DNA of 64,000 nucleotides, taken from positions 12,218 to 76,217 of the forward strand of contig JAFTZJ010000047.1 in assembly GCA_017461045.1 (NCBI GenBank), in the 5' to 3' direction. The notes beneath the pieces were generated by a model. The model had not been told where the DNA came from. It made no database searches and was given only the letters and a program-made list of their open reading frames with translations. Positions 1 through 64,000 of the stretch are shown here, in pieces; the stretch's first letter is position 1; every line of letters begins with the position of its first letter. The translations under genes were made by a program, and so were the position numbers. The stretch comes from Lachnospiraceae bacterium. GTDB taxonomy: Bacteria; Bacillota; Clostridia; Lachnospirales; Lachnospiraceae.

Positions 1-237
1 CATTGGTCCAAAGTATACCACCCGGTCACCAAACTCCTTATCATTTCTTAAAAATGTTGCTGCCAAATGCTCAATGGTATGCATCTCTGCCGTATTCATA
101 ACCGGTTCAAAATTCGGTCTCGTCATACGGATATCAAAGGTGGTAACCACTTCTGCTCCGATGTGGTCTTTCCGGGACACATATACCCCCGGTAATAATT
201 TCAAATGATCAATTGTAAAGCTTGCGATTTTTTCCAT
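1..237 (-). CDS. luxS: S-ribosylhomocysteine lyase LuxS, N-terminal 79 codons (gene runs off the left edge)
   Basis: My translation of the minus strand is [79 protein letters not shown]. It has the LuxS HTxEHL metal-site motif and stops at the conserved GPM(GC). The ATG (235-237) overlaps the mtnN stop by 1 nt (TAATG). Confidence 0.85.
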
Positions 238-929
238 TATGCATTCACCACCATTTCCATCATTAATTTTACAGAGTTAGCAATTGCCATTGCCTCAAAG
301 GTTGGATAGTCCATGCTGGCACTGTCATCTGCTTTATCCGAAATCGCACGAATAATTACAAACGGAATCTGATTCAAGTATGCCGTCTGTGCAATTGCCG
401 CACCTTCCATTTCACAACAATATGCGTCAAATTCTGTAAGAATTGCTTCTTTCCGTTCCTTCTTGGCTATGAATTCATCCCCACTGGCAACTCGTCCTTG
501 GAATACGCCAATTTCCGGAATTACCTTCTTGCAACATTCCACTGCCAGTTCTGCCAAACGAGCATCTGCCTGGAATGCCAACGTATCCATTCTTGGAATC
601 TGCCCCAAGGGATATCCAAATGCAACTGCGTCCATATCATGCTGAACCGCATCTGTAGAAATTACAATATCTCCAATATTAATCTCTGCCCGTAAAGAGC
701 CGGCAATACCTGTATTTACAATTCCGTCTACATGATAATCATCCGCTAAAATCTGTGCACAAATTCCGGCATTTACTTTTCCGATTCCGGAACGAACCAC
801 GACCACTTCTTTTCCGCCAATCGTTCCCTGATAGAAATCCATAGACGCTTTGGTCTTCACCTGTACCTGCTCCATTTGTTCTTTGATTTTTGCAACTTCC
901 TCATCCATTGCTCCTATAATTCCAAGCAT
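237..929 (-). CDS. mtnN: 5'-methylthioadenosine/S-adenosylhomocysteine nucleosidase
   Basis: 230 aa. The N-terminus [12 protein letters not shown] and the [10 protein letters not shown] and ISD motifs are typical of Pfs/MtnN. It is coupled to luxS downstream. SD GGAGGAAATT lies upstream. Confidence 0.9.
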
Positions 930-990
930 AATTTCCTCCTATATCTTCTGCACTTGCTACATGACAGAATCATTGTTTCGTTAATAATTT

Positions 991-1019
991 ATTATATCAA
1001 ATCCCCGTCTTTTTGAAAA
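991..1019 (-). promoter_or_regulatory. Putative sigma-A promoter for mtnN-luxS
   Basis: The minus strand reads TTTTCA, a 17-nt spacer, then TATAAT preceded by TG (extended -10, TGATATAAT). It sits about 60 nt upstream of the mtnN ATG. Confidence 0.45.
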
Positions 1020-1040
1020 GCCAAGACCCTATTACGCCAA

Positions 1041-1080
1041 AACAAAAAGGTTGCCATAGCATTTTAGCCATGACAACCTT
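1041..1080 (-). terminator. Rho-independent terminator, minus-strand specific
   Basis: The 14-bp stem (1047-1060 / 1067-1080) is fully paired on the minus-strand RNA with two G-U pairs. On the plus strand the same positions are C-A mismatches. On the minus strand it is followed by TTTTTGTTTT. Confidence 0.6.
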
Positions 1081-1168
1081 TTCCCATCTCATACATACTT
1101 GATTATGTGCATCGAATAATCAAATATGCATCCTGTTATTGATTTTCCCCTAGCACGAAATCAATAAC
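1041..1168 (-). ncRNA. Candidate ~125-nt structured small RNA or leader (promoter, three hairpins, terminator)
   Basis: An extended -10 (TGcTATAAT, minus strand, 1175-1183) is followed by hairpins at 1136-1167 and 1099-1123 and the terminator at 1047-1080. There is no ORF of useful size. Confidence 0.3.
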
Positions 1169-1299
1169 CGAACCATTATAGCATCTGATGTGCTTTCTTT
1201 TTCCTTTTCAACAGAATTGTACCTGTTTTTCACATTTTTGGTCACTTAAGCAGGTCTTGGGTGTTCATTTAGCCCTATTCACTTATTAACATCACTAGA

Positions 1300-1328
1300 A
1301 AATGAGCTGCTTGTACCACAGCTCATTT
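1300..1328 (-). terminator. Possible weak minus-strand terminator hairpin
   Basis: Perfect 10-bp stem AAATGAGCTG / CAGCTCATTT with a 9-nt loop. The minus strand continues TTTTC; the plus strand has no T-run. Confidence 0.3.
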
Positions 1329-1645
1329 CCCATGCTCTCTCGTGATTTCTACTTTCTTATCTCGTTTCTCATCCCCCTTACTCCATTATATATATACCTT
1401 TCAATTCCCGGAAATTGACACTCAAAATAACTAATTATGTGAATTTCAGGGTTAAATATGCTGTTTTTGATATTCGACCTCTTGATTCTGCTAATATTAT
1501 ATCAACTATGCAATTTTGTAGGCGGCTCCGTCATAACTAACAGCATTCTTTGCATAAGTGCTAAAAAGCCGCCCGGTTAACGACAAAATGCGACTTTTTT
1601 CGGTTTACTTTTAAATTTTCGAATCAAAATAAGTGAGGGATTCCT

Positions 1646-2410
1646 TTGCTATCTGTCTATATATGTGAGGATAATCTTCTACATTTAAATCTATATAAAA
1701 CTATGATTGAAAACCTGATTATAATGGAAGAATATGATATGACCCTCCGAGCAGCCGTATCAGACCCGGACGAATTATTGTTTCTTGCTAAGCAAGAACG
1801 GACCCGGTTTTGCAATAGCGGTTTTTATTTGCTGGATATTGAACTGAACTCACATATGAATGGTTTGGAACTGGCTCAAAGAATTCGGGAATTTGATTCC
1901 CGAGGCTTTATTGTATTCCTGACTGCTCATTCCGAGCTTGCATTATCACCTTATAAGTATCATTTAGAAATAATGGATTTTATTCCTAAGGAGAAACCTT
2001 GGCATATAGGGCTGCGACTTCGCATGTGTCTGGATACCGCCTCCCAACGATACTACAAACAGGCACCATCACCTATCGTTACATTTAAAACCGGGTGTCG
2101 CACTATTTGTATAGAGGAACATGCTATCCTACTGATTGCATCTTCCTTTACTCCTCATAAAATTCTGGTTACTGACCACAATGGAGTCCGAGAATTTTAC
2201 GGTACACTAAAATCCTGTTCTGAGTTACTTTCTTCCGACTTCGTCCGCTGTCATAAAGCCTTTATTGTGAACATAAGACATATTGCAACCATTAATCACA
2301 CTACCATGACTATCACCCTCACAAACGGGGATAGTTGCATGGTTTCTTCCAGAGGACTCCGACAGGTTTTAAATGCCATTCATGATTCCGGTTCTTCCGT
2401 TGCAAAATAA
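1646..2410 (+). CDS. LytTR-family response regulator (receiver plus LytTR DNA-binding domain), no adjacent kinase
   Basis: 254 aa with a TTG start after SD GTGAGGGA. The receiver has acidic CEDN and the phospho-acceptor context YLLDIEL. The C-terminus is LytTR-like (FVRCHKAFIVNIRHI). Confidence 0.8.
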   Translation: MLSVYICEDNLLHLNLYKTMIENLIIMEEYDMTLRAAVSDPDELLFLAKQERTRFCNSGFYLLDIELNSHMNGLELAQRIREFDSRGFIVFLTAHSELALSPYKYHLEIMDFIPKEKPWHIGLRLRMCLDTASQRYYKQAPSPIVTFKTGCRTICIEEHAILLIASSFTPHKILVTDHNGVREFYGTLKSCSELLSSDFVRCHKAFIVNIRHIATINHTTMTITLTNGDSCMVSSRGLRQVLNAIHDSGSSVAK

Positions 2411-2459
2411 AGAATAAGTTGTTATAATTTTGGTGGAAAATCAGTAGGGAGGAAGAATT

Positions 2460-2702
2460 ATGACATATAAGACCCAGGGCGTTTGCTCTTCACAGATTTC
2501 ATTTGAAATTATTGATAATAAAGTATGTAATGTGAAATTTACCGGCGGCTGTAATGGTAATACCCAAGGGGTTGCAGCTTTGGTTGAAGGTATGGATGTC
2601 AATGAAGCAATCAAGCGCATGGAAGGCATTCGTTGCGGATTCCGTTCAACCTCTTGTCCGGATCAATTGGCAACTGCGTTAAAGCAAGCCATTGCACAAT
2701 AA
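2460..2702 (+). CDS. TSCPD-domain protein (TIGR03905-like)
   Basis: 80 aa with GVCSSQISF, FTGGCNGNTQGV and CG..STSCPDQLA motifs. SD GGGAGGAAG lies upstream. Confidence 0.75.
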   Translation: MTYKTQGVCSSQISFEIIDNKVCNVKFTGGCNGNTQGVAALVEGMDVNEAIKRMEGIRCGFRSTSCPDQLATALKQAIAQ

Positions 2703-2726
2703 TTTGCATAAATCAGGAGGAAATTA

Positions 2727-3794
2727 ATGAAACGAATCATTCTAACCGGCGGCGGTACTGCCGGACATGTTACTCCGAATATTGCTTTGATTCCTCGATT
2801 GAAGGAAGAAGGCTACGATATTCACTATATTGGTTCCTATGATGGAATCGAAAAAAAATTAATCGAAGATATGAAGATTCCTTATCATGGTATTTCATCC
2901 GGCAAATTGCGCCGATACTTTGACGTTAAGAATTTCTCAGACCCATTTCGTGTTGTTAAGGGTTACGGCGAAGCTGCCCGGCTTATAAAAAGTCTAAAAC
3001 CGGATGTAGTATTCAGCAAGGGTGGTTTTGTATCTGTACCGGTGGTAATGGCGGCAAAGAATCACAAGGTTCCTGCTATTATTCATGAATCTGATATGAC
3101 ACCGGGACTCGCCAATAAGCTTTGCATTCCATGTGCAACGAAGGTTTGCTGTAATTTCCCGGAAGCAATGGAACATTTGCCAAAGGAAAAGGCGGTGCTA
3201 ACCGGTACACCAATTCGTCAGGAGTTATTCAAAGGGGATCCTCTTGAGGCAGTAAAATTCACCGGCTTAGATGCCAACAAGCCAACGATTTTAGTTGTAG
3301 GCGGTAGCAGTGGTAGTGTCAAGGTAAACGAAGCTGTTCGGGAATGTCTGGATGACTTATTAAAGAACTATCAGGTTATCCATTTGTGCGGCAAGGATAA
3401 GGTAGATCCGGCATATGATAACCGCACCGGATATGTACAGTATGAATATATCAAAAAGGAATTAAGTGCCTTACTGGCATTTGCAGATATCGTAATTTCC
3501 AGAGCCGGCGCCAATGCCATCTGTGAATTACAGGCATTAGCCAAGCCAAACGTATTAATTCCCCTTGGTTCCAACGCCAGCCGCGGCGACCAGATTCTCA
3601 ATGCTGAATCCTTTGAAAAGCAGGGCTTCAGTTATGTAGTATTAGAAGAAAACCTTACGAAAGAATCCTTACTGGAAGCCGTTCAACAGGTATATGACAA
3701 ACGGGCCGATTATAAGAAAACTATGGAAGCCAGTCAGATGACCAATTCTATCGAAAAGATTATTAAACTGATTAATCGGGCTGCGAAACTGTAG
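2727..3794 (+). CDS. murG: UDP-N-acetylglucosamine--N-acetylmuramyl-(pentapeptide) pyrophosphoryl-undecaprenol GlcNAc transferase
   Basis: 355 aa with the N-terminal GGGTAGHV motif and GT28 layout (VVGGSSGS, ISRAGANAICE). Confidence 0.9.
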   Translation: MKRIILTGGGTAGHVTPNIALIPRLKEEGYDIHYIGSYDGIEKKLIEDMKIPYHGISSGKLRRYFDVKNFSDPFRVVKGYGEAARLIKSLKPDVVFSKGGFVSVPVVMAAKNHKVPAIIHESDMTPGLANKLCIPCATKVCCNFPEAMEHLPKEKAVLTGTPIRQELFKGDPLEAVKFTGLDANKPTILVVGGSSGSVKVNEAVRECLDDLLKNYQVIHLCGKDKVDPAYDNRTGYVQYEYIKKELSALLAFADIVISRAGANAICELQALAKPNVLIPLGSNASRGDQILNAESFEKQGFSYVVLEENLTKESLLEAVQQVYDKRADYKKTMEASQMTNSIEKIIKLINRAAKL

Positions 3795-3874
3795 ATAAAG
3801 CCGACACAACTTCGAAAATTAGATGTCACTGTAACCAAGCCGGGAACTGTCTGTAGCATTGCAATGAATGTTAT

Positions 3875-3926
3875 AGGCTGTCGTTCCAAACAATGAATAG
3901 CAATGCATTGTTTGGAACGACAGCCT
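3875..3926. terminator. Bidirectional terminator hairpin between convergent murG and the ABC ATPase gene
   Basis: Perfect long inverted repeat AGGCTGTCGTTCCAAACAATG ... CATTGTTTGGAACGACAGCCT, followed by CTTATTTATT on the plus strand. Confidence 0.65.
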
Positions 3927-3931
3927 CTTAT

Positions 3932-4906
3932 TTATTCCTTATGATACGCAATCCGAATAATATCATCAATGGTCGCTTCTTCTATTGTTACGTCCTTAAT
4001 AGCAATCTGCTCTGAAATCTCCTGTATCAACTGTGCCGCAGTAATGTCCTTTTTCATAAAGCGGTACTTACCAATGTTTTCTTCGTGGAAGAACAATTCT
4101 GCCTTAGGATGTTTAACACAGGTTTCGTCGTAAAATTCCACAATCAGATTCTTATACGGCGCAATCCGATCAATCAGTTCATTCAAAGGACCATCTTCAA
4201 TCAGCACACCATGATTAATAATAATCAATCGTTCACAGAGTTCTTGAATATCACCCAAATCATGGGTTGTTAAAATAACCGTTGTGCCCTTTACTTGATT
4301 AATCTCCTTGATGAATTTCCGAATGGCATACTTTCCGTCTACATCCAAACCAATGGTTGGCTCATCCAAAAACAGCACAGACGGAGAGTGTAACATAGCT
4401 GCTACCAAATCACCACGCATACGCTGTCCCAAGGAAAGCTGCCGCACCGGTGTATTGATAATCTCATTAATACCAAGAATATCGTTCATAATTTCCAGAT
4501 TTTCTTCATACTGTTTCTTATCAATCTGATAAATGTGACGCAGTAGCTCGAAGCTTTCTCCTAAACGCAAATCCCAGTTCAACTGACTTCGTTGTCCGAA
4601 TACTACACCCAAATCCTGTACTACTTCCTTACGATTCTTCTGAGAATTCTTCCCATTAATTAACACCTGACCACTGGTTGGTGTAAGGATACCGGACATC
4701 ATTTTAACCGTAGTACTTTTACCTGCACCATTAGGTCCGATAAAAGCTACGATTTCGCCTTTTTCGATTTCAAAGTTCAGGTCACGCACTGCATGAATTA
4801 CTTGTTTTTCGTTGGTTATTAAGTTCTTTACCGCACCCTTTAGACCTTTGCCCTTCTTGGCGATTTTATAATCCTTTACCAGGTGCTCTACCTGAATCAC
4901 TGCCAT
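3932..4906 (-). CDS. ABC transporter ATP-binding protein
   Basis: 324 aa with Walker A GPNGAGKST, signature LSLGQ and Walker B LFLDEPT. Confidence 0.9.
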   Translation of the reverse strand: MAVIQVEHLVKDYKIAKKGKGLKGAVKNLITNEKQVIHAVRDLNFEIEKGEIVAFIGPNGAGKSTTVKMMSGILTPTSGQVLINGKNSQKNRKEVVQDLGVVFGQRSQLNWDLRLGESFELLRHIYQIDKKQYEENLEIMNDILGINEIINTPVRQLSLGQRMRGDLVAAMLHSPSVLFLDEPTIGLDVDGKYAIRKFIKEINQVKGTTVILTTHDLGDIQELCERLIIINHGVLIEDGPLNELIDRIAPYKNLIVEFYDETCVKHPKAELFFHEENIGKYRFMKKDITAAQLIQEISEQIAIKDVTIEEATIDDIIRIAYHKE

Positions 4907-4921
4907 AGTGAACTCCTTTCA

Positions 4922-5737
4922 TTAATTACCTGCACTCTCATACTTCGTCAGTCCCCAGCGGAAGAATAACGCCGCCACAAGGAATGTCAGCACTCCAACG
5001 CCTAAGGTTACCCATATCGCACCCTGCCATGCAAACCGACCATTTGCCACACCCACCAATTCCGAAATCGGATAGAAGCTAACCCAGCCAATGGGAATCA
5101 GATACGTCAAAACCAACTGAACCCCTTCCGGATACATGGTAAGCGGATACATAGTTGTTTTATCAAAAAGTTCTTGGGTGTATGCTCCAAAATCATTAAC
5201 GCTCTTTGTGAAAAACGAGGTCGTACCAATAATCAAATAAATTGCGCCTCGAATAAGGGTAGCCCCAATCAATAATGCCAGAATCGCCAATACCCGATAA
5301 ACACTCCATTCAAATTCAATCTGAATACAACCGTAAACAAACACACATATTCCCGGAATCAAATCCGTAATTCCAATTAGATTGAAGCCGGTGAAAAAGA
5401 ACTGATACAACACATTCATGGGTCGCAACAGATAACGGTCAAATTCTCCTTCTATTACGTAGAAACCCATAAACCAACCTTGGACAAAAAATATCATGGA
5501 TAGGGCATGGGAAATAACAGATAATCCATATAAGAATGCCAACTGACCATAGCCCCATCCCGCAATGGTGCCAAACTCTGCTACCACAAATTGAATGGTT
5601 GCAAATCCAATCAGAAATTGAATCGGGTTTGATAACAACCAGCCAATCATATTCGCCGGATATTCCAAGGTCGTAAGAATGCTCATTTTTAAGTTTTCCA
5701 AGGTCACTCGCCCATAATGTTTGATTGTCTTGAACAT
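4922..5737 (-). CDS. ABC-2 family transporter permease
   Basis: 271 aa polytopic membrane protein, adjacent to the ATPase and to a paralogous permease. Confidence 0.6.
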   Translation of the reverse strand: MFKTIKHYGRVTLENLKMSILTTLEYPANMIGWLLSNPIQFLIGFATIQFVVAEFGTIAGWGYGQLAFLYGLSVISHALSMIFFVQGWFMGFYVIEGEFDRYLLRPMNVLYQFFFTGFNLIGITDLIPGICVFVYGCIQIEFEWSVYRVLAILALLIGATLIRGAIYLIIGTTSFFTKSVNDFGAYTQELFDKTTMYPLTMYPEGVQLVLTYLIPIGWVSFYPISELVGVANGRFAWQGAIWVTLGVGVLTFLVAALFFRWGLTKYESAGN

Positions 5738-5740
5738 CTT

Positions 5741-6547
5741 TTATCCTCCCTGCACCATTACTTTTTTCGTAACTCTGCTCTGCAAGAATTGGAACACTCC
5801 AAATAGTACCACAGTCCAAATAAATTGGATGCCTAATCTTGGCAATAGCTCTGCTGTCTCATATTTTCCAATGTAAATATCCAACGGCAATTGGTATATG
5901 TACACAAATGGTAGCAGATTCAGAATATTGCTTAACCAATCCGGGAAAAACCACATTGGAATAATACTACCGGACAACAGACGAATTAAATGCTTCTTTA
6001 CCTGCAACATCGGATCCATATTAATAGCCGTAAATGTCCACATGGAAAAGCATGCCGCTAAGAACCAGTTAATAAAAAATGCCATAATCAGGCTTATGAA
6101 AAACAACAAAAATGCTTCCATACTAACCGGCTTCGGAACAGCGATGCAAAGACTTCCGATGATAAAAATTGGTATCATATTCTGCACAATTAAGGCTGTC
6201 ATATTCCCCAAATCTTCAAAGAAATAAATACTGAACAGGTTAATAGGCTTCAGCATATCCGTAGCAACTGTTCCCTTTTTCACACTTTGCATTACCCGAC
6301 GCTCAATCCCTGTCATAAACACTACCGACATTAAGGAGGACATAACGGTGTACACCAGCATGTCCTCCACATTTACTCCCTGTACCGTTTCCTGTCCTGC
6401 ATACAATGCTTTCCAGAAGAATGCAGATGCGAACATGGTAATACATTGCATAACAATATTTCCATACACATCAAACCGATACGCCAGACTTTTCAATATT
6501 CGCGTTTTATATACATAGAAATACGCACTTCCTCTTGCTCTGTTCAC
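5741..6547 (-). CDS. ABC-2 family transporter permease
   Basis: 268 aa polytopic membrane protein, 3 nt from the downstream permease gene. Confidence 0.6.
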   Translation of the reverse strand: MNRARGSAYFYVYKTRILKSLAYRFDVYGNIVMQCITMFASAFFWKALYAGQETVQGVNVEDMLVYTVMSSLMSVVFMTGIERRVMQSVKKGTVATDMLKPINLFSIYFFEDLGNMTALIVQNMIPIFIIGSLCIAVPKPVSMEAFLLFFISLIMAFFINWFLAACFSMWTFTAINMDPMLQVKKHLIRLLSGSIIPMWFFPDWLSNILNLLPFVYIYQLPLDIYIGKYETAELLPRLGIQFIWTVVLFGVFQFLQSRVTKKVMVQGG

Positions 6548-6613
6548 CTTGCTCGCCCTCCTTTCTTCGCGCTTTCATTTCATATCATACTGACTTCAAT
6601 TATAAATGTCTGC

Positions 6614-7486
6614 TTAACCCTCAGCCTGTGATTCTGCTTCCGTTCCTACTGCAGCTTCCTGAAACTTCTTCTTCAGTATCAGAATTACAATCACAGAAGC
6701 AATTGCAACGATAGTTAAGAAGCTATAAATGATTACATATGACGCACCAGTCGAAAGAATATCACCTAATAACTCCGTAGACATTCCTTGAACTAGCGGA
6801 ACTATAAAGTCAACCATCGTATGGGCTCCCAAGCACATCAGAACTCCCTTCCAAGGCTTCTTCTGACTTACAAAATAACAAACAAGCAAACTCAAGGCTA
6901 AATGGAATATCATGGTTAAGATTCTCTCATATCCGGCTAACAAAAACACCCCTGGTTCTGTATTAATCAATCCATTCTTGGTAACCTCAAGTATCAATAC
7001 CTGAGAATGCGCACCCGCACTTTCTGCTTGTTTCAGCATGGCATCAAAAGCTCCGGTATTAATCATAATTGCATAGATTAGATTATTCACATAAGTCATG
7101 CCAACAACTACAATGGATTCAATACCACCATGACCTAAACCTGCTGCCACACCCTTTTCAAAGGTCATGTTCTTGCTTAAAATCTTTGCTACAATAAATC
7201 TTCCTGCCACTTCAAACAATCCGGCCGTCAATGCGAGAAGCAAACAGTACAGCACATAGAATCGGCTGCCAAATTCCTGAAATCCCGGAAGCAGTGAAAG
7301 TATGTTTAATAATGGTGTACGAATCATCATCTGGAATACGAAGAATCCCGCAGCTCCCAACAGCCATGCGACCCAGACACCTTTCCCCTTGTTCTTAATA
7401 CCATATAACACATATATTGCTATAGGTAATAAGAGTGTAATGCATAACGTGATGCACATTGTAATAAAGCTTCCAAATCCTACCAT
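6614..7486 (-). CDS. Polytopic membrane protein, YhfC-like intramembrane protease family (tentative)
   Basis: 290 aa, multi-TM. The GLFEVAGRF and later H-containing helices resemble YhfC/CPBP-type motifs. The assignment is from memory only. Confidence 0.45.
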   Translation of the reverse strand: MVGFGSFITMCITLCITLLLPIAIYVLYGIKNKGKGVWVAWLLGAAGFFVFQMMIRTPLLNILSLLPGFQEFGSRFYVLYCLLLALTAGLFEVAGRFIVAKILSKNMTFEKGVAAGLGHGGIESIVVVGMTYVNNLIYAIMINTGAFDAMLKQAESAGAHSQVLILEVTKNGLINTEPGVFLLAGYERILTMIFHLALSLLVCYFVSQKKPWKGVLMCLGAHTMVDFIVPLVQGMSTELLGDILSTGASYVIIYSFLTIVAIASVIVILILKKKFQEAAVGTEAESQAEG

Positions 7487-7511
7487 AATAATCCTCCCTT
7501 TATACCTTATG

Positions 7512-8837
7512 TTATTTCAACATAGATTCGTCCTTTTGTCGATTTGTGTAATACGTTTCTTCTACTTTTTCTCTGATATCCAAAAATACATCTACTAACA
7601 ACGGTTCAAAATCCGTCCCCCGTCCGCCCTCTATAATCGAGAAGCATTGCTCCAAGGGCATGGCGTCCCGATAGCAACGTTTCTCCGATACCGCATCAAA
7701 TACATCCGCAATTGCCATAATTCTGGCGCAAAGAGGAATCTCTTCTTTTTGCAATTGATCCGGGTACCCTTTGCCGTTCCATTTTTCATGATGATGCCGC
7801 GCCACTTGAAATGCCATATCCCGATACTGTGTATCATTCAGTCGTCCAAAGGTATCCTGAATAATTTTTCCGCCACTGACAGTATGTTGCTTCATTTCTG
7901 CAAATTCCTCATCCGTCAGCTTTCCCGGTTTCTGTAAAATCACATCCGGCACCGCAATTTTACCAATGTCATGCATAGGTGCGGCTTTCGCCAGATTCTT
8001 AATATAATCCTTCGTTAAAACATCCTTATAGTATCCGCGATTCCGCAACTCTTCTGCCAGCATTTTCGCATATATGGTGGTGCGCCGTACATGGCCTCCG
8101 GTATTGTCATCCTTATTTTCAATCAGGGTTGCGAATCCCATGACCATTTCACTGTGATAGTGGGACAACTCCTTCCGGGCCGGGTCTGCTTCGTTCATGT
8201 AGGCTCCCAGAACCATAATCGTTGTTGCCACTGCCGTAAGAAGTACCTCCGGCTCTATCATCTGATATCCCGTTACAACTGCCAATACTAAAAGATATGT
8301 AAAAATACTGGCTCGTTTATGACGCTCAATATAATTCCATCGGCGGAAGAATATTATTATAGAAAAAATAATATAAATTGCCGCCATAACAAAGCAGGTA
8401 TATGCAGAAATTCCCATAGAATAATTCGTTATTGCTCCCTGCCGATACTCTAAGGATTGAATATTCAGCACAACAACCAATACATTCACAACAAAGGGAC
8501 TATACAACAGAATCCGCCCGCCTTCCCGCTTCGGTAGACCTTCTGTTATGGAAAGCACATACAAAAACATGAAAAAGATAACCGAATCTATACTTATCAG
8601 GAAGAATAAATGCAGCACCTGATTCAATAGCGGCGGCACCTGTTCCAAATGGTTAACAGTATACGCCGTTGCACCATCCAGTAATAAAGACCCCGTTGCC
8701 AATAGTAATAATCCATCAAACAACATAGGCTTATGCTTCTTCTGAACCCGCCAGCTTTCTCTGTAATAAATGAATCCAATATATAAGACAATGATCAAAC
8801 AACCAATTTGTAACTTACTATGTTCAAATCCCATCAC
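7512..8837 (-). CDS. Membrane-anchored HD-GYP domain c-di-GMP phosphodiesterase
   Basis: 441 aa. A roughly 220-aa multi-TM N-terminus is followed by HD-GYP motifs (MHDIGKIAVPD and HHEKWNGKGYP). Confidence 0.85.
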   Translation of the reverse strand: MMGFEHSKLQIGCLIIVLYIGFIYYRESWRVQKKHKPMLFDGLLLLATGSLLLDGATAYTVNHLEQVPPLLNQVLHLFFLISIDSVIFFMFLYVLSITEGLPKREGGRILLYSPFVVNVLVVVLNIQSLEYRQGAITNYSMGISAYTCFVMAAIYIIFSIIIFFRRWNYIERHKRASIFTYLLVLAVVTGYQMIEPEVLLTAVATTIMVLGAYMNEADPARKELSHYHSEMVMGFATLIENKDDNTGGHVRRTTIYAKMLAEELRNRGYYKDVLTKDYIKNLAKAAPMHDIGKIAVPDVILQKPGKLTDEEFAEMKQHTVSGGKIIQDTFGRLNDTQYRDMAFQVARHHHEKWNGKGYPDQLQKEEIPLCARIMAIADVFDAVSEKRCYRDAMPLEQCFSIIEGGRGTDFEPLLVDVFLDIREKVEETYYTNRQKDESMLK

Positions 8838-8883
8838 TTACGGCTCCCCCCTTTTTACATACTTTTTAATATCATTCTTCATA

Positions 8884-9543
8884 TTAATCCCTACTCTCCA
8901 AATAGTTCCACACATCTGTCAGACTCCCTAAAATCACCTCTGCCAGTTCCCGCATTTCCTCCGTGGGCTCCGCCATATCGGGCACCATAATCGGGCGCAA
9001 TCCTCCACTGTGCGCAGACCGGATTCCATTATAAGAATCTTCGATGGCAAAAGCCGATTCCGGCTCTACCTGCAACAACTCACAGGCTTTCAAGAAAATA
9101 TCCGGGGCCGGCTTACTTCGCTCCACCATGTCACCACAGACAACTTCATTGAAAAATCCCAGAATACCTGCATCCCGCAGTTCTGCAAGTACCACTTCTC
9201 TTCGGGTAGAAGATGCCAATGCAATTAAGATACCCTGCTCTTGCAAATTCGTCAGCAGTTCTACCACGCCCGGCTTCATGGGAAGACGTCCGCCATCATA
9301 ACGACTATGAAATAAATCTGACATTTCCTGTTTATATTCATCGTATGGAAAATCTGCTCCGTACCGCTTCAGCATCTTTTCTCTGGTAGCAGTCCGGTTT
9401 AATCCCAAGCATTCCCGACATGCAACTTCAATATTCGGAATCTCATACTTATCGGCAATTACCTTCCAACATTCCACCACTAATTTTTCCGAGTCAAATA
9501 TCACTCCATCCATATCGAATACGACTGCCTTATATGTCTTCAT
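8884..9543 (-). CDS. HAD-superfamily hydrolase (beta-phosphoglucomutase-like phosphatase family)
   Basis: Motif I is VVFDMDGVIFDS and the late motif is EDSYNG. I trimmed the start to MKTYKAV (ATG 9541-9543) because SD GAGGA precedes it; the track ORF extends to 9651. Confidence 0.8.
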   Translation of the reverse strand: MKTYKAVVFDMDGVIFDSEKLVVECWKVIADKYEIPNIEVACRECLGLNRTATREKMLKRYGADFPYDEYKQEMSDLFHSRYDGGRLPMKPGVVELLTNLQEQGILIALASSTRREVVLAELRDAGILGFFNEVVCGDMVERSKPAPDIFLKACELLQVEPESAFAIEDSYNGIRSAHSGGLRPIMVPDMAEPTEEMRELAEVILGSLTDVWNYLESRD

Positions 9544-9677
9544 AATCCTCACGCTTCCCTTTATATATCTTTTACTTGAGTTCTTCCGATTCCTTCCCTG
9601 ATTTTCTACACTTATACCATTCATTTTATTACATTCCATGAATAGAATCAATTGTTCTTCTATCCCACTTTTTTCTA

Positions 9678-9706
9678 TTTACATCGAACACACGTTCTGT
9701 TAAGAT
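9678..9706 (+). promoter_or_regulatory. SOS promoter with a LexA (Cheo) box in the spacer
   Basis: TTTACA (9678-9683), a 17-nt spacer, then TAAGAT (9701-9706). The spacer contains CGAACACACGTTCT (9685-9698), close to the Firmicute LexA consensus CGAACnnnnGTTCG. Confidence 0.6.
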
Positions 9707-9771
9707 GAGTATACCACAGATTTTCTTCCAATGCCATACCCATTATATATTTATCGAAAAGAGGTGAGCCC

Positions 9772-10044
9772 ATGGAACAGGCATTTAACATTCCCATCCA
9801 GGTCTTCTGTGTCGTCTCTACCTTGGGCGACCTGACCCCGGTGCGATTTCGGTTTGAAGCAGAAGACCATCAGATTATTACGGTTGAAATTACGGAAATC
9901 CTCAGTCACAAGGAATTACGGCTGGCAGGAACCAGAGAAATCCTTTATACTTGTAGTGCAAGCATTGAGAATCAAATGCAGATTTTTAATTTGAAATACA
10001 ATGTGAATCTTCATCGTTGGATATTTGCCCGATTCTTAACGTAA
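9772..10044 (+). CDS. Small protein co-transcribed with dinB (possibly YolD-like; unverified)
   Basis: 90 aa, SD AGAGGTGAG upstream, 36 nt before dinB and downstream of the LexA box. B. subtilis Y-family polymerase genes are often preceded by YolD-like small ORFs. Confidence 0.5.
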   Translation: MEQAFNIPIQVFCVVSTLGDLTPVRFRFEAEDHQIITVEITEILSHKELRLAGTREILYTCSASIENQMQIFNLKYNVNLHRWIFARFLT

Positions 10045-10080
10045 GCAAATGAAACACCATATCACAAAGAAGGATACGCC

Positions 10081-11346
10081 ATGGCAGAACCAATTATTTA
10101 TCACGTAGATGTGAATAGTGCATTTCTTTCCTGGGAAGCAGCCCACCGATTAACGGAGGACCCTGCTGCCTTAGATTTGCGTACCATTCCTTCGGTCATC
10201 GGCGGTAGCGAGAAGAATCGGCACGGAATTGTACTGGCCAAATCAACCCCTGCCAAGATCTATCATATTCAGACAGGAGAGCCTCTGGTAAATGCCCGCA
10301 AGAAATGTCCGGAGCTGGTAGTTGCACCCCCTAATTATGCCCTTTATGTGGATTGCTCTCGGCGATTAATGGAACTACTGCGTGAATTTGCGCCGGTAGT
10401 TGAACAATATAGTATTGATGAAGCCTTCTGTGATATGACCGGCACTACCCGGCTATACGGAGCCCCGGTTGTATTTGCAGAGCAGTTGAAGGATAAGATT
10501 TACTCCGATTTAGGATTTACAGTAAATATCGGTGTATCCAGCAATCGACTTTTGGCCAAGATGGCTTCGGATTTCAAAAAGCCGAATCTGGTCCACACAT
10601 TATTTCCAAAGGAAGTGCCGGATAAAATGTGGCCGCTGGCTGTAGAGGATTTGTTTTTCGTTGGCCGCTCTACCAGCCGAAAGCTACACGAGCTGGGAAT
10701 CCATACAATTGGTGACTTGGCAAAATGCGATGTGAATACTTTGCGATATCATTTTAAAAAACATGGAGAAGTTATCTGGAACTATGCCAATGGTCGGGAT
10801 GTGGACACCATTCAGGAACACAAGCCGGCGAATAAGAGTTATGGCAATTCCATTACCATTGCCTATGATGTAACAGATGCAGAAACTGCCAAAACCTTCC
10901 TGCTTTCCTTATGCGAAACCGTAGGCGCACGAATCCGCATGGACAAGGCATATATTAGCGTGGTGTCGGTGTCAGTTATGGATTATAATTTTCAACGCCA
11001 GTCCCATCAGACCACTTTGCTTACTGCAACCAACGTTACCGAAGTTATTTATGAAACTGCCTGCCGATTATTTGACCAGACCTGGAATCGGGAACCAATC
11101 CGGCAAATTGGTGTGTCTACCAGTCATGTAACCGACGAAGACTGTCAGCAATATGATTTGTTTTCCTCTGAGAAGAACGAGAAATTGTCCAAGTTAAATT
11201 CAGCCATTGACAGCATTCGTACCCGTTATGGTGAGGATGCCGTTGTGCGTGCCAGATTCATCAACTCCGAGCAAGCTCATATGACCGGAGGATTATCCAA
11301 AGAAAAACGTACCGGTGTGATTGGAGAATTACCACCGGAGATGTAA
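10081..11346 (+). CDS. dinB: DNA polymerase IV (Y-family)
   Basis: 421 aa with VDVNSAFLSWE, SIDEAFCDMTG and a little-finger region. Confidence 0.9.
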   Translation: MAEPIIYHVDVNSAFLSWEAAHRLTEDPAALDLRTIPSVIGGSEKNRHGIVLAKSTPAKIYHIQTGEPLVNARKKCPELVVAPPNYALYVDCSRRLMELLREFAPVVEQYSIDEAFCDMTGTTRLYGAPVVFAEQLKDKIYSDLGFTVNIGVSSNRLLAKMASDFKKPNLVHTLFPKEVPDKMWPLAVEDLFFVGRSTSRKLHELGIHTIGDLAKCDVNTLRYHFKKHGEVIWNYANGRDVDTIQEHKPANKSYGNSITIAYDVTDAETAKTFLLSLCETVGARIRMDKAYISVVSVSVMDYNFQRQSHQTTLLTATNVTEVIYETACRLFDQTWNREPIRQIGVSTSHVTDEDCQQYDLFSSEKNEKLSKLNSAIDSIRTRYGEDAVVRARFINSEQAHMTGGLSKEKRTGVIGELPPEM

Positions 11347-11454
11347 GAAACCACCGCGTTTTTTCTATCTGCTTATATTACTTGCAATCCAAGACTATTA
11401 TGGTAAAATGTAATTAACTGTGCTCGTTCTATACAGAGCAACCGAGGAGAGATT

Positions 11455-13362
11455 ATGATTTACAATTACCATTATGACATTGCAGCACTTATGCTGATTG
11501 TCTTATTGATTTCAATCTATTTTTTGCGACGCAATTATCCGACAACTGCCAACAAAGCATTTTTGGCGATATTATTCTTCACCTTCACTGCTACGGTTTC
11601 GGATTTATTAAGTGCACTCACCATTCCGAAGGCTGATGAAATCCCTCTTTTGATTAATTATCTGATTAATATTATATATTTAATCAGTTATAATTCTACA
11701 GCTATTGTATTCTATATTTATGTTACCATCATTACAAAACAGTATCACAAGCGGTATACCAGAATCAGTGCTTATATTGCTTTTTGCGTAAACTCATTTA
11801 TTCTCCTTCCAACACCATGGACTCATTGGGGAATTTATTTTGATGAGAATTTTCAATATCAACACGGAGTACTCTTTCCGCTGCTCTATGTTTCTTCATT
11901 CTTGATGCTTCTGAGCACCATTTATTTCTTTTTCCGATATCGATATAACTTAAGCCGCTATCAGGTAGTATCCGTATTATTCTTTACTATTGCCATGATT
12001 AGCGCTGTTGTTTTCCAGATGTTCTTTCCGGCACAGCTTGTCGGCTGTCTGGTTTCAACACTGTTTACAGTGTTGGTATACATATCCTTGCAGAATCCGG
12101 AATACTATATCAACAGCCGGAATCGTTGTTACAATGAACATGCACTTAATGAAACTCTGCAACATAATATACGACATGAGAAAAGCTTCTCGCTACTTGC
12201 ATTCTCTTTGGACGGTTTTCAATATGTAAACCAACTACTGGGCACGGATGCGGGCAATCACTTAATCGATTCCTTTGTTCCGTTTTTACATTCTAAATAC
12301 GGAATCAATAATGTTTATCAATTAAGCGATGGTCGTTTTGCTATTATGCTACCAGACAAAAATGAAAAACCGGTTACCCGGGAGCTATTACAATTCTTCC
12401 AAACCCCTCACACGGTTCAGAATGTAAATGTGTTATTGACTCCCCACATCTGCGTTGTCCACTATCCGGATTTCGCACATACACCGGAGGATATTATTAA
12501 TACTATTGACTACACATTAAAATACAGCCTTGCTTCCAATACAGAAAAGCACATTACTGCATCCAAAGATGAATTAAAGAAAAGTACCCGAGAAACACAG
12601 ATTCTTCATGCAATGAAAAATGCTATTCATAATCAAGGTTTTCAAGTATATTATCAACCGATTTTTAATGCGAAGACGAAAAAATTCTCTTCTGCCGAAG
12701 CATTGGTACGACTCTATGATCCGGAGCTTGGTTTTATTCCGCCGGACGAATTCATTCCAATGTCTGAACGTAATGGTATGATTATCGATATTGGTGAGCA
12801 GGTGTTCCGTCAGGTATGCCAATTTATCCAATCCCACGACCTGAAAGAACTCGGTTTGGATTACATTGAAGTAAATCTTTCCTTCGTACAATGTATTCAA
12901 AATAACCTCTCCCAGAGGCTTACAGAAATCATGAAGAAGTATGATGTATTACCCCAACAGATTAACTTCGAGATTACCGAAACCGCAGGATCAACCAAGG
13001 CAAATGCACTTCAGAAAAATATGAATGGTCTTATTCGGGTTGGTTCAACCTTTGCAATGGATGATTACGGAACCGGATTTTCCACTGCAAACTACCTTGT
13101 GAATCTGCCTTTGGAGTTTGTTAAAATTGATAAAAGTATCTTGTGGTCCGCTATGGCTGACGAACAAGCCTTTACCATATTAAAGCACACTGTGGAAATG
13201 CTCCATGCGCTGAATAAGAAAATCATCGTAGAAGGTGTGGAAACGGAAGAAATGGTAGACATGCTTACTGACATGAACTGCGAATATTTACAAGGCTATC
13301 TTTACTCAAAGCCGATTAATTCAGAAGAATTTGTTATTTTCTTACAAAACTATATTGCATAA
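11455..13362 (+). CDS. Membrane sensor, degenerate GGDEF, EAL-domain c-di-GMP phosphodiesterase
   Basis: 635 aa. A multi-TM N-terminus is followed by a GGDEF-like region in which SDGRFAIML replaces GGDEF. The EAL domain has EALVRL, DDYGTGFS, KIDKS and EGVE motifs. Confidence 0.85.
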   Translation: MIYNYHYDIAALMLIVLLISIYFLRRNYPTTANKAFLAILFFTFTATVSDLLSALTIPKADEIPLLINYLINIIYLISYNSTAIVFYIYVTIITKQYHKRYTRISAYIAFCVNSFILLPTPWTHWGIYFDENFQYQHGVLFPLLYVSSFLMLLSTIYFFFRYRYNLSRYQVVSVLFFTIAMISAVVFQMFFPAQLVGCLVSTLFTVLVYISLQNPEYYINSRNRCYNEHALNETLQHNIRHEKSFSLLAFSLDGFQYVNQLLGTDAGNHLIDSFVPFLHSKYGINNVYQLSDGRFAIMLPDKNEKPVTRELLQFFQTPHTVQNVNVLLTPHICVVHYPDFAHTPEDIINTIDYTLKYSLASNTEKHITASKDELKKSTRETQILHAMKNAIHNQGFQVYYQPIFNAKTKKFSSAEALVRLYDPELGFIPPDEFIPMSERNGMIIDIGEQVFRQVCQFIQSHDLKELGLDYIEVNLSFVQCIQNNLSQRLTEIMKKYDVLPQQINFEITETAGSTKANALQKNMNGLIRVGSTFAMDDYGTGFSTANYLVNLPLEFVKIDKSILWSAMADEQAFTILKHTVEMLHALNKKIIVEGVETEEMVDMLTDMNCEYLQGYLYSKPINSEEFVIFLQNYIA

Positions 13363-13363
13363 A

Positions 13364-13413
13364 AAGAAGAACCTTAGATATCTGCTTCCAGCAGTTATCC
13401 TAAGGTTCTTCTT
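13364..13413 (+). terminator. Terminator after the EAL gene
   Basis: Perfect 14-bp stem AAGAAGAACCTTAG / CTAAGGTTCTTCTT. Confidence 0.6.
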
Positions 13414-13415
13414 TA

Positions 13416-13489
<74 letters not shown>

Positions 13490-13491
13490 TA

Positions 13492-13526
13492 ACAAAAGCT
13501 GTCAGCATCTTTCTGACAGCTTTTGT
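13492..13526 (-). terminator. Terminator after the GH1 gene
   Basis: Stem ACAAAAGCTGTCAG / CTGACAGCTTTTGT. Confidence 0.6.
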
Positions 13527-13564
13527 ATTATAACACATCTAATTTCACTTTGCACTACTTTTTT

Positions 13565-14911
13565 CTATAAATTCTCGCCATTCGTTTCAATGACTTCTTT
13601 ATACCAGTAACCGGAATCCTTAATGGTTCTTTCCTGCGTTAAAAAGTCCACATAAATTAGTCCGAAACGTTTATCATAACCAAGGGCCCACTCCATATTA
13701 TCCATAACAGACCATTGCATATAACCCTTAATCGGAATTCCATCCTCTGCTGCCCGGCGGTACTCCAGTAAGTAACGATGCAGGAAATCAATCCGATAGG
13801 TATCATGTACCTTACCATCTAAGTGAATCCAGTCCAAACCTGCCATACCATTTTCTGTAATCATAATTGGCAGACCATACCGCTCATACATGAACTTCGG
13901 TGACCAATACAAAACTTCCGGTGCAAGAGGCCAATCTACGTCGGTGTGTCCTCTTCCCTGCCAACGATTCTCCGGATACCCATCTCCCATCCGGTTGGCC
14001 TCAGAATAATACACGTTCATACCATAGAAATCCAAGGGCTGACTAATAAGCTTCATATCCTCTTCGCTATATACCGGCATATCATCGCCGAATAACTCGT
14101 ATGCCTCCTCCGGATATTTACCAAGAATCACCGGATCACTCCACCAGGTCAAACCGAATGTTAATCCCCGCTCCCGCATACTGAAGGTCTTTCTTCTTGC
14201 CTCTTCAATAGCTTCCTTAGAATCATTTTCCGGAATATAGACCGGTGCAATCGGGGCAAAGGAAATCTCTGCCTTGGTCTTCGCATGTTCCCGAATATAC
14301 TTTACGGCTTTACCGTGTGCAAGAAGCACATTATGAGTCATGGTAATCAAATCTTTTCGGTTCAACTGTAAAAATGGTGCATGGGTACCGGCTTCATATC
14401 CGCACCCGATAAAGCACTGTGGCTCATTAAAAGTAATCCAACAAGATACCCGGTCAGACAACGCATCCACAACCACCTTGGTATATTCTAAAAACCAATC
14501 GGAAGAGTCCGGATTCATCCAACCACCTTTCTGATATAATGCATATGGATAATCCCAATGAAATAGTGAAATCATTGGTTCAATTCCATTCGCCTTTAAT
14601 TCATCTACTAAATCCGAATAGAACTGTAAGCCCTTTGGATTCACTTCACCGGTTCCCTTTGCGATGACCCGAGGCCAACTAATAGAAAAACGGTAATACT
14701 TCAAACCCATTTCCTTCATCAAAGCTACATCTTCCTTATATCTGTGGTAATGATCACAGGCCACATCACCGGTTTCATTATACTTAATGATGCCTCTGTT
14801 TCTACCGCAAACATCCCAAACGCTTGGGCCTTTGCCATCTTCATTCCATGCGCCTTCTACCTGAAAAGCGGCAGACGCTGCTCCCCACATAAAATCCTTA
14901 CTAAATCCCAT
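13565..14911 (-). CDS. GH1 beta-glucosidase
   Basis: 448 aa with FMWGAASAAFQVEGA, the acid/base motif TFNEP and the nucleophile motif ITENG. It lies 34 nt downstream of the preceding ORF with no hairpin between, after SD GGAAAGGAGA. Confidence 0.9.
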   Translation of the reverse strand: MGFSKDFMWGAASAAFQVEGAWNEDGKGPSVWDVCGRNRGIIKYNETGDVACDHYHRYKEDVALMKEMGLKYYRFSISWPRVIAKGTGEVNPKGLQFYSDLVDELKANGIEPMISLFHWDYPYALYQKGGWMNPDSSDWFLEYTKVVVDALSDRVSCWITFNEPQCFIGCGYEAGTHAPFLQLNRKDLITMTHNVLLAHGKAVKYIREHAKTKAEISFAPIAPVYIPENDSKEAIEEARRKTFSMRERGLTFGLTWWSDPVILGKYPEEAYELFGDDMPVYSEEDMKLISQPLDFYGMNVYYSEANRMGDGYPENRWQGRGHTDVDWPLAPEVLYWSPKFMYERYGLPIMITENGMAGLDWIHLDGKVHDTYRIDFLHRYLLEYRRAAEDGIPIKGYMQWSVMDNMEWALGYDKRFGLIYVDFLTQERTIKDSGYWYKEVIETNGENL

Positions 14912-14945
14912 GTCAATGATCTCCTTTCCATCATTTACAAATTAT

Positions 14946-15974
14946 CTAAAGCAATGCTACTTCTGTTCCGATAACACCGTCTATTGTCACTTTTTGATCC
15001 CAAACTACCGAATACAACCTGCTGCCGTAATGAATGGTTTTCATTGAATCCAATGCCTCACACAATGGATTATTCTCAAAACCTCCCCAGAGCAACAACG
15101 CCACTCCTGCCTCAGCAGCTACGGAACGCAGAAAATCCTTACATAACTTTTTATCGCAATCCTTCACATACAGATACGAAATCACACCAAAATCAATATC
15201 ACTGTCCGCCTTTGGAAATGCCGGATATCCTAGCCACTGAGTCGGCAAATGTGATAATAGCTTATAGATTCCACTATACGAACACATATGATACTGCTTG
15301 TGCTGTTGCTGATTTCCAACAAAGCAGCAGGCAAGAATTTCTCCATCCCTGCGAACACAATAAAACCGCGTTTCTCCAAATCCGCCACAAGTATAATCCA
15401 CCGGAGTCAGGCTCTGCTTTGAAAAATAATTCTGCATCAACCCTTCCAATCCATCCGTATTATCCCTTTCCAGCTCTAAGATCCGTTTTCCGTTATGAAA
15501 ACAATAGGTCGTATAGTGTCCCAGATATTGATACTCCGGCATATTCTTATGCTTCTTTTCCAGAAGACGGATTGCAACTTCATTGTCATCCAGAATTGTG
15601 GTGTAATAACAATAACAGCCTTGAATATGTTCATACAAGAACTGATACGACTTAGCAATAAAGGTTGTCTTCTTCTGATAATCCGGATGAATCTTTAATC
15701 CGGTCAGATAACCACAGGTCTCCGCCTTACCATTTACGTATTCCTTTCGAAGCACCGCACCTCCCACTGCAATCACCTTCTGACATTCATTATCCCGAAT
15801 CACCATAATTCTGGATTCTCCGTCTGCCGAAAATGAGGCAAGGGGCAAGGGATTTCGAAGATACTTCACACTGATTCCGCCATCGAACCCACCGGCTTCG
15901 AATATCTCCCGGATACCTTCATTATCTTCACTTGTTGCAAATTCCAAGGTATATTTATTATTTTGGAAGTTCAT
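14946..15974 (-). CDS. Uncharacterised 342-aa protein, N-terminal GNAT-like core suspected
   Basis: The start is taken at MNFQNNKY (ATG 15972-15974, SD GGAGAG); the track ORF extends to 15998. The segment VIAVGGAVLRKEYVNGKAETCGYLTGLKIHPDYQKK resembles a GNAT beta4-alpha3 core. It overlaps the end of the upstream radical SAM gene. Confidence 0.45.
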   Translation of the reverse strand: MNFQNNKYTLEFATSEDNEGIREIFEAGGFDGGISVKYLRNPLPLASFSADGESRIMVIRDNECQKVIAVGGAVLRKEYVNGKAETCGYLTGLKIHPDYQKKTTFIAKSYQFLYEHIQGCYCYYTTILDDNEVAIRLLEKKHKNMPEYQYLGHYTTYCFHNGKRILELERDNTDGLEGLMQNYFSKQSLTPVDYTCGGFGETRFYCVRRDGEILACCFVGNQQQHKQYHMCSYSGIYKLLSHLPTQWLGYPAFPKADSDIDFGVISYLYVKDCDKKLCKDFLRSVAAEAGVALLLWGGFENNPLCEALDSMKTIHYGSRLYSVVWDQKVTIDGVIGTEVALL

Positions 15975-17289
15975 CCAAATTCTCTCCAATCGGTACATTC
16001 ATTTTCTGATCCACTTCTTCACCCAGTCGCAAATTCATTCCCCAGAACAATCCCCAAAGCAACGGACTGGTCCGTCCCAGAGAAGCAAATCCTCGACTTA
16101 ACACCGTCTTCGTAGATGCAAATTCCTTTCTTGCTCCGTGACACAGCTCACTTAATTTTTCCGGTGTCAGCAGCTTCGGACGGAATGCCAGCTCTCCATA
16201 ATTATAGCCTTCCTGCATCCACCATTTATCATAAAGCAACCGGTCATCCGCTTTCAACCGCTGATATAACGGAGTATTCGGGAACGGAAGCAAATGATTA
16301 AATGCCGCCGTATAAAAATTATGCTTCTTAGCAAAATTCAATGCATCCTCTATAGTGCCTTCATCATCATGGTCATAACCAAACACAAAGGTTGCATAAA
16401 TACCAATACCCGCATCGTGAATTCGTTTTACCAGCTCATCCCGTTCACCAAGTGCATAATTAAAGGACTTATTCATCTGCTTCAAATTCTCTTTATTCAA
16501 GCTTTCAAATCCAATGAGAATAATTTCACAGCCGCTCCGCTTCATGGCCTTTAACAGCTCCTCGTCTTTTGCCATAGACAAGGTTCCCTGTCCTGCCCAC
16601 TTAATCTTCAAAGGCTCGATCTCCCGGAAGATTCCCATGGCATTTTCCCGATTGGCTACTAAGTTATCATCTACCAAAAATGTATATTTATGCTGTGAAC
16701 GCCGAATGTCCTCTGCAATCAAGCTATGCTCCCGACAATAATACCGGCTGCAATAAAACTTTGAAATGGAACAAAATTCGCAGGAATGACAACAACCTCT
16801 TCCTGTCTCCACCAAGGATACCGGAAGATATTTCTTCCCCTCGAATATGCTTTTATCCGGTGCCACATCATACTCTCCGACACCACCCTGATACATCGGC
16901 TTCAATCTGCCCTGCTGTGCATCAGCAAGCATTTCCTTCCAAACCGTTTCTCCATTGCCTACCACAATACTGTCACAGTACTCCTGTGCTTCCTCCGGAC
17001 AAAGGGTGACATGATAGCCCCCCAGCACCACCGGAATTCCCCGTTCCCGGAATCGCTGTGCAATCCGATAGCTCCGCTTAGCCGTATAGGTTTCCACCGT
17101 AATACACACCAAGTCTGTCTGTGTATCGTATTGAATCAATTCGATACGGTCATCAAAGAATTCCGTTTCGATTTCCTTCGGCGTCAACGCCTTCAAAACC
17201 GCCATGGTAAGAGGCTCCATTTTCCATGTTCCAATATACTTTTTACCTGGTTTCTTTCCGATTGCCGGAAGTATATATGTTATCTTCAT
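15958..17289 (-). CDS. B12-binding domain radical SAM protein (paralogue 5, subfamily A)
   Basis: 443 aa. The N-terminal cobalamin-binding-type module is DLVCITVETYTAKRSYRIAQRFRERGIPVVLGGYHVT. The cluster motif is GRGCCHSCEFCS. The C-terminus has WWMQEGYNYGELAFRPKLLTPEKL. Confidence 0.85.
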   Translation of the reverse strand: MKITYILPAIGKKPGKKYIGTWKMEPLTMAVLKALTPKEIETEFFDDRIELIQYDTQTDLVCITVETYTAKRSYRIAQRFRERGIPVVLGGYHVTLCPEEAQEYCDSIVVGNGETVWKEMLADAQQGRLKPMYQGGVGEYDVAPDKSIFEGKKYLPVSLVETGRGCCHSCEFCSISKFYCSRYYCREHSLIAEDIRRSQHKYTFLVDDNLVANRENAMGIFREIEPLKIKWAGQGTLSMAKDEELLKAMKRSGCEIILIGFESLNKENLKQMNKSFNYALGERDELVKRIHDAGIGIYATFVFGYDHDDEGTIEDALNFAKKHNFYTAAFNHLLPFPNTPLYQRLKADDRLLYDKWWMQEGYNYGELAFRPKLLTPEKLSELCHGARKEFASTKTVLSRGFASLGRTSPLLWGLFWGMNLRLGEEVDQKMNVPIGENLDELPK

Positions 17290-17348
17290 TCTTCTTCCTC
17301 ATCATTTCTCATTGCTGAGCAATCACACAATATCTGCTACATCTAAGC

Positions 17349-18683
17349 CTACAACACCGGAATATCCGAGTTGTCACACATTACCTCTTTGGTAAACTTA
17401 TGCCATTTATCCGCATACCCCTTGTAACCCATATTCAAAGGGAACGCCAGCCACGGACTATGGTTAAATGGTGCCAACCGCTTCATAATGCTTGATGTGG
17501 AATAGGTCTCCCGCCATGCGCGCTCGGTTCCCTCTTCCAATTGCTCCTTCGTCATCTGTCGTGGTTGGAATACGCAATGCTCTACATCATACATCGCCCA
17601 GTTCCGTTCAATAATTCTGCCTTCCTGCTCCAACTGATTATAATACTGTGTCTTCGGGAACGGCGTTAAAATGGAATACCGAGGCAAATCAATTTTCGCC
17701 TTAATAACCGTTTCCACAGTCCGGTCAAATACGCTGGTATCTTCTTCATCTCCGCCAAATGCAAAACAACCCTGTACCAAAATTCCGTTGTCATGCAATT
17801 TCTTCATCAGTTCTATATAACCGTCCACACGGTTTACACCCTTGTTAATGTACTTTTGGGATTCCTGGGTAATGGATTCGAAGCCAATTAACAAACCACG
17901 GCAACCGCTCTTGCGGAATACCGTCATTAATTCATCATCGATTCCTACCGAAGAGGTTGCCAACCCCAGCCAAATTATTTTCAATGGAATCAGTGCCGTA
18001 AATAATTCAATGGCATACTTACGGTCAGTAATCAGATTTACATCCGGGAAGAGTACGTGCTTTGTATTCAACGCCTCGATTTCCGCTACAACCTCCTTTA
18101 CCGGACGCTTGTATACGGTACGGCCAAATGCCGCCGGATACGCACAGAAGGTACATGGCAGGGAACATCCCCGAATTGCTTCAACCGTCTTAGTGGTAAT
18201 ATATCGTTTCTTAGTCAGCAATTCCCGCCTTGGAATCGGCTTTCCTGCAATATCAAAATCACAGTTCTGGCGATACAGTTTCTGGTAATTTCCATTCACA
18301 TAATCATGAATAAATTGCGGGAAGGTCTGCTCTGAAAATCCGGTAAATACCACATCTGCATGCTGACCGGCTTCCTCCGGCATAAAGCTTGGGTGAACGC
18401 CACCCATAAATACCGTCTTGCCCTTCTTCCGAAAATAATCTGCATAGGCATAGCATCTCGGTGCGGTTCCGGTAATACAGGTAATTCCGATTAATTCCGC
18501 ATCAATATCCAATGGGATTTTTCCTGCGGTTTCATCATAAATCACCACATCAGCTTCCACATCCTCCGGTATCAAAGCCGCCAATGTAGTCAAAGTCAAC
18601 GGTGCATAATGAAGGGATTTGCCAAAGCTTCCCGAATATCTGTGCATAGCGCCTGCCGGTGCCAATAACGCAATTTTAATCAT
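17349..18683 (-). CDS. B12-binding domain radical SAM protein (paralogue 4, subfamily B)
   Basis: 444 aa with cluster motif IRGCSLPCTFCA, plus FPQFI and HCVFQPRQMTKEQL shared with paralogue 1. Confidence 0.85.
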   Translation of the reverse strand: MIKIALLAPAGAMHRYSGSFGKSLHYAPLTLTTLAALIPEDVEADVVIYDETAGKIPLDIDAELIGITCITGTAPRCYAYADYFRKKGKTVFMGGVHPSFMPEEAGQHADVVFTGFSEQTFPQFIHDYVNGNYQKLYRQNCDFDIAGKPIPRRELLTKKRYITTKTVEAIRGCSLPCTFCAYPAAFGRTVYKRPVKEVVAEIEALNTKHVLFPDVNLITDRKYAIELFTALIPLKIIWLGLATSSVGIDDELMTVFRKSGCRGLLIGFESITQESQKYINKGVNRVDGYIELMKKLHDNGILVQGCFAFGGDEEDTSVFDRTVETVIKAKIDLPRYSILTPFPKTQYYNQLEQEGRIIERNWAMYDVEHCVFQPRQMTKEQLEEGTERAWRETYSTSSIMKRLAPFNHSPWLAFPLNMGYKGYADKWHKFTKEVMCDNSDIPVL

Positions 18684-18704
18684 TTGTTTTCATTCCTTTC
18701 TGAT

Positions 18705-20246
18705 TCATTTATCCTCTTGCTGAAACCAGTCATCCCAGTTACTTTTCCTGCTTAAATGTGCCGGCTTAATGTCCCCCAGCCGCATTCCGTCTGCGGTCAT
18801 CCGTTTCAAATAATCCTGCTGTGGATTTCCGGAAACCAACCGAACCTCTGCCGACTGTAGCTGCCCCAAGCTTCTGCAATAATCATAATGATAGCTTGTA
18901 CGCAATGCCCGGTCCAAAGCCTCGTCCGTAACCGTCTGTGCCAAAGTGTACAGACAATACCGGTTTCCTTCCGGTGCAAGCAAATAGAAGGTATCCTGTA
19001 AGCCCAACTCTTCACCGATTTTTCGCAGGAATTCCTCCGTCAGTTTTTCTCCAAATAAGTCGCAGGTAATACCTTTTCGCCTTAAGAATCGTACTCTCGG
19101 TGGTGTATTTTCATATACCTCCAGTACCTCTATCATGTCTCCCAGACAATACCGGTAGAATCCTCCTCCGGTTGTAACAATTACCTCATAAACACCCTTC
19201 TGTAACTGATGGGTCAAATAAATCTGCTCATCCTCCACACTTCGAAATTCAAAGAAATGAGAATATAAGCTAAGCCTGCTGCCTTCCTCCCCCACAAGCG
19301 GGAAGGATACAAAACACTCTGTTGCAAGTAAGCCCTTAGGCTGAATGTATGTATTAGGAAAATATTCCCGTACCTGCTTGACAGAATCCGCTGCACTTCC
19401 GTCTGCCCAGCAGCTAATAATCTTAAGATGAGGAAATACCTGTTCCCACCGGTTATGACGAATAGCATCGGCAATACTTTTTCCGGATTCTCCTGCCGAT
19501 TGCTCCAATTCCGGCACTTGTGAAACAAGCTCCTCCACATGTTCTCTTATAAAATCACATAATATAGTTAAAAATGTAGGATTCCACACGGAAATCAATG
19601 TAAGCTCCTTACATCCCAGTAATTCCGTTGCTGTCCGCATATAAAAATCATCCATGTCAGACGAGAATTTTACCTTAGAAGAAACGGCAAATATCCGTTT
19701 CATAATTCCCTGTTCAAGTACTCCAAAGTACTCTGCATCTTCTTCAAAACCAATGGGAATTCCGGATTCCGTATAGCTTTTACCGGCTGTTACCGGTGTA
19801 ATGGACCAGTAGCTTTTTCCCTGACATACACCCTCAACTTTATTATAAATATCATATAGCCAAGGCTTAATTCCTTTTTGAAATTCCTGCTTCAAGGACT
19901 TGGTATAAGGAATCAGTTTCTTCCCGCTGGAGGAACCGCTGGTTAACTCTAACAGCATTACCGGCTCCTTCGTCAGAACCTTCTGTTTTCCTCCACAGAT
20001 GTCCTCAATATATGGTTCATAATCCTCATATACCGTTAAGGGCACCTGCTTTGCAAAGTCCTCATAGCTTCGTATCTCTCCGAATCCATATTTCTTTCCA
20101 TAATCCGTATCTGCATTCCGCCGGAGAAGTGCCAACAAATAATCCTCCTGTACCGATTTCGGATTACAGTCTGCCATAAAATGCCGATATTCATTTCCAT
20201 AGAATCCTTTGCAAATCTGATTACAAATCCGGCTTCCTACACTCAT
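18705..20246 (-). CDS. GH3-family (auxin-responsive GH3-like) adenylate-forming amido synthetase homologue
   Basis: 513 aa. YGKKYGFGEIRSYEDFAKQVPLTVYEDYEPYIE and the P-loop-like LELTSGSSSGKKLIPYT match the bacterial GH3 family pattern as I remember it. There is a 4-nt ATGA-type overlap with the upstream ORF. Confidence 0.75.
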   Translation of the reverse strand: MSVGSRICNQICKGFYGNEYRHFMADCNPKSVQEDYLLALLRRNADTDYGKKYGFGEIRSYEDFAKQVPLTVYEDYEPYIEDICGGKQKVLTKEPVMLLELTSGSSSGKKLIPYTKSLKQEFQKGIKPWLYDIYNKVEGVCQGKSYWSITPVTAGKSYTESGIPIGFEEDAEYFGVLEQGIMKRIFAVSSKVKFSSDMDDFYMRTATELLGCKELTLISVWNPTFLTILCDFIREHVEELVSQVPELEQSAGESGKSIADAIRHNRWEQVFPHLKIISCWADGSAADSVKQVREYFPNTYIQPKGLLATECFVSFPLVGEEGSRLSLYSHFFEFRSVEDEQIYLTHQLQKGVYEVIVTTGGGFYRYCLGDMIEVLEVYENTPPRVRFLRRKGITCDLFGEKLTEEFLRKIGEELGLQDTFYLLAPEGNRYCLYTLAQTVTDEALDRALRTSYHYDYCRSLGQLQSAEVRLVSGNPQQDYLKRMTADGMRLGDIKPAHLSRKSNWDDWFQQEDK

Positions 20247-20941
20247 CCAAATAACATCCCCAATACTGCCTTCTTCAACAGTTCTTTATCAATCTTTGCC
20301 ACGCAGGCCAAATCATTTCCATTCATATATTCCGGATTGCGTTCCACAAAATAAGCTACGTCCTTATTTTTCAACTCCCGCTCACCAATATCTGCTACGC
20401 CATCCTTTAATTTGTCTTTCACAGACCGGTATTCGATTACACCGGTTGCCGGATTGTATTCCTCCGGATACAATAAGGTGGCATAGGCATCTATAATCTT
20501 CTGCTCGTATTCCGGCGTTGCTGTTTTCCGGTTCGGATAAAACTCCGTCCAGAACAAAGGAAGAATCCGATAGGTCTTATATCCCTTGCAAATCAGGAAC
20601 CAATAGAACTCCTCATACTGCCGGGCATATTCAAACCAGAATCTTGCCCAGACTTTAAAAAGCTCAATATCTCCCCAGTAATCCTTATGAATAATCGTGT
20701 CACCGGAGAACATTCCATGAACGGTCTTCCCGTCTATATTCAAGTCTACTAACTTCTGTGTAGTAAATCCAACCAGACCTCCGGTGTCATGGTGCAAGAC
20801 CAGACAATAATCTTTTTCGAAAAAATCTCTTCGGAACACCTCTTCTTTGACATTGTCATAGAAGGTATTCATCAGCGTATACATTTCTGCAATCTCTGTT
20901 TCTGTATATTCTCCAATTGGTTTTATCTGACCTTTTAGCAT
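20243..20941 (-). CDS. Uncharacterised 232-aa protein (acyltransferase-like fold suspected, unverified)
   Basis: The start is taken at MLKGQIKP (ATG 20939-20941) after SD GGAGGTG; the track ORF extends to 20971. There are no TM segments. CLVLHHDTGGLVGFTTQ resembles a GNAT-type strand-turn, but I cannot assign a family. Confidence 0.4.
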   Translation of the reverse strand: MLKGQIKPIGEYTETEIAEMYTLMNTFYDNVKEEVFRRDFFEKDYCLVLHHDTGGLVGFTTQKLVDLNIDGKTVHGMFSGDTIIHKDYWGDIELFKVWARFWFEYARQYEEFYWFLICKGYKTYRILPLFWTEFYPNRKTATPEYEQKIIDAYATLLYPEEYNPATGVIEYRSVKDKLKDGVADIGERELKNKDVAYFVERNPEYMNGNDLACVAKIDKELLKKAVLGMLFG

Positions 20942-20998
20942 GTTTCCACCTCCGAATCCAACCTGCTCCAATAACTTTTCCGACCTTGCTGGTTCTAC

Positions 20999-22333
20999 TT
21001 ATTTTAATCCAAACTTCATACCCTGCTTCTTAAATACTTCCTTTCGAAATAATGGGTTATATACTAAATATGTTCCAAATCGATACGGGGTCCGCATATT
21101 GGTTCGCGGCTCCAATGCCCGTTTTACAATGGACATGGGACTATTAAATCTGCGTCTGCAATCAAAAGATATCTCCGTCAATTCATCCGGTGACATATTC
21201 TTTGGCAGAATACTGCAGTAGTTAAAACGATAGTCCTCATGCAACCACCATTTTCCATCGTATAACAGTCGTCCTTCCTGCTCCATCTTACGATATAACG
21301 GCGTATTCGGATAGGGCATCAAAATGTTAAATGCCGCAAAAGTAAACTTATTCCGGATTGCAAAATCGCAGGTTGCCTTAATAGACTCCATGGTGTCTCC
21401 GTCGTGTCCAACGGTAAAAGCCGCCCAGGTCTGCAAGCCCCACTTTCTTAACTGTTCAATCTCTTCGGCATACATTTCACCGGAACCCTTTTTATTGGTG
21501 TGCTTATTCATTTCCGAAATACATTCCGGAGAAATGGACTCAAATCCGATTACCAGTCCCAGACAACCGCTTTTCACCATCAGCTTCATCAATTCCGGAT
21601 CATTTAACATATCCATACTTCCCTGACTAACCCAGTGAATTTTCAATGGTATCAAGGCACGGAATAACTCCTTCGCTTTTTCCCGGTTACAGACAATATT
21701 GTCGTCCACGAAAAATAACAGTTTCCGTTTCTGAGCCTTGATTTCTGCCACTACATCTTCTACCGGACGGCAGTAATGATGTGCCTTAAAATATACCGAT
21801 GAGGCACAGAAACTGCAGCTATGGTTACAGCCTCTGGAAAACTGTAGTAAAGTAATTGGTAAATATCCCTTTCCCTCGAAAATATCCCGGCGGGTAATTA
21901 CATTTATCTGGGGGCATTCCGGCTGAACCGCATCATACCGTTTCTGAAGCGTTCCCGCTCTACAATCCTCTACCATTTCCTTCCAAACCGGTTCTGCGTC
22001 ACCTACGATAACACAATCGCAATGCTCTGCAACTTCCTCCGGTATCAGCATGGCATGCATGCCACCCATAACCGTTTTCACTCCCCGGCGACGAAACTCG
22101 GCACTAATTTCATAGGCCCGTCTTGCCGTAAAGGTCTCCACTGTAATCGCTACCAAATCTGTAGGTTCATCATAGGGAATTTCCTCCATACGGTCATCAT
22201 AGAGAACCACTTCCACATCCTCCGGTGTCAACGCTGCAAGGATTCCAAGCTGTAACGGCTCCATTCTTGCCTCATCAACATAAAGGCTGTGTTCCCGTCT
22301 TCCGATATTCGGTTTAATCAACGTCAGTTTCAT
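20999..22333 (-). CDS. B12-binding domain radical SAM protein (paralogue 3, subfamily A)
   Basis: 444 aa with cluster motif SRGCNHSCSFCA and C-terminal WWLHEDYRFNYCSILPKNMSPDEL. It overlaps paralogue 2 by 20 nt. Confidence 0.85.
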   Translation of the reverse strand: MKLTLIKPNIGRREHSLYVDEARMEPLQLGILAALTPEDVEVVLYDDRMEEIPYDEPTDLVAITVETFTARRAYEISAEFRRRGVKTVMGGMHAMLIPEEVAEHCDCVIVGDAEPVWKEMVEDCRAGTLQKRYDAVQPECPQINVITRRDIFEGKGYLPITLLQFSRGCNHSCSFCASSVYFKAHHYCRPVEDVVAEIKAQKRKLLFFVDDNIVCNREKAKELFRALIPLKIHWVSQGSMDMLNDPELMKLMVKSGCLGLVIGFESISPECISEMNKHTNKKGSGEMYAEEIEQLRKWGLQTWAAFTVGHDGDTMESIKATCDFAIRNKFTFAAFNILMPYPNTPLYRKMEQEGRLLYDGKWWLHEDYRFNYCSILPKNMSPDELTEISFDCRRRFNSPMSIVKRALEPRTNMRTPYRFGTYLVYNPLFRKEVFKKQGMKFGLK

Positions 22334-23633
22334 TCAATATTCCTCCAAGCATCTGTCCCTGTTTCGCATGGATTTCCTTTCGGGAAATCACATTTACCAA
22401 CAAGAACACCACAAAGTTCCAAGGCAGAAAATGAATCGGATTCGCAAAGAACCGCTTCAATACACATTTCGGCGAATAGAATTGTGTTCGAATCCGCAAG
22501 CATCCATCCCGTAATTCCTCCGGTGTCATGTTCCTCGGCTGATACGCCGTCTCTCCATAACGATACCGGTCGGACAACCACCACTTCTTATATAACAACC
22601 GACCTTCCTGCTCCATGCGGTCATATACCGGTGTCCCCGGCATAGGAATCAGCGGATTAAAATTCGTCACTGCCAAATGATTCCGCACAGCGAATTCAAA
22701 GGTTTTATCAAATACTTCTTTATCATCATGGTCATAACCAAATACAAAGGTTCCGTAAATCAACATCTTATGACGGTAAATTCTCTGAATCACTTCATCA
22801 TAATTCCCCGCCGCCTTATTCGCCGATTTTTTCATAGTTGTAAGGCTCTCCGGATTCAGGCTCTCGAAGCCCAACAATACCAGAAAACAACCGGATTTCT
22901 TCATTTCTGCTAACAGCTCATCATCCTGTGCCACATCCATACTAATCTGGCAAGCCCATTTTTTCTTAAGAGGCGCCATCTTACGGAACAGTTCAATAGC
23001 AGACTGACGGTCATAGAATAAATTATCATCTACAAAGAAAATGATTTTTTCCTTAGCCTGACTTAATTCCTGCACCACATCCTCTGCCGACTTTCTACGA
23101 ACCTGCTTGTACATGGTCTTAATGGAACAAAAGTCACAATTGAACTTACACCCTCTGGAAATCTGATAAACACCAATGCCATAATATTTATGCTTATAAA
23201 CACTCTTATCCTCTACTAAGGCTTTTAACTCACCGGATTCCCCGGAGATATATTGTGGCTTTGGATTTCCCTTTTCACAATCTCTTAAAAATGGTTCCCA
23301 GGTATCTTCCGCATCTCCCACAATAACAGAGTCAGCATACTGCAAGCACTCCTCCGGCATAACCGTTGGGTGAAATCCACCCATAACAATAATGTTATGT
23401 TCCGTCTTATACTTCTTCGCCAGAATGTAAGCCCGTTTTGCCGTATAAGTCTCCACCGAAAACGCAATAACATCGGAGTCAATTTTCTCCGGTAATTTCT
23501 CCGCCCGCTCGTCGATAAATTCAATCTCGAATTCCTTCGGCGTTAAACTCTTTATAATGCCGAACAACAACGGCTTCATAGCGTCTGAGCTGATGTGTTC
23601 GAACATATTTAATCGAATAAATGTAATTTTCAA
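22314..23633 (-). CDS. B12-binding domain radical SAM protein (paralogue 2, subfamily A)
   Basis: 439 aa with cluster motif SRGCKFNCDFCS and C-terminal WWLSDRYRYGETAYQPRNMTPEEL. It has an ATGA overlap with paralogue 1. Confidence 0.85.
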   Translation of the reverse strand: MKITFIRLNMFEHISSDAMKPLLFGIIKSLTPKEFEIEFIDERAEKLPEKIDSDVIAFSVETYTAKRAYILAKKYKTEHNIIVMGGFHPTVMPEECLQYADSVIVGDAEDTWEPFLRDCEKGNPKPQYISGESGELKALVEDKSVYKHKYYGIGVYQISRGCKFNCDFCSIKTMYKQVRRKSAEDVVQELSQAKEKIIFFVDDNLFYDRQSAIELFRKMAPLKKKWACQISMDVAQDDELLAEMKKSGCFLVLLGFESLNPESLTTMKKSANKAAGNYDEVIQRIYRHKMLIYGTFVFGYDHDDKEVFDKTFEFAVRNHLAVTNFNPLIPMPGTPVYDRMEQEGRLLYKKWWLSDRYRYGETAYQPRNMTPEELRDGCLRIRTQFYSPKCVLKRFFANPIHFLPWNFVVFLLVNVISRKEIHAKQGQMLGGILNETDVD

Positions 23634-24931
23634 TGCTTATATCCCTTATCAATTCCTAAAAACTTAAATCCAATATTTGCTCCCAACAGAATGAACACAT
23701 AGAAATTCTTCCGCCAAGGAGAGGAAAATGTCCGTTTCAAAACCCGCTTCCAGCTAAAGGCTTCCTTCCATACTTTACGGTAGATTTCATCTAACCGCTC
23801 CGGAGACATATTCACCGGCTGAAATACTGTATGGTGCTGATTATACCGGCTCCAATCGTGAGTAATAATGCGTCCTGCTGCCTCATATTCCTGATAGAAT
23901 CTGGTTCCCGGATATGGTGTCAGAATTGCAAACCGGCACAAGTCCAATCCCAGATTCGTTACCCGATCCGGAAGCGACAACAGTTCTTCTTCTATATCTT
24001 GGTCAAAGCCTAATACAAAACAACCATTTACCGCAATTCCATGCTGATGAAGATTATCAATAATCTCTACATACTTATCTGCATCATGAAACCGCTTTGC
24101 TGCTTTGGTTAGGGACTGACTGTTTACGGACTCTAATCCAATTAGTACACCTCGGCAACCACTCTCATATGCCGCCTGCATCAGTTCATGGTCATATCCA
24201 AAATCCGCCGTAGCATTGGACGCCCATAGAATCTTCAGAGGCTTCATAGCCTCCATCAGTTCCAGTGCATACTCTCGATTTCCAAAGAAATTCGGATCGT
24301 AGAATATTACCATCTTGGACTTTAATTCTTTCAATTCCGCAATTACATTTTCTACCGGGCGAGGATTGCTGTTCCACATAGTTCGCATGGAACAGTATTT
24401 ACAACAATTATCACAACCTCGGTTTGCAACAATTGCCGGAATCTTCAGCTTCTTTCGCTTCGTAATCTTGTCTCTTGCCGGAATCGGAAATTCCGCCGCA
24501 CAGACATCATAATTTTTATATCGCTTCTCAGGCTTGCCTTCCTTGAAATCCTTAATAAATTGCGGAATGGATATCTCTGCCGGTCCGATAATTACCGTAT
24601 CACAATGCTCTGCAACCTCATCCGGCAGGGCTGTTGCATGATAGCCGCCACATACTACATATGCACCACGAGCTTTGAATTCCTTACAATGCTTATATGC
24701 CGTAAAGCTGGATGATGTCTCAAAAGAAATCATCACCAGGTCATAATGCTCTTTATCATATTGTACAATCTGGGAATTTTCATCAACCACATCGATTTGT
24801 TCAAATACACCCTCCGGAATTAAGGAATACAATGTAGCAAGAGTTAAAGAAGGATAAGAAAGTAGACTTGAAAATTTACCTCTATAAGAATTCTCATTTT
24901 CGTTCCATGCATGTAACATTAGTAGCTTCAT
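23630..24931 (-). CDS. B12-binding domain radical SAM protein (paralogue 1, subfamily B); first gene of the operon
   Basis: 433 aa with cluster motif NRGCDNCCKYCS, plus IPQFI and HTVFQPVNMSPERL. SD GGGGGA lies 7 nt upstream of the ATG. Confidence 0.85.
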   Translation of the reverse strand: MKLLMLHAWNENENSYRGKFSSLLSYPSLTLATLYSLIPEGVFEQIDVVDENSQIVQYDKEHYDLVMISFETSSSFTAYKHCKEFKARGAYVVCGGYHATALPDEVAEHCDTVIIGPAEISIPQFIKDFKEGKPEKRYKNYDVCAAEFPIPARDKITKRKKLKIPAIVANRGCDNCCKYCSMRTMWNSNPRPVENVIAELKELKSKMVIFYDPNFFGNREYALELMEAMKPLKILWASNATADFGYDHELMQAAYESGCRGVLIGLESVNSQSLTKAAKRFHDADKYVEIIDNLHQHGIAVNGCFVLGFDQDIEEELLSLPDRVTNLGLDLCRFAILTPYPGTRFYQEYEAAGRIITHDWSRYNQHHTVFQPVNMSPERLDEIYRKVWKEAFSWKRVLKRTFSSPWRKNFYVFILLGANIGFKFLGIDKGYKH

Positions 24932-24979
24932 AATTTATCCCCCGCGTTTGTTCCTTTTATCATAAAGTACTTATTAGTT

Positions 24980-25008
24980 ATCATAGCATAGTTCGGAAGT
25001 TCCCTCAA
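24980..25008 (-). promoter_or_regulatory. Putative promoter of the radical SAM operon
   Basis: The minus strand reads TTGAGG, a 17-nt spacer, then TATGAT with TG at -15/-14. It sits about 50 nt upstream of the first ATG. Confidence 0.3.
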
Positions 25009-25030
25009 CTTTTTGTATATAGAAACGCAC

Positions 25031-25115
25031 GGCTCATCATTATATAATTTGCCCCCTCGCGACTTCGTCGCTCGGCTCATCATTATATAATTTGCCCCTC
25101 GCGACTTCGTCGCTC
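25031..25115. repeat. Tandem direct repeat, two units (43 and 42 nt)
   Basis: GGCTCATCATTATATAATTTGCCCC(C)TCGCGACTTCGTCGCTC occurs twice back-to-back, and the units differ by one C. Each unit carries a GCGAC-TTC-GTCGC mini-hairpin. Confidence 0.9.
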
Positions 25116-25121
25116 GGTGAT

Positions 25122-25232
25122 GCGAAGTTCGCCACATGGAACCGCAAGCGCTTCCATGCTTTCCCACAGGACGAAACAAGCACTTTTTCATGCCAGCATG
25201 AAAGTGCCTGTTTTCGCCCTGTGGCGAACTTC
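25122..25232 (-). other. Structured element: 13-bp closing inverted repeat enclosing two hairpins
   Basis: GAAGTTCGCCACA (25124-25136) pairs with TGTGGCGAACTTC (25220-25232). Inside are CATGGAA/TTCCATG (25135-25158) and a long imperfect hairpin (25164-25192 / 25197-25224). The mismatches in the long hairpin become G-U pairs only on the minus-strand RNA. Confidence 0.6.
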
Positions 25233-25324
25233 TTGTCGCTTACGTGTCCGCACGGCTCATTTTTATGCAAAATAAAAGCCCCAACCCAACAGCTCTTACG
25301 TCTGTCAAACTAGGACCTTTTCAG

Positions 25325-25397
25325 TGCGCCTCCGGGGGCTCGAACCCCGCACACCCTGATTAAGAGTCAGGTGCTCTACCAAATGAGCTAGAGGCGC
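25325..25397 (-). tRNA. tRNA-Lys (anticodon CTT)
   Basis: Hand-folded 73-nt cloverleaf. Acceptor GCGCCTC/GAGGCGC, anticodon stem CCTGA/TCAGG with loop CTCTTAA, T-arm CGGGG-TTCGAGC-CCCCG. Confidence 0.85.
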
Positions 25398-25440
25398 GTA
25401 TTCAGTTTGTTGCTTGTTCTTCACTCACAACGCAAGATTG

Positions 25441-25469
25441 ATTATAACCCAGCAAAAAACAAATTGCAA
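25441..25469 (-). promoter_or_regulatory. Promoter for tRNA-Lys
   Basis: The minus strand reads TTGCAA, a 17-nt spacer, then TATAAT, about 45 nt upstream of the tRNA 5' end. Confidence 0.55.
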
Positions 25470-25580
25470 GCACTTTTTTCAATTTTTTTAATTTTTTGCC
25501 AAATTCTGCAAATTCCTTTGATTTTTCTAGGTTTTTCTGCTGTTTAACAACTTGCTAATAAACAGTATTTCCAAATAATC

Positions 25581-25610
25581 TAAAAATATTCCGCCCTTTT
25601 AGGCGGAATA
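25581..25610 (-). terminator. Terminator after trmB
   Basis: Stem TATTCCGCC / GGCGGAATA, followed by TTTTTA on the minus strand. Confidence 0.65.
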
Positions 25611-25621
25611 CTTATCTTTTA

Positions 25622-26266
25622 CTATTTCATTTCACGATTAGCTACTAAACGATGGATTGGTTTTCCTTCGGCTACGAATTTTGTTTCGTATTCCGTCATG
25701 ATATTTCCTTCTACGAATTCGCTGTTGTGCAAATCATAGGTACAATTCACCATGTTCCATCCAGCTTCCGGCACCTGCTCTACGGAAAAATCAAACAAGT
25801 CCCGATTATCCGTCTTGAAGATTACCACTCCATCCGGTATTAAAATCTGATTATAACGAGCCAGAAACTCCTTAGAGGTTAACCGACGTTTTGCGTGCCG
25901 GTCCTTTGGCCACGGATCAGAAAAGTTCAAATATATCTGAGCCACCTCATCCTTCGCAAAAACATCTGCGATGTATTCTGCTTCCATGCGGATAAAATAC
26001 AAGTTTGGCAACTGTAATTCTTCCTGCTTGGCGATGGCACGAATTAACACGCTGGAGTATTTCTCAATTCCTACATAATTAATATGAGGATTCTGTTGTG
26101 CCAGTGTGGTGATGAATTGCCCTTTTCCCATTCCGATTTCTATATGGATAGGATTATCGTTACCAAACACCTGATTCCAAGTGCCTTTGTACTCAGTTTC
26201 GTTTTTAATTACATAATCATTGGCTGCGATGGTTTCTCGCGAGCCTCTTACATTTCTTAGCCGCAT
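25622..26266 (-). CDS. trmB: tRNA (guanine46-N7)-methyltransferase
   Basis: 214 aa with IEIGMGKGQF (SAM-binding), NFSDPWPK and the typical TrmB length. Confidence 0.9.
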   Translation of the reverse strand: MRLRNVRGSRETIAANDYVIKNETEYKGTWNQVFGNDNPIHIEIGMGKGQFITTLAQQNPHINYVGIEKYSSVLIRAIAKQEELQLPNLYFIRMEAEYIADVFAKDEVAQIYLNFSDPWPKDRHAKRRLTSKEFLARYNQILIPDGVVIFKTDNRDLFDFSVEQVPEAGWNMVNCTYDLHNSEFVEGNIMTEYETKFVAEGKPIHRLVANREMK

Positions 26267-26300
26267 ATCGTTTCCTTGTCATAATTTATTGTCATTCAGA

Positions 26301-27992
26301 TTAGTCTAATTGGAAGGCTCCTACAGTTTCTACAATACCATCTGCAATGCCCTTTAATGCTTCTGCTGCCTCTGTTACATCATTGAAGCTGTTTGCAACT
26401 TCTGTGGTTGCTGCTGACGTTTCTTCTGTACTTGCAGCATTTTCTTCTGCAATAGCACTTAGGTTTTCAACTAATTCGATAATTTCTTCTTTCGCAATAT
26501 TCAACTGATTACTCTGTTGTTCAATTGAAGAAATAGCCATAATAGATTCTTCAATACTCTGAATTACTTCATCTACAATTCGCTCGGTTTCTTCTACGTT
26601 CTTACTCTGCTCTAATACGATTCCCTGTACACGCTGCATGGTTTCTACTGCCATATTCGAATCATAAATCAATTCACTAATCATATCTGCAATGGCACTT
26701 GTAGATGTACCGGACTGCTCTGCCAAACGCTGAATCTGATTTGCTACTACTGCGAAACCACGACCCTGCTCGCCTGCACGTGCAGCTTCAATAGAAGCGT
26801 TCAATGATAACAAGTTCGTTTCGTCTGAAATGCTACTAATAATGTTTGTTACTTCTTTAATCTTAAGGGAAGACTCATTGGTACGATTGGTCTGCTGATA
26901 AATCTGATCAATCGCTGCCATAACCTCATCATTTACCTGCTTTAATTCATGTAAAGACTGGGTTGCCTGACTACTTGCATCCTTCATCATCTGTGCATTG
27001 TTCAACAAGTGCTCGATTTCCGAATTGGTTGCTGCTAACATTTCACCCATCATGGTTACATTCTCTGTGGTACGAACTGCATCTTTTGCCTGTGCATTTG
27101 CACCATCTGCAATTTCATTTACTGCACGCTCAACATGGTCTACAGTATTCAATGTTTCCTGTGCATTATTATCCAATGTATCTGCAGAACTTAAGAGGGA
27201 TTGTGCATGACTGTTCAAGTCACCAATGATGTAACGTAACTCATCCTTCATGCCATTTACTGCACGGCAAAGTTCTCCGATTACATCATTTCTGTCCATA
27301 TACTTTGAATCAATTTCTACTGCTAACTGACCGGCTGCAACTGCTTTTACTGCTTGTGTTCCGGCTTCAATTGCCCGACTGATATTACCTGCTGATACAC
27401 TTGCTACAATAATGAAAATGATAAAGCTCAAGATTACTGCTGTTACAATAATTACCAAAATGGTATTATACAAAAGATTTTCCTGTGCTACCGGTGAAGC
27501 AGCAAATACAATACCGATTATTTCATCACTGTTATACTGGTAAACTGGAGCATAGTATCCATAATATTTCTCTTCGTTAATTTCAATATTCTTTAAGAAA
27601 AGTGTTTCTCCGCCTAGTACCTTTTCGGCAATTTCTTTATCAATCTCCAAACCTAACACTCTTCTTCCCTCTGCATCCACAATGGATGTCATGATTTCAC
27701 GGGAACCAAAGTAAAATGTTACGTCTACACCGGAATTTGCCTTAATTCCGTCTACCAGTGCTTCCGACTCATTAATCTTATAAGCGCCCTTGTAAATAGC
27801 GCCGGTCATGTTTTGAGAGTACTCTCCTACGTTCTGGTCATATGCTGCGATATAGGCCGCCGCAATACCTTTCAAATTCATCTCGATATCATCTGTCAAA
27901 CGACTTTTAATTACTGTCACGGTTAGTAACAAAATCGCAATACCCATTACTAAAATCGGCATAATTGACAGCCTCATAATTCTAGCTTTCAT
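26301..27992 (-). CDS. Methyl-accepting chemotaxis protein
   Basis: 563 aa. Layout is TM, a roughly 170-aa extracellular sensor, TM, HAMP, then the MCP signalling domain ([27 protein letters not shown]). Confidence 0.9.
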
Positions 27993-28199
27993 GCGTCTTC
28001 CTCCCCATTGTTTCTTTTACTTTTTAATTTTGGTTGTAATTAAGTAAAATTATATCAATTTTCTGTCAATTCCGCAAGTATCTGAATTAAGGAATTTCAA
28101 GAAAATCCGCCGCAAAACCAAACCGCCTTTTCATTGACTAATTTATCCATCTATACTAAAATGTTAAATAAGTATGACTATGTATTTTGGAGGCAGATT

Positions 28200-29615
28200 T
28201 TGAATAAATTAGTTTGGAAAATCACTACGGTTTTATTGAGTAGTTTGATTCTTTTTTCATATAGTGTTCTGCCACAAGGCCATCTTGCAGAAGTTCTGGC
28301 TACTGAAGTGACAGAAACCGTACCGGAAGGAACAGATGCGGAATCAACCGAGACACCTTCCGAACCGGCAGCAATTACCGACCCAAATGCACCGGCCATC
28401 GTGGCCAATTCAGCAATTGTTATAGATGCAAAAACCGGGCATATATTATATGGAAAGAACGAGCATGCCCGTTGCTATCCGGCAAGTATTACAAAAGTTA
28501 TGACCTGCATGGTTGCTTTGGAGCATGTGAATCTCAATGATACTGTCACCTTTTCTGAGAATGCCATTTGGGGCATCGAGCGTGACAGTAACCATATTGC
28601 CTTGGACGTGGGCGAGCAGATTACAGCCGAACAATGTCTTTATGCGGTTATGTTACAATCTGCCAACGAAGCATCTTGGGGAATTGCTGAGCACGTTTCC
28701 GGGTCTTTGGAAGATTTCACGAATTTGATGAATGCAAAAGCACTGGCACTTGGATGTAAGGATACCAACTTCGTAAACGCCAATGGTTTGCACGATGAAA
28801 ATCATTACACCACCGCCTATGATATGGCACTCATTATGAAGGCAGCGATTCAGAACCCAATGTTTCTGACCATTACAGAAACTAAGTATTATCAGATTCC
28901 GCCTACGAACCTCTGCGAAGAACAACGGGATTTGTGGCATCAATTAAAAATGCTCTATCCTACTAGTTCTTATTATTACGAACCGGTTGTCAGCGGAAAA
29001 ACCGGCTTCACGGACCAGGCACATAATACCTTGGTTACCTACGCTGAAAAGAACGGAATGGAATTGATTTGTGTTATTCTGGATTGCGAAGGCGCTGCCA
29101 ACGGCTATAACGATTCCATTGCACTTTATGATTACTATTTTAATAATTATACCTATGCGTATCCGCTTCAAACCTTTAATCCGAATACGCAAAATCACAC
29201 CGATTATATTGTAAATAATTTCTATCGGGGCTTGGATCATAACACCTTGAACCTTACTGTGGATAATGATTTGGCTGTCGTAGTTCCTCGTAATATGGAT
29301 GCAGCTGCACTGACCACCCAGACCAGTTATTACACAACCTTAGAGGATAACATTGTGGGCAAGGTCTCCGTACTCTACAACGGTACAGTTCTTGGAGAAT
29401 CCGACATTCAATACAGTGATATGACCATTAACGGAGAAGTTCTGCGATGGGGATTTACTCCGGAGGAGAAGAAGAAACGAACAAACATAACCTTGATTGT
29501 TGCAATTTCTGTGGTCGTTGTAGTGGCTGTTGGTTTGTTTATTGTCTTCCGATTTAAGACCCGTCGATATCGATATTTGAAACGTCGTAGTCGCAGTAGT
29601 CGATTACATTGGTAA
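28200..29615 (+). CDS. D-alanyl-D-alanine carboxypeptidase (S11, PBP5-type) with C-terminal TM anchor
   Basis: Motifs are SxxK (SITKVMT), SxN (QSANEA) and KTG (GKTGFT). I prefer a TTG start at 28200 (SD GGAGG plus a 6-nt spacer), which gives a signal-peptide-like MNKLVWKITTVLLSSLILFS. The track ORF starts at 28134. Confidence 0.85.
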   Translation: MNKLVWKITTVLLSSLILFSYSVLPQGHLAEVLATEVTETVPEGTDAESTETPSEPAAITDPNAPAIVANSAIVIDAKTGHILYGKNEHARCYPASITKVMTCMVALEHVNLNDTVTFSENAIWGIERDSNHIALDVGEQITAEQCLYAVMLQSANEASWGIAEHVSGSLEDFTNLMNAKALALGCKDTNFVNANGLHDENHYTTAYDMALIMKAAIQNPMFLTITETKYYQIPPTNLCEEQRDLWHQLKMLYPTSSYYYEPVVSGKTGFTDQAHNTLVTYAEKNGMELICVILDCEGAANGYNDSIALYDYYFNNYTYAYPLQTFNPNTQNHTDYIVNNFYRGLDHNTLNLTVDNDLAVVVPRNMDAAALTTQTSYYTTLEDNIVGKVSVLYNGTVLGESDIQYSDMTINGEVLRWGFTPEEKKKRTNITLIVAISVVVVVAVGLFIVFRFKTRRYRYLKRRSRSSRLHW

Positions 29616-29640
29616 AATAATTTAGAAAGGGAACATACGC

Positions 29641-30879
29641 ATGAGCGAGAAAGCATTCAATATAATTGAAGAATTAGATGCCATTGCCAAAGAAGATGCC
29701 TCGGCTGTAACAGCAGAAGAATCCCCATCTTCCATTGATGACAATCTGAACACCTTGCGGACCACCAACTGGGACATATTAAACTATTTCCGGTCTGCCT
29801 ATGTTACCCAATCAGAACAGATTCAGAGTTTAAAATCCGAATTATTTGAATTGGATGTGAAGATTGAAGAACTGCAGAAGACCAAGGATATCTATTCCTT
29901 CCAGTCAGATACCAGACGAAATATTTTTTCACCACTACCATCTTCCACTACTACACAGGGGAAGGGGCAGGTAATCCAAGCACAGTTAGACGAATTGCAG
30001 GGAGTTCGCATTTCCTTAGCAGAGAAAATCAATAGTTTGGATATTGAATTAAGCACAATCCGCAATCACATTCAGGCACTTGAAGCCGCAAACCAGTGCT
30101 TATCATCCCTTTATCAGAATCTTCCGCAACCAGAGTCAGAGGAACCGGAAAATGAGACCTCCGAGATTACACTAACATCTGTCTCAACGGAAGAATCACC
30201 GGTAACTCATGCAAGTCAGATATTAATGCTGCACCAGTATGATAAGTCCCGGGCAGCTGACCGGATACGCACTACCATCCGACAGAATATTGAGAATAAC
30301 CAGAACAAACTGGATGTATTAAAATGGTTAATCCAGTCTGATCCAACCAGAGCCCGATTAACCTTACAGGAATTGCAGGATACGAATCAGCGTTTACTAA
30401 GTGCTACCGATTCCGTTTTACAGGAACTGGACAATGACTTACATTATCAATGTCCAATCTGGTTAGCAATTGATGACTGCATACAAAAGTATCGGACACA
30501 GCATCCGGAATGTACCATCGATGCTGCTGTGGATTGCACAGATTACGACATCAAAGTATTGCCAATTATTACCATTACCTTATTGCAGTTAATGAAGGAA
30601 GTAATGAACAACATTTTCTATTACTCCAACGCCAACAAGGTTCTGGTAAAAGTATATATTAACAGTCGCATGATTGACGTCTATGTAAATGACAACGGTG
30701 TAGGTATCGGTTCCAATTACTTAACCGGAAGCCCATGGCACAGCGGTCTGCATCGGTTACATGAAATTATATACCTGCTGGGTGGCAAGGTGCAAATCGA
30801 TGGCGACATCATCAGCGGAACCAATGTCCGCTTCTCATTCCCAATTGCCTTGGCGGATGCAGAACCAACCAAAGTTTAA
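29641..30879 (+). CDS. Cytoplasmic coiled-coil protein with C-terminal GHKL (HATPase_c) domain; DegS-like sensor kinase homologue with a non-canonical H-box
   Basis: 412 aa with no TM. The N-terminus is long and heptad-rich. The N-box is MKEVMNNIFYYSNA, G1 is VNDNGVGIG and G2 is GLHRLHEIIYLLGG. Confidence 0.55.
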   Translation: MSEKAFNIIEELDAIAKEDASAVTAEESPSSIDDNLNTLRTTNWDILNYFRSAYVTQSEQIQSLKSELFELDVKIEELQKTKDIYSFQSDTRRNIFSPLPSSTTTQGKGQVIQAQLDELQGVRISLAEKINSLDIELSTIRNHIQALEAANQCLSSLYQNLPQPESEEPENETSEITLTSVSTEESPVTHASQILMLHQYDKSRAADRIRTTIRQNIENNQNKLDVLKWLIQSDPTRARLTLQELQDTNQRLLSATDSVLQELDNDLHYQCPIWLAIDDCIQKYRTQHPECTIDAAVDCTDYDIKVLPIITITLLQLMKEVMNNIFYYSNANKVLVKVYINSRMIDVYVNDNGVGIGSNYLTGSPWHSGLHRLHEIIYLLGGKVQIDGDIISGTNVRFSFPIALADAEPTKV

Positions 30880-30908
30880 TCATAACAATGACGAAAGGAT
30901 TTTGACCC

Positions 30909-32603
30909 ATGAAAGAACAATTAGCTGAAATTATTTCCCAAAATGTAGAAGGACTTTCTTCTGCAGATATCTTAGGATTATTAGAAGTACCGCCAAAGCC
31001 GGAGTTGGGCGATTATGCATTTCCTTGCTTCCGTCTTGCCAAGACCATGCATAAGGCACCAAATCTGATTGCAGAAGATTTGAAGAACGCAATTACCGGT
31101 GCCCTTGATTTCATTGATGAAATTAAAGTTCAGGGTGCTTACTGTAACTTCTATATTAAGAAGGACTTATTTGTAAAGACCATGTTAGAAACCGCAAGTG
31201 TTGAGAATTTCGGCAGCTCAACCGTTGGTGAAGGAAAGGCAATCTGTATTGACTACTCTTCCCCAAACGTAGCAAAGAATTTCCACGTTGGACACCTTCG
31301 TACCACCATTATTGGTAATTCTTTATATAAGATTTATAGCAAATTAGGCTATACCGTTCACCGCATTAATCACTTAGGGGACTGGGGAACACAGTTTGGT
31401 AAATTAATTGTTGCATACAAGACTTGGGGTTCTAAAGAAGCCGTCGAAGAACGCGGAATTGCAGAATTAATGCAATTATATGTGAAGTTCCACGAGGAAG
31501 CAGACAAGGACGAAACCTTAATCGAACAAGCCCGCGCCTGGTTCGTGAAAATGGAACAAGGTGACGAAGAAGCCTTATCCATTTGGCAGTGGTTCAAGGA
31601 TATTAGTATGATTGAATACCGTCGCGCGTACAATCTGCTTGGAGTAGAGTTCGACTCCTATAATGGCGAAAGCTTCTATCGGGACAAGACTCAGGCAGTG
31701 GTTGATAAAATCGAAAACGCACAGTTGCTAAAGGAAAGTGAGGGTGCTTATATCGTAGACTTATCCGAATACGATATGGCTCCATGTATTATTAAGAAGG
31801 CCGATGGCGGTTCCATCTATGCTACTCGTGACTTAGCTGCGATTTTCTACCGCAAGGAAACCTACGATTTCGTGAAGTGCCTGTATGTTACCGGACAGGA
31901 GCAGAAATTGCACTTTGCTCAGGTATTCAAAGTAGTGGAATTATTAGGAAATGATTGGGCTTCCAGTCAGTTAGTTCATATCCCATACGGTTTGGTCAGC
32001 TTGGAAGGTGCTAAGCTTTCTACCCGTAGCGGTAATATTATTTACGCAGAAGATATTTTATTAGAAGCCATTTCCAAGGTAAAAGAGGTTATCCAAGAGA
32101 AGAATCCGGACCTTGAGAATAAAGATGAAGTTGCAAAAATGGTTGGTGTAGGCGCAATTATTTTCAACGACTTATACAACCAGAGAATCAAAGACGTTTC
32201 CTTCAAATGGGAGAAGATTCTGAACTTCGAAGGCGAAACCGGCCCATATGTACAGTACACTTATGCTCGTTGCAGCAGCTTGCTTCGTGCAGTACCGGAC
32301 TTCGACGAAACCGCAGATATTGACTACTCAATCCTTACAGATTTAGATTCCATGGAATTGTTGAAGGCAATCAACAAATTCCCGAAGGTAGTTGCAGATG
32401 CGGCTGAGAAATACGAACCATTCTTGGTTTCCCGTTTTGCAATTGAAGTAGCACAGGCATTTAACCGTTTTTATAACAGTAACCGTATTAACGTACCGGA
32501 AGAGGATGTGCGAAATGCACGCCTGAAATTAGTTGCCGTTACACGCAAGACTCTACGGGATGCGTTGGCGTTGCTTGGAATTAACTGTCCGGAACAAATG
32601 TAA
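30909..32603 (+). CDS. argS: Arginine--tRNA ligase
   Basis: 564 aa with a class I HIGH-type motif (NFHVGHLR), KMSKS-type KLSTRSG and a C-terminal DALR anticodon-binding region. Confidence 0.95.
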   Translation: MKEQLAEIISQNVEGLSSADILGLLEVPPKPELGDYAFPCFRLAKTMHKAPNLIAEDLKNAITGALDFIDEIKVQGAYCNFYIKKDLFVKTMLETASVENFGSSTVGEGKAICIDYSSPNVAKNFHVGHLRTTIIGNSLYKIYSKLGYTVHRINHLGDWGTQFGKLIVAYKTWGSKEAVEERGIAELMQLYVKFHEEADKDETLIEQARAWFVKMEQGDEEALSIWQWFKDISMIEYRRAYNLLGVEFDSYNGESFYRDKTQAVVDKIENAQLLKESEGAYIVDLSEYDMAPCIIKKADGGSIYATRDLAAIFYRKETYDFVKCLYVTGQEQKLHFAQVFKVVELLGNDWASSQLVHIPYGLVSLEGAKLSTRSGNIIYAEDILLEAISKVKEVIQEKNPDLENKDEVAKMVGVGAIIFNDLYNQRIKDVSFKWEKILNFEGETGPYVQYTYARCSSLLRAVPDFDETADIDYSILTDLDSMELLKAINKFPKVVADAAEKYEPFLVSRFAIEVAQAFNRFYNSNRINVPEEDVRNARLKLVAVTRKTLRDALALLGINCPEQM

Positions 32604-32611
32604 AATCAGAC

Positions 32612-32652
32612 AAAAAGAGCGTAACAGATGTTTTCATCCGTTACGCTTTTTA
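32612..32652 (+). terminator. Terminator after argS
   Basis: Stem AGCGTAAC / GTTACGCT flanked by an A-run and a T-run (AAAAAGAGCGTAAC...GTTACGCTTTTT). Confidence 0.7.
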
Positions 32653-32667
32653 ATATCTATTAATGCA

Positions 32668-33111
32668 TTATTTCACCGTCATTTCCTTCATATACACGAT
32701 GTAATTGTTCGGCTTTTTCTCATCAAAAACAACCGGTACAAAGTAGGTTTGAGTAGATTTTTGAATTTCCTCAAAATTCATTAATGTTGTTTTACATATT
32801 CCCTTAAATATGTATGTTTTATCACTGTCGTAACAGGTAAAATCTGCTTTCAGTGAAAAACCTCTTACAAAATTCGGCTGTAATTCCATTGTTTCTTTTA
32901 TTAACTTAGCATACACTTTTTTACCGGTTTGCTTTAACTTCTTTTCTTCTCCTATTGCAAGAAAAATAAGAACACTCAAAACAACCACTATAATTGCTAG
33001 TGCAATTGTAATTACATTTAGTCCTTCAACCAAACATACACATATAAACGCTATCAATGATACTACCACCGACACTAACAATACTGATTTTATAATATTT
33101 CTCTTATTCAT
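32668..33111 (-). CDS. Small two-TM membrane protein, paralogue array member P1 (DUF3592-like architecture, unverified)
   Basis: 147 aa. Two N-terminal TM helices are followed by a roughly 85-aa beta-rich domain beginning GKKVYAKLIKE. Confidence 0.6.
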   Translation of the reverse strand: MNKRNIIKSVLLVSVVVSLIAFICVCLVEGLNVITIALAIIVVVLSVLIFLAIGEEKKLKQTGKKVYAKLIKETMELQPNFVRGFSLKADFTCYDSDKTYIFKGICKTTLMNFEEIQKSTQTYFVPVVFDEKKPNNYIVYMKEMTVK

Positions 33112-33123
33112 ACTCTTTGTTCC

Positions 33124-33585
33124 CTATACAACTCGCTCTAACGCTTCTCCCAAATACACAATTGATTTGCTTTCGTCCTGTTCTAAGTATCCTACTAATA
33201 CCACGATGTCTTCATGTTTCAATGCTTTTTCTAATGTTCTATAATGTATGAAATCTCTTCCGGAAAAAGTCAATGTCTTTCCCGTCTTTTCATCATGATA
33301 GGAAACGGAAGCTCGGACAATATACATCTCTCTAAAAAACAATCTTGACTTTACTGACTCTTTTATCAATGTTCCTTGAACAAACTTTCCTTCTTTATCG
33401 ATTTTTCTATCTTTTGAATACTCTGAAATAAATTTGTACCAGCATATAACGGCTACAACCATGTGCAGTATAGAAAGGATCATCTGTACAGTGGTACTTC
33501 CCTTGTTCGAAATCCAAAGAACAATTGCTGAACCTGTACTTATAAACGCAAATTGAAATGATACATAAAGCCATATAGATTTCAT
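33124..33585 (-). CDS. Small two-TM membrane protein, array member P2
   Basis: 153 aa with the same layout; the domain begins GKFVQGTLIKE. Confidence 0.6.
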   Translation of the reverse strand: MKSIWLYVSFQFAFISTGSAIVLWISNKGSTTVQMILSILHMVVAVICWYKFISEYSKDRKIDKEGKFVQGTLIKESVKSRLFFREMYIVRASVSYHDEKTGKTLTFSGRDFIHYRTLEKALKHEDIVVLVGYLEQDESKSIVYLGEALERVV

Positions 33586-33618
33586 TTTCTCTCCCCCTTT
33601 GTTGATAATATTGTTGTA

Positions 33619-34122
33619 CTATCTCCCTCGCATATTCTTCATCCTACATACTTCATCATATCGAATTATCTGTATCTCCTCTTCCTTTTCTGCTAGATAT
33701 TCTTGTAGCAAAATGGCTCCATGTTTTTTCATGTATTTATCTACAACAATATACATATCCGGATTCTTATCCAATATTTTACTCACTTCATATGTCTCAA
33801 CAATTACAGAAATCGTAGAATAGGTGTACCTCTGTTCTGTTTCCGGATCAATATAAGCTACTTTAATATATGTCCACGGACGATAAATCATATATTCGCA
33901 GACCTTTCCAACCAAAACTTCCCCGCGAGATATCATATTGTTGTATTTTCTCATTCTTACTATTTCTTCTATTAATATAATTAATGCCACAATAAGAAAA
34001 ACAAAAGCCACTTTCTTGCAGTCACTGAGCCATGAAATAATTATGACTACAATGCATGCAAATATTAGGACATTCTCCCACATGTTCCAGATTCGTTTAT
34101 TCTTAATCTTGATATTCTCCAT
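33619..34122 (-). CDS. Small two-TM membrane protein, array member P3
   Basis: 167 aa with the same layout; the domain begins GEVLVGKVCEY. It is preceded by 86-nt leader repeat copy A. Confidence 0.6.
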   Translation of the reverse strand: MENIKIKNKRIWNMWENVLIFACIVVIIISWLSDCKKVAFVFLIVALIILIEEIVRMRKYNNMISRGEVLVGKVCEYMIYRPWTYIKVAYIDPETEQRYTYSTISVIVETYEVSKILDKNPDMYIVVDKYMKKHGAILLQEYLAEKEEEIQIIRYDEVCRMKNMRGR

Positions 34123-34133
34123 ATCGCTGTTCC

Positions 34134-34219
34134 CACTCCCTTAATTTATCGACGGTTTGCGTGTTCGGAATCCCCTCTAAGTATTCACGAATGATGATCT
34201 TCTATTTGCTCTATTATCA
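34134..34219 (-). repeat. 86-nt leader repeat, copy A (upstream of P3)
   Basis: 84 of 86 positions are identical to 35877-35962 by my hand alignment. It ends in the SD AAGGGAGTG. Confidence 0.9.
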
Positions 34220-34233
34220 ACGTATTTAACCTC

Positions 34234-34701
34234 TTATCCATTGATTTTTTCGACTTCCTCTTCCAAAAACACATGGTATATGCTGTGATTTTCCTTTAAG
34301 TACACAACTTTCACTTCTTCAATCTCTTTTGTCTTTTCAACTATTTCTAATGGCATAAATCCAGAAATAATTGTCTTACCGGTAAATAATTCGATTGTCC
34401 CTCTCTCTTCATCAAAGCAACTAACCTGCGCTTCAACTTCGATACTATTTCTGCCAACTAATTTTGTTTTAACTAATTCAGGAACCAATTTACCGACAAC
34501 GTATGTTCCATTTTTCAGTTGTGCTTCTATTTTTATCTTTTTTCTTATATATATAGCCAAGACCACTAATAAAGATAATGAAACAAGTATACATAGCAGT
34601 AACACATATGGGATTTCATATAATACAATACCTAGAATCAATACAATTGCCGCACAAATTGATAAACTTATTACCAGCCCATCTTTGATAAATGCTTTCA
34701 T
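34234..34701 (-). CDS. Small two-TM membrane protein, array member P4
   Basis: 155 aa with the same layout; the domain begins GTYVVGKLVPE. Confidence 0.6.
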   Translation of the reverse strand: MKAFIKDGLVISLSICAAIVLILGIVLYEIPYVLLLCILVSLSLLVVLAIYIRKKIKIEAQLKNGTYVVGKLVPELVKTKLVGRNSIEVEAQVSCFDEERGTIELFTGKTIISGFMPLEIVEKTKEIEEVKVVYLKENHSIYHVFLEEEVEKING

Positions 34702-34708
34702 TAGTAAA

Positions 34709-34753
34709 TTACCCCCTCAGCGTCATTTCCTTCATATACACGATGTAATTATT
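34709..34753 (-). pseudogene. Relic 3' end of a P1-like paralogue
   Basis: The minus strand reads NNYIVYMKEMTLRG-stop. The 30 nt at 34721-34750 are identical to 32677-32706, which encode the C-terminus (NNYIVYMKEMT) of P1. No start or upstream frame is present. Confidence 0.6.
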
Positions 34754-34763
34754 AAAATTTTAG

Positions 34764-35324
34764 TTAAATCTCTTCATTTTCCCAAATTTCTTTTCGTTCC
34801 TTTTGGCTATTTATGTGATTCCAATACATAAACGGATAGAGAACAAGCATTACTACAAACAGAGCAATTCCACCCGAATACACACCAAAATCAGTCTCTA
34901 TCGGCTCTATCTGTTTGACAATAACAGCGAGTATTACACCCACTACTCCGCCACAAACAAGTACCATCATTTTCTTTCCCCATAAATTCGTTGGAATATA
35001 CGCACTTTGCCTGACAGCTATCCATGGTTTACTAACACTAACGCCAATCGTACATTTGTCTCCTATCCTGTCATTATGCTTCCTTCGTATGCAAACCCTA
35101 TTCTGCTGTGCATCTTCATCCTGAAACTGCATAATGCTTACTTCTCCCCAAGGACACTCTTTCAGTTCTATTATTTCGCCTAAATATGTTTTAAAATCTA
35201 TTTTAAGAATGCGTTTTAGCAACCAAACCAAAACATCTCCTAAACACTCCTGAACCAACAATATCGCTAAACAACCTACACATACAATTATGATAGTAAT
35301 TAGTACTTCATATATTTTTTCCAT
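34764..35324 (-). CDS. Membrane protein, array member P5 (TM, beta domain, two TM)
   Basis: 186 aa from MEKIYEV (ATG 35322-35324, SD GAAGGAGA); the track ORF extends to 35375, overlapping P6. The architecture differs from the other members in having C-terminal TM helices. Confidence 0.55.
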   Translation of the reverse strand: MEKIYEVLITIIIVCVGCLAILLVQECLGDVLVWLLKRILKIDFKTYLGEIIELKECPWGEVSIMQFQDEDAQQNRVCIRRKHNDRIGDKCTIGVSVSKPWIAVRQSAYIPTNLWGKKMMVLVCGGVVGVILAVIVKQIEPIETDFGVYSGGIALFVVMLVLYPFMYWNHINSQKERKEIWENEEI

Positions 35325-35328
35325 TCTA

Positions 35329-35865
35329 TCACTTTCTCCTTCTTTTGAAAAAATCCAATTCCGGTAATATTTCATCTTTGTACTTTATTTCATTCATGAT
35401 GCAGTACTCTTCGATTAATGCCATTCCTTTTCGCGGATTTTTCAAATCTACTATTATGCGAATATCCGGAGAGTTTTCAATAAATTGTTGCAGTCGAACA
35501 GGATCCATCACATATGTAGTAGTTGTCTTGTATTTATATGTTTTCTTAGTCTCAGCGTCTTCATATTTTGTAACCATTATAATTCCTGTTAGCTTCATAC
35601 CAGCTGAAACAGCACTTCCATTCACAATAGTTCCATGTTCCACTAAATATTTCTCTAATGATACTTCACGTATCAACAGAAACAAAGAGTCCCCAAACAT
35701 TGCAATGCACAAACCTGTTACAATCAAGAAGTACCCGGCATAGCCAATACCCTTAATAAACAATAGAACTTGTAATACAATAACCACTATCGTAGGTATC
35801 AGCGATATTAGCGTTGGAACAAAATAATATCGTTCATATAATTGTTTATTTCTCAAATCTCCCAT
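35329..35865 (-). CDS. Small two-TM membrane protein, array member P6
   Basis: 178 aa; the domain begins HGTIVNGSAVS. It is preceded by 86-nt leader repeat copy B. Confidence 0.6.
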   Translation of the reverse strand: MGDLRNKQLYERYYFVPTLISLIPTIVVIVLQVLLFIKGIGYAGYFLIVTGLCIAMFGDSLFLLIREVSLEKYLVEHGTIVNGSAVSAGMKLTGIIMVTKYEDAETKKTYKYKTTTTYVMDPVRLQQFIENSPDIRIIVDLKNPRKGMALIEEYCIMNEIKYKDEILPELDFFKRRRK

Positions 35866-35876
35866 TTATCTTTTTT

Positions 35877-35962
35877 CACTCCCTTAATATATCGACGGTT
35901 TGCGTGTTCGGAATCCCCTCTAAGTATTCACGAATGAAGATCTTCTATTTGCTCTATTATCA
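35877..35962 (-). repeat. 86-nt leader repeat, copy B (upstream of P6; touches the MATE stop codon)
   Basis: See copy A. The two mismatches are TTAATATATC versus TTAATTTATC and GAATGAAGATC versus GAATGATGATC. Confidence 0.9.
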
Positions 35963-37324
35963 TCGTAACCCTTCCACATTCTCCCGTGTAATATTCCTTG
36001 CCCATCTGTATTTCTTATAGTGTATATACACCGCTGGAATTTTTACGAACTCATCCAATGTAAGAATCGCTGCCACCACAAGCACCGGAGCATGCAGAAC
36101 AAATGCCGCAACCACACCTAACGGAACCACTACCGCCCACAAGGTAATCACATCGCAAATCATACCAAATCGTGTATCTCCTCCTGCCGGGAATATACCG
36201 GCAATAACTGTGGAATTCAGAGAATTTCCTATAATGTAATATGCCGCCATAAGCATCATGCCCTTCAAATAATATTCCGCCTGTGAACTCAACTCAATAA
36301 CCTGCATTACCAAAGGAGTAAGTGCCAGAATCACCAAGCCGGAACCAATACCAATCCATATAGAGAAACGCACAAAACTTCCCCCGGCTTTTTTCGCTTC
36401 TTCGATTTCATTTCTGCCAAGCATACCACCAATGATAATTCCTACACCCGCAGCAATTCCCCAACACAGGCTGGCAATCATACACCGTACGATTCCGGCT
36501 ATGGAATTCGCTGCCGTAGCATCGCTTCCCAGATGTCCCATGATGACCGAATACATGGTGATACCTCCACCCCAGCCAATCTGATTTATCAATAATGGTA
36601 TGGTAAATTTCCAGTAATCCTTATGCAGAATCTTATTAGCAGTTCCCAGCATCATTTTCACTCGCAGGGTAACACAACGACCTTGCAGCATGACGAATAA
36701 AACCGCAACCGCTTCAAATACTCTCGCACATACAGTTGCCAGTGCTGCACCCTTAATTCCCATTCCCGGAATTCCGGCAACACCAAAGATAAAACAAGCA
36801 TTTAAAATGATATTTATAACGACTGCCAAAGAACCAATAACCGAACTGAGTCTTGCCCTGTCACACACCTTCATAATTCCATAGTACACTTGAGAAATTC
36901 CGGTCAGCACAAAGGACAACGATACCACACGCAAATATTCGGCACCTGTTTCAATCAGTAACGGGTCCGATGTAAAAATATGCATAATTGCTTTCGGCAC
37001 AAATAAGGTTGCTAACGTGAAGATACCACCCACCAGCAAAGCATATCGCATGGTGATTGCCAGTACCGCTTCCACCGAATGCATTTCTTTCTTGCCCCAG
37101 TATTGTGCCGCCAGCACATTACAGCCACTTACAAATGCACCATAGAATAGCTGGTACACAAATGCCACCTGGGTTGCCAGAGATACAGCTGACAAGGAAT
37201 CCTGATCTAAGAATCCTAACATAAATGCATCCGATGCACTCACAAGTGATGACATTAAATACTGAAATGCAATAGGTGCTACAATAATATATAGTTTTTT
37301 ATAAAGCTCTCTGTACGTTTTCAT
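35960..37324 (-). CDS. MATE family efflux transporter
   Basis: 454 aa, 12-TM-type, with a typical MATE N-terminus (YKKLYIIVAPIAFQYLMSSLVSASDAFMLG). Confidence 0.9.
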   Translation of the reverse strand: MKTYRELYKKLYIIVAPIAFQYLMSSLVSASDAFMLGFLDQDSLSAVSLATQVAFVYQLFYGAFVSGCNVLAAQYWGKKEMHSVEAVLAITMRYALLVGGIFTLATLFVPKAIMHIFTSDPLLIETGAEYLRVVSLSFVLTGISQVYYGIMKVCDRARLSSVIGSLAVVINIILNACFIFGVAGIPGMGIKGAALATVCARVFEAVAVLFVMLQGRCVTLRVKMMLGTANKILHKDYWKFTIPLLINQIGWGGGITMYSVIMGHLGSDATAANSIAGIVRCMIASLCWGIAAGVGIIIGGMLGRNEIEEAKKAGGSFVRFSIWIGIGSGLVILALTPLVMQVIELSSQAEYYLKGMMLMAAYYIIGNSLNSTVIAGIFPAGGDTRFGMICDVITLWAVVVPLGVVAAFVLHAPVLVVAAILTLDEFVKIPAVYIHYKKYRWARNITRENVEGLR

Positions 37325-37352
37325 AATTATTAGTTACTTTCACATAATTTTT

Positions 37353-38534
37353 CTACACAGTCGCATTTACCGCAATCTTGTAAATGGCTGCCACATCGTC
37401 TGCGGACAATGGCTGGAATCCCCCTGTCATTCCATCACCAACGCCAAAATTCTTAACCAATGTCGGGATATCTTCCTCCTTTGCTCCCAACTGTTCGAAA
37501 TTAATTGGCATTCCAATAGATACTAAAAATTCCCGGAACTTGCGGATTCCTTGCAATGCAGTTTCCTTCGGATTCTGGAAATTCATTTCACATCCCCAAA
37601 CCCGGGTTGCTACCTGCGCAAATCGCATCACATCATGATCAACCACATACTCCATCCAAGATGGCATGATAACAGCCAGACCTGCACCGTGTGCACAATC
37701 ATATAAGCCGGACAATTCATGCTCAATTCCGTGACTGTTCCAGTCTTGACTTCTACCCACACCAACAACACCATTATGAGCTACCATACCTGCCCACATA
37801 ATATTGGCTCTGGCTTCGTAGTTATTCGGATTTTCAATAACTCGCGGTGTTTCTTTTACCATTGTAAGCAAAACAGCTTCGCAAAGACGGTCAGTAATTT
37901 CAACCTCTTTTGTATTTGTAAAATAGCGTTCAAACACATGCGCCATAATATCAGTTGCTCCACAGGCAGTCTGGTATGGTGGCAGAGTGCATGTTAATTC
38001 CGGATTTAAAATTGAGAACCGCGGACGCATAGCATCACCGCCGGCACCACGTTTTACCATTCCTTCTTCCTTCGTAATTACCGAGTCACCGGAGCCTTCA
38101 CTACCTGCTGCTGCAATTGTCAGCACAACACCTACCGGCACTGCAGTTTGGAACTCCGCTTTTCCGGAATAAAAATCCCAAAAATCTCCTTCATAAGGAA
38201 CACCTACTGCAATCGCTTTGGCACTATCAATACAAGAACCTCCACCTACGGACAGAATAAAATCAATCTGTTCCTTTCTACATATCTCAATTCCTTCGTA
38301 TACTTTTCCATCTCTTGGGTTCGGCTGTACGCCTCCCAATTCTACATACGGAATCTGTTCTGCTTCCAAAGACTTTTTAACACGATCCAACAATCCGGAA
38401 CGTACGACCGAGCCGGAACCATAATGAATCAAAACCTTACTTCCCCCATACTTCTTTACATATGCTCCACAGTCATTTTCCCTCTCTTTTCCAAATACAA
38501 ACTCCGTTGGGCTACAAAAATTAAAATTCTCCAT
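37353..38534 (-). CDS. Iron-containing alcohol dehydrogenase (butanol dehydrogenase/YqhD-like)
   Basis: 393 aa with GGGSCIDSAKA and metal-binding His motifs (HVFERYFT, HGIEHELS). Confidence 0.9.
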   Translation of the reverse strand: MENFNFCSPTEFVFGKERENDCGAYVKKYGGSKVLIHYGSGSVVRSGLLDRVKKSLEAEQIPYVELGGVQPNPRDGKVYEGIEICRKEQIDFILSVGGGSCIDSAKAIAVGVPYEGDFWDFYSGKAEFQTAVPVGVVLTIAAAGSEGSGDSVITKEEGMVKRGAGGDAMRPRFSILNPELTCTLPPYQTACGATDIMAHVFERYFTNTKEVEITDRLCEAVLLTMVKETPRVIENPNNYEARANIMWAGMVAHNGVVGVGRSQDWNSHGIEHELSGLYDCAHGAGLAVIMPSWMEYVVDHDVMRFAQVATRVWGCEMNFQNPKETALQGIRKFREFLVSIGMPINFEQLGAKEEDIPTLVKNFGVGDGMTGGFQPLSADDVAAIYKIAVNATV

Positions 38535-38574
38535 ACTTCCTTCTCCTTTACTTTACTTCATTTCTTTTCTCTTA

Positions 38575-39225
38575 TTATAAACGCTTCCTACAACTTCGTC
38601 TTCTCTTTTTTGTATTCTTCGATGCAGTTATTTTCACCACTGTATTCTCTCTCTTATATTCCGCAATTTGTTCTGCAATAGTGTTGTAATCCCGTTGAAA
38701 TAATTCTTCACACATCTGCTTCTGCAATATATCTGCCGGTACCTTCTCAAGAATCTTCTCAACTACAAAGTCCTTACTTTTTTGTTTGTACTTTGGCAGT
38801 TGATTCAGTTCCTGAATGTGTGCCAGTTCCGGTCTCCATAGCATTCCCAGCTTCTTATTCCATTTTACCTTCGGATTTTGAGCAGGCTTTCGCAATATGT
38901 AGAAATCCGTTTTTTCATGTTCTTCCTCAACGGTTATGATCCCCCATTCCTTGGGCACATGCTCCTCAATATGCATGGCATGTCGGGTTCCCACCACTAC
39001 GTAATTATAATCATAGTATTGATTATAGTCCCGTACCTGCCTTTTTAACCTGGCATAGGTGTCTGCATCACTTTTTATCTCTATACCATAGATTGCATTT
39101 GGCGTTACCATAACCACATCCGCTCTGGATTTCCCCATTCGCTTTTCTTCAATGATTCGATTTTTACCATAAGTTTCATCGAGAAAGTCAAACAGCGTTT
39201 CCCGAATATCTTTATCGTACAACAT
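38575..39225 (-). CDS. PD-(D/E)xK-like protein, sce7726-family-like (tentative)
   Basis: 216 aa. SRADVVMV ... YGIEIKSDADTYARLKRQ fits a D...E-x-K nuclease core and my memory of the sce7726 family pattern. It has a basic C-terminal tail (KKRRRSCRKRL). Confidence 0.45.
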   Translation of the reverse strand: MLYDKDIRETLFDFLDETYGKNRIIEEKRMGKSRADVVMVTPNAIYGIEIKSDADTYARLKRQVRDYNQYYDYNYVVVGTRHAMHIEEHVPKEWGIITVEEEHEKTDFYILRKPAQNPKVKWNKKLGMLWRPELAHIQELNQLPKYKQKSKDFVVEKILEKVPADILQKQMCEELFQRDYNTIAEQIAEYKRENTVVKITASKNTKKRRRSCRKRL

Positions 39226-39237
39226 ATTATAACCCTT

Positions 39238-39723
39238 TTACTCTAGTTCCTTCTCATAGCACCACCAATGCTCCCCGAACAAATCACATTCACCTTTTAC
39301 CCGAAACTCCAACTTTGCATAGGATCGAATCGCTCTCTCATTGGTTTTGCTTACAAGAAAATGCACACTTCTGCATCCCCGTTTTTTTAATTCTGTCATC
39401 CCATTCTGTAACAATAGACGTGCAATTCCTTGATTCTGAAATTCTTCTTTTACCACTAGTCGTGCCAGTTCTGCTCCCGGTTGCAACTCCTTTGACCAGC
39501 ATACCAACTTGTCAACCACCTTGTCATCATCCACTGAGATTGCACCTACAATTGTTCCGCTTTCATCCTTCAGACAGAACAAATCATTCCGTTTCAAATC
39601 ACCTTCAAGTATTTCTTCGTTGGGATACTCCATTGACCAAGTACATCCCTGAGAACCAATAACACTTCTGTACAGTTCCAGAATTTCTTTTTTATCCGCT
39701 TCTGTTGCTTCTATGAATATCAT
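39238..39723 (-). CDS. GNAT family N-acetyltransferase
   Basis: 161 aa with motif A FQNQGIARLLL. Confidence 0.8.
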   Translation of the reverse strand: MIFIEATEADKKEILELYRSVIGSQGCTWSMEYPNEEILEGDLKRNDLFCLKDESGTIVGAISVDDDKVVDKLVCWSKELQPGAELARLVVKEEFQNQGIARLLLQNGMTELKKRGCRSVHFLVSKTNERAIRSYAKLEFRVKGECDLFGEHWWCYEKELE

Positions 39724-40116
39724 CTATTTATCCTCTGTTTCCTTCTTCCAAACCTCCATCGGTTCGCCAATCTCAATCATATGCTTGTCTGGGTCATAGA
39801 TTCGTACCACCCGTTGTCCCCAGTCATGTTTCATATCTTCATTTACATATTCGATTGGGAAATCACAGCTCTTCAGTTTTTCCAGAAAGGCATCCATGTC
39901 AGCTTCTTCGAAGTACAATTCTGCCTGATTACCTCCTGTAGTCACTTCCCTTTTAATAAACCGTTCCCAAATGGCCTTGTCTTGCAAGACCAGTCCTTCT
40001 GTTAAAATGACATTGCCATCAAAATCTGTAATCACATCTAAACCAAAAAGTGTTTTATAGAACCGTTTGGATACTTCTATATCTTTTACTACCAAAAGAA
40101 TGTTTTTCAATTTCAT
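39724..40116 (-). CDS. VOC family (glyoxalase/bleomycin-resistance fold) protein
   Basis: The start is at MKLKNILLVVKDIEVSKRFY after SD AAGGAG; the track ORF extends to 40146. Confidence 0.75.
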   Translation of the reverse strand: MKLKNILLVVKDIEVSKRFYKTLFGLDVITDFDGNVILTEGLVLQDKAIWERFIKREVTTGGNQAELYFEEADMDAFLEKLKSCDFPIEYVNEDMKHDWGQRVVRIYDPDKHMIEIGEPMEVWKKETEDK

Positions 40117-40205
40117 AATCGACTCCTTATGTTTGCACTGCTTCATATAGTCAAGCTTGATGATATATATCTACACCATTCATTGATATAGTTGTTATAG
40201 AACAA

Positions 40206-40682
40206 CTACTTTCTATCGTTTGAGCAGTTCGCTGCATCTATTGCAATTACCAGCATCAGACCTAACATTTCATCATTTGGATCAAGTATATCTACTACAT
40301 ATGTATCGCCCCAATTCAATATCTGTTTTGAAATATGCATAACAACACTGCAGGCCTGATACACATCATATTCCCAACCAAGAAAATCACCCTCTACCCG
40401 ATATCCATTATAGTCCACTTCGTATTTCGGTTGCAGGAACGTAAACTTCCTTTGGATACTTCCTCGAATTCCGTTTGTCGCTTCAATATCAAATATCGGC
40501 ATCAAGGTAAACACTCGCTGGCTAATCTTTCCGATTTCATTCCCCATTGCATCGAACACATGCAGTTGATGGCCCAAAGCAAAGATTTCTGATTTTACCG
40601 TATAGCGAACATTCCCCTGCTCATCGTAAATGTTATAAGAATCACCCCAAGAAAATATTCTTTGCTTTATTAATAGCTGCAT
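40206..40682 (-). CDS. LURP-one-related (YxjI/DUF567, tubby-like fold) protein
   Basis: 158 aa with IFSWGDSYNIYDEQGN and a repeated beta pattern typical of the family. Confidence 0.65.
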   Translation of the reverse strand: MQLLIKQRIFSWGDSYNIYDEQGNVRYTVKSEIFALGHQLHVFDAMGNEIGKISQRVFTLMPIFDIEATNGIRGSIQRKFTFLQPKYEVDYNGYRVEGDFLGWEYDVYQACSVVMHISKQILNWGDTYVVDILDPNDEMLGLMLVIAIDAANCSNDRK

Positions 40683-40762
40683 ACAAATACACCATCCTTC
40701 TTTTTCGTATTTACTAACCTATATGTCATATTTACATTTCGACTCATCATTTTCTCAAGCTG

Positions 40763-41317
40763 CTACATTTCTTCCTCCGGATATGGCAAATCCACTATCA
40801 CCGCTTCGTGTTTTACTGCCGGCAAGAATTTCTCTAACACATCTTTTGTTCTAAGTTTCAAACTAGAGGTACTAACACATGGATGGCAGCCGATATATTC
40901 ACTCTCGATTACCGGACGATCAATCAACAGTTGCACCTTCTTTTCCGTATCATTCATCAATCCCATAACCGATACTGCACCCGGTTTGATTTCCAAATAC
41001 TCTTCCATGAACTCTGCCTTACCAAATGATAATCTTGCACTATTTATCTGTGCGGAAATATCCTTCGTCTTAAATGGCTTGTCCCCGGGCATCATCAACA
41101 AATAAAATTGCGTTTCCTGACGATTACACAAAAACAAGTTCTTACAAATTATAGTATTCAAAACTCGATCTATTTCATTGCAAGCCTCCATGGTATTTGC
41201 TTCTTCATGATCCACACGTTCATATTCTATTTTAAGGGAATCCAGTAGATCATATACTCGTACTTCTTTATCCAATCTACCATCAACATTCTCCGGTCTT
41301 CCTTTCACCAGTTCCAT
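40763..41317 (-). CDS. YbaK/ProX-type aminoacyl-tRNA deacylase domain protein
   Basis: The start is at MELVKGRP (ATG 41315-41317, SD GAGGTG); the track ORF extends to 41392. The pattern VYDLLDSLKIEYERVDHEEANTMEAC ... YLLMMPGDK fits the family. Confidence 0.7.
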   Translation of the reverse strand: MELVKGRPENVDGRLDKEVRVYDLLDSLKIEYERVDHEEANTMEACNEIDRVLNTIICKNLFLCNRQETQFYLLMMPGDKPFKTKDISAQINSARLSFGKAEFMEEYLEIKPGAVSVMGLMNDTEKKVQLLIDRPVIESEYIGCHPCVSTSSLKLRTKDVLEKFLPAVKHEAVIVDLPYPEEEM

Positions 41318-41419
41318 AATTTCACCTCGATTATTAATACTAGTTTCTTCTATATTATAATATGTATATTCTATCACATTTACCCTTGCCATACTATTTC
41401 AATTTTCTTACTCTGGTAA

Positions 41420-41435
41420 TGTTTCACGTGAAACA
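41420..41435. promoter_or_regulatory. parS site 1
   Basis: Perfect palindrome TGTTTCACGTGAAACA, matching the Firmicute parS consensus TGTTNCACGTGAAACA. Confidence 0.85.
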
Positions 41436-41458
41436 ATTGCTTCCATACCAACTATCGA

Positions 41459-41474
41459 TGTTTCACGTGAAACA
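41459..41474. promoter_or_regulatory. parS site 2
   Basis: TGTTTCACGTGAAACA. Confidence 0.85.
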
Positions 41475-41497
41475 TTCTCTCCCATTCTAGCCACCAG

Positions 41498-41513
41498 TGT
41501 TTCACGTGAAACA
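41498..41513. promoter_or_regulatory. parS site 3
   Basis: TGTTTCACGTGAAACA. Confidence 0.85.
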
Positions 41514-41725
41514 TTTTCACAATACGATTACTATCTATTAATTAGGTATTTCTCGCAATCATAAGCATGTCGGCAAAACAACTAATGATGAATCCGCAAC
41601 TTTCCAAAGACTAAAAACAGAAACAAGACTCCAAGCACTTTCATCCAAAAAACTCACAATACAACTTACATTTACCTTAAAAAATCATCACACAAATATC
41701 AATACAAAATCCGCATCACAAAAAA

Positions 41726-41741
41726 TGTTTCACGTGAAACA
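41726..41741. promoter_or_regulatory. parS site 4 (just upstream of the parA promoter region)
   Basis: TGTTTCACGTGAAACA. An extended -10 (TGgTATACT) lies at 41770-41778. Confidence 0.85.
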
Positions 41742-41818
41742 TTTTATAGTAGATTGCCACACAAAATAATGGTATACTATCATAAGAAATGACAATAGAG
41801 AAAACATAGGAGGCTAAC

Positions 41819-42583
41819 ATGGGAAGAATAATTGCAATCGCAAATCAGAAAGGTGGCGTTGGCAAAACAACAACTGCTATTAATCTTGCTGCTTGTATTG
41901 CTGAAAAAGGATTAAAAGTTCTGGCTGTTGACATGGACCCGCAAGGAAACATGACCACCGGTCTGGGCGTAGATAAAAATGATTTACAATACACCATTTA
42001 CGACGTAATGTGTGACGAATGTAATATTGGTGAGTGTATGTTAATAAATGTAATTCCGGATTTGAATCTAATACCGGCCAATCGAATGTTGGCAGGTGCC
42101 GAAGTAGAATTCGTTGGTGTTCCGGATATGCAGTACATATTAAAGCAGAATTTGGATAAGATAAGAGACAAGTTCGACTTTATCATTATCGACTGTCCAC
42201 CTGCTCTAGGATTACTTACAGTAAACTCCATGACCGCAGCGGACACTGTATTGGTTCCAATTCAATGTGAGTTCTTTGCGCTGGATGGTTTGTCACAGTT
42301 GATTTACACCATCGAATTAATCCAGCAGAAACTGAATAAGAACCTAACAATTGAAGGTGTCGTATTCACTATGTATGATTCGCGAACAAATCTGTCCTTG
42401 CAGGTAGTGGAGAATGTAAAAGATACACTGAAGCAGAATATTTACAAGACAATTATTCCAAGAAATGTACGTCTGGCAGAAGCCCCAAGTCATGGTCTAC
42501 CGATTAATTTATATGACGCTCGTTCAGCCGGAGCAGATAGCTATCGTTTGTTAGCAGATGAAGTAATCATCAACATTGGATAG
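41819..42583 (+). CDS. parA: Chromosome partitioning ATPase ParA/Soj
   Basis: 254 aa with the deviant Walker [12 protein letters not shown]. Confidence 0.9.
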
Positions 42584-42597
42584 GAGGTTTACATAAA

Positions 42598-43557
42598 ATG
42601 GCACAAAAAAGAGGACTCGGTCGCGGTTTGGCATCACTGATTCCAACCGAGGCAAAAGATACAAATGCAAATTATAAAGAGACAGCCACAGAAAAGGCAA
42701 CCAAGAAGTCAACAGCTAAACCGGAAAAGGAAACTGTTAAAGAGGTCGTAAAAGAAGTTGTTAAAGAAATTGAAAAGACATTAAAGATTACTGAATTGGA
42801 ACCAAATCCAAATCAGCCAAGACGTCACTTTGAAGAAGACCCACTTCAGGAATTATCAGACTCTATCAAAGAGTTCGGTATTATTCAACCAATCGTAGTT
42901 ACACCGAAAAAGGGATACTATGAAATCATTGCCGGCGAACGTCGTTGGCGTGCTGCACGCATGGCCGGATTAAAAGAAGTACCGGTTATCATTCGCAATT
43001 ATACAGATCAGGAAATCGTAGAAATTTCCTTAATCGAAAATATTCAACGTGAGAATTTGAATCCGATTGAAGAAGCACTTGCATATCAAAGACTTATTCA
43101 GGAGTTCTCACTTAAACAAGATGAAGTAGCAGAACGTGTATCCAAGAGCCGAACTGCCATTACCAATTCCATGCGACTTTTGAAACTTACCGAACAGGTA
43201 CAGCAGATGGTTATTGAAGACAAGCTTAGCAGCGGTCATGCCAGAGCATTAATTTCGATTGAAGATCCGGAACAGCAGTATGAAACTGCATGCATGGTTT
43301 TTGATGAAAGCCTAAGTGTTCGCCAAACAGAAGCCTTAGTAAAGAAAGTAAACAGTGAACCAAAGCAGAAGAAAGAGCAGGAAGAACTGGCATACAAGTA
43401 TCTCTACACAGATACCGAAGAACGGCTGAAAGAAATCCTCGGAAGTAAAGTAACAATCAAAGCCAAGAACAATGAAAAGGGCAAGATTGAAATCGAATAC
43501 TATTCCAGCGAAGAACTGGATGCACTGGTTGACAAGTTAAATGAAATCCAAAAATAA
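42598..43557 (+). CDS. parB: Chromosome partitioning protein ParB/Spo0J
   Basis: 319 aa with the ParB box GERRWRAA and an HTH region. A K/E-rich insert follows the N-terminal RGLGRGL motif. Confidence 0.9.
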   Translation: MAQKRGLGRGLASLIPTEAKDTNANYKETATEKATKKSTAKPEKETVKEVVKEVVKEIEKTLKITELEPNPNQPRRHFEEDPLQELSDSIKEFGIIQPIVVTPKKGYYEIIAGERRWRAARMAGLKEVPVIIRNYTDQEIVEISLIENIQRENLNPIEEALAYQRLIQEFSLKQDEVAERVSKSRTAITNSMRLLKLTEQVQQMVIEDKLSSGHARALISIEDPEQQYETACMVFDESLSVRQTEALVKKVNSEPKQKKEQEELAYKYLYTDTEERLKEILGSKVTIKAKNNEKGKIEIEYYSSEELDALVDKLNEIQK

Positions 43558-43572
43558 CAAGGAGGAATCCAC

Positions 43573-44088
43573 ATGAGCGAACTATTAGCAAATATGGGAA
43601 TTGATATTTCCTACATCGTAATTGCGCTTCTTGTACTGGTGATTGCACTCCTTGTAGTTGTAATCGTTTTACTGGTAAAAGTACAACAGTTAAACACCGG
43701 CTTCCGTAAATTCATGAAGGGAAAAAACGGAGCCGAACTGGAACAAGTGATTTATGAACGATTCGGCGAGTTGGACATCATGCAAAAAATTGCAACCCAG
43801 CACGCATTAGAAATCAAGAACCTGAAACGACAATTCCGTTCTTCATTCAGTAAGGTGGGAATGGTCAAATATGACGCGTTCAAGGAAATGGGCGGAACCT
43901 TAAGCTTTGCCCTTGCACTACTAACAGACCGAAACAGTGGCTTCATCATTAACTGTATGCATAGCCGGGAAGGTTGCTACACATATATTAAAGAAATTAT
44001 TCATGGGGAATCCTATATTGCTTTATCAGAGGAAGAAAAAGAAGCTCTGAAAAATGCAGTCAATATGAAGGACCCACTTGCAGATTAG
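43573..44088 (+). CDS. DUF4446-like membrane-anchored protein
   Basis: 171 aa with an N-terminal TM. Its position directly after parB is typical in Clostridia. The family name is from memory. Confidence 0.55.
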   Translation: MSELLANMGIDISYIVIALLVLVIALLVVVIVLLVKVQQLNTGFRKFMKGKNGAELEQVIYERFGELDIMQKIATQHALEIKNLKRQFRSSFSKVGMVKYDAFKEMGGTLSFALALLTDRNSGFIINCMHSREGCYTYIKEIIHGESYIALSEEEKEALKNAVNMKDPLAD

Positions 44089-44123
44089 GTTAGTTTACAT
44101 AATGTAGAAAGGAGGCGATTCGT

Positions 44124-45002
44124 ATGCATCAGTACTTACGAGCAATCGGATTCAGTAAAGTCCGCAACTTGAACCAACTAAAACCAATCTTAGATGACGT
44201 AATCGCCACCCCTACCAACCGTTCGATTACTACCACCGGCGCCGATTCTTCCTTAGTGCAGATTACCAAGGAATACGGCGACACCTATGGCATCAGTATC
44301 ATTGGTGAGTATGATGAAAAGAACCGACTGACTATCGAACATTTCTTTCCGTATGTATTGGGAACCACTGTAAAATGGGAAGACAGCATCGTTATTGAAC
44401 CTCACACCGATAAGGAAGCTTATGCCGGTGTCAGCGAGAATACCAACATTGGAATTCCGCTAATTTTCTTCCTTCATAATGTGGTCGATTATGTCCGTAC
44501 CAAATGGTCTAACGAATATACCAGACCGCTTACTCAGGTTACCTATGGCGCACTTTCCATTGACGGAAAAATTCTTCTCGGTATCGACAAGGACGAAGAG
44601 CAAATCCGACTGGAAGAACGAGGTCAACGCAATCGAAACCGATTGCTTGCAGCCGCCAAAGAAGGAGATGCAGAAGCCATCGAAAGTCTTACTTTGGAAG
44701 ACATTGATTTGTACTCTTCCATTTCCAAGCGCGCCAAAAGCGAAGACCTGTACACCATTGTAGATTCCAGTTTCATTCCATACGGAATAAACAGTGATCA
44801 GTACTCCATTATGGGTACCATTCTTGACATACAAAAGTTGAAAAATCCTTGTACCGGTGAACAGTTATATCAATTGCTTATCGAGGTAAATGATATTCAA
44901 ATTGATATCATAATCAATGCAATTGATTTGCTTGGAGAGCCGGCTGTTGGCCGTCGTTTTAAGGGTAGTGTTTGGATGCAGGGATATGTATATATTCCTT
45001 AA
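44124..45002 (+). CDS. DUF3881-like protein
   Basis: 292 aa. The N-terminus MHQYLRAIGFS matches the family as I remember it. Confidence 0.55.
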   Translation: MHQYLRAIGFSKVRNLNQLKPILDDVIATPTNRSITTTGADSSLVQITKEYGDTYGISIIGEYDEKNRLTIEHFFPYVLGTTVKWEDSIVIEPHTDKEAYAGVSENTNIGIPLIFFLHNVVDYVRTKWSNEYTRPLTQVTYGALSIDGKILLGIDKDEEQIRLEERGQRNRNRLLAAAKEGDAEAIESLTLEDIDLYSSISKRAKSEDLYTIVDSSFIPYGINSDQYSIMGTILDIQKLKNPCTGEQLYQLLIEVNDIQIDIIINAIDLLGEPAVGRRFKGSVWMQGYVYIP

Positions 45003-45049
45003 GGAAGTCTTGACGGGGCAAATAATTTTTCATAAAATAACTGTGTTGT

Positions 45050-45123
45050 GTCCTCGTAGCTCAGTAGGATAGAGCGACTGCCTCCTAAGCAGTAGGCCGG
45101 AGGTTCGACTCCTCTCGGGGACG
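45050..45123 (+). tRNA. tRNA-Arg (anticodon CCT)
   Basis: Hand-folded 74-nt cloverleaf. Acceptor GTCCTCG/CGGGGAC, anticodon stem ACTGC/GCAGT with loop CTCCTAA, T-loop GGTTCGACTCC. Confidence 0.85.
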
Positions 45124-45126
45124 TAA

Positions 45127-45166
45127 AACCAGCGAAAATCAGTAGGTTTCCGCTGGTTATTTTTTA
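45127..45166 (+). terminator. Terminator after tRNA-Arg
   Basis: Stem AACCAGCG / CGCTGGTT, followed by ATTTTTTA. Confidence 0.65.
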
Positions 45167-45281
45167 TGAATGATTCCGTTCTCATTCCTTGTATTTACCA
45201 CCCAAATGTGCTATGATAATAAATAGTAATTTTGTACGGAAATCATAATAATAATAGATTGTAAATTGGAGATGAAAACCT

Positions 45282-45848
45282 ATGAAACAGAAAATTAAAA
45301 CCAATTTGTTAATAAGCTCTGTGGCAATGATGGCAGCATTGATGACAATGATTTATCTTGTGGCAACCATGCCGGATCGATTAGAGTTAATCATTGCATT
45401 CGGATTAATTGTTGTTGCAGACACATACTTCCTGGTGGACAGCATTATCCGCAAGGTAGATGAGATTGCCAATCGTTCCCTGGATAAGCAGAACGAATTG
45501 ACTAAGGTGGAAAAGGGAATCTACTCCGTTGCTAAACGAGAAGAACTTTCCATGAATCAGAGAATGGAAGAATTAATTGCAACCGTTGCAGAATTAAAAG
45601 AAGATAACATTCGATTGAATAACGAATTAGTAGAACAGCAGAAGCTTTGCACAAAGCTCATCATGAAAAAGAATCAGGAGAATATGGTACGTGTTGTGAA
45701 TAGTAATGACCGCATTACCAAACAGGTTGTTCAGATGTCCGGTGACAACAAGCTTGCCTCTATTGAAGCAAACGCTACATTACACAAGATTCACGAATCA
45801 TTAGAAGGCGATAGTCGTGCTTCGAAAATTACCAGAATGCCTTCGTAA
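45282..45848 (+). CDS. Hypothetical two-TM coiled-coil protein
   Basis: 188 aa with SD GGAG upstream. Two TM helices are followed by a heptad-rich region. Confidence 0.5.
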   Translation: MKQKIKTNLLISSVAMMAALMTMIYLVATMPDRLELIIAFGLIVVADTYFLVDSIIRKVDEIANRSLDKQNELTKVEKGIYSVAKREELSMNQRMEELIATVAELKEDNIRLNNELVEQQKLCTKLIMKKNQENMVRVVNSNDRITKQVVQMSGDNKLASIEANATLHKIHESLEGDSRASKITRMPS

Positions 45849-45874
45849 GCATTTCACGTACACAATAAACAGAC

Positions 45875-46819
45875 ATGAATTATATTATCTTTGACTTGGA
45901 GTGGAATCAGTGTCCACGAGGACCTGAATACGAAAATCCAAGAATCCCATTCGAGATAATCGAAATCGGGGCAGTAAAATTAAATGAATCTTTCGAAATC
46001 GTTGACGAATACAGTAGTATTGTAAAACCACGCATTTATAAATTTCTTCATAATCACGTTCGACAGATGTTGAATTATGATGAGACATTACTTCGAACCG
46101 GCCGGCCCTTCGATATGGTGTGCCGGGAATTTATGAAGTGGTGTGGCAACGATTATATCTTTGGAACCTGGGGTACCGGGGATTTGATACAGCTCCAAAA
46201 GAATATGGACTACTATTACATGAATAAATTTGCAGAACCATTTAAGTACTACAATATTCAATCCATATTCGCAGAAAATTACGAAGACTTGGGAGCCTGT
46301 AAACTGGAAAAAGCAGTTGTAGCCATGAATCTTCCCACAGAGGAAGAATTCCACACAGCTATTAACGATGCTCGTTACACTGCACTTGTATTCCAAAATC
46401 TATCCAAGAAACATCTTCATGATCAGTATACCTACGATTACTATCATGAACCCAAGGATAAAGCCAGTGAAGTATTTGCCTTCCATCGTTCTTATTCTGA
46501 ACACATTACCAGAGGTTTTGACCAAAGAACGGATATTATGGAAGATAAAGAAATTACCACATTCCGTTGCTACAAATGCAAACGCAAGATAGCAAAGAAA
46601 ATCAAATGGTTTGCCTATAACCAGAATTCCTTCGTAAGTGTAGGACATTGTTGGTATCATGGAAACCAAAAGGGCATAATCAAAATTAAGACATCGAATT
46701 CCGGAAAGATATTTGCTATTAAAAAAATCAAGCCCATTACAAAAAAAGAAGTAGAAGATATTCGAAACCGTCAAAACGAGTTACGGGAAAAACGAATAGA
46801 AAAACGAAAAAAACACTGA
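45875..46819 (+). CDS. DEDD-type 3'-5' exonuclease (KapD/ERI-1-like) with C-terminal Cys/His-rich region
   Basis: 314 aa with ExoI IIFDLEWNQ and ExoIII HTAINDARYTA. The C-terminus has CYKCKRK...GHCWYHG. Confidence 0.7.
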   Translation: MNYIIFDLEWNQCPRGPEYENPRIPFEIIEIGAVKLNESFEIVDEYSSIVKPRIYKFLHNHVRQMLNYDETLLRTGRPFDMVCREFMKWCGNDYIFGTWGTGDLIQLQKNMDYYYMNKFAEPFKYYNIQSIFAENYEDLGACKLEKAVVAMNLPTEEEFHTAINDARYTALVFQNLSKKHLHDQYTYDYYHEPKDKASEVFAFHRSYSEHITRGFDQRTDIMEDKEITTFRCYKCKRKIAKKIKWFAYNQNSFVSVGHCWYHGNQKGIIKIKTSNSGKIFAIKKIKPITKKEVEDIRNRQNELREKRIEKRKKH

Positions 46820-46840
46820 TGCAAAATCAGTGTTTTTTCG
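46806..46840. terminator. Bidirectional terminator between the exonuclease gene and rsmG
   Basis: AAACACTGAT / ATCAGTGTTT, flanked by an A-run and a T-run. Confidence 0.65.
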
Positions 46841-46852
46841 TTTCTATAACCT

Positions 46853-47575
46853 TTATTGTAATGGCGTCTTCGACGCAGTTCCTGCTTTTCTTGGATAAGC
46901 CTTCGGTGTTAGTCCAATCTTTTCAATCATTACAAACTGTCTTACAATATCCGTATCCGGCAACTGCTTTTCTTCTACATTCCGGATTTTTCCTCCAAGG
47001 ATTTTAACTGCTTTCTTTGACTGTTGTAACTCTTCCTCAATCTGAGATGATTTATAGGAAACGAAACACCCATTCTTCTTAACAAAAGGCAAACAATATT
47101 CACTTAAGGTAGAAAGATTTGCGACCGCTCGGGAAACACACAAATCAAATTGTTCCCGATACTCCTGCTTTCTGGCACCTTCTTCCGCTCTTGCATGAAC
47201 TGCTTCAATATCCGTAAGTCCCAGTTCTTCAATTACTTCATTTAAGAACTTTACACGCTTATTCAAAGAATCCAATAAGGTAATCTTCAAGTTCGGATAT
47301 GCAATCTTCAACGGAATACCCGGAAAACCGGCTCCGGTTCCCACGTCAATCACAGACAAATCACCGGATAAATCCATAACCGTTCCCAGCAGAATACTAT
47401 CTAGAAAATGTTTATCAATGACTTCCTCATATTCCGTAATTGCAGTTAGGTTCATTACCTTATTCTTCTCAATCAACATTTCATAATAAGTTTGAAACTG
47501 CTGACATTGTTGCTCAGTTAATACAATTTGCAATTGTTCTGCTTTTATTTGTAGCTCTTTCATATTACGCTCCAA
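46853..47575 (-). CDS. rsmG: 16S rRNA (guanine527-N7)-methyltransferase
   Basis: 240 aa with [15 protein letters not shown] and the conserved position after mnmG. Confidence 0.9.
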
Positions 47576-49433
47576 GGTAAATTAGTAATACAGATATATC
47601 TGCAGGAGAAACACCGGAAATTCGTGAAGCCTGTCCCACCGATGTCGGACGAATGGCATTCAGCTTCTGGCGGGCCTCCTTTCGAAGATTCTGAACATCA
47701 TCATAATTCAAATCTGCCGGAATCAACTTCTTCTCTAATTTCTTAAAATGTTCAACCTGTTGCTTCTGTCGCTTAATATATCCATCATATTTTAAATTAA
47801 TATTAATCTGTTCCACTACATCTGCAGGTAACGGCTGACGATCCGGATCCACAGGTGCAATTTTATCATAACTAAGTTCCGGTCTGCGAACTAAGTCAGC
47901 CAGTGTTGCTGCTGTTTTCAACGGCGTACTTCCTGCCGTTTCTAAGAATTCCTGCATCTTCTTATTGGCACCCACTGTTACAGATTCCAATCGCTCAATT
48001 TCTTTATCAATCGCTTCCCGCTTCTGACAGAATTTCTCATATCGCGCTTCATCAATTAAACCAATTTCATAACCGATATCTGTTAATCGCAAATCTGCAT
48101 TATCCTGACGAAGCAATAACCGATATTCCGCTCTGGAGGTCATCATACGATATGGTTCTGCGGTTTCCTTCGTTACCAAGTCATCAATCAACACACCAAT
48201 ATATGCTTGTGAACGATCCAGAATAATTGGATCCTTTCCCAGAATTTTTCTGGATGCATTTACACCTGCCATAAATCCTTGGGCGGCTGCTTCCTCATAA
48301 CCGGAGCTTCCGTTAAACTGACCTGCAGCAAATAATCCATCAAACCCTTGGAATTCCAAAGTAGGCTTCAATTGGGTTGCGTCAATACAATCATATTCAA
48401 TAGCGTAAGCATTCCGTACAATTCTGGCATTCTCCAAGCCGGGAACGCTTCGGTACATGGCAAACTGCACATCCTCCGGCAAGGAGCTGGACATACCACC
48501 TACATACATTTCGTTGGTATACTCACCCTCCGGCTCAATAAATACCTGATGTCGATCTTTATCCGGAAACTTCATAACCTTATCTTCAATGGAAGGACAG
48601 TATCTCGGTCCGGTTCCCTCAATGGCTCCGGAGAACAGCGGCGAACGATCAATGTTACTCTTAATAATCTCATGGGTTGTTTCATTGGTATACGTCAACC
48701 AACAAGAAATCTGTTCACGCTTAATATCCTCTTCTGTATTAGTAAAGGAAAATGGTACGATTCGTTCATCACCTTTTTGCTCTGCCATTTTCGAAAAATC
48801 AATACTTCGTTTATCAATTCTGGCAGGGGTTCCTGTCTTAAACCGTCTTACCGGTATCCCTAATTTCAATAAAGACTCTGTCAAATAATTGGCTGCTTGC
48901 AAACCGTTCGGTCCGGTTGGATAACTAACATCCCCGTGAATACATCGAGCTTTCAAATATACACCGGTACACAAAATTACAGCCTTGGCATAATAGGTGC
49001 CGCCTGAAAATGTACGAATACCGGTAATTTGATTTCCCTCTGACAAAATCTCAGAAACCTCAGCCTGACGCAAAGTCAGAAGTTCCGTCTCCTCCATAAC
49101 CATTCGCATAGCTCTGGAGTATTCAGCCTTGTCTGCCTGAGCGCGCAAAGAATGAACTGCCGGTCCCTTGGATTCATTTAACATCTTAGACTGAATATAT
49201 GTTTTATCAATGTTCTTACCCATCTCACCGCCTAAGGCATCAATTTCCCGAACCAGATGTCCCTTAGAGCTTCCGCCAATGTTCGGATTACATGGCATCA
49301 TAGCAACGCTATCCATACTTACTGTAAATATAATTGTTTCAAGTCCCATACGTGCAGCCGCCAAAGCCGCTTCGCAGCCGGCATGTCCAGCTCCTACTAC
49401 TACAACGTCATAGGTTTCTTCTATTTGTGGCAT
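47565..49433 (-). CDS. mnmG: tRNA uridine 5-carboxymethylaminomethyl modification enzyme
   Basis: 622 aa with the FAD motif [13 protein letters not shown]. Confidence 0.95.
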
Positions 49434-49450
49434 ACTACTACGCTTCCTTC

Positions 49451-50830
49451 CTATTTACCCATACAGAATTTACTGAAAATCTCATTTGCTAAATCATCAC
49501 CCAGAGCTTCACCCAGAATATATCCCAACTGCTCATAGGCAGCCATCAAATCTATGGTTAAGAAATCCTCCGGCATCTGTTGCTCAATACTATCCAGCAC
49601 ACGCTCCAAACTTTCTCTGGTTTCCATCAGCGCCTGCTTATGTCGCAAATTCGTAATATACACTTCATCATTCATGGTCAGCTTACCATGGAAAAACAGA
49701 TTCTTCAAGCACTCACATAAATCCTGTAAACCATCTCCGGTTTTGGCGGATATTTCCACAACCGGTGTCTGAATTTCACAAGTTATGCACTCTTTATCCA
49801 CAACCTGTTCCATATCAATTTTATTCAAAATAGTGATTACTTTTTCATCCTTCAGAAGGCTCATAATCTGCTTATCATCTGCATCTAAAGGTCTTGCAGC
49901 ATCTACCACATACAGTATCAAATCTGCATCCTTCACACTGTTTTTCGCTTTATCCACACCAATCTTTTCCACAATATCAACTGTCTCATGAATACCGGCA
50001 GTATCAATGATTCGAAGAGGAATTCCCTGAATAACTGCGTCCTCTTCTAAGGTATCTCGTGTAGTTCCGGCCACTTCCGTAACAATAGCACGCTCCTCAC
50101 CTAACAGCTGATTTAGTAACGATGATTTTCCGGCATTTGGCTTTCCCAGAATTACCGTCCGGATTCCTTCCTTAATCATTTTTCCTTCATCTGCTGTTGC
50201 AAGCAGTGCATTTACGGATTGAATGGTATCCGTTACCTGCACGCTCAAACCTTCACTATATCCATCCAAGCTATAATTTTCCGGGTCGTCCAAAGCAGAT
50301 TCAATATAAGCAATATGCTCTAAAATCATTCTACGAAGTTCTTTGATTTTTACAGAAAGCTTACCTTGTAACTGGGTTGCAGAAGAACGGGCTGCCAACT
50401 CATTTTTAGCATGTATCATATCCATAACGGATTCTGCCTGGGTAATATCAATGCGCCCTCCAAGAAATGCCCGCTTTGTAAATTCACCCGGCTCTGCTGC
50501 TCTTGCTCCGGAACGGATTACCAGTTCCAAAATCTTCTGAAGCATTACAATTCCGCCGTGACACTGTATCTCAACCACATCTTCCGTAGTATAAGAATTC
50601 GGTCCACGCATCACCAGACAAATTGCCTCATCTAACACAGAATCACCATCACAGATATTGCCAAATAATGCTGAATAGCTTGGGGTATCCTGAATGGTTT
50701 TGCTGGGATTTTTTGCACGAAACATACGGTCCACTACTTCAATAGCCTCAGTTCCGCTTACTCTGATAATACCAATACCTGCATTGGTCATTCCGGTTGC
50801 GATTGCCGCAATTGTGTCTTTTTGAAACAT
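49451..50830 (-). CDS. mnmE: tRNA modification GTPase
   Basis: 459 aa with G1 GKPNAGKSS and the C-terminal CMGK. Confidence 0.95.
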
Positions 50831-50882
50831 TTGACTCCTCCTTTCTTTCTTATCAAATCACTCATTTTCGTATCCACCATTT

Positions 50883-50931
50883 ATAAAAAATAGCGAATGC
50901 AAAATAAGCAATGTCCTTATTTTGCATTCGC
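50883..50931 (-). terminator. Terminator after jag
   Basis: 16-bp stem GCGAATGCAAAATAAG / CTTATTTTGCATTCGC, followed by TATTTTTT on the minus strand. Confidence 0.7.
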
Positions 50932-50955
50932 CTTCTTGTTCAAGTATGCCTTTGC

Positions 50956-51588
50956 TTATTTTGCACGATTATAGAAAATAACAACCCGTCTGAATGGTTC
51001 TTCACCTTCACTTCTGGTACTTACATACTTATCATTCTGAAGTGCAGAATGAATAATCCGTCTTTCATATGGATTCATTGGTTCCAACACAACTGACTTT
51101 CTGGAACGCTTTACTTTATAAGCAATGTTCTTAGCAAGATTCTCTAATGTATCTTTTCTTCTTGCACGATAATTCTCTGTATCCAACTTCACGCGAATGA
51201 ATTCCTCGCTGTGCTTGTTAACTACAGACTGAACAATTTTCTGTAATGCATCTAAAGTCTGTCCACGCTTACCGATTAACACGCCCATTTCAGGACCAGT
51301 TAAATTAACGTCCATGGTTTTCTCTTCTGCATCATAGTTAATATCAACAACGGTCTCAACGCCCATAACCTTAAAGAGGTTTTCTAAGAATTCTAAAATA
51401 ATATCTTCAAAGGTGTCTTTCTTCTTTGCACGGATAATTGCAGGCTTAGTATTGATAAAACCTAAGATACCGGTGCTTCCTTTATCAACGACTTCATAAA
51501 TCAATTCATCACTGGTAATACCAAACTGAATACTTGCTTCTGTAATGGCATCATCAACTGTTTTACCCTTAAACTCGATAAACTCCAT
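50956..51588 (-). CDS. jag: RNA-binding protein Jag/KhpB (Jag_N, KH, R3H)
   Basis: 210 aa with the R3H region EPMNPYERRIIHSAL. Confidence 0.9.
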   Translation of the reverse strand: MEFIEFKGKTVDDAITEASIQFGITSDELIYEVVDKGSTGILGFINTKPAIIRAKKKDTFEDIILEFLENLFKVMGVETVVDINYDAEEKTMDVNLTGPEMGVLIGKRGQTLDALQKIVQSVVNKHSEEFIRVKLDTENYRARRKDTLENLAKNIAYKVKRSRKSVVLEPMNPYERRIIHSALQNDKYVSTRSEGEEPFRRVVIFYNRAK

Positions 51589-51590
51589 CT

Positions 51591-52865
51591 TTAATCCTCC
51601 CGCTTCTTCTGATTTGTATTGTACTGCTGCATAATATTTGCTTTTGAAGCAATACTACCCTTCTTATAAGCAGCACCACTGTTATCTGAAGATGTACTAT
51701 TATAATTTTTTAAATTCGTTCCTGCTACACTATTGGAAGAACTGCTTGTCTGCTCTGCTCCACCGGCTGCTTCCAGCATTTTTTCCATAAATGATTTTTT
51801 CTTCTTTTTATTTTTCTTCTTTGCCTTTTCCATCTGCTTTTCCAGAATCTTGTCCATATTAGCAATCTTATCATAATAGATATTAATTCCTAATTGGATT
51901 AAGAAACTAATTAATGCACTCATGGTCCAGTACAAACCAATACCGGCCGGTAATGTAATACAGAAGAAGAACGACATAATCGGCATTGTGTATGTCATTG
52001 ACTTCATCATAGATGCAGACTGAGCTGCAGTCGGATCACTGGTATCCACTTCCGGCTGCTTCATAATAAATGTACTTAAGAACTGGAATAAAGCTGCTGC
52101 AATCGGAATAAGCAATGCCCAACTGATTTTCCAGCCCGGTGCCTCTGAAATGTTAATACCTAAAATGAAGTTATTTAACTCATCAATCTGCGGTACATAA
52201 CTGTTAATTGCATTAACTAAGCCTTCATTTCCGGCTAACGTTTGACTAAAAGCTTCCCACTGTGTTGTGCTAAACTGTGAAACAACATCAATAATGTTAT
52301 TATCTGTTACCGCACTTGGGTCTAGCTTTGATAATTTCTTAATCGCAGTGGCTGCTGTATTAATCTTATTCTCGTCTACGAATGTGGTCAGCGTTGTTAC
52401 ATAATCCTTAACCTTCATAATTTCCGTAGCAATAGGAGTATATAATTCCTTAATTGCAGGAACATATGCAGGAATATTATAAATTACCCGATACAACGCA
52501 TAGATAATTGGAAGCTGAATAAAAGAAAGTAAACAACCATTGGTCATACTGGTACCATACTTCCGATACACTTCCTGAGTTTCCTGTTGCTGTTTCAACA
52601 TGGAATCCTGATCTGTTCTGTTCTTATACTTTTTCTGTATCTTTTGGATTTCCGGCTGAATATACTGATTGATTTTTGAACCTCTTTGCTGTCTTAAAGT
52701 AAATGGTAACAAAATCAACTTAACAACAACCGTAAATACAATAATACATAATGCCAGGTTCTCGATTCCGACTGAAGCTAAACCTTCATAAATTAAATTC
52801 AGAATCTTACCTAACAACCAACAAAAGGGGCCCAAAAAACCACCTTGTGCAGTCAAAAATATCAT
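51591..52865 (-). CDS. yidC: Membrane protein insertase YidC/Oxa1 family (long form)
   Basis: 424 aa. It sits between yidD and jag, has a conserved TM core, and ends in a long K-rich then S/N-rich C-terminal tail. Confidence 0.9.
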   Translation of the reverse strand: MIFLTAQGGFLGPFCWLLGKILNLIYEGLASVGIENLALCIIVFTVVVKLILLPFTLRQQRGSKINQYIQPEIQKIQKKYKNRTDQDSMLKQQQETQEVYRKYGTSMTNGCLLSFIQLPIIYALYRVIYNIPAYVPAIKELYTPIATEIMKVKDYVTTLTTFVDENKINTAATAIKKLSKLDPSAVTDNNIIDVVSQFSTTQWEAFSQTLAGNEGLVNAINSYVPQIDELNNFILGINISEAPGWKISWALLIPIAAALFQFLSTFIMKQPEVDTSDPTAAQSASMMKSMTYTMPIMSFFFCITLPAGIGLYWTMSALISFLIQLGINIYYDKIANMDKILEKQMEKAKKKNKKKKKSFMEKMLEAAGGAEQTSSSSNSVAGTNLKNYNSTSSDNSGAAYKKGSIASKANIMQQYNTNQKKRED

Positions 52866-52876
52866 ATTAACCTCCT

Positions 52877-53098
52877 TTATGGAACCGGATCATATCCACC
52901 CCTGGAGAACGGGTTACACCGAAGAATTCGCCAAGCTGCAAGCAAGATGCCTTTCCATACGCCATATTTTTGAATTGCTTCTATTGCATACTGGGAACAC
53001 GTCGGATAAAATTTACAAGTTCCATGACCCTTTAAGGGTGACAAAAAAATCTGATAAAAACGAATCAACTTCAAACATATTTTTTTCATACACATCAT
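52877..53098 (-). CDS. yidD: Membrane protein insertion efficiency factor YidD
   Basis: [15 protein letters not shown] and [12 protein letters not shown]. The start is uncertain among three N-terminal Met codons. Confidence 0.9.
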
Positions 53099-53121
53099 CT
53101 CTTTGATTATTATTCAAATAT

Positions 53122-53466
53122 TTACTGGTAACTCTGTAACAAATGATGGAGCTTTGCTAAGTGCAAAAACGCACTCTCAACCTCCCAATAATTACAATCT
53201 TTTACATTTACTCTGGCTACTACTACTATGTCATAACCGGATTTCAATTCTGTCTGATGTAAGCGATAGCTTTCCCGAATTAATCTTGTTATCCGGTGTC
53301 TGATTACACTATTACCTACCTTCTTACTGACAGAAATACCAAGTCTGTTTTCGTTTTCCTGATTCTCCAAGACGTACATCACCAAATACTTATTGGCAAA
53401 TGATTTGCCGCACTGATATACGTTTCCAAATTCTTTTCTGTTTTTCAAAGAATTGTAGTGTTTCAT
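53122..53466 (-). CDS. rnpA: Ribonuclease P protein component
   Basis: 114 aa with the RNR-like motif KKVGNSVIRHRITR, located after rpmH. Confidence 0.9.
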   Translation of the reverse strand: MKHYNSLKNRKEFGNVYQCGKSFANKYLVMYVLENQENENRLGISVSKKVGNSVIRHRITRLIRESYRLHQTELKSGYDIVVVARVNVKDCNYWEVESAFLHLAKLHHLLQSYQ

Positions 53467-53485
53467 TTTTCTTACCTATACAAAT

Positions 53486-53511
53486 AATCTCACAGCGAAA
53501 ACTGTGAGATT
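53486..53511 (-). terminator. Hairpin between rpmH and rnpA (possible attenuating terminator)
   Basis: AATCTCACAG / CTGTGAGATT with a 6-nt loop. Confidence 0.45.
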
Positions 53512-53537
53512 ATGCTATACTCGCTATTAATTGCGAA

Positions 53538-53672
53538 TTACGCTGATAAACGTTTTCTACCTTTAGCTCTTCTGGCAGATAATACTTTTCTGCCGTTTGC
53601 TGTACTCATTCTCTTTCTGAAACCATGAACCTTTGCATGTGATCTCTTCTTTGGCTGAAATGTCATCTTCAT
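53538..53672 (-). CDS. rpmH: 50S ribosomal protein L34 (below the ORF-track length cut-off)
   Basis: My translation is [44 protein letters not shown]-stop. SD GGAGG lies upstream. Confidence 0.95.
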
Positions 53673-54162
53673 TACCCATACACCTCCTTCGGACATTAGT
53701 TAAATCTATATTTAACTATATTTTTCTTTTTTCAATATGGCTTTTTGAAAAAACACCTAGTTTATTATATGGAAAACCCCTCCAACAGTCAAGAATTAAT
53801 TTAAATATAGAAGAAACTTTTTCGTAAAGTTTTATTTGTAATTAACATAATGTTATACACAATTTGTGTAAAACCTGTGGAAAACTCGATTATTACATGT
53901 GGATTTTTCCCTCGATTTTTAAAATTTCATTGATTTTTCAACCATTCTCATTGTGAATTACATAATTTTACATAATTTTCGGTAACAGATTATGTAAAAC
54001 AATAATTCATTAAAATGATAGAATTCATATATGGAAAACTTACCCCTTTTTCTTGCGAAAAGTTCCAATTTGTTATATATTATATATGGGTCTTTTTGTG
54101 CCTATTTATACTTAAACGAGTATATTAACTGTTATTTATTTTGAAAGGTTATTTTTCAGCTT
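53673..54162. other. oriC, left part (rpmH-dnaA intergenic) with DnaA-box-like 9-mers
   Basis: 490-nt AT-rich non-coding region. TTATACACA (53853-53861) has one mismatch to TTATCCACA. TGTGGAAAA lies at 53876-53884 and TGTGGATTT at 53898-53906. TATGGAAAA occurs twice (53768-53776 and 54030-54038). Confidence 0.7.
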
Positions 54163-55521
54163 ATGAAAGAAAGAATAGAAGAAAACTGGGAAAAAATTTT
54201 ATATTCCATTCAATTAGAACATGGGGTTGCTCCAATTACGATTAATACCTGGATTCGTCCTCTGAAGATATATGATGTAGTAGATCGTACCATTTATCTG
54301 TTAGCAGATGATACCCTGGGTCAACGTGGAATCGAATTTCTTAAAACGAAAATGTACGATATGTTTATCAAAGCTTCTATTCAAATTGTTATGAATGAAG
54401 ACTATGATATTCAGTTAATTTCATCACCGGATGATATTACCTCTACATCTTCTGCTTCTGCTTCCTCTGATTTACACAGAGAATATAATATGGAAGAAAG
54501 CAATTTGAATCCTCGTTATACCTTTGATACATTCGTAGTTGGTGATAATAATCGTCATGCCCATGCAGCCTGTGTAGCGGTTGCAGAAGCTCCGGCTCAG
54601 GCATTTAATCCATTATTTTTATATGGTGGTGTTGGACTTGGTAAAACTCATCTTATGCATTCCGTAGGACATTACGTTCTGCAACACAATAAGAATGCTA
54701 AGGTTCTTTATGTTACCAGTGAAACCTTTACCAATGAATTAATTGAGGCATTAAAGAAAAATAAAACAGAAGAATTCCGTACGAAATATCGTAATATCGA
54801 TTTGTTACTTTTGGATGATATTCAGTTTATTATAGGAAAAGAATCCACTCAGCAGGAATTCTTCCACACCTTCAATGTATTACATGAAGCAGGTAAACAG
54901 ATTGTGATTTCTTCTGATAAAGCTCCAAAGGAAATTGATAATTTGGAGGACAGAATTAAATCCCGTCTGGAATGGGGTTTACCGGTTGATATTCAATCTC
55001 CGGATTATGAAACCCGTATGGCGATTCTTAGAAAACGTGCGGAGCAGGATAAAATCAATATGCCGGATGATGTTATTCAATACATTGCCACACATATTGT
55101 ATCCAATATCCGTGAATTAGAAGGTGCTTTGAATAAGATTAATGTTTTCTCTAAATTAGACAACAAACCTATTACTGTTGAATTTGCAGAAGAAACATTA
55201 AAGGATTTAATTTCCAAGAACACCATTCGGGAAATTACGCCTTCCTTAATTACTGATATGGTAAGTGAACATCTTGGTATTTCAAAAGAAGATATTTTGT
55301 CTTCCAGAAGAAGTGCAGATATTGCTCAGGCAAGACAAATTGCTATGTATCTTTGCCGTATCATGACTGAAAAATCATTAGAAGCAATCGGTGATTACTT
55401 TGGTGGAAAAGATCATTCTACTGTTATGCATGCCATAGAAAAAATTAAGTTAAACATGCAAACAAATCAAAACTTAGTTTCTACCATTGAAACCATTAAG
55501 AAGAAAATTATACCTTCTTAA
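54163..55521 (+). CDS. dnaA: Chromosomal replication initiator protein DnaA
   Basis: 452 aa with the AAA+ Walker A GGVGLGKTHL and a C-terminal DNA-binding domain (DHSTVMHA). Confidence 0.95.
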   Translation: MKERIEENWEKILYSIQLEHGVAPITINTWIRPLKIYDVVDRTIYLLADDTLGQRGIEFLKTKMYDMFIKASIQIVMNEDYDIQLISSPDDITSTSSASASSDLHREYNMEESNLNPRYTFDTFVVGDNNRHAHAACVAVAEAPAQAFNPLFLYGGVGLGKTHLMHSVGHYVLQHNKNAKVLYVTSETFTNELIEALKKNKTEEFRTKYRNIDLLLLDDIQFIIGKESTQQEFFHTFNVLHEAGKQIVISSDKAPKEIDNLEDRIKSRLEWGLPVDIQSPDYETRMAILRKRAEQDKINMPDDVIQYIATHIVSNIRELEGALNKINVFSKLDNKPITVEFAEETLKDLISKNTIREITPSLITDMVSEHLGISKEDILSSRRSADIAQARQIAMYLCRIMTEKSLEAIGDYFGGKDHSTVMHAIEKIKLNMQTNQNLVSTIETIKKKIIPS

Positions 55522-55825
55522 GATATCCACTTATTCACAATAAAATGTGCAAGAATTGTGAATGGATTGTGATTATATGTTTATAACTTTTTCATTAACT
55601 ATTTTTGTGAAAGAAACTGAAAAAGAATGTGTTAATAACTTCATCTTTTTTCACAAGTTATGATTCCGGTTTTAACATACTTTTTCATTTCACATTTTCA
55701 GTATTTTCATAGGTTTGGAATGGTTTTCAACATTTCCACAGCCCCTACTAAGAATAATACTAAAATCAATTTAAATATTAATATATTAATTAAGACCCGA
55801 CCGGGGGAAAGGAGTTTTTCACATT
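55522..55825. other. oriC, right part (dnaA-dnaN intergenic) with DnaA-box-like 9-mers and an AT-rich putative unwinding region
   Basis: TTATTCACA (55531-55539) has one mismatch. ATTTCCACA lies at 55732-55740. An AT-only stretch runs around 55761-55795 (TAAAATCAATTTAAATATTAATATATTAATTAAG). Confidence 0.6.
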
Positions 55826-56935
55826 ATGAAAATCGCATGTTCGAAATCAACATTGCTTGCTGCAGTTAACACAGTTATGAAAGCAGTATCCAACAAAACA
55901 ACACTTCCAATTCTGGAATGTATTCTTATTGAATCCGAGGATAAAATTAAATTAACTGCTACCGACATGGAATTAGGAATTGAAACCTATGTAGACGGTA
56001 CCATTATAGAACCTGGTAAGATTGCATTAGATGCAAAACTATTCTTTGAAATTATTCGTAAGTATCCGGATAGTGAAATTACGATTGAAACAAATGAGAA
56101 TTACCAGGCTACTATTCGTTGCGAAAAATCAAAGTTTACCATTTCCGGTAAATCAGGAGATGATTTTTCATTATTGCCGGAAGTAGAACGCAGTAAAGGA
56201 ATCTGTTTATCACAATTTACAGTAAAGGAAATGATAAGACAAACGATTTTCTCAACTGTGGAAAACGAAAGTACAAAATTAATGAGTGGTGAATTATTTG
56301 AAATTGAAGGAAATAACTTAAAAGTTGTTTCTTTAGATGGACATCGCATTTCTATTCGTAATGTAGAATTAAAGGAACAGCATGATTTTGTTAAGGTTGT
56401 AGTTCCGGGAAAAACATTAAATGATGTTAGTAAGATATTAAGTGGTGGAGTAGATGATTTTGTAGATATCTATTTCACAGATAAACATATTTTATTCGAA
56501 TTCGATGAAACCAAGGTCGTTTCCCGTTTATTAGAAGGAGAATATTATAAGATTAATCAGATGTTAACCAACGACTATGAAACTAAGGTTAACATTCATA
56601 AAAAGGAATTATTAGATTGTATTGATCGTGCATCCCTGCTGATTAAAGAATCAGATAAAAAACCAATAATTATTAATATTAATAACAGCAATCTTTATAT
56701 AAAAATAGATTCTACTATGGGTTCTATGAATGAAGAACTTGAAATTCGCAAAGAAGGTAAGGATTTAATTATAGGATTCAATCCAAAGCTGTTAATGGAT
56801 GCTCTTCGTGTAATTGATGATGAAGAAGTAAGTATTTATTTCATTAATCAGAAGGCTCCATGTTATATCAAGGATGATAAGGAAAGCTATCGCTATGTTA
56901 TTCTTCCTGTTAATATTAGCAATGTTAGTGTATAA
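55826..56935 (+). CDS. dnaN: DNA polymerase III beta sliding clamp
   Basis: 369 aa, located after dnaA. LPILECILIE and the three-domain length fit. Confidence 0.95.
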   Translation: MKIACSKSTLLAAVNTVMKAVSNKTTLPILECILIESEDKIKLTATDMELGIETYVDGTIIEPGKIALDAKLFFEIIRKYPDSEITIETNENYQATIRCEKSKFTISGKSGDDFSLLPEVERSKGICLSQFTVKEMIRQTIFSTVENESTKLMSGELFEIEGNNLKVVSLDGHRISIRNVELKEQHDFVKVVVPGKTLNDVSKILSGGVDDFVDIYFTDKHILFEFDETKVVSRLLEGEYYKINQMLTNDYETKVNIHKKELLDCIDRASLLIKESDKKPIIININNSNLYIKIDSTMGSMNEELEIRKEGKDLIIGFNPKLLMDALRVIDDEEVSIYFINQKAPCYIKDDKESYRYVILPVNISNVSV

Positions 56936-56946
56936 GGAGATACCAT

Positions 56947-57156
56947 ATGCAAATTGTTCAGATTAGAGATGAATTTATTAAATTAGGACAGGCTTTGAAA
57001 TTAGCCGGAATGGTTGATTCCGGAGTTACAGCAAAGAAAGTTATTCAGAATGGTGAAGTAGAGGTAAATGGTGAAATTGATACCAGAAGAGGCCGTAAAT
57101 TATATGACGGCGATATAGTAACCTTTATGGATCAGACTTTCCAGATTAAAAATTAG
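56947..57156 (+). CDS. yaaA: S4-domain RNA-binding protein YaaA
   Basis: 69 aa, between dnaN and recF, with the pattern IKLGQALKLAG...SGVTAKKVIQNGEVEVNGE. Confidence 0.85.
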   Translation: MQIVQIRDEFIKLGQALKLAGMVDSGVTAKKVIQNGEVEVNGEIDTRRGRKLYDGDIVTFMDQTFQIKN

Positions 57157-57165
57157 GATACATAT

Positions 57166-58269
57166 ATGCATATTCATTCATTAGAATTAAAAAATTATCG
57201 TAATTATGAATATTTGAATATGAATTTTGATTCCGGAACCACAATTTTGTATGGGGATAATGCACAGGGTAAAACCAATATTTTAGAAGCAATTTATGTA
57301 TCGGCAACAACAAAATCCCACAGGGGAAGTAAGGATAAGGATATTATCCAATTTGAACAGGATGAATCCCATATTCGCACACAGGTTGTAAAGTCAGATA
57401 TTACCCGTCGGATAGATATGCATTTGCGCAAGAATAAGACCAAGGGAATTGCGATTGACGGATTACCGATTCGTAAAAGCGGAGAATTATTTGGTGTAGC
57501 CAATGTAATATTTTTTTCTCCGGAAGATTTGAGTATTATCAAGGATGGACCGGCAGAACGGAGACGGTTTTTAGACTTGGAATTGTGTCAATTGGACAGA
57601 ATGTATTTGTATCATTATACCAATTACAATAAGGTTTTGAATCAAAGAAATAATTTATTAAAGCAGATTTATTTTCAACCGAAATTAGCAGAGACATTAG
57701 ATGTCTGGAATCAACAGCTGGTGCAATACGGAACAGAAATTATTCGTTCCAGAAAAGCATTTATAAAACAGTTGAATGATATACTAAAAGATATTCACGG
57801 AAAATTAACCGGTGGAAAAGAATTATTGAAGATTCAATATGAAGCCAGTGTAGATGAATCAAATTACGAAGCTTTATTAATACAAAAGCAGGACATGGAT
57901 ATGAAGTACCAGTCTACACAAGTCGGACCTCATCGGGATGATATGAGTTTTTATATTAATGACATAGAGGTTCGAAGATTTGGTTCTCTGGGACAACAGC
58001 GGACAGCTGCACTGTCATTAAAGCTGGCAGAGATAGAAATTGTAAAACAACTCATTCATGATACACCGATTTTATTATTGGATGATGTTATGTCAGAGTT
58101 AGACGAAAGTCGCAGAGATTATTTATTGCATTCCATTCATGATATTCAGACAATTATTACTTGTACCGGATATGATGATTTTATAAAAGAGAGAATGAAA
58201 ATTAATCGGGTATATAAAGTGGTAAAAGGCCATGTTTATCCCGAAGGTGAAGTAAAGGATTTAGGTTAA
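57166..58269 (+). CDS. recF: DNA replication and repair protein RecF
   Basis: 367 aa with Walker A GDNAQGKTN, an SMC-like signature and LLLDDVMSELD. Confidence 0.95.
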   Translation: MHIHSLELKNYRNYEYLNMNFDSGTTILYGDNAQGKTNILEAIYVSATTKSHRGSKDKDIIQFEQDESHIRTQVVKSDITRRIDMHLRKNKTKGIAIDGLPIRKSGELFGVANVIFFSPEDLSIIKDGPAERRRFLDLELCQLDRMYLYHYTNYNKVLNQRNNLLKQIYFQPKLAETLDVWNQQLVQYGTEIIRSRKAFIKQLNDILKDIHGKLTGGKELLKIQYEASVDESNYEALLIQKQDMDMKYQSTQVGPHRDDMSFYINDIEVRRFGSLGQQRTAALSLKLAEIEIVKQLIHDTPILLLDDVMSELDESRRDYLLHSIHDIQTIITCTGYDDFIKERMKINRVYKVVKGHVYPEGEVKDLG

Positions 58270-58325
58270 ATTAGTGAAACATCAGAATTCATAATTCTGA
58301 TTACATAGAATTAGGAGGATTAAAA

Positions 58326-60236
58326 ATGGCAAACGAGTATGGAGCTGAACAGATACAGATTCTGGAAGGTTTAGAAGCCGTTCGGAAGCGACCTGGTATG
58401 TACATTGGTAGTACATCAGAGCGTGGTTTACATCATTTGGTATATGAAATTGTAGACAATGCGGTGGATGAGGCCTTAGCAGGATTCTGTTCCGTCATTG
58501 ATGTGTCAATTAATGAAGATAATTCCATAACAGTAGTTGATAATGGACGTGGTATTCCGGTAGGTATTCATGAAAAAGCCGGTATCCCGGCAGTAGAAGT
58601 TGTATTTACCATTCTTCATGCAGGTGGTAAATTCGGCGGTGGAGGATACAAGGTATCCGGTGGTCTTCATGGTGTAGGTGCATCTGTAGTAAATGCGTTA
58701 TCTGAGTGGTTGGAAGTTGAAATCAGTCGAGATGGCAAGGTGTACAGACAGCGCTATGAAAGAGGACAAGTAGTTTATAAATTAAAAGAGGTTGGTAAGA
58801 CTGATCAGACCGGAACAAAGGTAACATTTAAGCCGGATGCAGAAATCTTTGATACCACTGTGTATAACTTTGACACATTAAAGGTTCGTTTGCGGGAAAC
58901 TGCATTCTTAACCAAGGCATTAAAGATTAATTTGAATGATAAGAGACAGGATCCGGTAGTAGAACGTACCTTCCATTATGAGGGTGGTATTAAGGAATTC
59001 GTAGAATATATTAACCGTCATAAAGATCCTTTGTATAGCAAGGTTATTTATTGTGAAGGTGAAAAAGACAATATTTTGGTTGAAGTTGCATTGCAGCATA
59101 ACGATTCCTTTAATGAGTCTACATATAGTTTCGTAAATAACATTAATACACCGGAGGGTGGTATGCATTTAACCGGTTTCCGTAGTGCAATTACCAAGGT
59201 GTTTAATGACTATGCAAGAACAAACAAGTTATTAAAAGAAAAAGAAGATAATTTATCCGGTGATGATTCGCGTGAAGGTTTAACTGCAATTATCAGTATT
59301 AAGATTGAAGACCCACAGTTCGAAGGTCAGACCAAGCAGAAGCTGGGTAATTCAGAAGCCAGAAGTGCAGTGGAAGGTATTGTTACAGAGCAAATGACTT
59401 ATTTCTTAGAACAGAATCCTTCTATTGCAAAAATTATCATTAACGAGGCAGTATTGGCACAGCGTGCAAGAATTGCCGCCCGTAAAGCAAGAGATGTAGC
59501 CAGAAAGAGCAATTTATCCGATAGTATGGCACTTCCGGGTAAATTAGCAGATTGTTCCGATAAGAATCCGGAAAAATGCGAAATCTACATCGTAGAGGGA
59601 GATTCCGCTGGTGGTTCCGCAAAGACAGCACGAAGCAGAGCAACCCAGGCAATTCTTCCACTTCGTGGTAAGATTCTGAATGTTGAAAAAGCAAGAATTG
59701 ATAAGATTCTGGTAAATGAAGAAATTAAGGCAATGATTACCGCATTTGGTACCGGTATTCATGACAATTTTGATATTTCTAAATTACGTTACGGAAAAAT
59801 CATTATCATGACCGATGCGGACGTAGATGGTGCGCATATTGCAACCCTGTTGTTAACGTTCTTCTATCGGTTTATGCCGGAGTTAATCCGTCAGGGACAT
59901 GTATATTTGGCACAGCCACCACTTTATAAGTTAGAGAAGAATCGCAAGGTATGGTATGCATACAGTGATGACGAGTTAGATAAGATTTTGAAAGAAGTTG
60001 GTAGAGATACCAACAACAAGATTCAGCGTTACAAAGGTCTTGGAGAAATGGACCCTGAACAGTTATGGGAAACCACCATGGATCCGGAACGCAGAATTCT
60101 GTTACGAGTAGCCATTGATGAAGAAAATGAATCCGAGATTGATTTGACCTTTAATACCTTAATGGGTGATAAGGTAGAACCACGTCGTGAATTCATTGAA
60201 GCAAATGCGAAATTCGTTAAGAATCTGGATATTTAA
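58326..60236 (+). CDS. gyrB: DNA gyrase subunit B
   Basis: 636 aa with the GHKL domain, Toprim [14 protein letters not shown] and [12 protein letters not shown]. Confidence 0.95.
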
Positions 60237-60253
60237 GGAATGGAGGAACAAAC

Positions 60254-62818
60254 ATGGACGACAGTACAATTTTTGATAAAGTTCAAGAAATAGACTTGAA
60301 AAAAACCATGGAACGTAATTACATTGATTACGCAATGAGTGTAATTGCAGCCAGAGCCTTACCGGATGTACGAGACGGATTGAAGCCGGTACAGAGAAGA
60401 ATTTTATTTTCTATGATTGAGTTGAACAATGGTCCGGATAAGCCACATCGTAAGTGTGCCCGTATCGTCGGTGATACCATGGGTAAATATCACCCACATG
60501 GTGACAGCTCAATCTATGAAGCATTGGTAAAATTAGCACAGGAATGGAATACCCGTTATATGCTGGTAGACGGACATGGTAACTTCGGTTCTGTGGACGG
60601 TGACAGTGCTGCGGCAATGCGTTATACAGAAGCAAGACTTTCTAAGATTTCTATGGAAATGCTTGCAGATATTAATAAAGATACCGTTGATTTTGTACCA
60701 AACTTTGACGAGACAGAGAAGGAACCAATGGTACTTCCAAGCCGTTATCCAAATCTTTTGGTAAATGGTACTTCCGGTATTGCAGTTGGTATGGCAACCA
60801 ATATTCCTCCTCACAATCTTCGTGAGACCATCGATGCGGTAGTAAAGATTATCGACAACCGGGTTCAGGAAGATCGGGAAACCGATATGGAAGAAATCTT
60901 ACAGATTGTAAAGGGACCGGACTTCCCAACCGGAGCACAGATTCTGGGTACCGGACAGATTGAGGAAGCTTACCGTACCGGACGAGGTAAGATTAAGGTA
61001 CGTGCTATTTCCAATATTGAGCCAATGTCCAATGGAAAGCAGAGAATTGTAATTACCGAATTACCATACATGGTAAATAAAGCACGTTTGATTCAGAAAA
61101 TAGCTGAATTAGTAAAGGATAAGAAAATCGAAGGAATTACAGACCTTCGTGATGAATCCTCTCGTGAAGGTATGCGTGTGGTTATTGAACTTCGTAAGGA
61201 TGCCAATGCCAATATCGTATTAAAGAAATTATATAAGCATACTCAGTTACAGGATACCTTTGGTGTAATTATGCTGGCATTGGTAAATAACGAACCAAAA
61301 ATTCTGAACTTATTAGAAATGTTAACCTACTACCTGAAGCATCAGGAAGATGTGGTTACCAGAAGAACCAAATACGAATTAAACAAAGCAGAAGAACGTG
61401 CACACATTTTACAGGGTTTGTTAATTGCTTTGGATAACATTGAACGTGTTATTCAGATTATTCGTGGTTCAAAAAATGTAGCAGAAGCAAAAGAAAAATT
61501 AATGGAAGAATTCGGCTTATCCGAAGTACAGGCTCAGGCAATCGTAGACATGCGTTTGCGTGCATTGACCGGTTTGGAACGGGATAAGATTGAAGCAGAA
61601 TATCGTGAATTAATTGAACGTATTGCAGAGTTGAAAGCAATCTTAGCAGATAATAAGAAATTATTAGGTGTTATTAAAGAAGAGTTATTAATCACTGCAA
61701 CAAAGTTCGGTGATGAAAGAAGAACTTCAATCGGACCGGATGAAGATGAGATTACCGATGAGGAACTTATCAAGCGTGAAAATACAGTTATTGCTATGAC
61801 TAAATTAGGTTATATCAAGCGTATGACTGTAGATAACTTCCGCTCACAGAACCGTGGCGGTAAGGGTATCAAGGGAATGCAGACCATTGAAGATGATTTC
61901 ATTGAAGAGTTGATTATGACAACGACACATCATTTCATCATGTTCTTTACGAACCTTGGTCGAGTATACCGCTTAAAGGCATATGAGATTCCGGAATCCG
62001 GCAGAACCGCAAGAGGAACAGCAATTGTAAACTTATTGCAGATGCTTCCGGAAGAAAAGATTACAGCGGTAATTCCAATTCGGGAATTCAAGCCGGGACG
62101 TTATTTGTTCATGGCAACAAAGAAGGGTATGGTTAAGAAGACTCCTATTACAGACTTCCAGAACATTCGTAAGAATGGTTTGGCAGCAATTACTCTTCGT
62201 GATGAAGATGAGTTGATTGAAGTAAAATCAACCAATAATAAGAAGGAAATCCTCTTAGTATCGAAGTTAGGTATGTGTATCCGATTCTTAGAAACCGATG
62301 CAAGAAGTACCGGACGTACATCTATGGGTGTAAAGGGTATGAATCTCGGTGCCGGAGATGAAGTAGTCGGAATGCAGATGGATACTCAGGGTGATGACTT
62401 ATTAATCGTATCTGAAAATGGAATGGGTAAACGTACTTCCATGGATGAATTTACACCACAGAACCGTGGCGGTAAGGGTGTGAAGTGTTATAAGATTAAT
62501 GAAAAGACCGGTAATGTTGTTGGTGTTAAGGCAGTTAGTGAGAGCAATGAAATTATGCTGATTTCTACAGAAGGAATTGTAATTCGTCTGCAGTGTAAGG
62601 ATATTTCTCAGCTTAGCCGCGTAACCTCCGGTGTGAAGTTAATCAACATGGATACAGAGAAACACATTACAGTTGCAAGTGTTGCAAAGGTTCGTGACAG
62701 TGATCCGGAAGAAGATCTTAAGAAACTGGAATCACAGTTAGAAGAAGAACAAGAAGTAGGAACTATAGAAGAGATTTCTGAGGACGAAGGTATGGACGAA
62801 ATCCCAACAGAAGAATAG
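60254..62818 (+). CDS. gyrA: DNA gyrase subunit A
   Basis: 854 aa. The active-site region is [10 protein letters not shown] and the QRDR is [13 protein letters not shown]. It has GyrA-box C-terminal blades and an acidic tail. Confidence 0.95.
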
Positions 62819-62895
62819 AAGGATTTTAAGGGGCTGCCCGCCTGCGAATACTCGTAGGTATGGCAGCCTTAAAACACAGAAGGGGGCGGGATTGT

Positions 62896-63105
62896 ATGAA
62901 CTTTGATGAAATTATGGATTTATCAAATAAGGCTGATGCATTTAGCAGTATTATGCTATACATATTAGCCGGAGTCGGTGCGTTATTAGCAATTCTCCTA
63001 ATAGTATGGTTACTATTCAAACTATCCGCATTTATTAAAGGAAAAAAGGGCGATACAATATTAAAAGATGTGCCAACAGATGAAGAACAATTATTCGGAG
63101 ATTAA
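62896..63105 (+). CDS. Small single-TM protein, hypothetical
   Basis: 69 aa from MNFDEIM after SD AAGGGGG; the track ORF starts at 62860. Confidence 0.4.
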   Translation: MNFDEIMDLSNKADAFSSIMLYILAGVGALLAILLIVWLLFKLSAFIKGKKGDTILKDVPTDEEQLFGD

Positions 63106-63125
63106 TAAGGGAGCTTTGTACATTT

Positions 63126-63968
63126 ATGAGAACGATACATACCGATACAATTATTCAGAATATAAAAGAAATGTGCATAGAGGCAAATTTGCAGTTGTCA
63201 CCGGACATGGAATCGGTGATTCATAATGCAAGCCGGGAAGAAGATAGTACACTTGGAAAACAGATTCTTGGCCAGTTGTGTGAGAACATGCAAATTGCAA
63301 AAGAGGACTCCATTCCTATTTGTCAGGATACGGGAATGGCAATTGTATTCGTAAAAATCGGACAGGATGTTCATATAGAAGGTATGCCTATAACGGAAGC
63401 AATTAATGAAGGAGTTCGTCAAGGATATGAGGAAGGATACTTGCGCAAATCTGTCGTAAGGGATCCGTTAATTCGCGAGAATACCAAAGACAATACACCG
63501 GCAATTATCCATTATGATATTGTTCCGGGAGAACAGTTGGAATTGATGGTTGCACCAAAGGGATTCGGAAGTGAGAATATGAGTCGGGTATTCATGCTGA
63601 AGCCGGCAGATGGTGTGGAAGGCGTGAAAGCATCTGTACTTCAGGCAGTAAAGGATGCAGGCCCAAATGCTTGTCCTCCAATGGTGGTTGGCGTCGGTCT
63701 GGGTGGAGATTTTGAAAAATCAGCAATCTTGGCAAAGACCGCATTAACCAGAAATATTAATGAAGGTTCAACCTTGCCACATATACGGGCAATAGAAGAA
63801 GAGTTGTTAAAAGAAATCAACCAACTGGGTATCGGTCCTGGTGGATTAGGCGGAAAAACAACTGCATTGGCTGTGAATATTGAGACCTATCCAACTCATA
63901 TAGCAGGGATGCCATTAGCAGTAAATATCTGCTGTCATGTAAACCGACATGCAAAACGTATTCTATAA
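63126..63968 (+). CDS. Fe-S type hydro-lyase alpha subunit (class I fumarate hydratase / L(+)-tartrate dehydratase family)
   Basis: 280 aa with PICQDTGMAIVF and the typical alpha-subunit length. Confidence 0.85.
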   Translation: MRTIHTDTIIQNIKEMCIEANLQLSPDMESVIHNASREEDSTLGKQILGQLCENMQIAKEDSIPICQDTGMAIVFVKIGQDVHIEGMPITEAINEGVRQGYEEGYLRKSVVRDPLIRENTKDNTPAIIHYDIVPGEQLELMVAPKGFGSENMSRVFMLKPADGVEGVKASVLQAVKDAGPNACPPMVVGVGLGGDFEKSAILAKTALTRNINEGSTLPHIRAIEEELLKEINQLGIGPGGLGGKTTALAVNIETYPTHIAGMPLAVNICCHVNRHAKRIL

Positions 63969-63983
63969 ATAAGGAAGAAACCG

Positions 63984-64000
63984 ATGGAAAAACATATACA
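63984..64000 (+). CDS. Start of the next ORF (probably the hydro-lyase beta subunit), truncated by the window edge
   Basis: ATGGAAAAACATATACA follows SD AAGGAAG, 16 nt after the alpha subunit stop. The function is inferred from the usual alpha/beta pairing only. Confidence 0.35.

Follow-up and report, generated by a model that had tools for sequence, protein, structure and literature searches.

A GH3–GNAT–radical SAM gene cassette of gut Clostridia as a candidate pathway to tailored N-acyl amides

Introduction

What might be made by an operon that places a GH3-family enzyme and two further proteins among five radical SAM paralogues? The question is raised by eight tightly packed genes in a gut Clostridia genome, which run on the minus strand from 24931 to 14946 in the 5'→3' order rS1, rS2, rS3, U232, GH3, rS4, rS5 and GNAT (Table 1; positions refer to the window, the whole stretch of 64,000 nucleotides that was analysed). 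A first-pass annotation of this DNA had suggested an acid–amine conjugate that is tailored by radical SAM enzymes, which is still the most economical reading and to which lipid-type neighbours in other phyla now lend further support. In its most likely form, to which we give about an even chance, the cassette would assemble a hydrophobic N-acyl amide of the aminolipid or lipoamino-acid type and modify it further.

Table 1: Genes, gene spacings and promoter-like site of the operon, in 5'→3' order.
Feature	Position	Strand	Description
Promoter-like site	24980..25008	minus	TTGAGG-17-TATGAT, TG upstream; ~50 nt 5' of rS1; consensus match only
rS1	23630..24931	minus	433 aa; CDNCCKYC; accessory; Radical_SAM 61.6 bits, B12-binding 29.6 bits; hydrophobic C-terminal tail
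rS1/rS2 spacing	23630-23633	minus	4-nt overlap, TTGA, TTG start
rS2	22314..23633	minus	439 aa; TTG start; CKFNCDFC; accessory; Radical_SAM, B12-binding 40.2 bits, DUF4070 27.9 bits; hydrophobic C-terminal tail
rS2/rS3 spacing	22314-22333	minus	20-nt overlap
rS3	20999..22333	minus	444 aa; CNHSCSFC; accessory, extremely conserved; B12-binding 30.3 bits
rS3/U232 spacing		minus	57-nt gap
U232	20243..20941	minus	232 aa; predicted divergent GNAT-fold protein; GH3 partner
U232/GH3 spacing	20243-20246	minus	4-nt overlap, ATGA
GH3	18705..20246	minus	513 aa; predicted adenylating acyl-acid amido synthetase
GH3/rS4 spacing		minus	21-nt gap
rS4	17349..18683	minus	444 aa; CSLPCTFC; core radical SAM
rS4/rS5 spacing		minus	59-nt gap
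rS5	15958..17289	minus	443 aa; CCHSCEFC; core radical SAM; Radical_SAM 50.7 bits, B12-binding 36.0 bits
rS5/GNAT spacing	15958-15974	minus	17-nt overlap
GNAT (tandem GNAT)	14946..15974	minus	342 aa; predicted NMT-like fold; E-x-A-L-L C-terminus

Results and Discussion

All eight same-strand ORFs described before were found on the minus strand at the coordinates claimed, and their layout is that of one co-directional, translationally coupled gene set, in agreement with the proposed single operon. The two longer overlaps are both present, and from the two reported ATGA overlaps the one between U232 and GH3 is a true ATGA, but the one between rS1 and rS2 is not. The start of U232 at 20941 is preceded by the ribosome-binding site GGAGGTGG. 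Promoter-like sites such as the one upstream of rS1 are as numerous in the region as expected from shuffling, and the promoter evidence is therefore weak. As had been stated, neither a precursor peptide nor a transporter or regulator was found inside the cluster in the window, and the same applies to riboswitches, membrane proteins, acyl carrier proteins, fatty-acid enzymes and exporters. No precursor peptide gene lies in or beside the cluster, where no intergenic gap exceeds 59 nt, and an 87-aa ORF upstream of the operon overlaps a 43-bp tandem repeat and is without a conserved counterpart. No conserved genes flank the operon across the compared loci. In the window it is followed by a GH1 beta-glucosidase gene, which is kept only in the closest relative and therefore lies outside the system. 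The PADLOC models for anti-phage defence gave a weak generic radical SAM match to rS2 (24.9 bits) as their sole match.

The gene order recurs in ~80 independent Clostridia genomes or loci that were fetched. The dN/dS values against the nearest relative lie between 0.013 and 0.11, with synonymous sites near saturation, and the operon is under strong purifying selection; together with the synteny and the invariant motifs described below, these values speak for more than a chance arrangement. U232, GH3, rS4, rS5 and GNAT form an invariant core and rS1–rS3 are variably present; at least 10 loci that are complete in other respects lack rS1. The same five-gene core was found on an IncF plasmid of Citrobacter, in a Phycisphaerales (Planctomycete) genome and in soil and sediment metagenomes, and the trio of U232, GH3 and GNAT alone in Acinetobacter baumannii, Burkholderia and many metagenome loci. 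The system is thus not specific for Clostridia, as Proteobacteria, Planctomycetes and soil metagenomes share it, sometimes without a radical SAM gene. Judged from its genes, the locus appears to be an intact, functional operon and the local version of a widespread cassette.

The GH3-family ORF is genuine, as GH3_N/GH3 (156.3 bits), GH3_M (49.3 bits) and GH3_C (24.2 bits) each score above the Pfam cutoff of 23.6 bits. The nucleotide-binding motifs TSGSSxGxKxIPYT (P-loop-like) and YRYxxGD are conserved in 73 GH3 sequences, and plant GH3 structures in the PDB match at E 1e-17. From its family, the enzyme is predicted to be an adenylating amide synthetase. Its tightest, obligate partner is U232, as seen from adjacency (of 47 metagenome loci, 38 have GH3 directly after U232) and from U232–GH3 fusion proteins in some organisms. 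U232 founds a large family without a Pfam model, with 1644 clusters at 50% identity in a global library, 98 GTDB species, an invariant SGDT motif and one invariant cysteine. Pfam and NCBIfam searches of U232 gave zero matches, and a weak Acetyltransf_9 match was seen in just 2 of 38 family members. The Foldseek matches of its AF2 model (pLDDT 86) are all GNATs, but weak ones (E ~1e-4, TM 0.3-0.43), and hhalign gave no significant alignment between U232 and the 342-aa protein. U232 may thus be assigned, weakly, as a GNAT-fold, acyltransferase-like protein.

For the 342-aa protein Acetyltransf_1 scores 27.6 bits (Pfam cutoff 20.7) and the AF2 model (pLDDT 88.6) contains two GNAT lobes. N-myristoyltransferases (NMTs) are its best Foldseek matches (E 1e-11, TM 0.57-0.62, ~370-390 columns), with the mycobacterial non-NMT tandem GNAT MAB_4324 (7q3a) matching about as well. 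No match to the Pfam models NMT or NMT_C was obtained at E up to 0.01, and a PDB profile search returned only generic GNATs (E ≥0.016) and no NMT. The E-x-A-L-L C-terminus is found in ~60 of 64 orthologues, as EIALL in Citrobacter and EVALL in the Planctomycete; in NMT the C-terminal carboxylate is the catalytic base. The model thus suggests a tandem GNAT that most resembles NMT. Of the two ORFs that had been called unassignable, one of them with a GNAT-like core, the 342-aa protein can be placed as GNAT-fold and U232 tentatively so, by fold searches of their AF2 models.

The five paralogues had been described as carrying a B12-binding-type module and a radical SAM motif. Radical_SAM (PF04055, cutoff 29.5 bits) is matched by all of them with 50.7-70 bits in Pfam; B12-binding (PF02310, gathering score 32.1 bits) is passed by rS2, rS4 and rS5 (34.8-40.2 bits) and marginally missed by rS1 and rS3, and DUF4070 is passed by rS2 alone. 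On these matches rS1–rS5 are members of the radical SAM superfamily. Two ambiguous X positions aside, the CX3CX2C and GGxH motifs do not vary among the orthologues, the three cysteines being kept in 51-72 orthologues per paralogue (51 sequences for rS1). Also the proposed two subfamilies were recovered with their quoted motifs, as a real but shallow split: rS1 and rS4 share 37% identity, rS2, rS3 and rS5 share 38-41%, and 29-35% is found between the groups. The hydrophobic tails of rS1 and rS2 are conserved. Orthologues of rS3 show a mean pairwise identity of 83% (dN/dS 0.021), with 59% identity to the Citrobacter plasmid copy. The lowest dN/dS in the operon belongs to rS4 (0.013; rS5 0.026). 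No complete locus lacks rS4, be it from Clostridia, Citrobacter, the Planctomycete or soil, and rS5 always follows it. The iterative tailoring by up to five radical SAM steps proposed earlier had to be revised: only rS4 and rS5 are core and rS1–rS3 are accessory, therefore five steps describe this genome and not the system. The solved structure closest to rS4 is AprD4 (E 4e-13), which carries a B12-binding-type domain, yet is not known to need cobalamin. Any cobalamin use or methylation by rS1–rS5 is putative.

For the hydrophobic N-acyl amide we propose the following route. In an ATP-dependent step, GH3 would adenylate the carboxyl group of an acid, most likely a fatty one, and couple the acid to an amine. 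U232 would work physically with GH3, as some organisms carry both as one fused protein. Its role may be to present the acceptor, or its invariant cysteine may receive the acyl group. The NMT-like tandem GNAT could carry out a further N-acyl transfer, perhaps in NMT style with its C-terminal carboxylate as base. Finally, rS4 and rS5, and in this genome likewise rS1–rS3, would attack unactivated carbons of the product by radical chemistry that needs no oxygen, with methylation, cyclisation or cross-linking as candidates. They may thereby fill the role of the Rieske, desaturase and diiron oxygenases that stand beside the same trio in aerobes. In our analysis the intact domains, the strong purifying selection, the synteny, the recurrence of core and trio in other taxa, the tight link of U232 to GH3, the lipid- and membrane-type neighbours, the NMT-like fold, the OlsH precedent discussed below and the tails of rS1 and rS2 favour this reading. 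Against a lipid stand the absence of a membrane protein, acyl carrier protein, fatty-acid enzyme or exporter from the cluster in the window, the Rieske/VanA_C oxygenases as commonest trio neighbour, the low OlsH score, the purely structural NMT likeness and the weak GNAT assignment of U232.

The neighbours outside Clostridia are informative for the nature of the acid. In Citrobacter a FA_desaturase gene and a B12-domain radical SAM gene are translationally coupled and PAP2 also adjoins, metagenome loci carry FA_desaturase of two families, PAP2_3 and membrane proteins, an ICMT/PEMT methyltransferase is found at the Planctomycete locus, and in A. baumannii the trio genes alternate with those of a HlyD–MFS–OEP efflux pump. 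These recurrent neighbours, to which Rieske and diiron oxygenases can be added, point to a hydrophobic substrate. The desaturase, PAP2, ICMT/PEMT and membrane partners speak against an alternative that we regard as unlikely, namely that a non-lipid acid (of the phenylacetate, indole-3-acetate or benzoate type, or a small polar one) is conjugated with an amino acid or amine and tailored to a soluble signal, a detoxification product or an antibiotic-like small molecule. This alternative draws on the plant GH3 enzymes, whose substrates are IAA, jasmonate and benzoates. One of the PDB matches is GH3.12, a 4-substituted benzoate–glutamate ligase. It also fits the most frequent trio neighbour elsewhere, a Rieske/VanA_C oxygenase in 18 of 30 loci, and the recurrent AurF-like and SnoaL-like proteins, as aromatic acids and small polar amines are more usual substrates of these families than lipids. 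Furthermore, the efflux pump genes of the A. baumannii locus suggest an exported molecule, and the hosts inhabit plant-fibre-degrading guts, with the GH1 gene following the operon. The GH1 gene, however, is not part of the system, and a fold like that of NMT suggests that the acyl donor is long-chain.

The same fold could also be read in another way, as protein N-myristoyltransferases are the top structural matches of the tandem GNAT. The cassette would then modify a macromolecule, with the GNAT acylating a protein or peptide N-terminus or a lysine and the radical SAM enzymes C-methylating or cross-linking a peptide encoded elsewhere, as in RiPP biosynthesis or protein lipidation. A macromolecular substrate would fit the very strong conservation seen for rS3, rS4 and rS5, and the B12-domain radical SAM enzymes of RiPP pathways, ApyD and the TIGR03975 family, match weakly, but the NCBIfam cutoffs of RiPP families were never approached. 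As a conserved small ORF or precursor gene is absent in or beside the cluster (the 87-aa ORF being unconserved repeat DNA), the flanking genes are not conserved, and peptidase, leader-binding protein and transporter are all absent, we consider this quite improbable. Slightly less probable still is that rS4 and rS5 act before GH3 and, instead of tailoring, supply an unusual building block (acid or amine) for ligation by GH3 and the GNAT proteins. This might be suggested by their position between the GH3 and GNAT genes, their constraint as the highest in the operon and the NCBIfam label of AprD4, their closest solved relative, which names a diol-dehydratase and not a methylase. However, the trio functions without a radical SAM gene in many organisms, so the scaffold can be made in their absence, and tailoring is a better fit than precursor supply.

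Comparison with known systems

The cassette is not described among the curated families, solved-structure relatives and searchable papers, in line with the first-pass annotation, which knew of no characterised pathway of this composition. To our knowledge, OlsH is the only characterised bacterial GH3 example. It catalyses the ATP-dependent N-acylation of ornithine with fatty acids, and in Singulisphaera acidiphila OlsH, OlsI (an alpha/beta-hydrolase O-acyltransferase) and OlsG (an N-methyltransferase) constitute an ornithine-lipid pathway (PMC12493201). Both systems combine, within one operon, a GH3 enzyme with a further enzyme for acyl transfer and with tailoring activity, which in our cassette are predicted ones; the Ols product is a membrane aminolipid. 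However, the window GH3 scores only 47.6 bits against the OlsH cutoff of 620 bits, over the N-terminal residues 22-118 only. Its partners are two predicted GNAT-fold proteins, with U232 having no counterpart in the Ols operon and no OlsI alpha/beta-hydrolase gene in the operon described here, and tailoring would be performed by B12-domain radical SAM enzymes, no OlsG gene being present in the operon.

With BchE and HpnJ the paralogues share an N-terminal B12-binding-type domain, a CX3CX2C radical SAM core and a DUF4070-like C-terminus. The best NCBIfam matches of four of the five are of the BchE/HpnJ type, and PhpK, the ladderane-lipid radical SAM enzyme, MJ_1487 and AprD4 also match. None of the equivalogs HpnJ, BchE, PhpK, HpnR, ladderane radical SAM, AprD4, ApyD, Mmp10-type and TsrM was reached in NCBIfam (60-97 bits against cutoffs of 251-750), therefore no paralogue belongs to any curated equivalog, and the closest solved structure is AprD4 instead of a BchE/HpnJ-type enzyme. 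The tandem GNAT resembles eukaryotic NMT in that a single chain of ~340-390 aa holds two GNAT lobes, in the full-length structural alignment and in a hydrophobic C-terminus ending in Leu that is kept across phyla, but not at the sequence level (Pfam, PDB profile search). GNAT-fold proteins such as OlsB and the gut N-acyl synthases make bacterial N-acyl amides, also in gut Clostridia (PMC12493201). U232 and the 342-aa protein differ from these in matching none of their Pfam or NCBIfam models, and amide formation in our cassette is predicted to involve an ATP-dependent GH3 enzyme as well.

Results and Discussion

Operon organisation and genomic surroundings

The eight ORFs run head-to-tail on the minus strand from 24931 to 14946 of the window and are joined by overlaps of 4, 20, 4 and 17 nt, the remaining junctions being gaps of 21–59 nt. 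ATGA overlaps had been read in the first-pass annotation at 20243-20246 (U232/GH3), which is a true ATGA, and at 23630-23633 (rS1/rS2), where the sequence is in fact TTGA and rS2 starts with TTG. The ATG of U232 is preceded by a strong ribosome-binding site. No prominent terminator-like sites were seen within the operon, their counts matching the shuffled expectation, and the promoter-like site seen about 50 nt ahead of rS1 is no more than a match to the consensus, of a kind no commoner here than in shuffled sequence. An Rfam scan of the window returned three tRNAs only and no riboswitch or other known RNA upstream of the operon, and the PGAP annotation gives its genes generic names only.

Genes of the operon and neighbouring features (coordinates of the window)
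Feature	Coordinates	Strand	Size
rS1, B12-domain radical SAM paralogue	23630-24931	minus	433 aa
rS2, B12-domain radical SAM paralogue	22314-23633	minus	439 aa
rS3, B12-domain radical SAM paralogue	20999-22333	minus	444 aa
U232, putative divergent GNAT-fold protein	20243-20941	minus	232 aa
GH3, predicted acyl-acid amido synthetase	18705-20246	minus	513 aa
rS4, B12-domain radical SAM paralogue	17349-18683	minus	444 aa
rS5, B12-domain radical SAM paralogue	15958-17289	minus	443 aa
Tandem GNAT	14946-15974	minus	342 aa
GH1 beta-glucosidase	13565-14911	minus	
tRNA-Pro(CGG)	13416-13489		
tRNA-Lys(CUU)	25324-25397		
Tandem repeat	25026-25117		43-bp unit
Upstream ORF (spurious)	24928-25191		87 aa
Replication-origin region	46853-62818		

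The window, part of a MAG with the label Lachnospiraceae bacterium, is chromosomal, with dnaA-dnaN-recF-gyrB-gyrA and jag-yidC-mnmE-mnmG located 25–45 kb from the operon beside a GC-skew switch. In this origin region the minus-strand genes mnmG, mnmE, jag and yidC are followed by the plus-strand genes dnaA, dnaN, recF, gyrB and gyrA, and the skew changes sign near 53–54 kb, which places the operon about 30 kb from oriC and co-directional with replication on that arm. The same strand carries, beginning 34 nt beyond the last gene of the operon, the GH1 beta-glucosidase gene (TIGR03356, 501 bits), which may be co-transcribed with the operon in the window; as a member of the cluster it was rejected because its presence beside the cluster is confined to the closest relative (locus L004). 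Two tRNA genes bracket the operon and the GH1 gene: tRNA-Lys(CUU), just upstream of the operon and with a good promoter-like site before it (TTGCAA-17-TATAAT), and, immediately beyond GH1 on the downstream side, tRNA-Pro(CGG). Between tRNA-Lys and the operon lies a tandem repeat (2.2 copies, 96% match) for which related loci show no conservation; the ORF upstream of rS1, considered as a RiPP precursor, overlaps this repeat, is not conserved and was dismissed as spurious, and no conserved small ORFs were found at the Clostridia cluster loci. The region is flanked by genes for a c-di-GMP protein of the GGDEF-EAL type (11455-13362) and for a methyl-accepting chemotaxis protein (26301-27992), neither of which is conserved beside the cluster elsewhere.

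Conservation in gut Clostridia

Scanning one genome per GTDB species we found U232 in 98 species, nearly all of them represented by MAGs from gut or rumen that bear the labels Oscillospiraceae, Ruminococcus or Lachnospiraceae; the hosts include ruminants, horse, rabbit, mouse and human, and Ruminococcaceae bacterium P7 is the one cultured isolate. The co-occurrence of GH3 with B12 radical SAM genes across Clostridia, proposed as a check on the initial reading, was indeed found, as about 43 of the 80 loci fetched retain the order rS1-rS2-rS3-U232-GH3-rS4-rS5-GNAT. rS1 is missing from at least 10 loci having ample upstream sequence; in two loci rS1 is the sole upstream gene of the set, one locus consists of the bare core U232-GH3-rS4-rS5-GNAT, and two loci carry other divergent radical SAM genes. 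No flanking genes are conserved at the Clostridia loci and the cassette is thus self-contained; likewise no transporter or regulator is conserved beside it, an ABC-type protein being present in only 7/80 loci. Pseudogene-like paralogues lacking synteny had been named as an outcome that would speak against a functional system, but motifs and gene order are conserved and dN/dS against the closest relative is 0.013–0.11, with the strongest constraint on rS4, rS3 and rS5 exceeding that of the neighbouring GH1 gene. Judged from these sequence comparisons, the operon genes are working and not decaying paralogues. Across roughly 100 Clostridia species from mammalian gut and rumen, up to five radical SAM enzymes have been added to the trio U232-GH3-tandem GNAT, and purifying selection on them is very strong.

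The trio of GH3, U232 and tandem GNAT

The GH3 protein is a bona fide member of its family, as three Pfam domains pass, structures of plant GH3 enzymes are matched at E 1e-17 and the nucleotide motifs are conserved among the orthologues. Orthology to OlsH, the GH3-family enzyme N-acylating ornithine with fatty acids in Singulisphaera acidiphila, was rejected (47.6 bits vs a cutoff of 620).

Both proteins left unplaced in the first-pass annotation now have a fold assignment from structure prediction and fold search, a tentative one in the case of U232. For U232, matched by no Pfam or NCBIfam model, the predicted structure (pLDDT 86) finds GNAT proteins exclusively, all of them weak matches (TM 0.3–0.43), and a profile comparison with the tandem GNAT was not significant. 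Its family is large, with 1644 clusters (50% identity) at E <= 1e-3 and 517 at E <= 1e-30. Three features are invariant or nearly so throughout: the motif SGDT, the block (Y)W..(L)..KG..T(Y) and a single near-C-terminal cysteine, which is C213 in the U232 of the window. Three representatives are domain fusions (P0314, 470 aa; P0368, 786 aa; P0392, 726 aa); two of them are U232-GH3 fusions, which argues that U232 and GH3 function jointly. The other one carries an Lnb_N periplasmic domain.

The 342-aa protein gave a confident model (pLDDT 88.6) of two fused GNAT lobes; sequence-level searches yield a generic GNAT signal only. Its best full-length PDB matches are N-myristoyltransferases (NMT; E 1e-11, TM 0.57–0.62), and a mycobacterial tandem GNAT fits about as well. 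NMT uses its own C-terminal carboxylate as catalytic base; the C-terminus E-x-A-L-L of the 342-aa protein, kept in about 60/64 orthologues and seen as EIALL in Citrobacter and EVALL in a Planctomycete, might by analogy offer a lead in the same direction.

The radical SAM paralogues

The Radical_SAM domain is present in all five paralogues, whereas the B12-binding domain is above the Pfam threshold in rS2, rS4 and rS5 and slightly below it in rS1 and rS3, and DUF4070 passes in rS2 alone. CX3CX2C and GGxH are invariant across all orthologues, bar two ambiguous X positions. Domains, coordinates and conserved order hence uphold the original observation of five such paralogues together with a GH3 protein and two unplaced proteins, and the two subfamilies noticed by eye do exist, although the split is shallow. 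The paralogues fall far short of every NCBIfam equivalog, their highest scores, to HpnJ, BchE, PhpK, MJ_1487, a ladderane-lipid protein and AprD4, being 60–97 bits vs cutoffs of 251–600, so that membership of the named class B families was ruled out. The nearest solved structure is AprD4 (E 4e-13 to 4e-11), and cobalamin use and methyl transfer by rS1-rS5 are putative. Conserved hydrophobic tails are found in rS1 and rS2.

The cassette beyond Clostridia

Using tblastn, proteobacterial U232 homologues were found on plasmids. An IncFIB/FII plasmid of Citrobacter portucalensis (NZ_CP134684, about 51.4–63.5 kb) carries U232-GH3-rS4-rS5-GNAT-rS2-rS3-PAP2-hypothetical, followed by a convergent, translationally coupled gene pair coding for a fatty-acid desaturase and for a sixth B12-domain radical SAM protein. 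The plasmid is mobilizable, and the finding implies that Enterobacteriaceae acquired an anaerobe-type pathway by horizontal transfer; a search of 5,426 E. coli genomes yielded no copy. Identity between the Citrobacter and window proteins is 24–35% for U232, GH3 and GNAT and 42–59% for the radical SAM enzymes. Across phyla the radical SAM proteins are thus much better conserved than the other three, which suggests that they would bind a portion of the molecule that stays the same, with substrate choice differing among the ligating enzymes. Plasmids of Treponema and Clostridium carry radical SAM homologues of about 30% identity, but in unrelated surroundings, among them a TOMM cluster, that were not informative.

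In Acinetobacter baumannii the trio occurs without a radical SAM gene, interleaved with an HlyD-MFS-OEP efflux pump, an arrangement that points to export of the product in this clinically important species; an amidase gene precedes the locus and a SurE-like phosphatase gene follows it (NZ_CP064203, 1,508–1,518 kb). Burkholderia combines U232, a tandem GNAT (hhalign probability 84%) and GH3 with a Rieske/VanA_C oxygenase, and a Phycisphaerales genome shows the order rS4-rS5-GNAT-U232-GH3-ICMT/PEMT.

A metagenome scan with a diverse U232 alignment as query revealed, among the matches listed, two recurrent architectures, the trio as such and its extension to the five-gene core by insertion of rS4-rS5, and GH3 as the gene after U232 in 38 of the 47 loci with at least 1 kb downstream. 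The same listed matches include 30 loci that span at least 5 kb and have no radical SAM gene; these place beside the trio a Rieske/VanA_C oxygenase (18/30), a SnoaL-like protein with a membrane segment (12/30), an RnfD-like/FG-GAP/ASPIC membrane protein (12/30), PAP2_3 (8/30), two families of FA_desaturase (7/30 and 5/30), an AurF-like diiron protein (5/30) and, also recurrently, small membrane proteins. The richest aerobic version observed is a soil metagenome operon of at least 10 tightly packed genes (L090, about 780-13933) with the apparent order Rieske oxygenase, small membrane protein, U232, GH3, tandem GNAT, 903-aa RnfD-like/FG-GAP protein, two desaturases, AurF-like protein and membrane protein.

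The invariant unit is composed of a predicted ATP-dependent amide synthetase and two GNAT-fold, acyltransferase-like partners. The variable unit consists of predicted C-H-functionalising enzymes, namely oxygenases and desaturases in presumably aerobic lineages and radical SAM enzymes only in the strictly anaerobic gut Clostridia.

Nature of the product

We favour a hydrophobic, probably fatty-acyl, amide as product, based on the membrane-embedded or lipid-directed neighbours (desaturases, PAP2, ICMT/PEMT, efflux pump), the NMT-like fold, the conserved hydrophobic tails of two of the paralogues and the precedent of OlsH (PMC12493201). The frequent Rieske/VanA_C, AurF-like and SnoaL-like partners would suit an aromatic or small-acid substrate, which we keep as the main rival. 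A role in anti-phage defence found no meaningful match in PADLOC, and a connection with diabolic acids and their membrane-spanning-lipid synthase MSS was set aside, as the source paper shows no domain or sequence tie to this family. The initial interpretation stands in part: the GH3 enzyme is real and a lipid-type conjugate plausible, but five radical SAM steps are not invariant since rS1-rS3 are accessory.

It is a tentative and rather doubtful possibility that the trio represents a route, so far overlooked and shared between phyla, by which bacteria make amide lipids of a new class, and in which a prokaryotic NMT-like acyltransferase, GH3 and a dedicated GNAT-fold partner would be joined in anaerobes by two to five B12-domain radical SAM enzymes adding oxygen-independent C-C/C-methyl modifications. 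If true, such lipids could be abundant unassigned membrane components of gut and rumen Clostridia, or host-active N-acyl amides; either product would mean a new pathway in organisms dominating herbivore and mouse guts as well as new radical SAM chemistry on lipids. Tractable hosts are the cultured rumen isolate P7, the Citrobacter IncF plasmid for the full cassette and A. baumannii for the trio.

Conclusion

In agreement with the first-pass annotation, which named no characterised pathway of this composition, the cassette is described in none of the curated models, solved structures and searchable literature, and full-text searches gave neither a paper on a cluster of GH3 with B12 radical SAM genes nor one on the trio of A. 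baumannii. New are the predicted folds of both unplaced proteins, the distinction between core and accessory genes, the recognition of a U232-GH3-GNAT module shared across phyla and the tractable hosts. Bacterial GH3 proteins are common yet almost unstudied, OlsH (2025) being the sole characterised case found (PMC12493201), and for a large branch of them a conserved genetic partnership with a Pfam-less family and an NMT-like tandem GNAT is now defined. As its parts belong to known superfamilies and follow a familiar logic of ligating, acylating and tailoring, we regard the system as a variation on known themes and not as categorically new.

Follow-up and report, generated by a model that had tools for sequence, protein, structure and literature searches.

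A probable orphan Rhs immunity gene array beside argS in a Lachnospiraceae genome

Genes and features of the array

The window analysed here is a 64,000-nt stretch of DNA from a Lachnospiraceae bacterium (assembly GCA_017461045.1, contig JAFTZJ010000047.1), and all positions given are positions in this window. Between argS and a gene for a MATE efflux protein lie six intact, consecutive minus-strand ORFs of 147-186 aa, P1-P6 (Table 1), an arrangement that had been described in a sequence-only reading of this DNA and is borne out by the ORF coordinates. A Shine-Dalgarno-like sequence precedes all six genes, and the intergenic gaps range from 4 to 111 nt. In the case of P5, the ATG with an AAGGAG ribosome-binding site yields a protein of 186 aa, and an earlier ATG that overlaps P6 would yield one of 203 aa. 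The computed GC content of the array is 0.337; argS stands at 0.421, the MATE gene at 0.437 and the window as a whole at 0.40, so the earlier impression, gained by eye, that the array is more A+T-rich than argS was correct. The hairpin past P1 sits between the convergent argS and array genes, and marks an intrinsic-terminator-like end of the array transcription unit. Together with the genes for the MATE protein and an iron-type alcohol dehydrogenase, the array makes up a ~6-kb block (about 32604-38574).

Table 1. Features of the array and its surroundings, in window positions
Feature	Position	Strand	Description
Terminator-like hairpin	32618..32647	-	13-bp stem followed by a T run, past P1
P1	32668..33111	-	147 aa; 2TM + OB-like domain; P1/P2/P4 subfamily; candidate orphan immunity protein
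P2	33124..33585	-	153 aa; 2TM + OB-like domain; P1/P2/P4 subfamily; candidate orphan immunity protein
P3	33619..34122	-	167 aa; 2TM + OB-like domain; P3/P6/P7 subfamily
Scar 2 ('leader' before P3)	34119..34224	-	internally deleted P7-like gene
P4	34234..34701	-	155 aa; 2TM + OB-like domain; P1/P2/P4 subfamily
Relic of P1-like 3' end	34717..34753	-	95% identical to 32673-32709; also present in the sister strain
P5	34764..35324	-	186 aa; TM, ~85-aa domain, two TM helices
P6	35329..35865	-	178 aa; 2TM + OB-like domain; P3/P6/P7 subfamily
Scar 1 ('leader' before P6)	35862..35967	-	remains of P7; deletion junction identical to that of scar 2
MATE efflux gene	35960-37324	-	context gene
Iron-type alcohol dehydrogenase gene	37353-38534	-	context gene

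Protein architecture and relation to DUF3592

Hydropathy places two N-terminal transmembrane (TM) helices ahead of a soluble domain in P1, P2, P3, P4 and P6, and an AlphaFold2 model of P4 (built from a 40-sequence alignment; mean pLDDT 90.6) combines a helical hairpin with a barrel of six strands and one helix. The beta-rich domain that had been proposed for these five proteins is an OB-like beta-barrel. Pairwise BLASTP comparisons gave values of 33% for P2-P4 (E 4e-10), 25% for P1-P4, 23% for P1-P2 and 25% for P3-P6, and profile-profile comparison showed that the P1/P2/P4 and P3/P6 groups are homologous to each other (hhalign 97.5%, E 5e-12, 105 columns). Of the six diverged paralogues described earlier, paralogy is therefore shown for five only; no sequence similarity was detected between P5 and the remaining array proteins, or between P5 and any family. 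Its predicted order of one TM helix, a domain and two further TM helices agrees with the hydropathy profile, and the likeness to the other proteins is one of topology. P5 showed no similarity to an ORF of like topology at locus L050 of the homologue set, or to the DUF3592 and array-family profiles; its single-sequence model is unreliable (pLDDT 55) and too poor to serve as a search query, and the protein was found in the Lachnospiraceae source species only. Because P5 has neither relatives nor a reliable model, it is by position only that it becomes a candidate immunity protein of another type.

The family formed by the other five proteins is rare (59 representatives among 1.84 billion, 1.84e9), and a word-indexed protein search returned almost only the array proteins' own clusters. 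Searches of Pfam and NCBIfam, which include catalogued immunity families such as TsaI (DUF443), gave no significant match for P1-P6 or for P7, the additional array gene of a sister strain described below. The sequence-only reading had likened the layout to DUF3592 (PF12158), and this likeness holds only in part. None of the six window proteins matched PF12158 at E<=1, 0 of 40 family members match it, and a search of the genome with the PF12158 profile at E<=10 returned contigs C17 and C39 only; the family domain does, however, share homology with the unannotated domain that comes second in some DUF3592 proteins, those of the form TM-DUF3592-TM-domain2 (hhalign 99.2%). The match to DUF3592 proper is marginal (hhalign 57% over 21 columns). 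In structure searches, the best fold match of the P4 model in BFVD (viral proteins) was a DUF3592 protein (E 8.7e-4, TMq 0.40), and matches in the PDB were to generic OB folds, all with E>4e-3. Both families appear to present a membrane-anchored small beta-barrel domain, but the topology of DUF3592 is TM-domain-TM and that of the array family is 2TM-domain.

An LXG toxin locus of Streptococcus suis includes a gene for a DUF3592 protein of 'unclear function' (PMC12482557). It is conceivable, if rather doubtful, that a wider DUF3592-like superfamily of membrane-tethered beta-barrels, including the LXG-locus DUF3592 proteins, serves generally to 'clamp' membrane-inserting polymorphic toxins, either within the membrane or right beside it, with the array family as its first functionally placed branch and with conserved 5' and 3' gene-end blocks serving as recombination handles for the swapping of immunity cassettes.

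Rhs-paired relatives and the sister-strain locus

Loci that contain relatives of the array genes were found in two ways, from family members and from an alignment of toxin tips, and at 7/7 distinct loci elsewhere the gene right after a hydrophobic Rhs tip belongs to the family (Rhs-paired homologue loci include L036, L042-46, L047-49, L050, L066/67/69 and L068). For example, the genes for P0002, P0042 and P0049 each lie <=82 nt from, or overlap, the end of a Rhs-type gene whose product reads '...VEGNPxxxLDPFGLEK' followed by a hydrophobic tip, with further Rhs repeat fragments coming after two of these three genes, and a P4 homologue (54% identical) is encoded 82 nt downstream of a Rhs tip on contig L036. 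In addition, a Lachnospiraceae MAG that was retrieved via the toxin tip encodes a complete 1,496-aa Rhs protein with 23 RHS repeats, and the ORF downstream overlaps this gene and matches the family profile (E 4.9e-22); the same order of Rhs tip and family member is seen in human-gut metagenome loci L066/67/69 and L068. The family genes have the placement expected of immunity genes, which lie on the same strand as the toxin gene, immediately downstream of the variable tip, and often overlap its stop codon. They also have the polymorphism of such genes, as different Rhs tips are paired with different family members and presence varies between strains. The hydrophobic tips themselves matched no Pfam family and no solved structure. 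At L050 the GC content falls from 0.455 in the Rhs body to 0.349 in the tip and 0.274 in the immunity gene, and the low GC of the array resembles that of this and other tip-plus-immunity modules.

An order-level genome search yielded only more distant relatives with a similar domain, encoded by two-domain or stand-alone genes that have no Rhs gene within about 1.5 kb. Because these relatives stand alone, the fold by itself does not imply immunity.

The locus of a sister strain (GCA_052847695.1, contig JAZXWT010000018.1), which is 97% identical in DNA, has the gene order Rhs fragment, P7, P6, P5, P4, scar, P2, P1, argS, so that a Rhs/YD-repeat toxin gene occupies the place held by the MATE gene in the window. 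The Rhs fragment is 693 aa long. It contains 7 RHS repeats (E 1.8e-54), the Rhs-associated core (TIGR03696) spans residues 472-553, and a ~140-aa tip with hydrophobic segments follows. P7 is an intact 204-aa protein of the P3/P6 subfamily whose gene overlaps the Rhs stop codon by 38 nt, and the genes of P1-P6 are positioned after it in one array. Copy number differs between the two strains, the window having P3 but not P7 and the sister strain P7 but not P3.

Traces of deleted modules are present at both loci. The window contains two 106-nt repeats, before P6 and before P3, each of which joins the 5' end of a P7-like gene to its 3' end, with one and the same junction. In scar 2, the first ~10 codons of such a gene run directly into its last ~19, and the ribosome-binding site of the following gene is included; the bases of these first ~10 codons also encode the last codons of a Rhs tip in another frame. 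The ATG of scar 1 overlaps the stop codon of the MATE gene (ATGA). Deletions at the array use 5-6-nt microhomologies, such as the TCGATA at which P3, present in the window, was deleted in the sister strain, and the P1-like relic is a further trace of a deleted gene. A role for the 'conserved leader' and the 'relic C-terminal fragment' as regulatory elements was considered and rejected, as both are scars of deleted immunity genes; as an RNA element, the 'leader' had no Rfam match at E<=5 and occurs only twice in the genome, and its conservation is explained by its origin as a gene scar.

The ancestral locus carried a gene for a Rhs/YD-repeat protein with a short hydrophobic C-terminal tip, followed at once by a gene for a 2TM + OB-domain protein. 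More genes of the latter type accumulated downstream, and microhomology deletions removed some of them, differently in each strain; the window genome lost both the toxin gene and P7, the first of the immunity genes, and was left with six intact genes.

Proposed immunity role and its alternatives

We conclude that the array is most likely a toxin-less ('orphan') set of immunity genes derived from a Rhs polymorphic-toxin locus, and that it is a candidate for protection from the Rhs toxins of neighbours. The sequence-only reading had proposed an orphan immunity repertoire against polymorphic toxins, and the sister-strain Rhs gene, the pairing at all seven other loci, the strain-variable copy number and the absence of the ~6-kb block from the corresponding site in 10 congeners support it. 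Its statement that the window lacks a cognate toxin also stands, since the MATE gene abuts scar 1, and this arrangement is repeated in an identical 121-kb ENA contig; the toxin gene is thus missing from a locus whose homologues elsewhere are paired with toxins. The source genome, which is 67.5% complete, contained no RHS_repeat match and no detected WXG100 gene, and has one Rhs-core toxin fragment of another type on contig C44. Because of this level of completeness, a cognate Rhs gene may lie elsewhere in the genome.

Judging from hydropathy, the Rhs tips may be membrane-inserting, depolarising or pore-forming toxins. Each small protein would form a helical hairpin in the cytoplasmic membrane, with its N-terminus and OB domain predicted by the positive-inside rule to face the cytoplasm, and could neutralise a single toxin variant through binding to it in or at the membrane. 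In this way, the cell would be shielded from the Rhs toxins of neighbouring strains that still carry them.

The same deletions could be read as decay, in which Rhs-derived genes that confer nothing without their toxin are being lost by deletion and drift. Each strain lacks a different gene through microhomology deletion, three scars or relics are present, the cognate Rhs gene was not found in the 67.5% complete source genome, and dN/dS between the two strains is 0.8 for P2 and about 3 for P4, values that are based on only 4-6 changes. However, the array ORFs are intact and have ribosome-binding sites in both strains and in the identical ENA contig, dN/dS is 0.09 for P6 and 0.38 for P1, the most diverged array protein between the strains (87% aa identity), with 0.03-0.06 in the flanks, and other systems provide documented cases in which orphan immunity genes are retained as protection against kin (PMC5361080). 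Simple decay is therefore an unlikely account of the array.

It is also very improbable that the small proteins are accessory factors for export, maturation or membrane insertion of the toxin in the producing cell. What such a role has in its favour is the close linkage of these genes to the toxin gene and their translational overlap with it, features that accessory factors could share; in contrast, the helper genes known from Rhs systems are found upstream of the delivery part or inside it, and the gene directly past the variable tip is the immunity gene (PMC3150448, PMC4436062). In addition, the family varies together with the tip, and a six-gene array of accessory factors would not persist without its toxin.

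The earlier suggestions of phage exclusion, receptor masking or bacteriocin immunity, taken here as functions unrelated to Rhs, would suit small membrane proteins that diverge fast and lie in an AT-rich island specific to the strain, and P1 has a weak, TM-only match to the PADLOC '4TM effector' model (E 7e-4). This match and that of P4 to a PHROG of unknown function (E 1e-3) are TM-region noise; PADLOC and PHROGs gave no significant match, and the viral contigs searched contained no relatives of the array proteins. A Rhs gene was adjacent in every homologous locus examined, and neither these loci nor the array locus contained phage or bacteriocin genes. We thus regard a function unrelated to Rhs as extremely improbable, and these earlier proposals found no support.

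An orphan Rhs immunity array has parallels in several known systems; the type of locus is well known and the protein families are uncatalogued. In Pseudomonas aeruginosa, the Rhs protein Tse5 (RhsP1) has a pore-forming ~149-aa C-terminal tip that belongs to no enzymatic family and depolarises the cells it targets. Tsi5, the immunity protein, is encoded adjacent to Tse5; it is small, resides in the cytoplasmic membrane and has two predicted TM regions (PMC9637101). The likeness lies in the combination of a Rhs protein bearing a short tip that matches no enzymatic family with a neighbouring small 2TM membrane protein, the activity of the tips studied here being deduced from hydropathy. Tse5, however, comes from a Gram-negative bacterium and is an effector that a T6SS delivers by way of its PAAR-like N-terminus, whereas the array is from a gut bacterium of the Clostridia. 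The immunity candidates resemble Tsi5 in architecture but have a further OB-like domain of ~90 aa.

In Enterobacteria, orphan rhs-CT/rhsI modules form strings of displaced tip and immunity modules downstream of a full rhs gene; as in the array, short retained homologies mediate recombination and module GC is below that of the Rhs body (PMC3150448, PMC3967940). The window differs in having almost no tip sequence and no Rhs gene, and it is a pure immunity array because only those tip bases survive that are shared with the start of the overlapping immunity gene. In the T6SS clusters of Vibrio cholerae, effectors are replaced or lost and old immunity genes are kept, which gives strain-variable arrays with a proposed role in protection against kin that have the old effector (PMC5361080), and gut Bacteroidales are likewise reported to keep orphan immunity genes (PMC12247911). 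These arrays involve another delivery system and other protein families, whereas the window array comprises one diverged family plus P5. Among Firmicutes, the T7SS immunity genes esaG, tsaI and tipC occur as strings of non-identical paralogues that are lost and gained by recombination between conserved 5' and 3' gene-end blocks, and the membrane protein TsaI acts against a toxin that depolarises membranes (PMC9484751). The tandem, non-identical paralogues in Gram-positive bacteria are a shared feature, but the T7SS toxins are LXG proteins or other T7SS substrates, the immunity families are unrelated to the array by Pfam, and deletions in the array use 5-6-nt microhomologies.

The locus defines a previously uncatalogued pair of a short hydrophobic Rhs tip and a candidate 2TM/OB-barrel immunity family, of which seven distinct natural tip/immunity pairs are on hand for testing, and it gives a testable functional context to a domain related to uncharacterised DUF3592 proteins. 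Rhs toxins of Gram-positive gut anaerobes have been little studied, and two strains of one species here illustrate the passage from a weapon locus to a pure shield, in which the toxin is lost, immunity genes are kept and single genes are deleted via microhomology.

The MATE gene is not conserved in the genus, so argS was used as the synteny anchor for comparing the site among congeners. A hotspot beside argS for the integration of toxins was considered and discarded, because the congeners hold ordinary accessory genes there (exonuclease, HAD phosphatase, GNAT and membrane proteins), and the site is instead a variable interval.

Rhs toxin/immunity remnant beside argS

The array of small membrane-protein genes between argS and a MATE gene is a remnant of an Rhs toxin/immunity locus, with a main family that is coupled tightly and repeatedly to short hydrophobic Rhs tips (the variable C-terminal ends of Rhs polymorphic toxins) and with a gene content that differs between strains through deletions. 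All six minus-strand ORFs described in the sequence-only reading are present (see table), each preceded by a Shine-Dalgarno-like sequence and separated from its neighbor by 4-111 nt; an earlier ATG in P5 would give a 203-aa product that overlaps P6. The same reading judged the array by eye to be more A+T-rich than argS, which is borne out by computed GC contents of 0.337 for the array and 0.421 for argS (MATE gene, 0.437; window, 0.40).

Features of the array and their divergence from the sister strain
Feature	Coordinates	Strand	Description	dS	dN/dS	Comparison with sister strain
P1	32668-33111	minus	ORF	0.17	0.38	87% aa identity
P2	33124-33585	minus	ORF	<=0.02	0.8	nearly identical; few changes (4-6 for P5, P2 and P4)
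P3	33619-34122	minus	ORF			
P4	34234-34701	minus	ORF	<=0.02	about 3	nearly identical; few changes (as P2)
P5	34764-35324	minus	ORF, 186 aa from ATG with AAGGAG site	<=0.02	0.26	nearly identical; few changes (as P2)
P6	35329-35865	minus	ORF	0.11	0.09	
Hairpin	32647-32618	minus	strong, terminator-like; after P1, facing the end of convergent argS			

The representative of the P4 cluster is found on contig JAZXWT010000018.1 of a sister strain (GCA_052847695.1), which matches the window at 97% identity across argS and further on. From the contig start, the order of genes in this strain is Rhs fragment, P7, P6, P5, relic, P4, scar, P2, P1 and argS. The 693-aa Rhs fragment contains seven RHS repeats (E 1.8e-54) and the Rhs-associated core TIGR03696 (residues 472-553, ending '...VEGNPVNYLDPFGM'), followed by a tip of ~140 aa with hydrophobic segments. 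P7, a 204-aa member of the P3/P6 subfamily, begins within the Rhs gene, 38 nt upstream of its stop codon, and no MATE-like sequence is found in the sister contig upstream of the P7 start. In the window, the MATE stop codon overlaps the ATG of an 11-codon scar ORF as ATGA (35960-35963), so the MATE gene meets the former immunity gene exactly to the base. The copy number of the array differs between these related strains, since P7 is intact in the sister strain and P3 has been lost from it by deletion at a TCGATA microhomology.

The scars are two 106-nt repeats, located before P6 and P3, which are 92% identical to each other and have no further copies in the genome; a known RNA was considered, and no Rfam family matched. 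Each contains the first ~10 codons of P7 (read in another frame, these bases specify the final 10 residues of the Rhs tip, 100% conserved by tblastn), fused to the last ~19 codons of P7, plus the ribosome-binding site of the next gene. The deletion junction, CTTCAT joined to TCGTGAATAC with TCATT microhomology, is the same in three copies (both in the window and the second in the sister strain), and therefore the deletion would have arisen a single time and spread by duplication or gene conversion, unless an intact module was regained by the sister strain. A lost P1-like gene has left its 3' end as a 37-nt repeat (34717-34753), which the sister strain shares. Taken together, the scars, this relic and the strain differences indicate that the ancestral array held at least nine such genes.

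Comparison of the window with the sister strain gave dS of 0.07-0.11 and dN/dS of 0.03-0.06 for the flanking genes, and divergence within the array was mosaic from gene to gene. This pattern fits recombination within the array plus a constraint that may be weaker than, or different from, that on housekeeping genes, and the dN/dS values would be compatible with diversifying and with relaxed selection alike. In T7SS loci, tandem immunity paralogues recombine through conserved gene ends (PMC9484751).

Family architecture and pairing with Rhs tips

The six proteins had been read as diverged paralogues, and this holds for five of them; P5 has only its topology in common with the others. By BLASTP, the array forms two weak groups, P1/P2/P4 (P2-P4 33%, E 4e-10; P1-P4 25%; P1-P2 23%) and P3/P6 (25%). 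A profile-profile comparison of these groups, with homologues added, matched over 105 columns (97.5% probability, E 5e-12), and therefore five of the six proteins constitute one diverged family. Its members in the array have two N-terminal hydrophobic helices, connected by a loop of <=6 residues, and a ~90-aa domain. An AlphaFold2 model of P4 (40-sequence alignment, mean pLDDT 90.6) shows a helical hairpin attached to a six-stranded barrel that includes one helix. Clusters of Lys/Arg lie before TM1 and after TM2, so the positive-inside rule predicts a cytoplasmic location for the barrel and both termini. P5, with one TM helix, a ~85-aa domain and two further TM helices, has no sequence relatives outside its own cluster and no similarity to any profile tried, and its single-sequence model was unusable (pLDDT 55).

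In polymorphic toxin systems, the immunity gene is the one right after the variable tip (PMC3150448; PMC4436062). Among loci reached from family members with retrievable contigs, P0002, which shares 54% identity with P4, is located 82 nt downstream of a gene fragment encoding 'NYLDPFGLEK' and a hydrophobic tip; P0042 (five contigs from different samples) has a 20-nt overlap with such an Rhs tip and a new Rhs repeat fragment downstream; and P0049 (three contigs) starts one base past the stop of another such tip, visibly homologous to that of the sister strain, and also precedes an Rhs fragment. Other loci were reached from the toxin tip. A Lachnospiraceae MAG contains a complete Rhs protein (1,496 aa, 23 RHS repeats, N-terminal DUF6531), whose gene is overlapped by a downstream ORF that matches the family profile (E 4.9e-22), and further on there are orphan Rhs tips, one with a 195-aa ORF of P5-like topology. 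In human-gut metagenome contigs L066, L067 and L069, a 256-aa family member overlaps an Rhs tip, and in L068 a 291-aa fusion of a P6-type module and a P4-type barrel overlaps another. Thus, a family member is paired with an Rhs tip in 7/7 distinct pairs. The tips matched nothing in Pfam or among solved structures.

Several of these loci have additional features. In the MAG, a 653-aa PKD-domain ORF (L050:53-2014) precedes and overlaps the Rhs gene (1957-6447), and the two may form one secreted protein or a protein and its delivery partner. In L069 (1489-1979), a frameshift breaks the tip but leaves intact the family member that overlaps it downstream, and there is a second member after that; the locus looks like an intermediate stage on the way from a toxin/immunity pair to an orphan immunity gene. 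A complete P6-type module (two TM helices plus barrel) is fused to a P4-type barrel, with a conserved 'RWDGSY' linker between them, in P0010, P0013, P0019 (~290 aa) and L068:475-1350, which suggests that the subfamilies can work jointly or form a double immunity protein. The 104-aa P0037 from the representative library has a TM region nearly identical to that of P3 and a different N-terminal extension of ~55 residues, which is indicative of a third type of arrangement upstream of P3 in another sample.

The sister-strain Rhs-P7 locus, the scars and the 7/7 pairs all favor the earlier proposal of an orphan immunity array against polymorphic toxins. We propose that the tips would be membrane-active toxins, for which Tse5/Tsi5 provides a precedent of such a tip and its immunity protein (PMC9637101), that the proteins with two TM helices and an OB-like barrel (2TM-OB) would neutralize them at the membrane, one variant each, and that the orphan set could protect against neighbors still armed with these toxins, a role also suggested for orphan arrays elsewhere (PMC5361080). 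Loci of this kind are well known; what is new is an uncatalogued tip family, a candidate immunity family of the 2TM-OB type and the connection of the latter with the DUF3592 neighborhood.

No RHS repeats or WXG100 genes were found in this genome (67.5% complete). Another of its contigs ends inside a gene (C44:56255-58268) with the Rhs-associated core TIGR03696 (61 bits, above cut-off), a glycine-rich hydrophobic stretch and a ~300-aa C-terminal domain of no family, followed by a 128-aa ORF, also of no family. Therefore, the organism carries polymorphic toxins of the Rhs class of another type, and these two genes are a candidate second toxin/immunity pair.

DUF3592 neighborhood and phylogenetic distribution

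None of the six proteins had significant matches in Pfam, NCBIfam, PADLOC or PHROGs. The layout had been likened to DUF3592, and the likeness is one of a real, remote neighborhood but not of membership: PF12158 matched none of the six proteins and 0/40 family members, and over the whole genome (E<=10) it found two true DUF3592 genes, both outside the array and on other contigs. The family domain is homologous to the Pfam-unannotated second domain of TM-DUF3592-TM-domain2 proteins (hhalign 99.2%, E 2e-19, 92 columns), whereas DUF3592 proper is matched only marginally (57%, 21 columns). In Foldseek searches, the P4 model retrieved generic OB folds alone from the PDB (SSB, PriB, S17; all E>4e-3) and, from BFVD, a single match at E<=1e-3, a 'DUF3592 domain-containing protein' (E 8.7e-4, TMq 0.40).

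The TM-DUF3592-TM-domain2 architecture (~240 aa), with a second barrel that is Pfam-unannotated and homologous to the array domain, recurs in other genomes (L004-L006, L053, L055, L056, L058, L059). There is no Rhs gene near these loci, and in L055 and L058 an AraC-type regulator gene directly follows. DUF3592 has been found in an LXG toxin locus with 'unclear function' (PMC12482557).

When 1.84 billion representatives were searched exhaustively with HMMER and the family profile, 59 proteins scored E<=1e-3, 27 of them E<=1e-10. No true members occur in 200 sampled genomes of the same taxonomic family, one congener included, and 400 genomes of the order contain distant relatives only (two-domain or stand-alone), with no Rhs genes within ~1.5 kb of them. 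Among 10 congeners, none has a family member at the argS locus, and the MATE gene, the iron-type alcohol dehydrogenase gene and the array are absent beside argS in all; thus, the ~6-kb block (about 32.6-38.6 kb) is specific to this lineage. The argS-parA interval is generally variable across the genus and elsewhere contains ordinary accessory genes. The 216-aa gene at 38575-39225 of the window, assigned to PF26915 (Phage_P4_cII) by precomputed Pfam annotation, served as a synteny anchor. In 7/10 congeners its homologue is the next recognizable gene after argS, and in four of those seven this homologue directly abuts argS.
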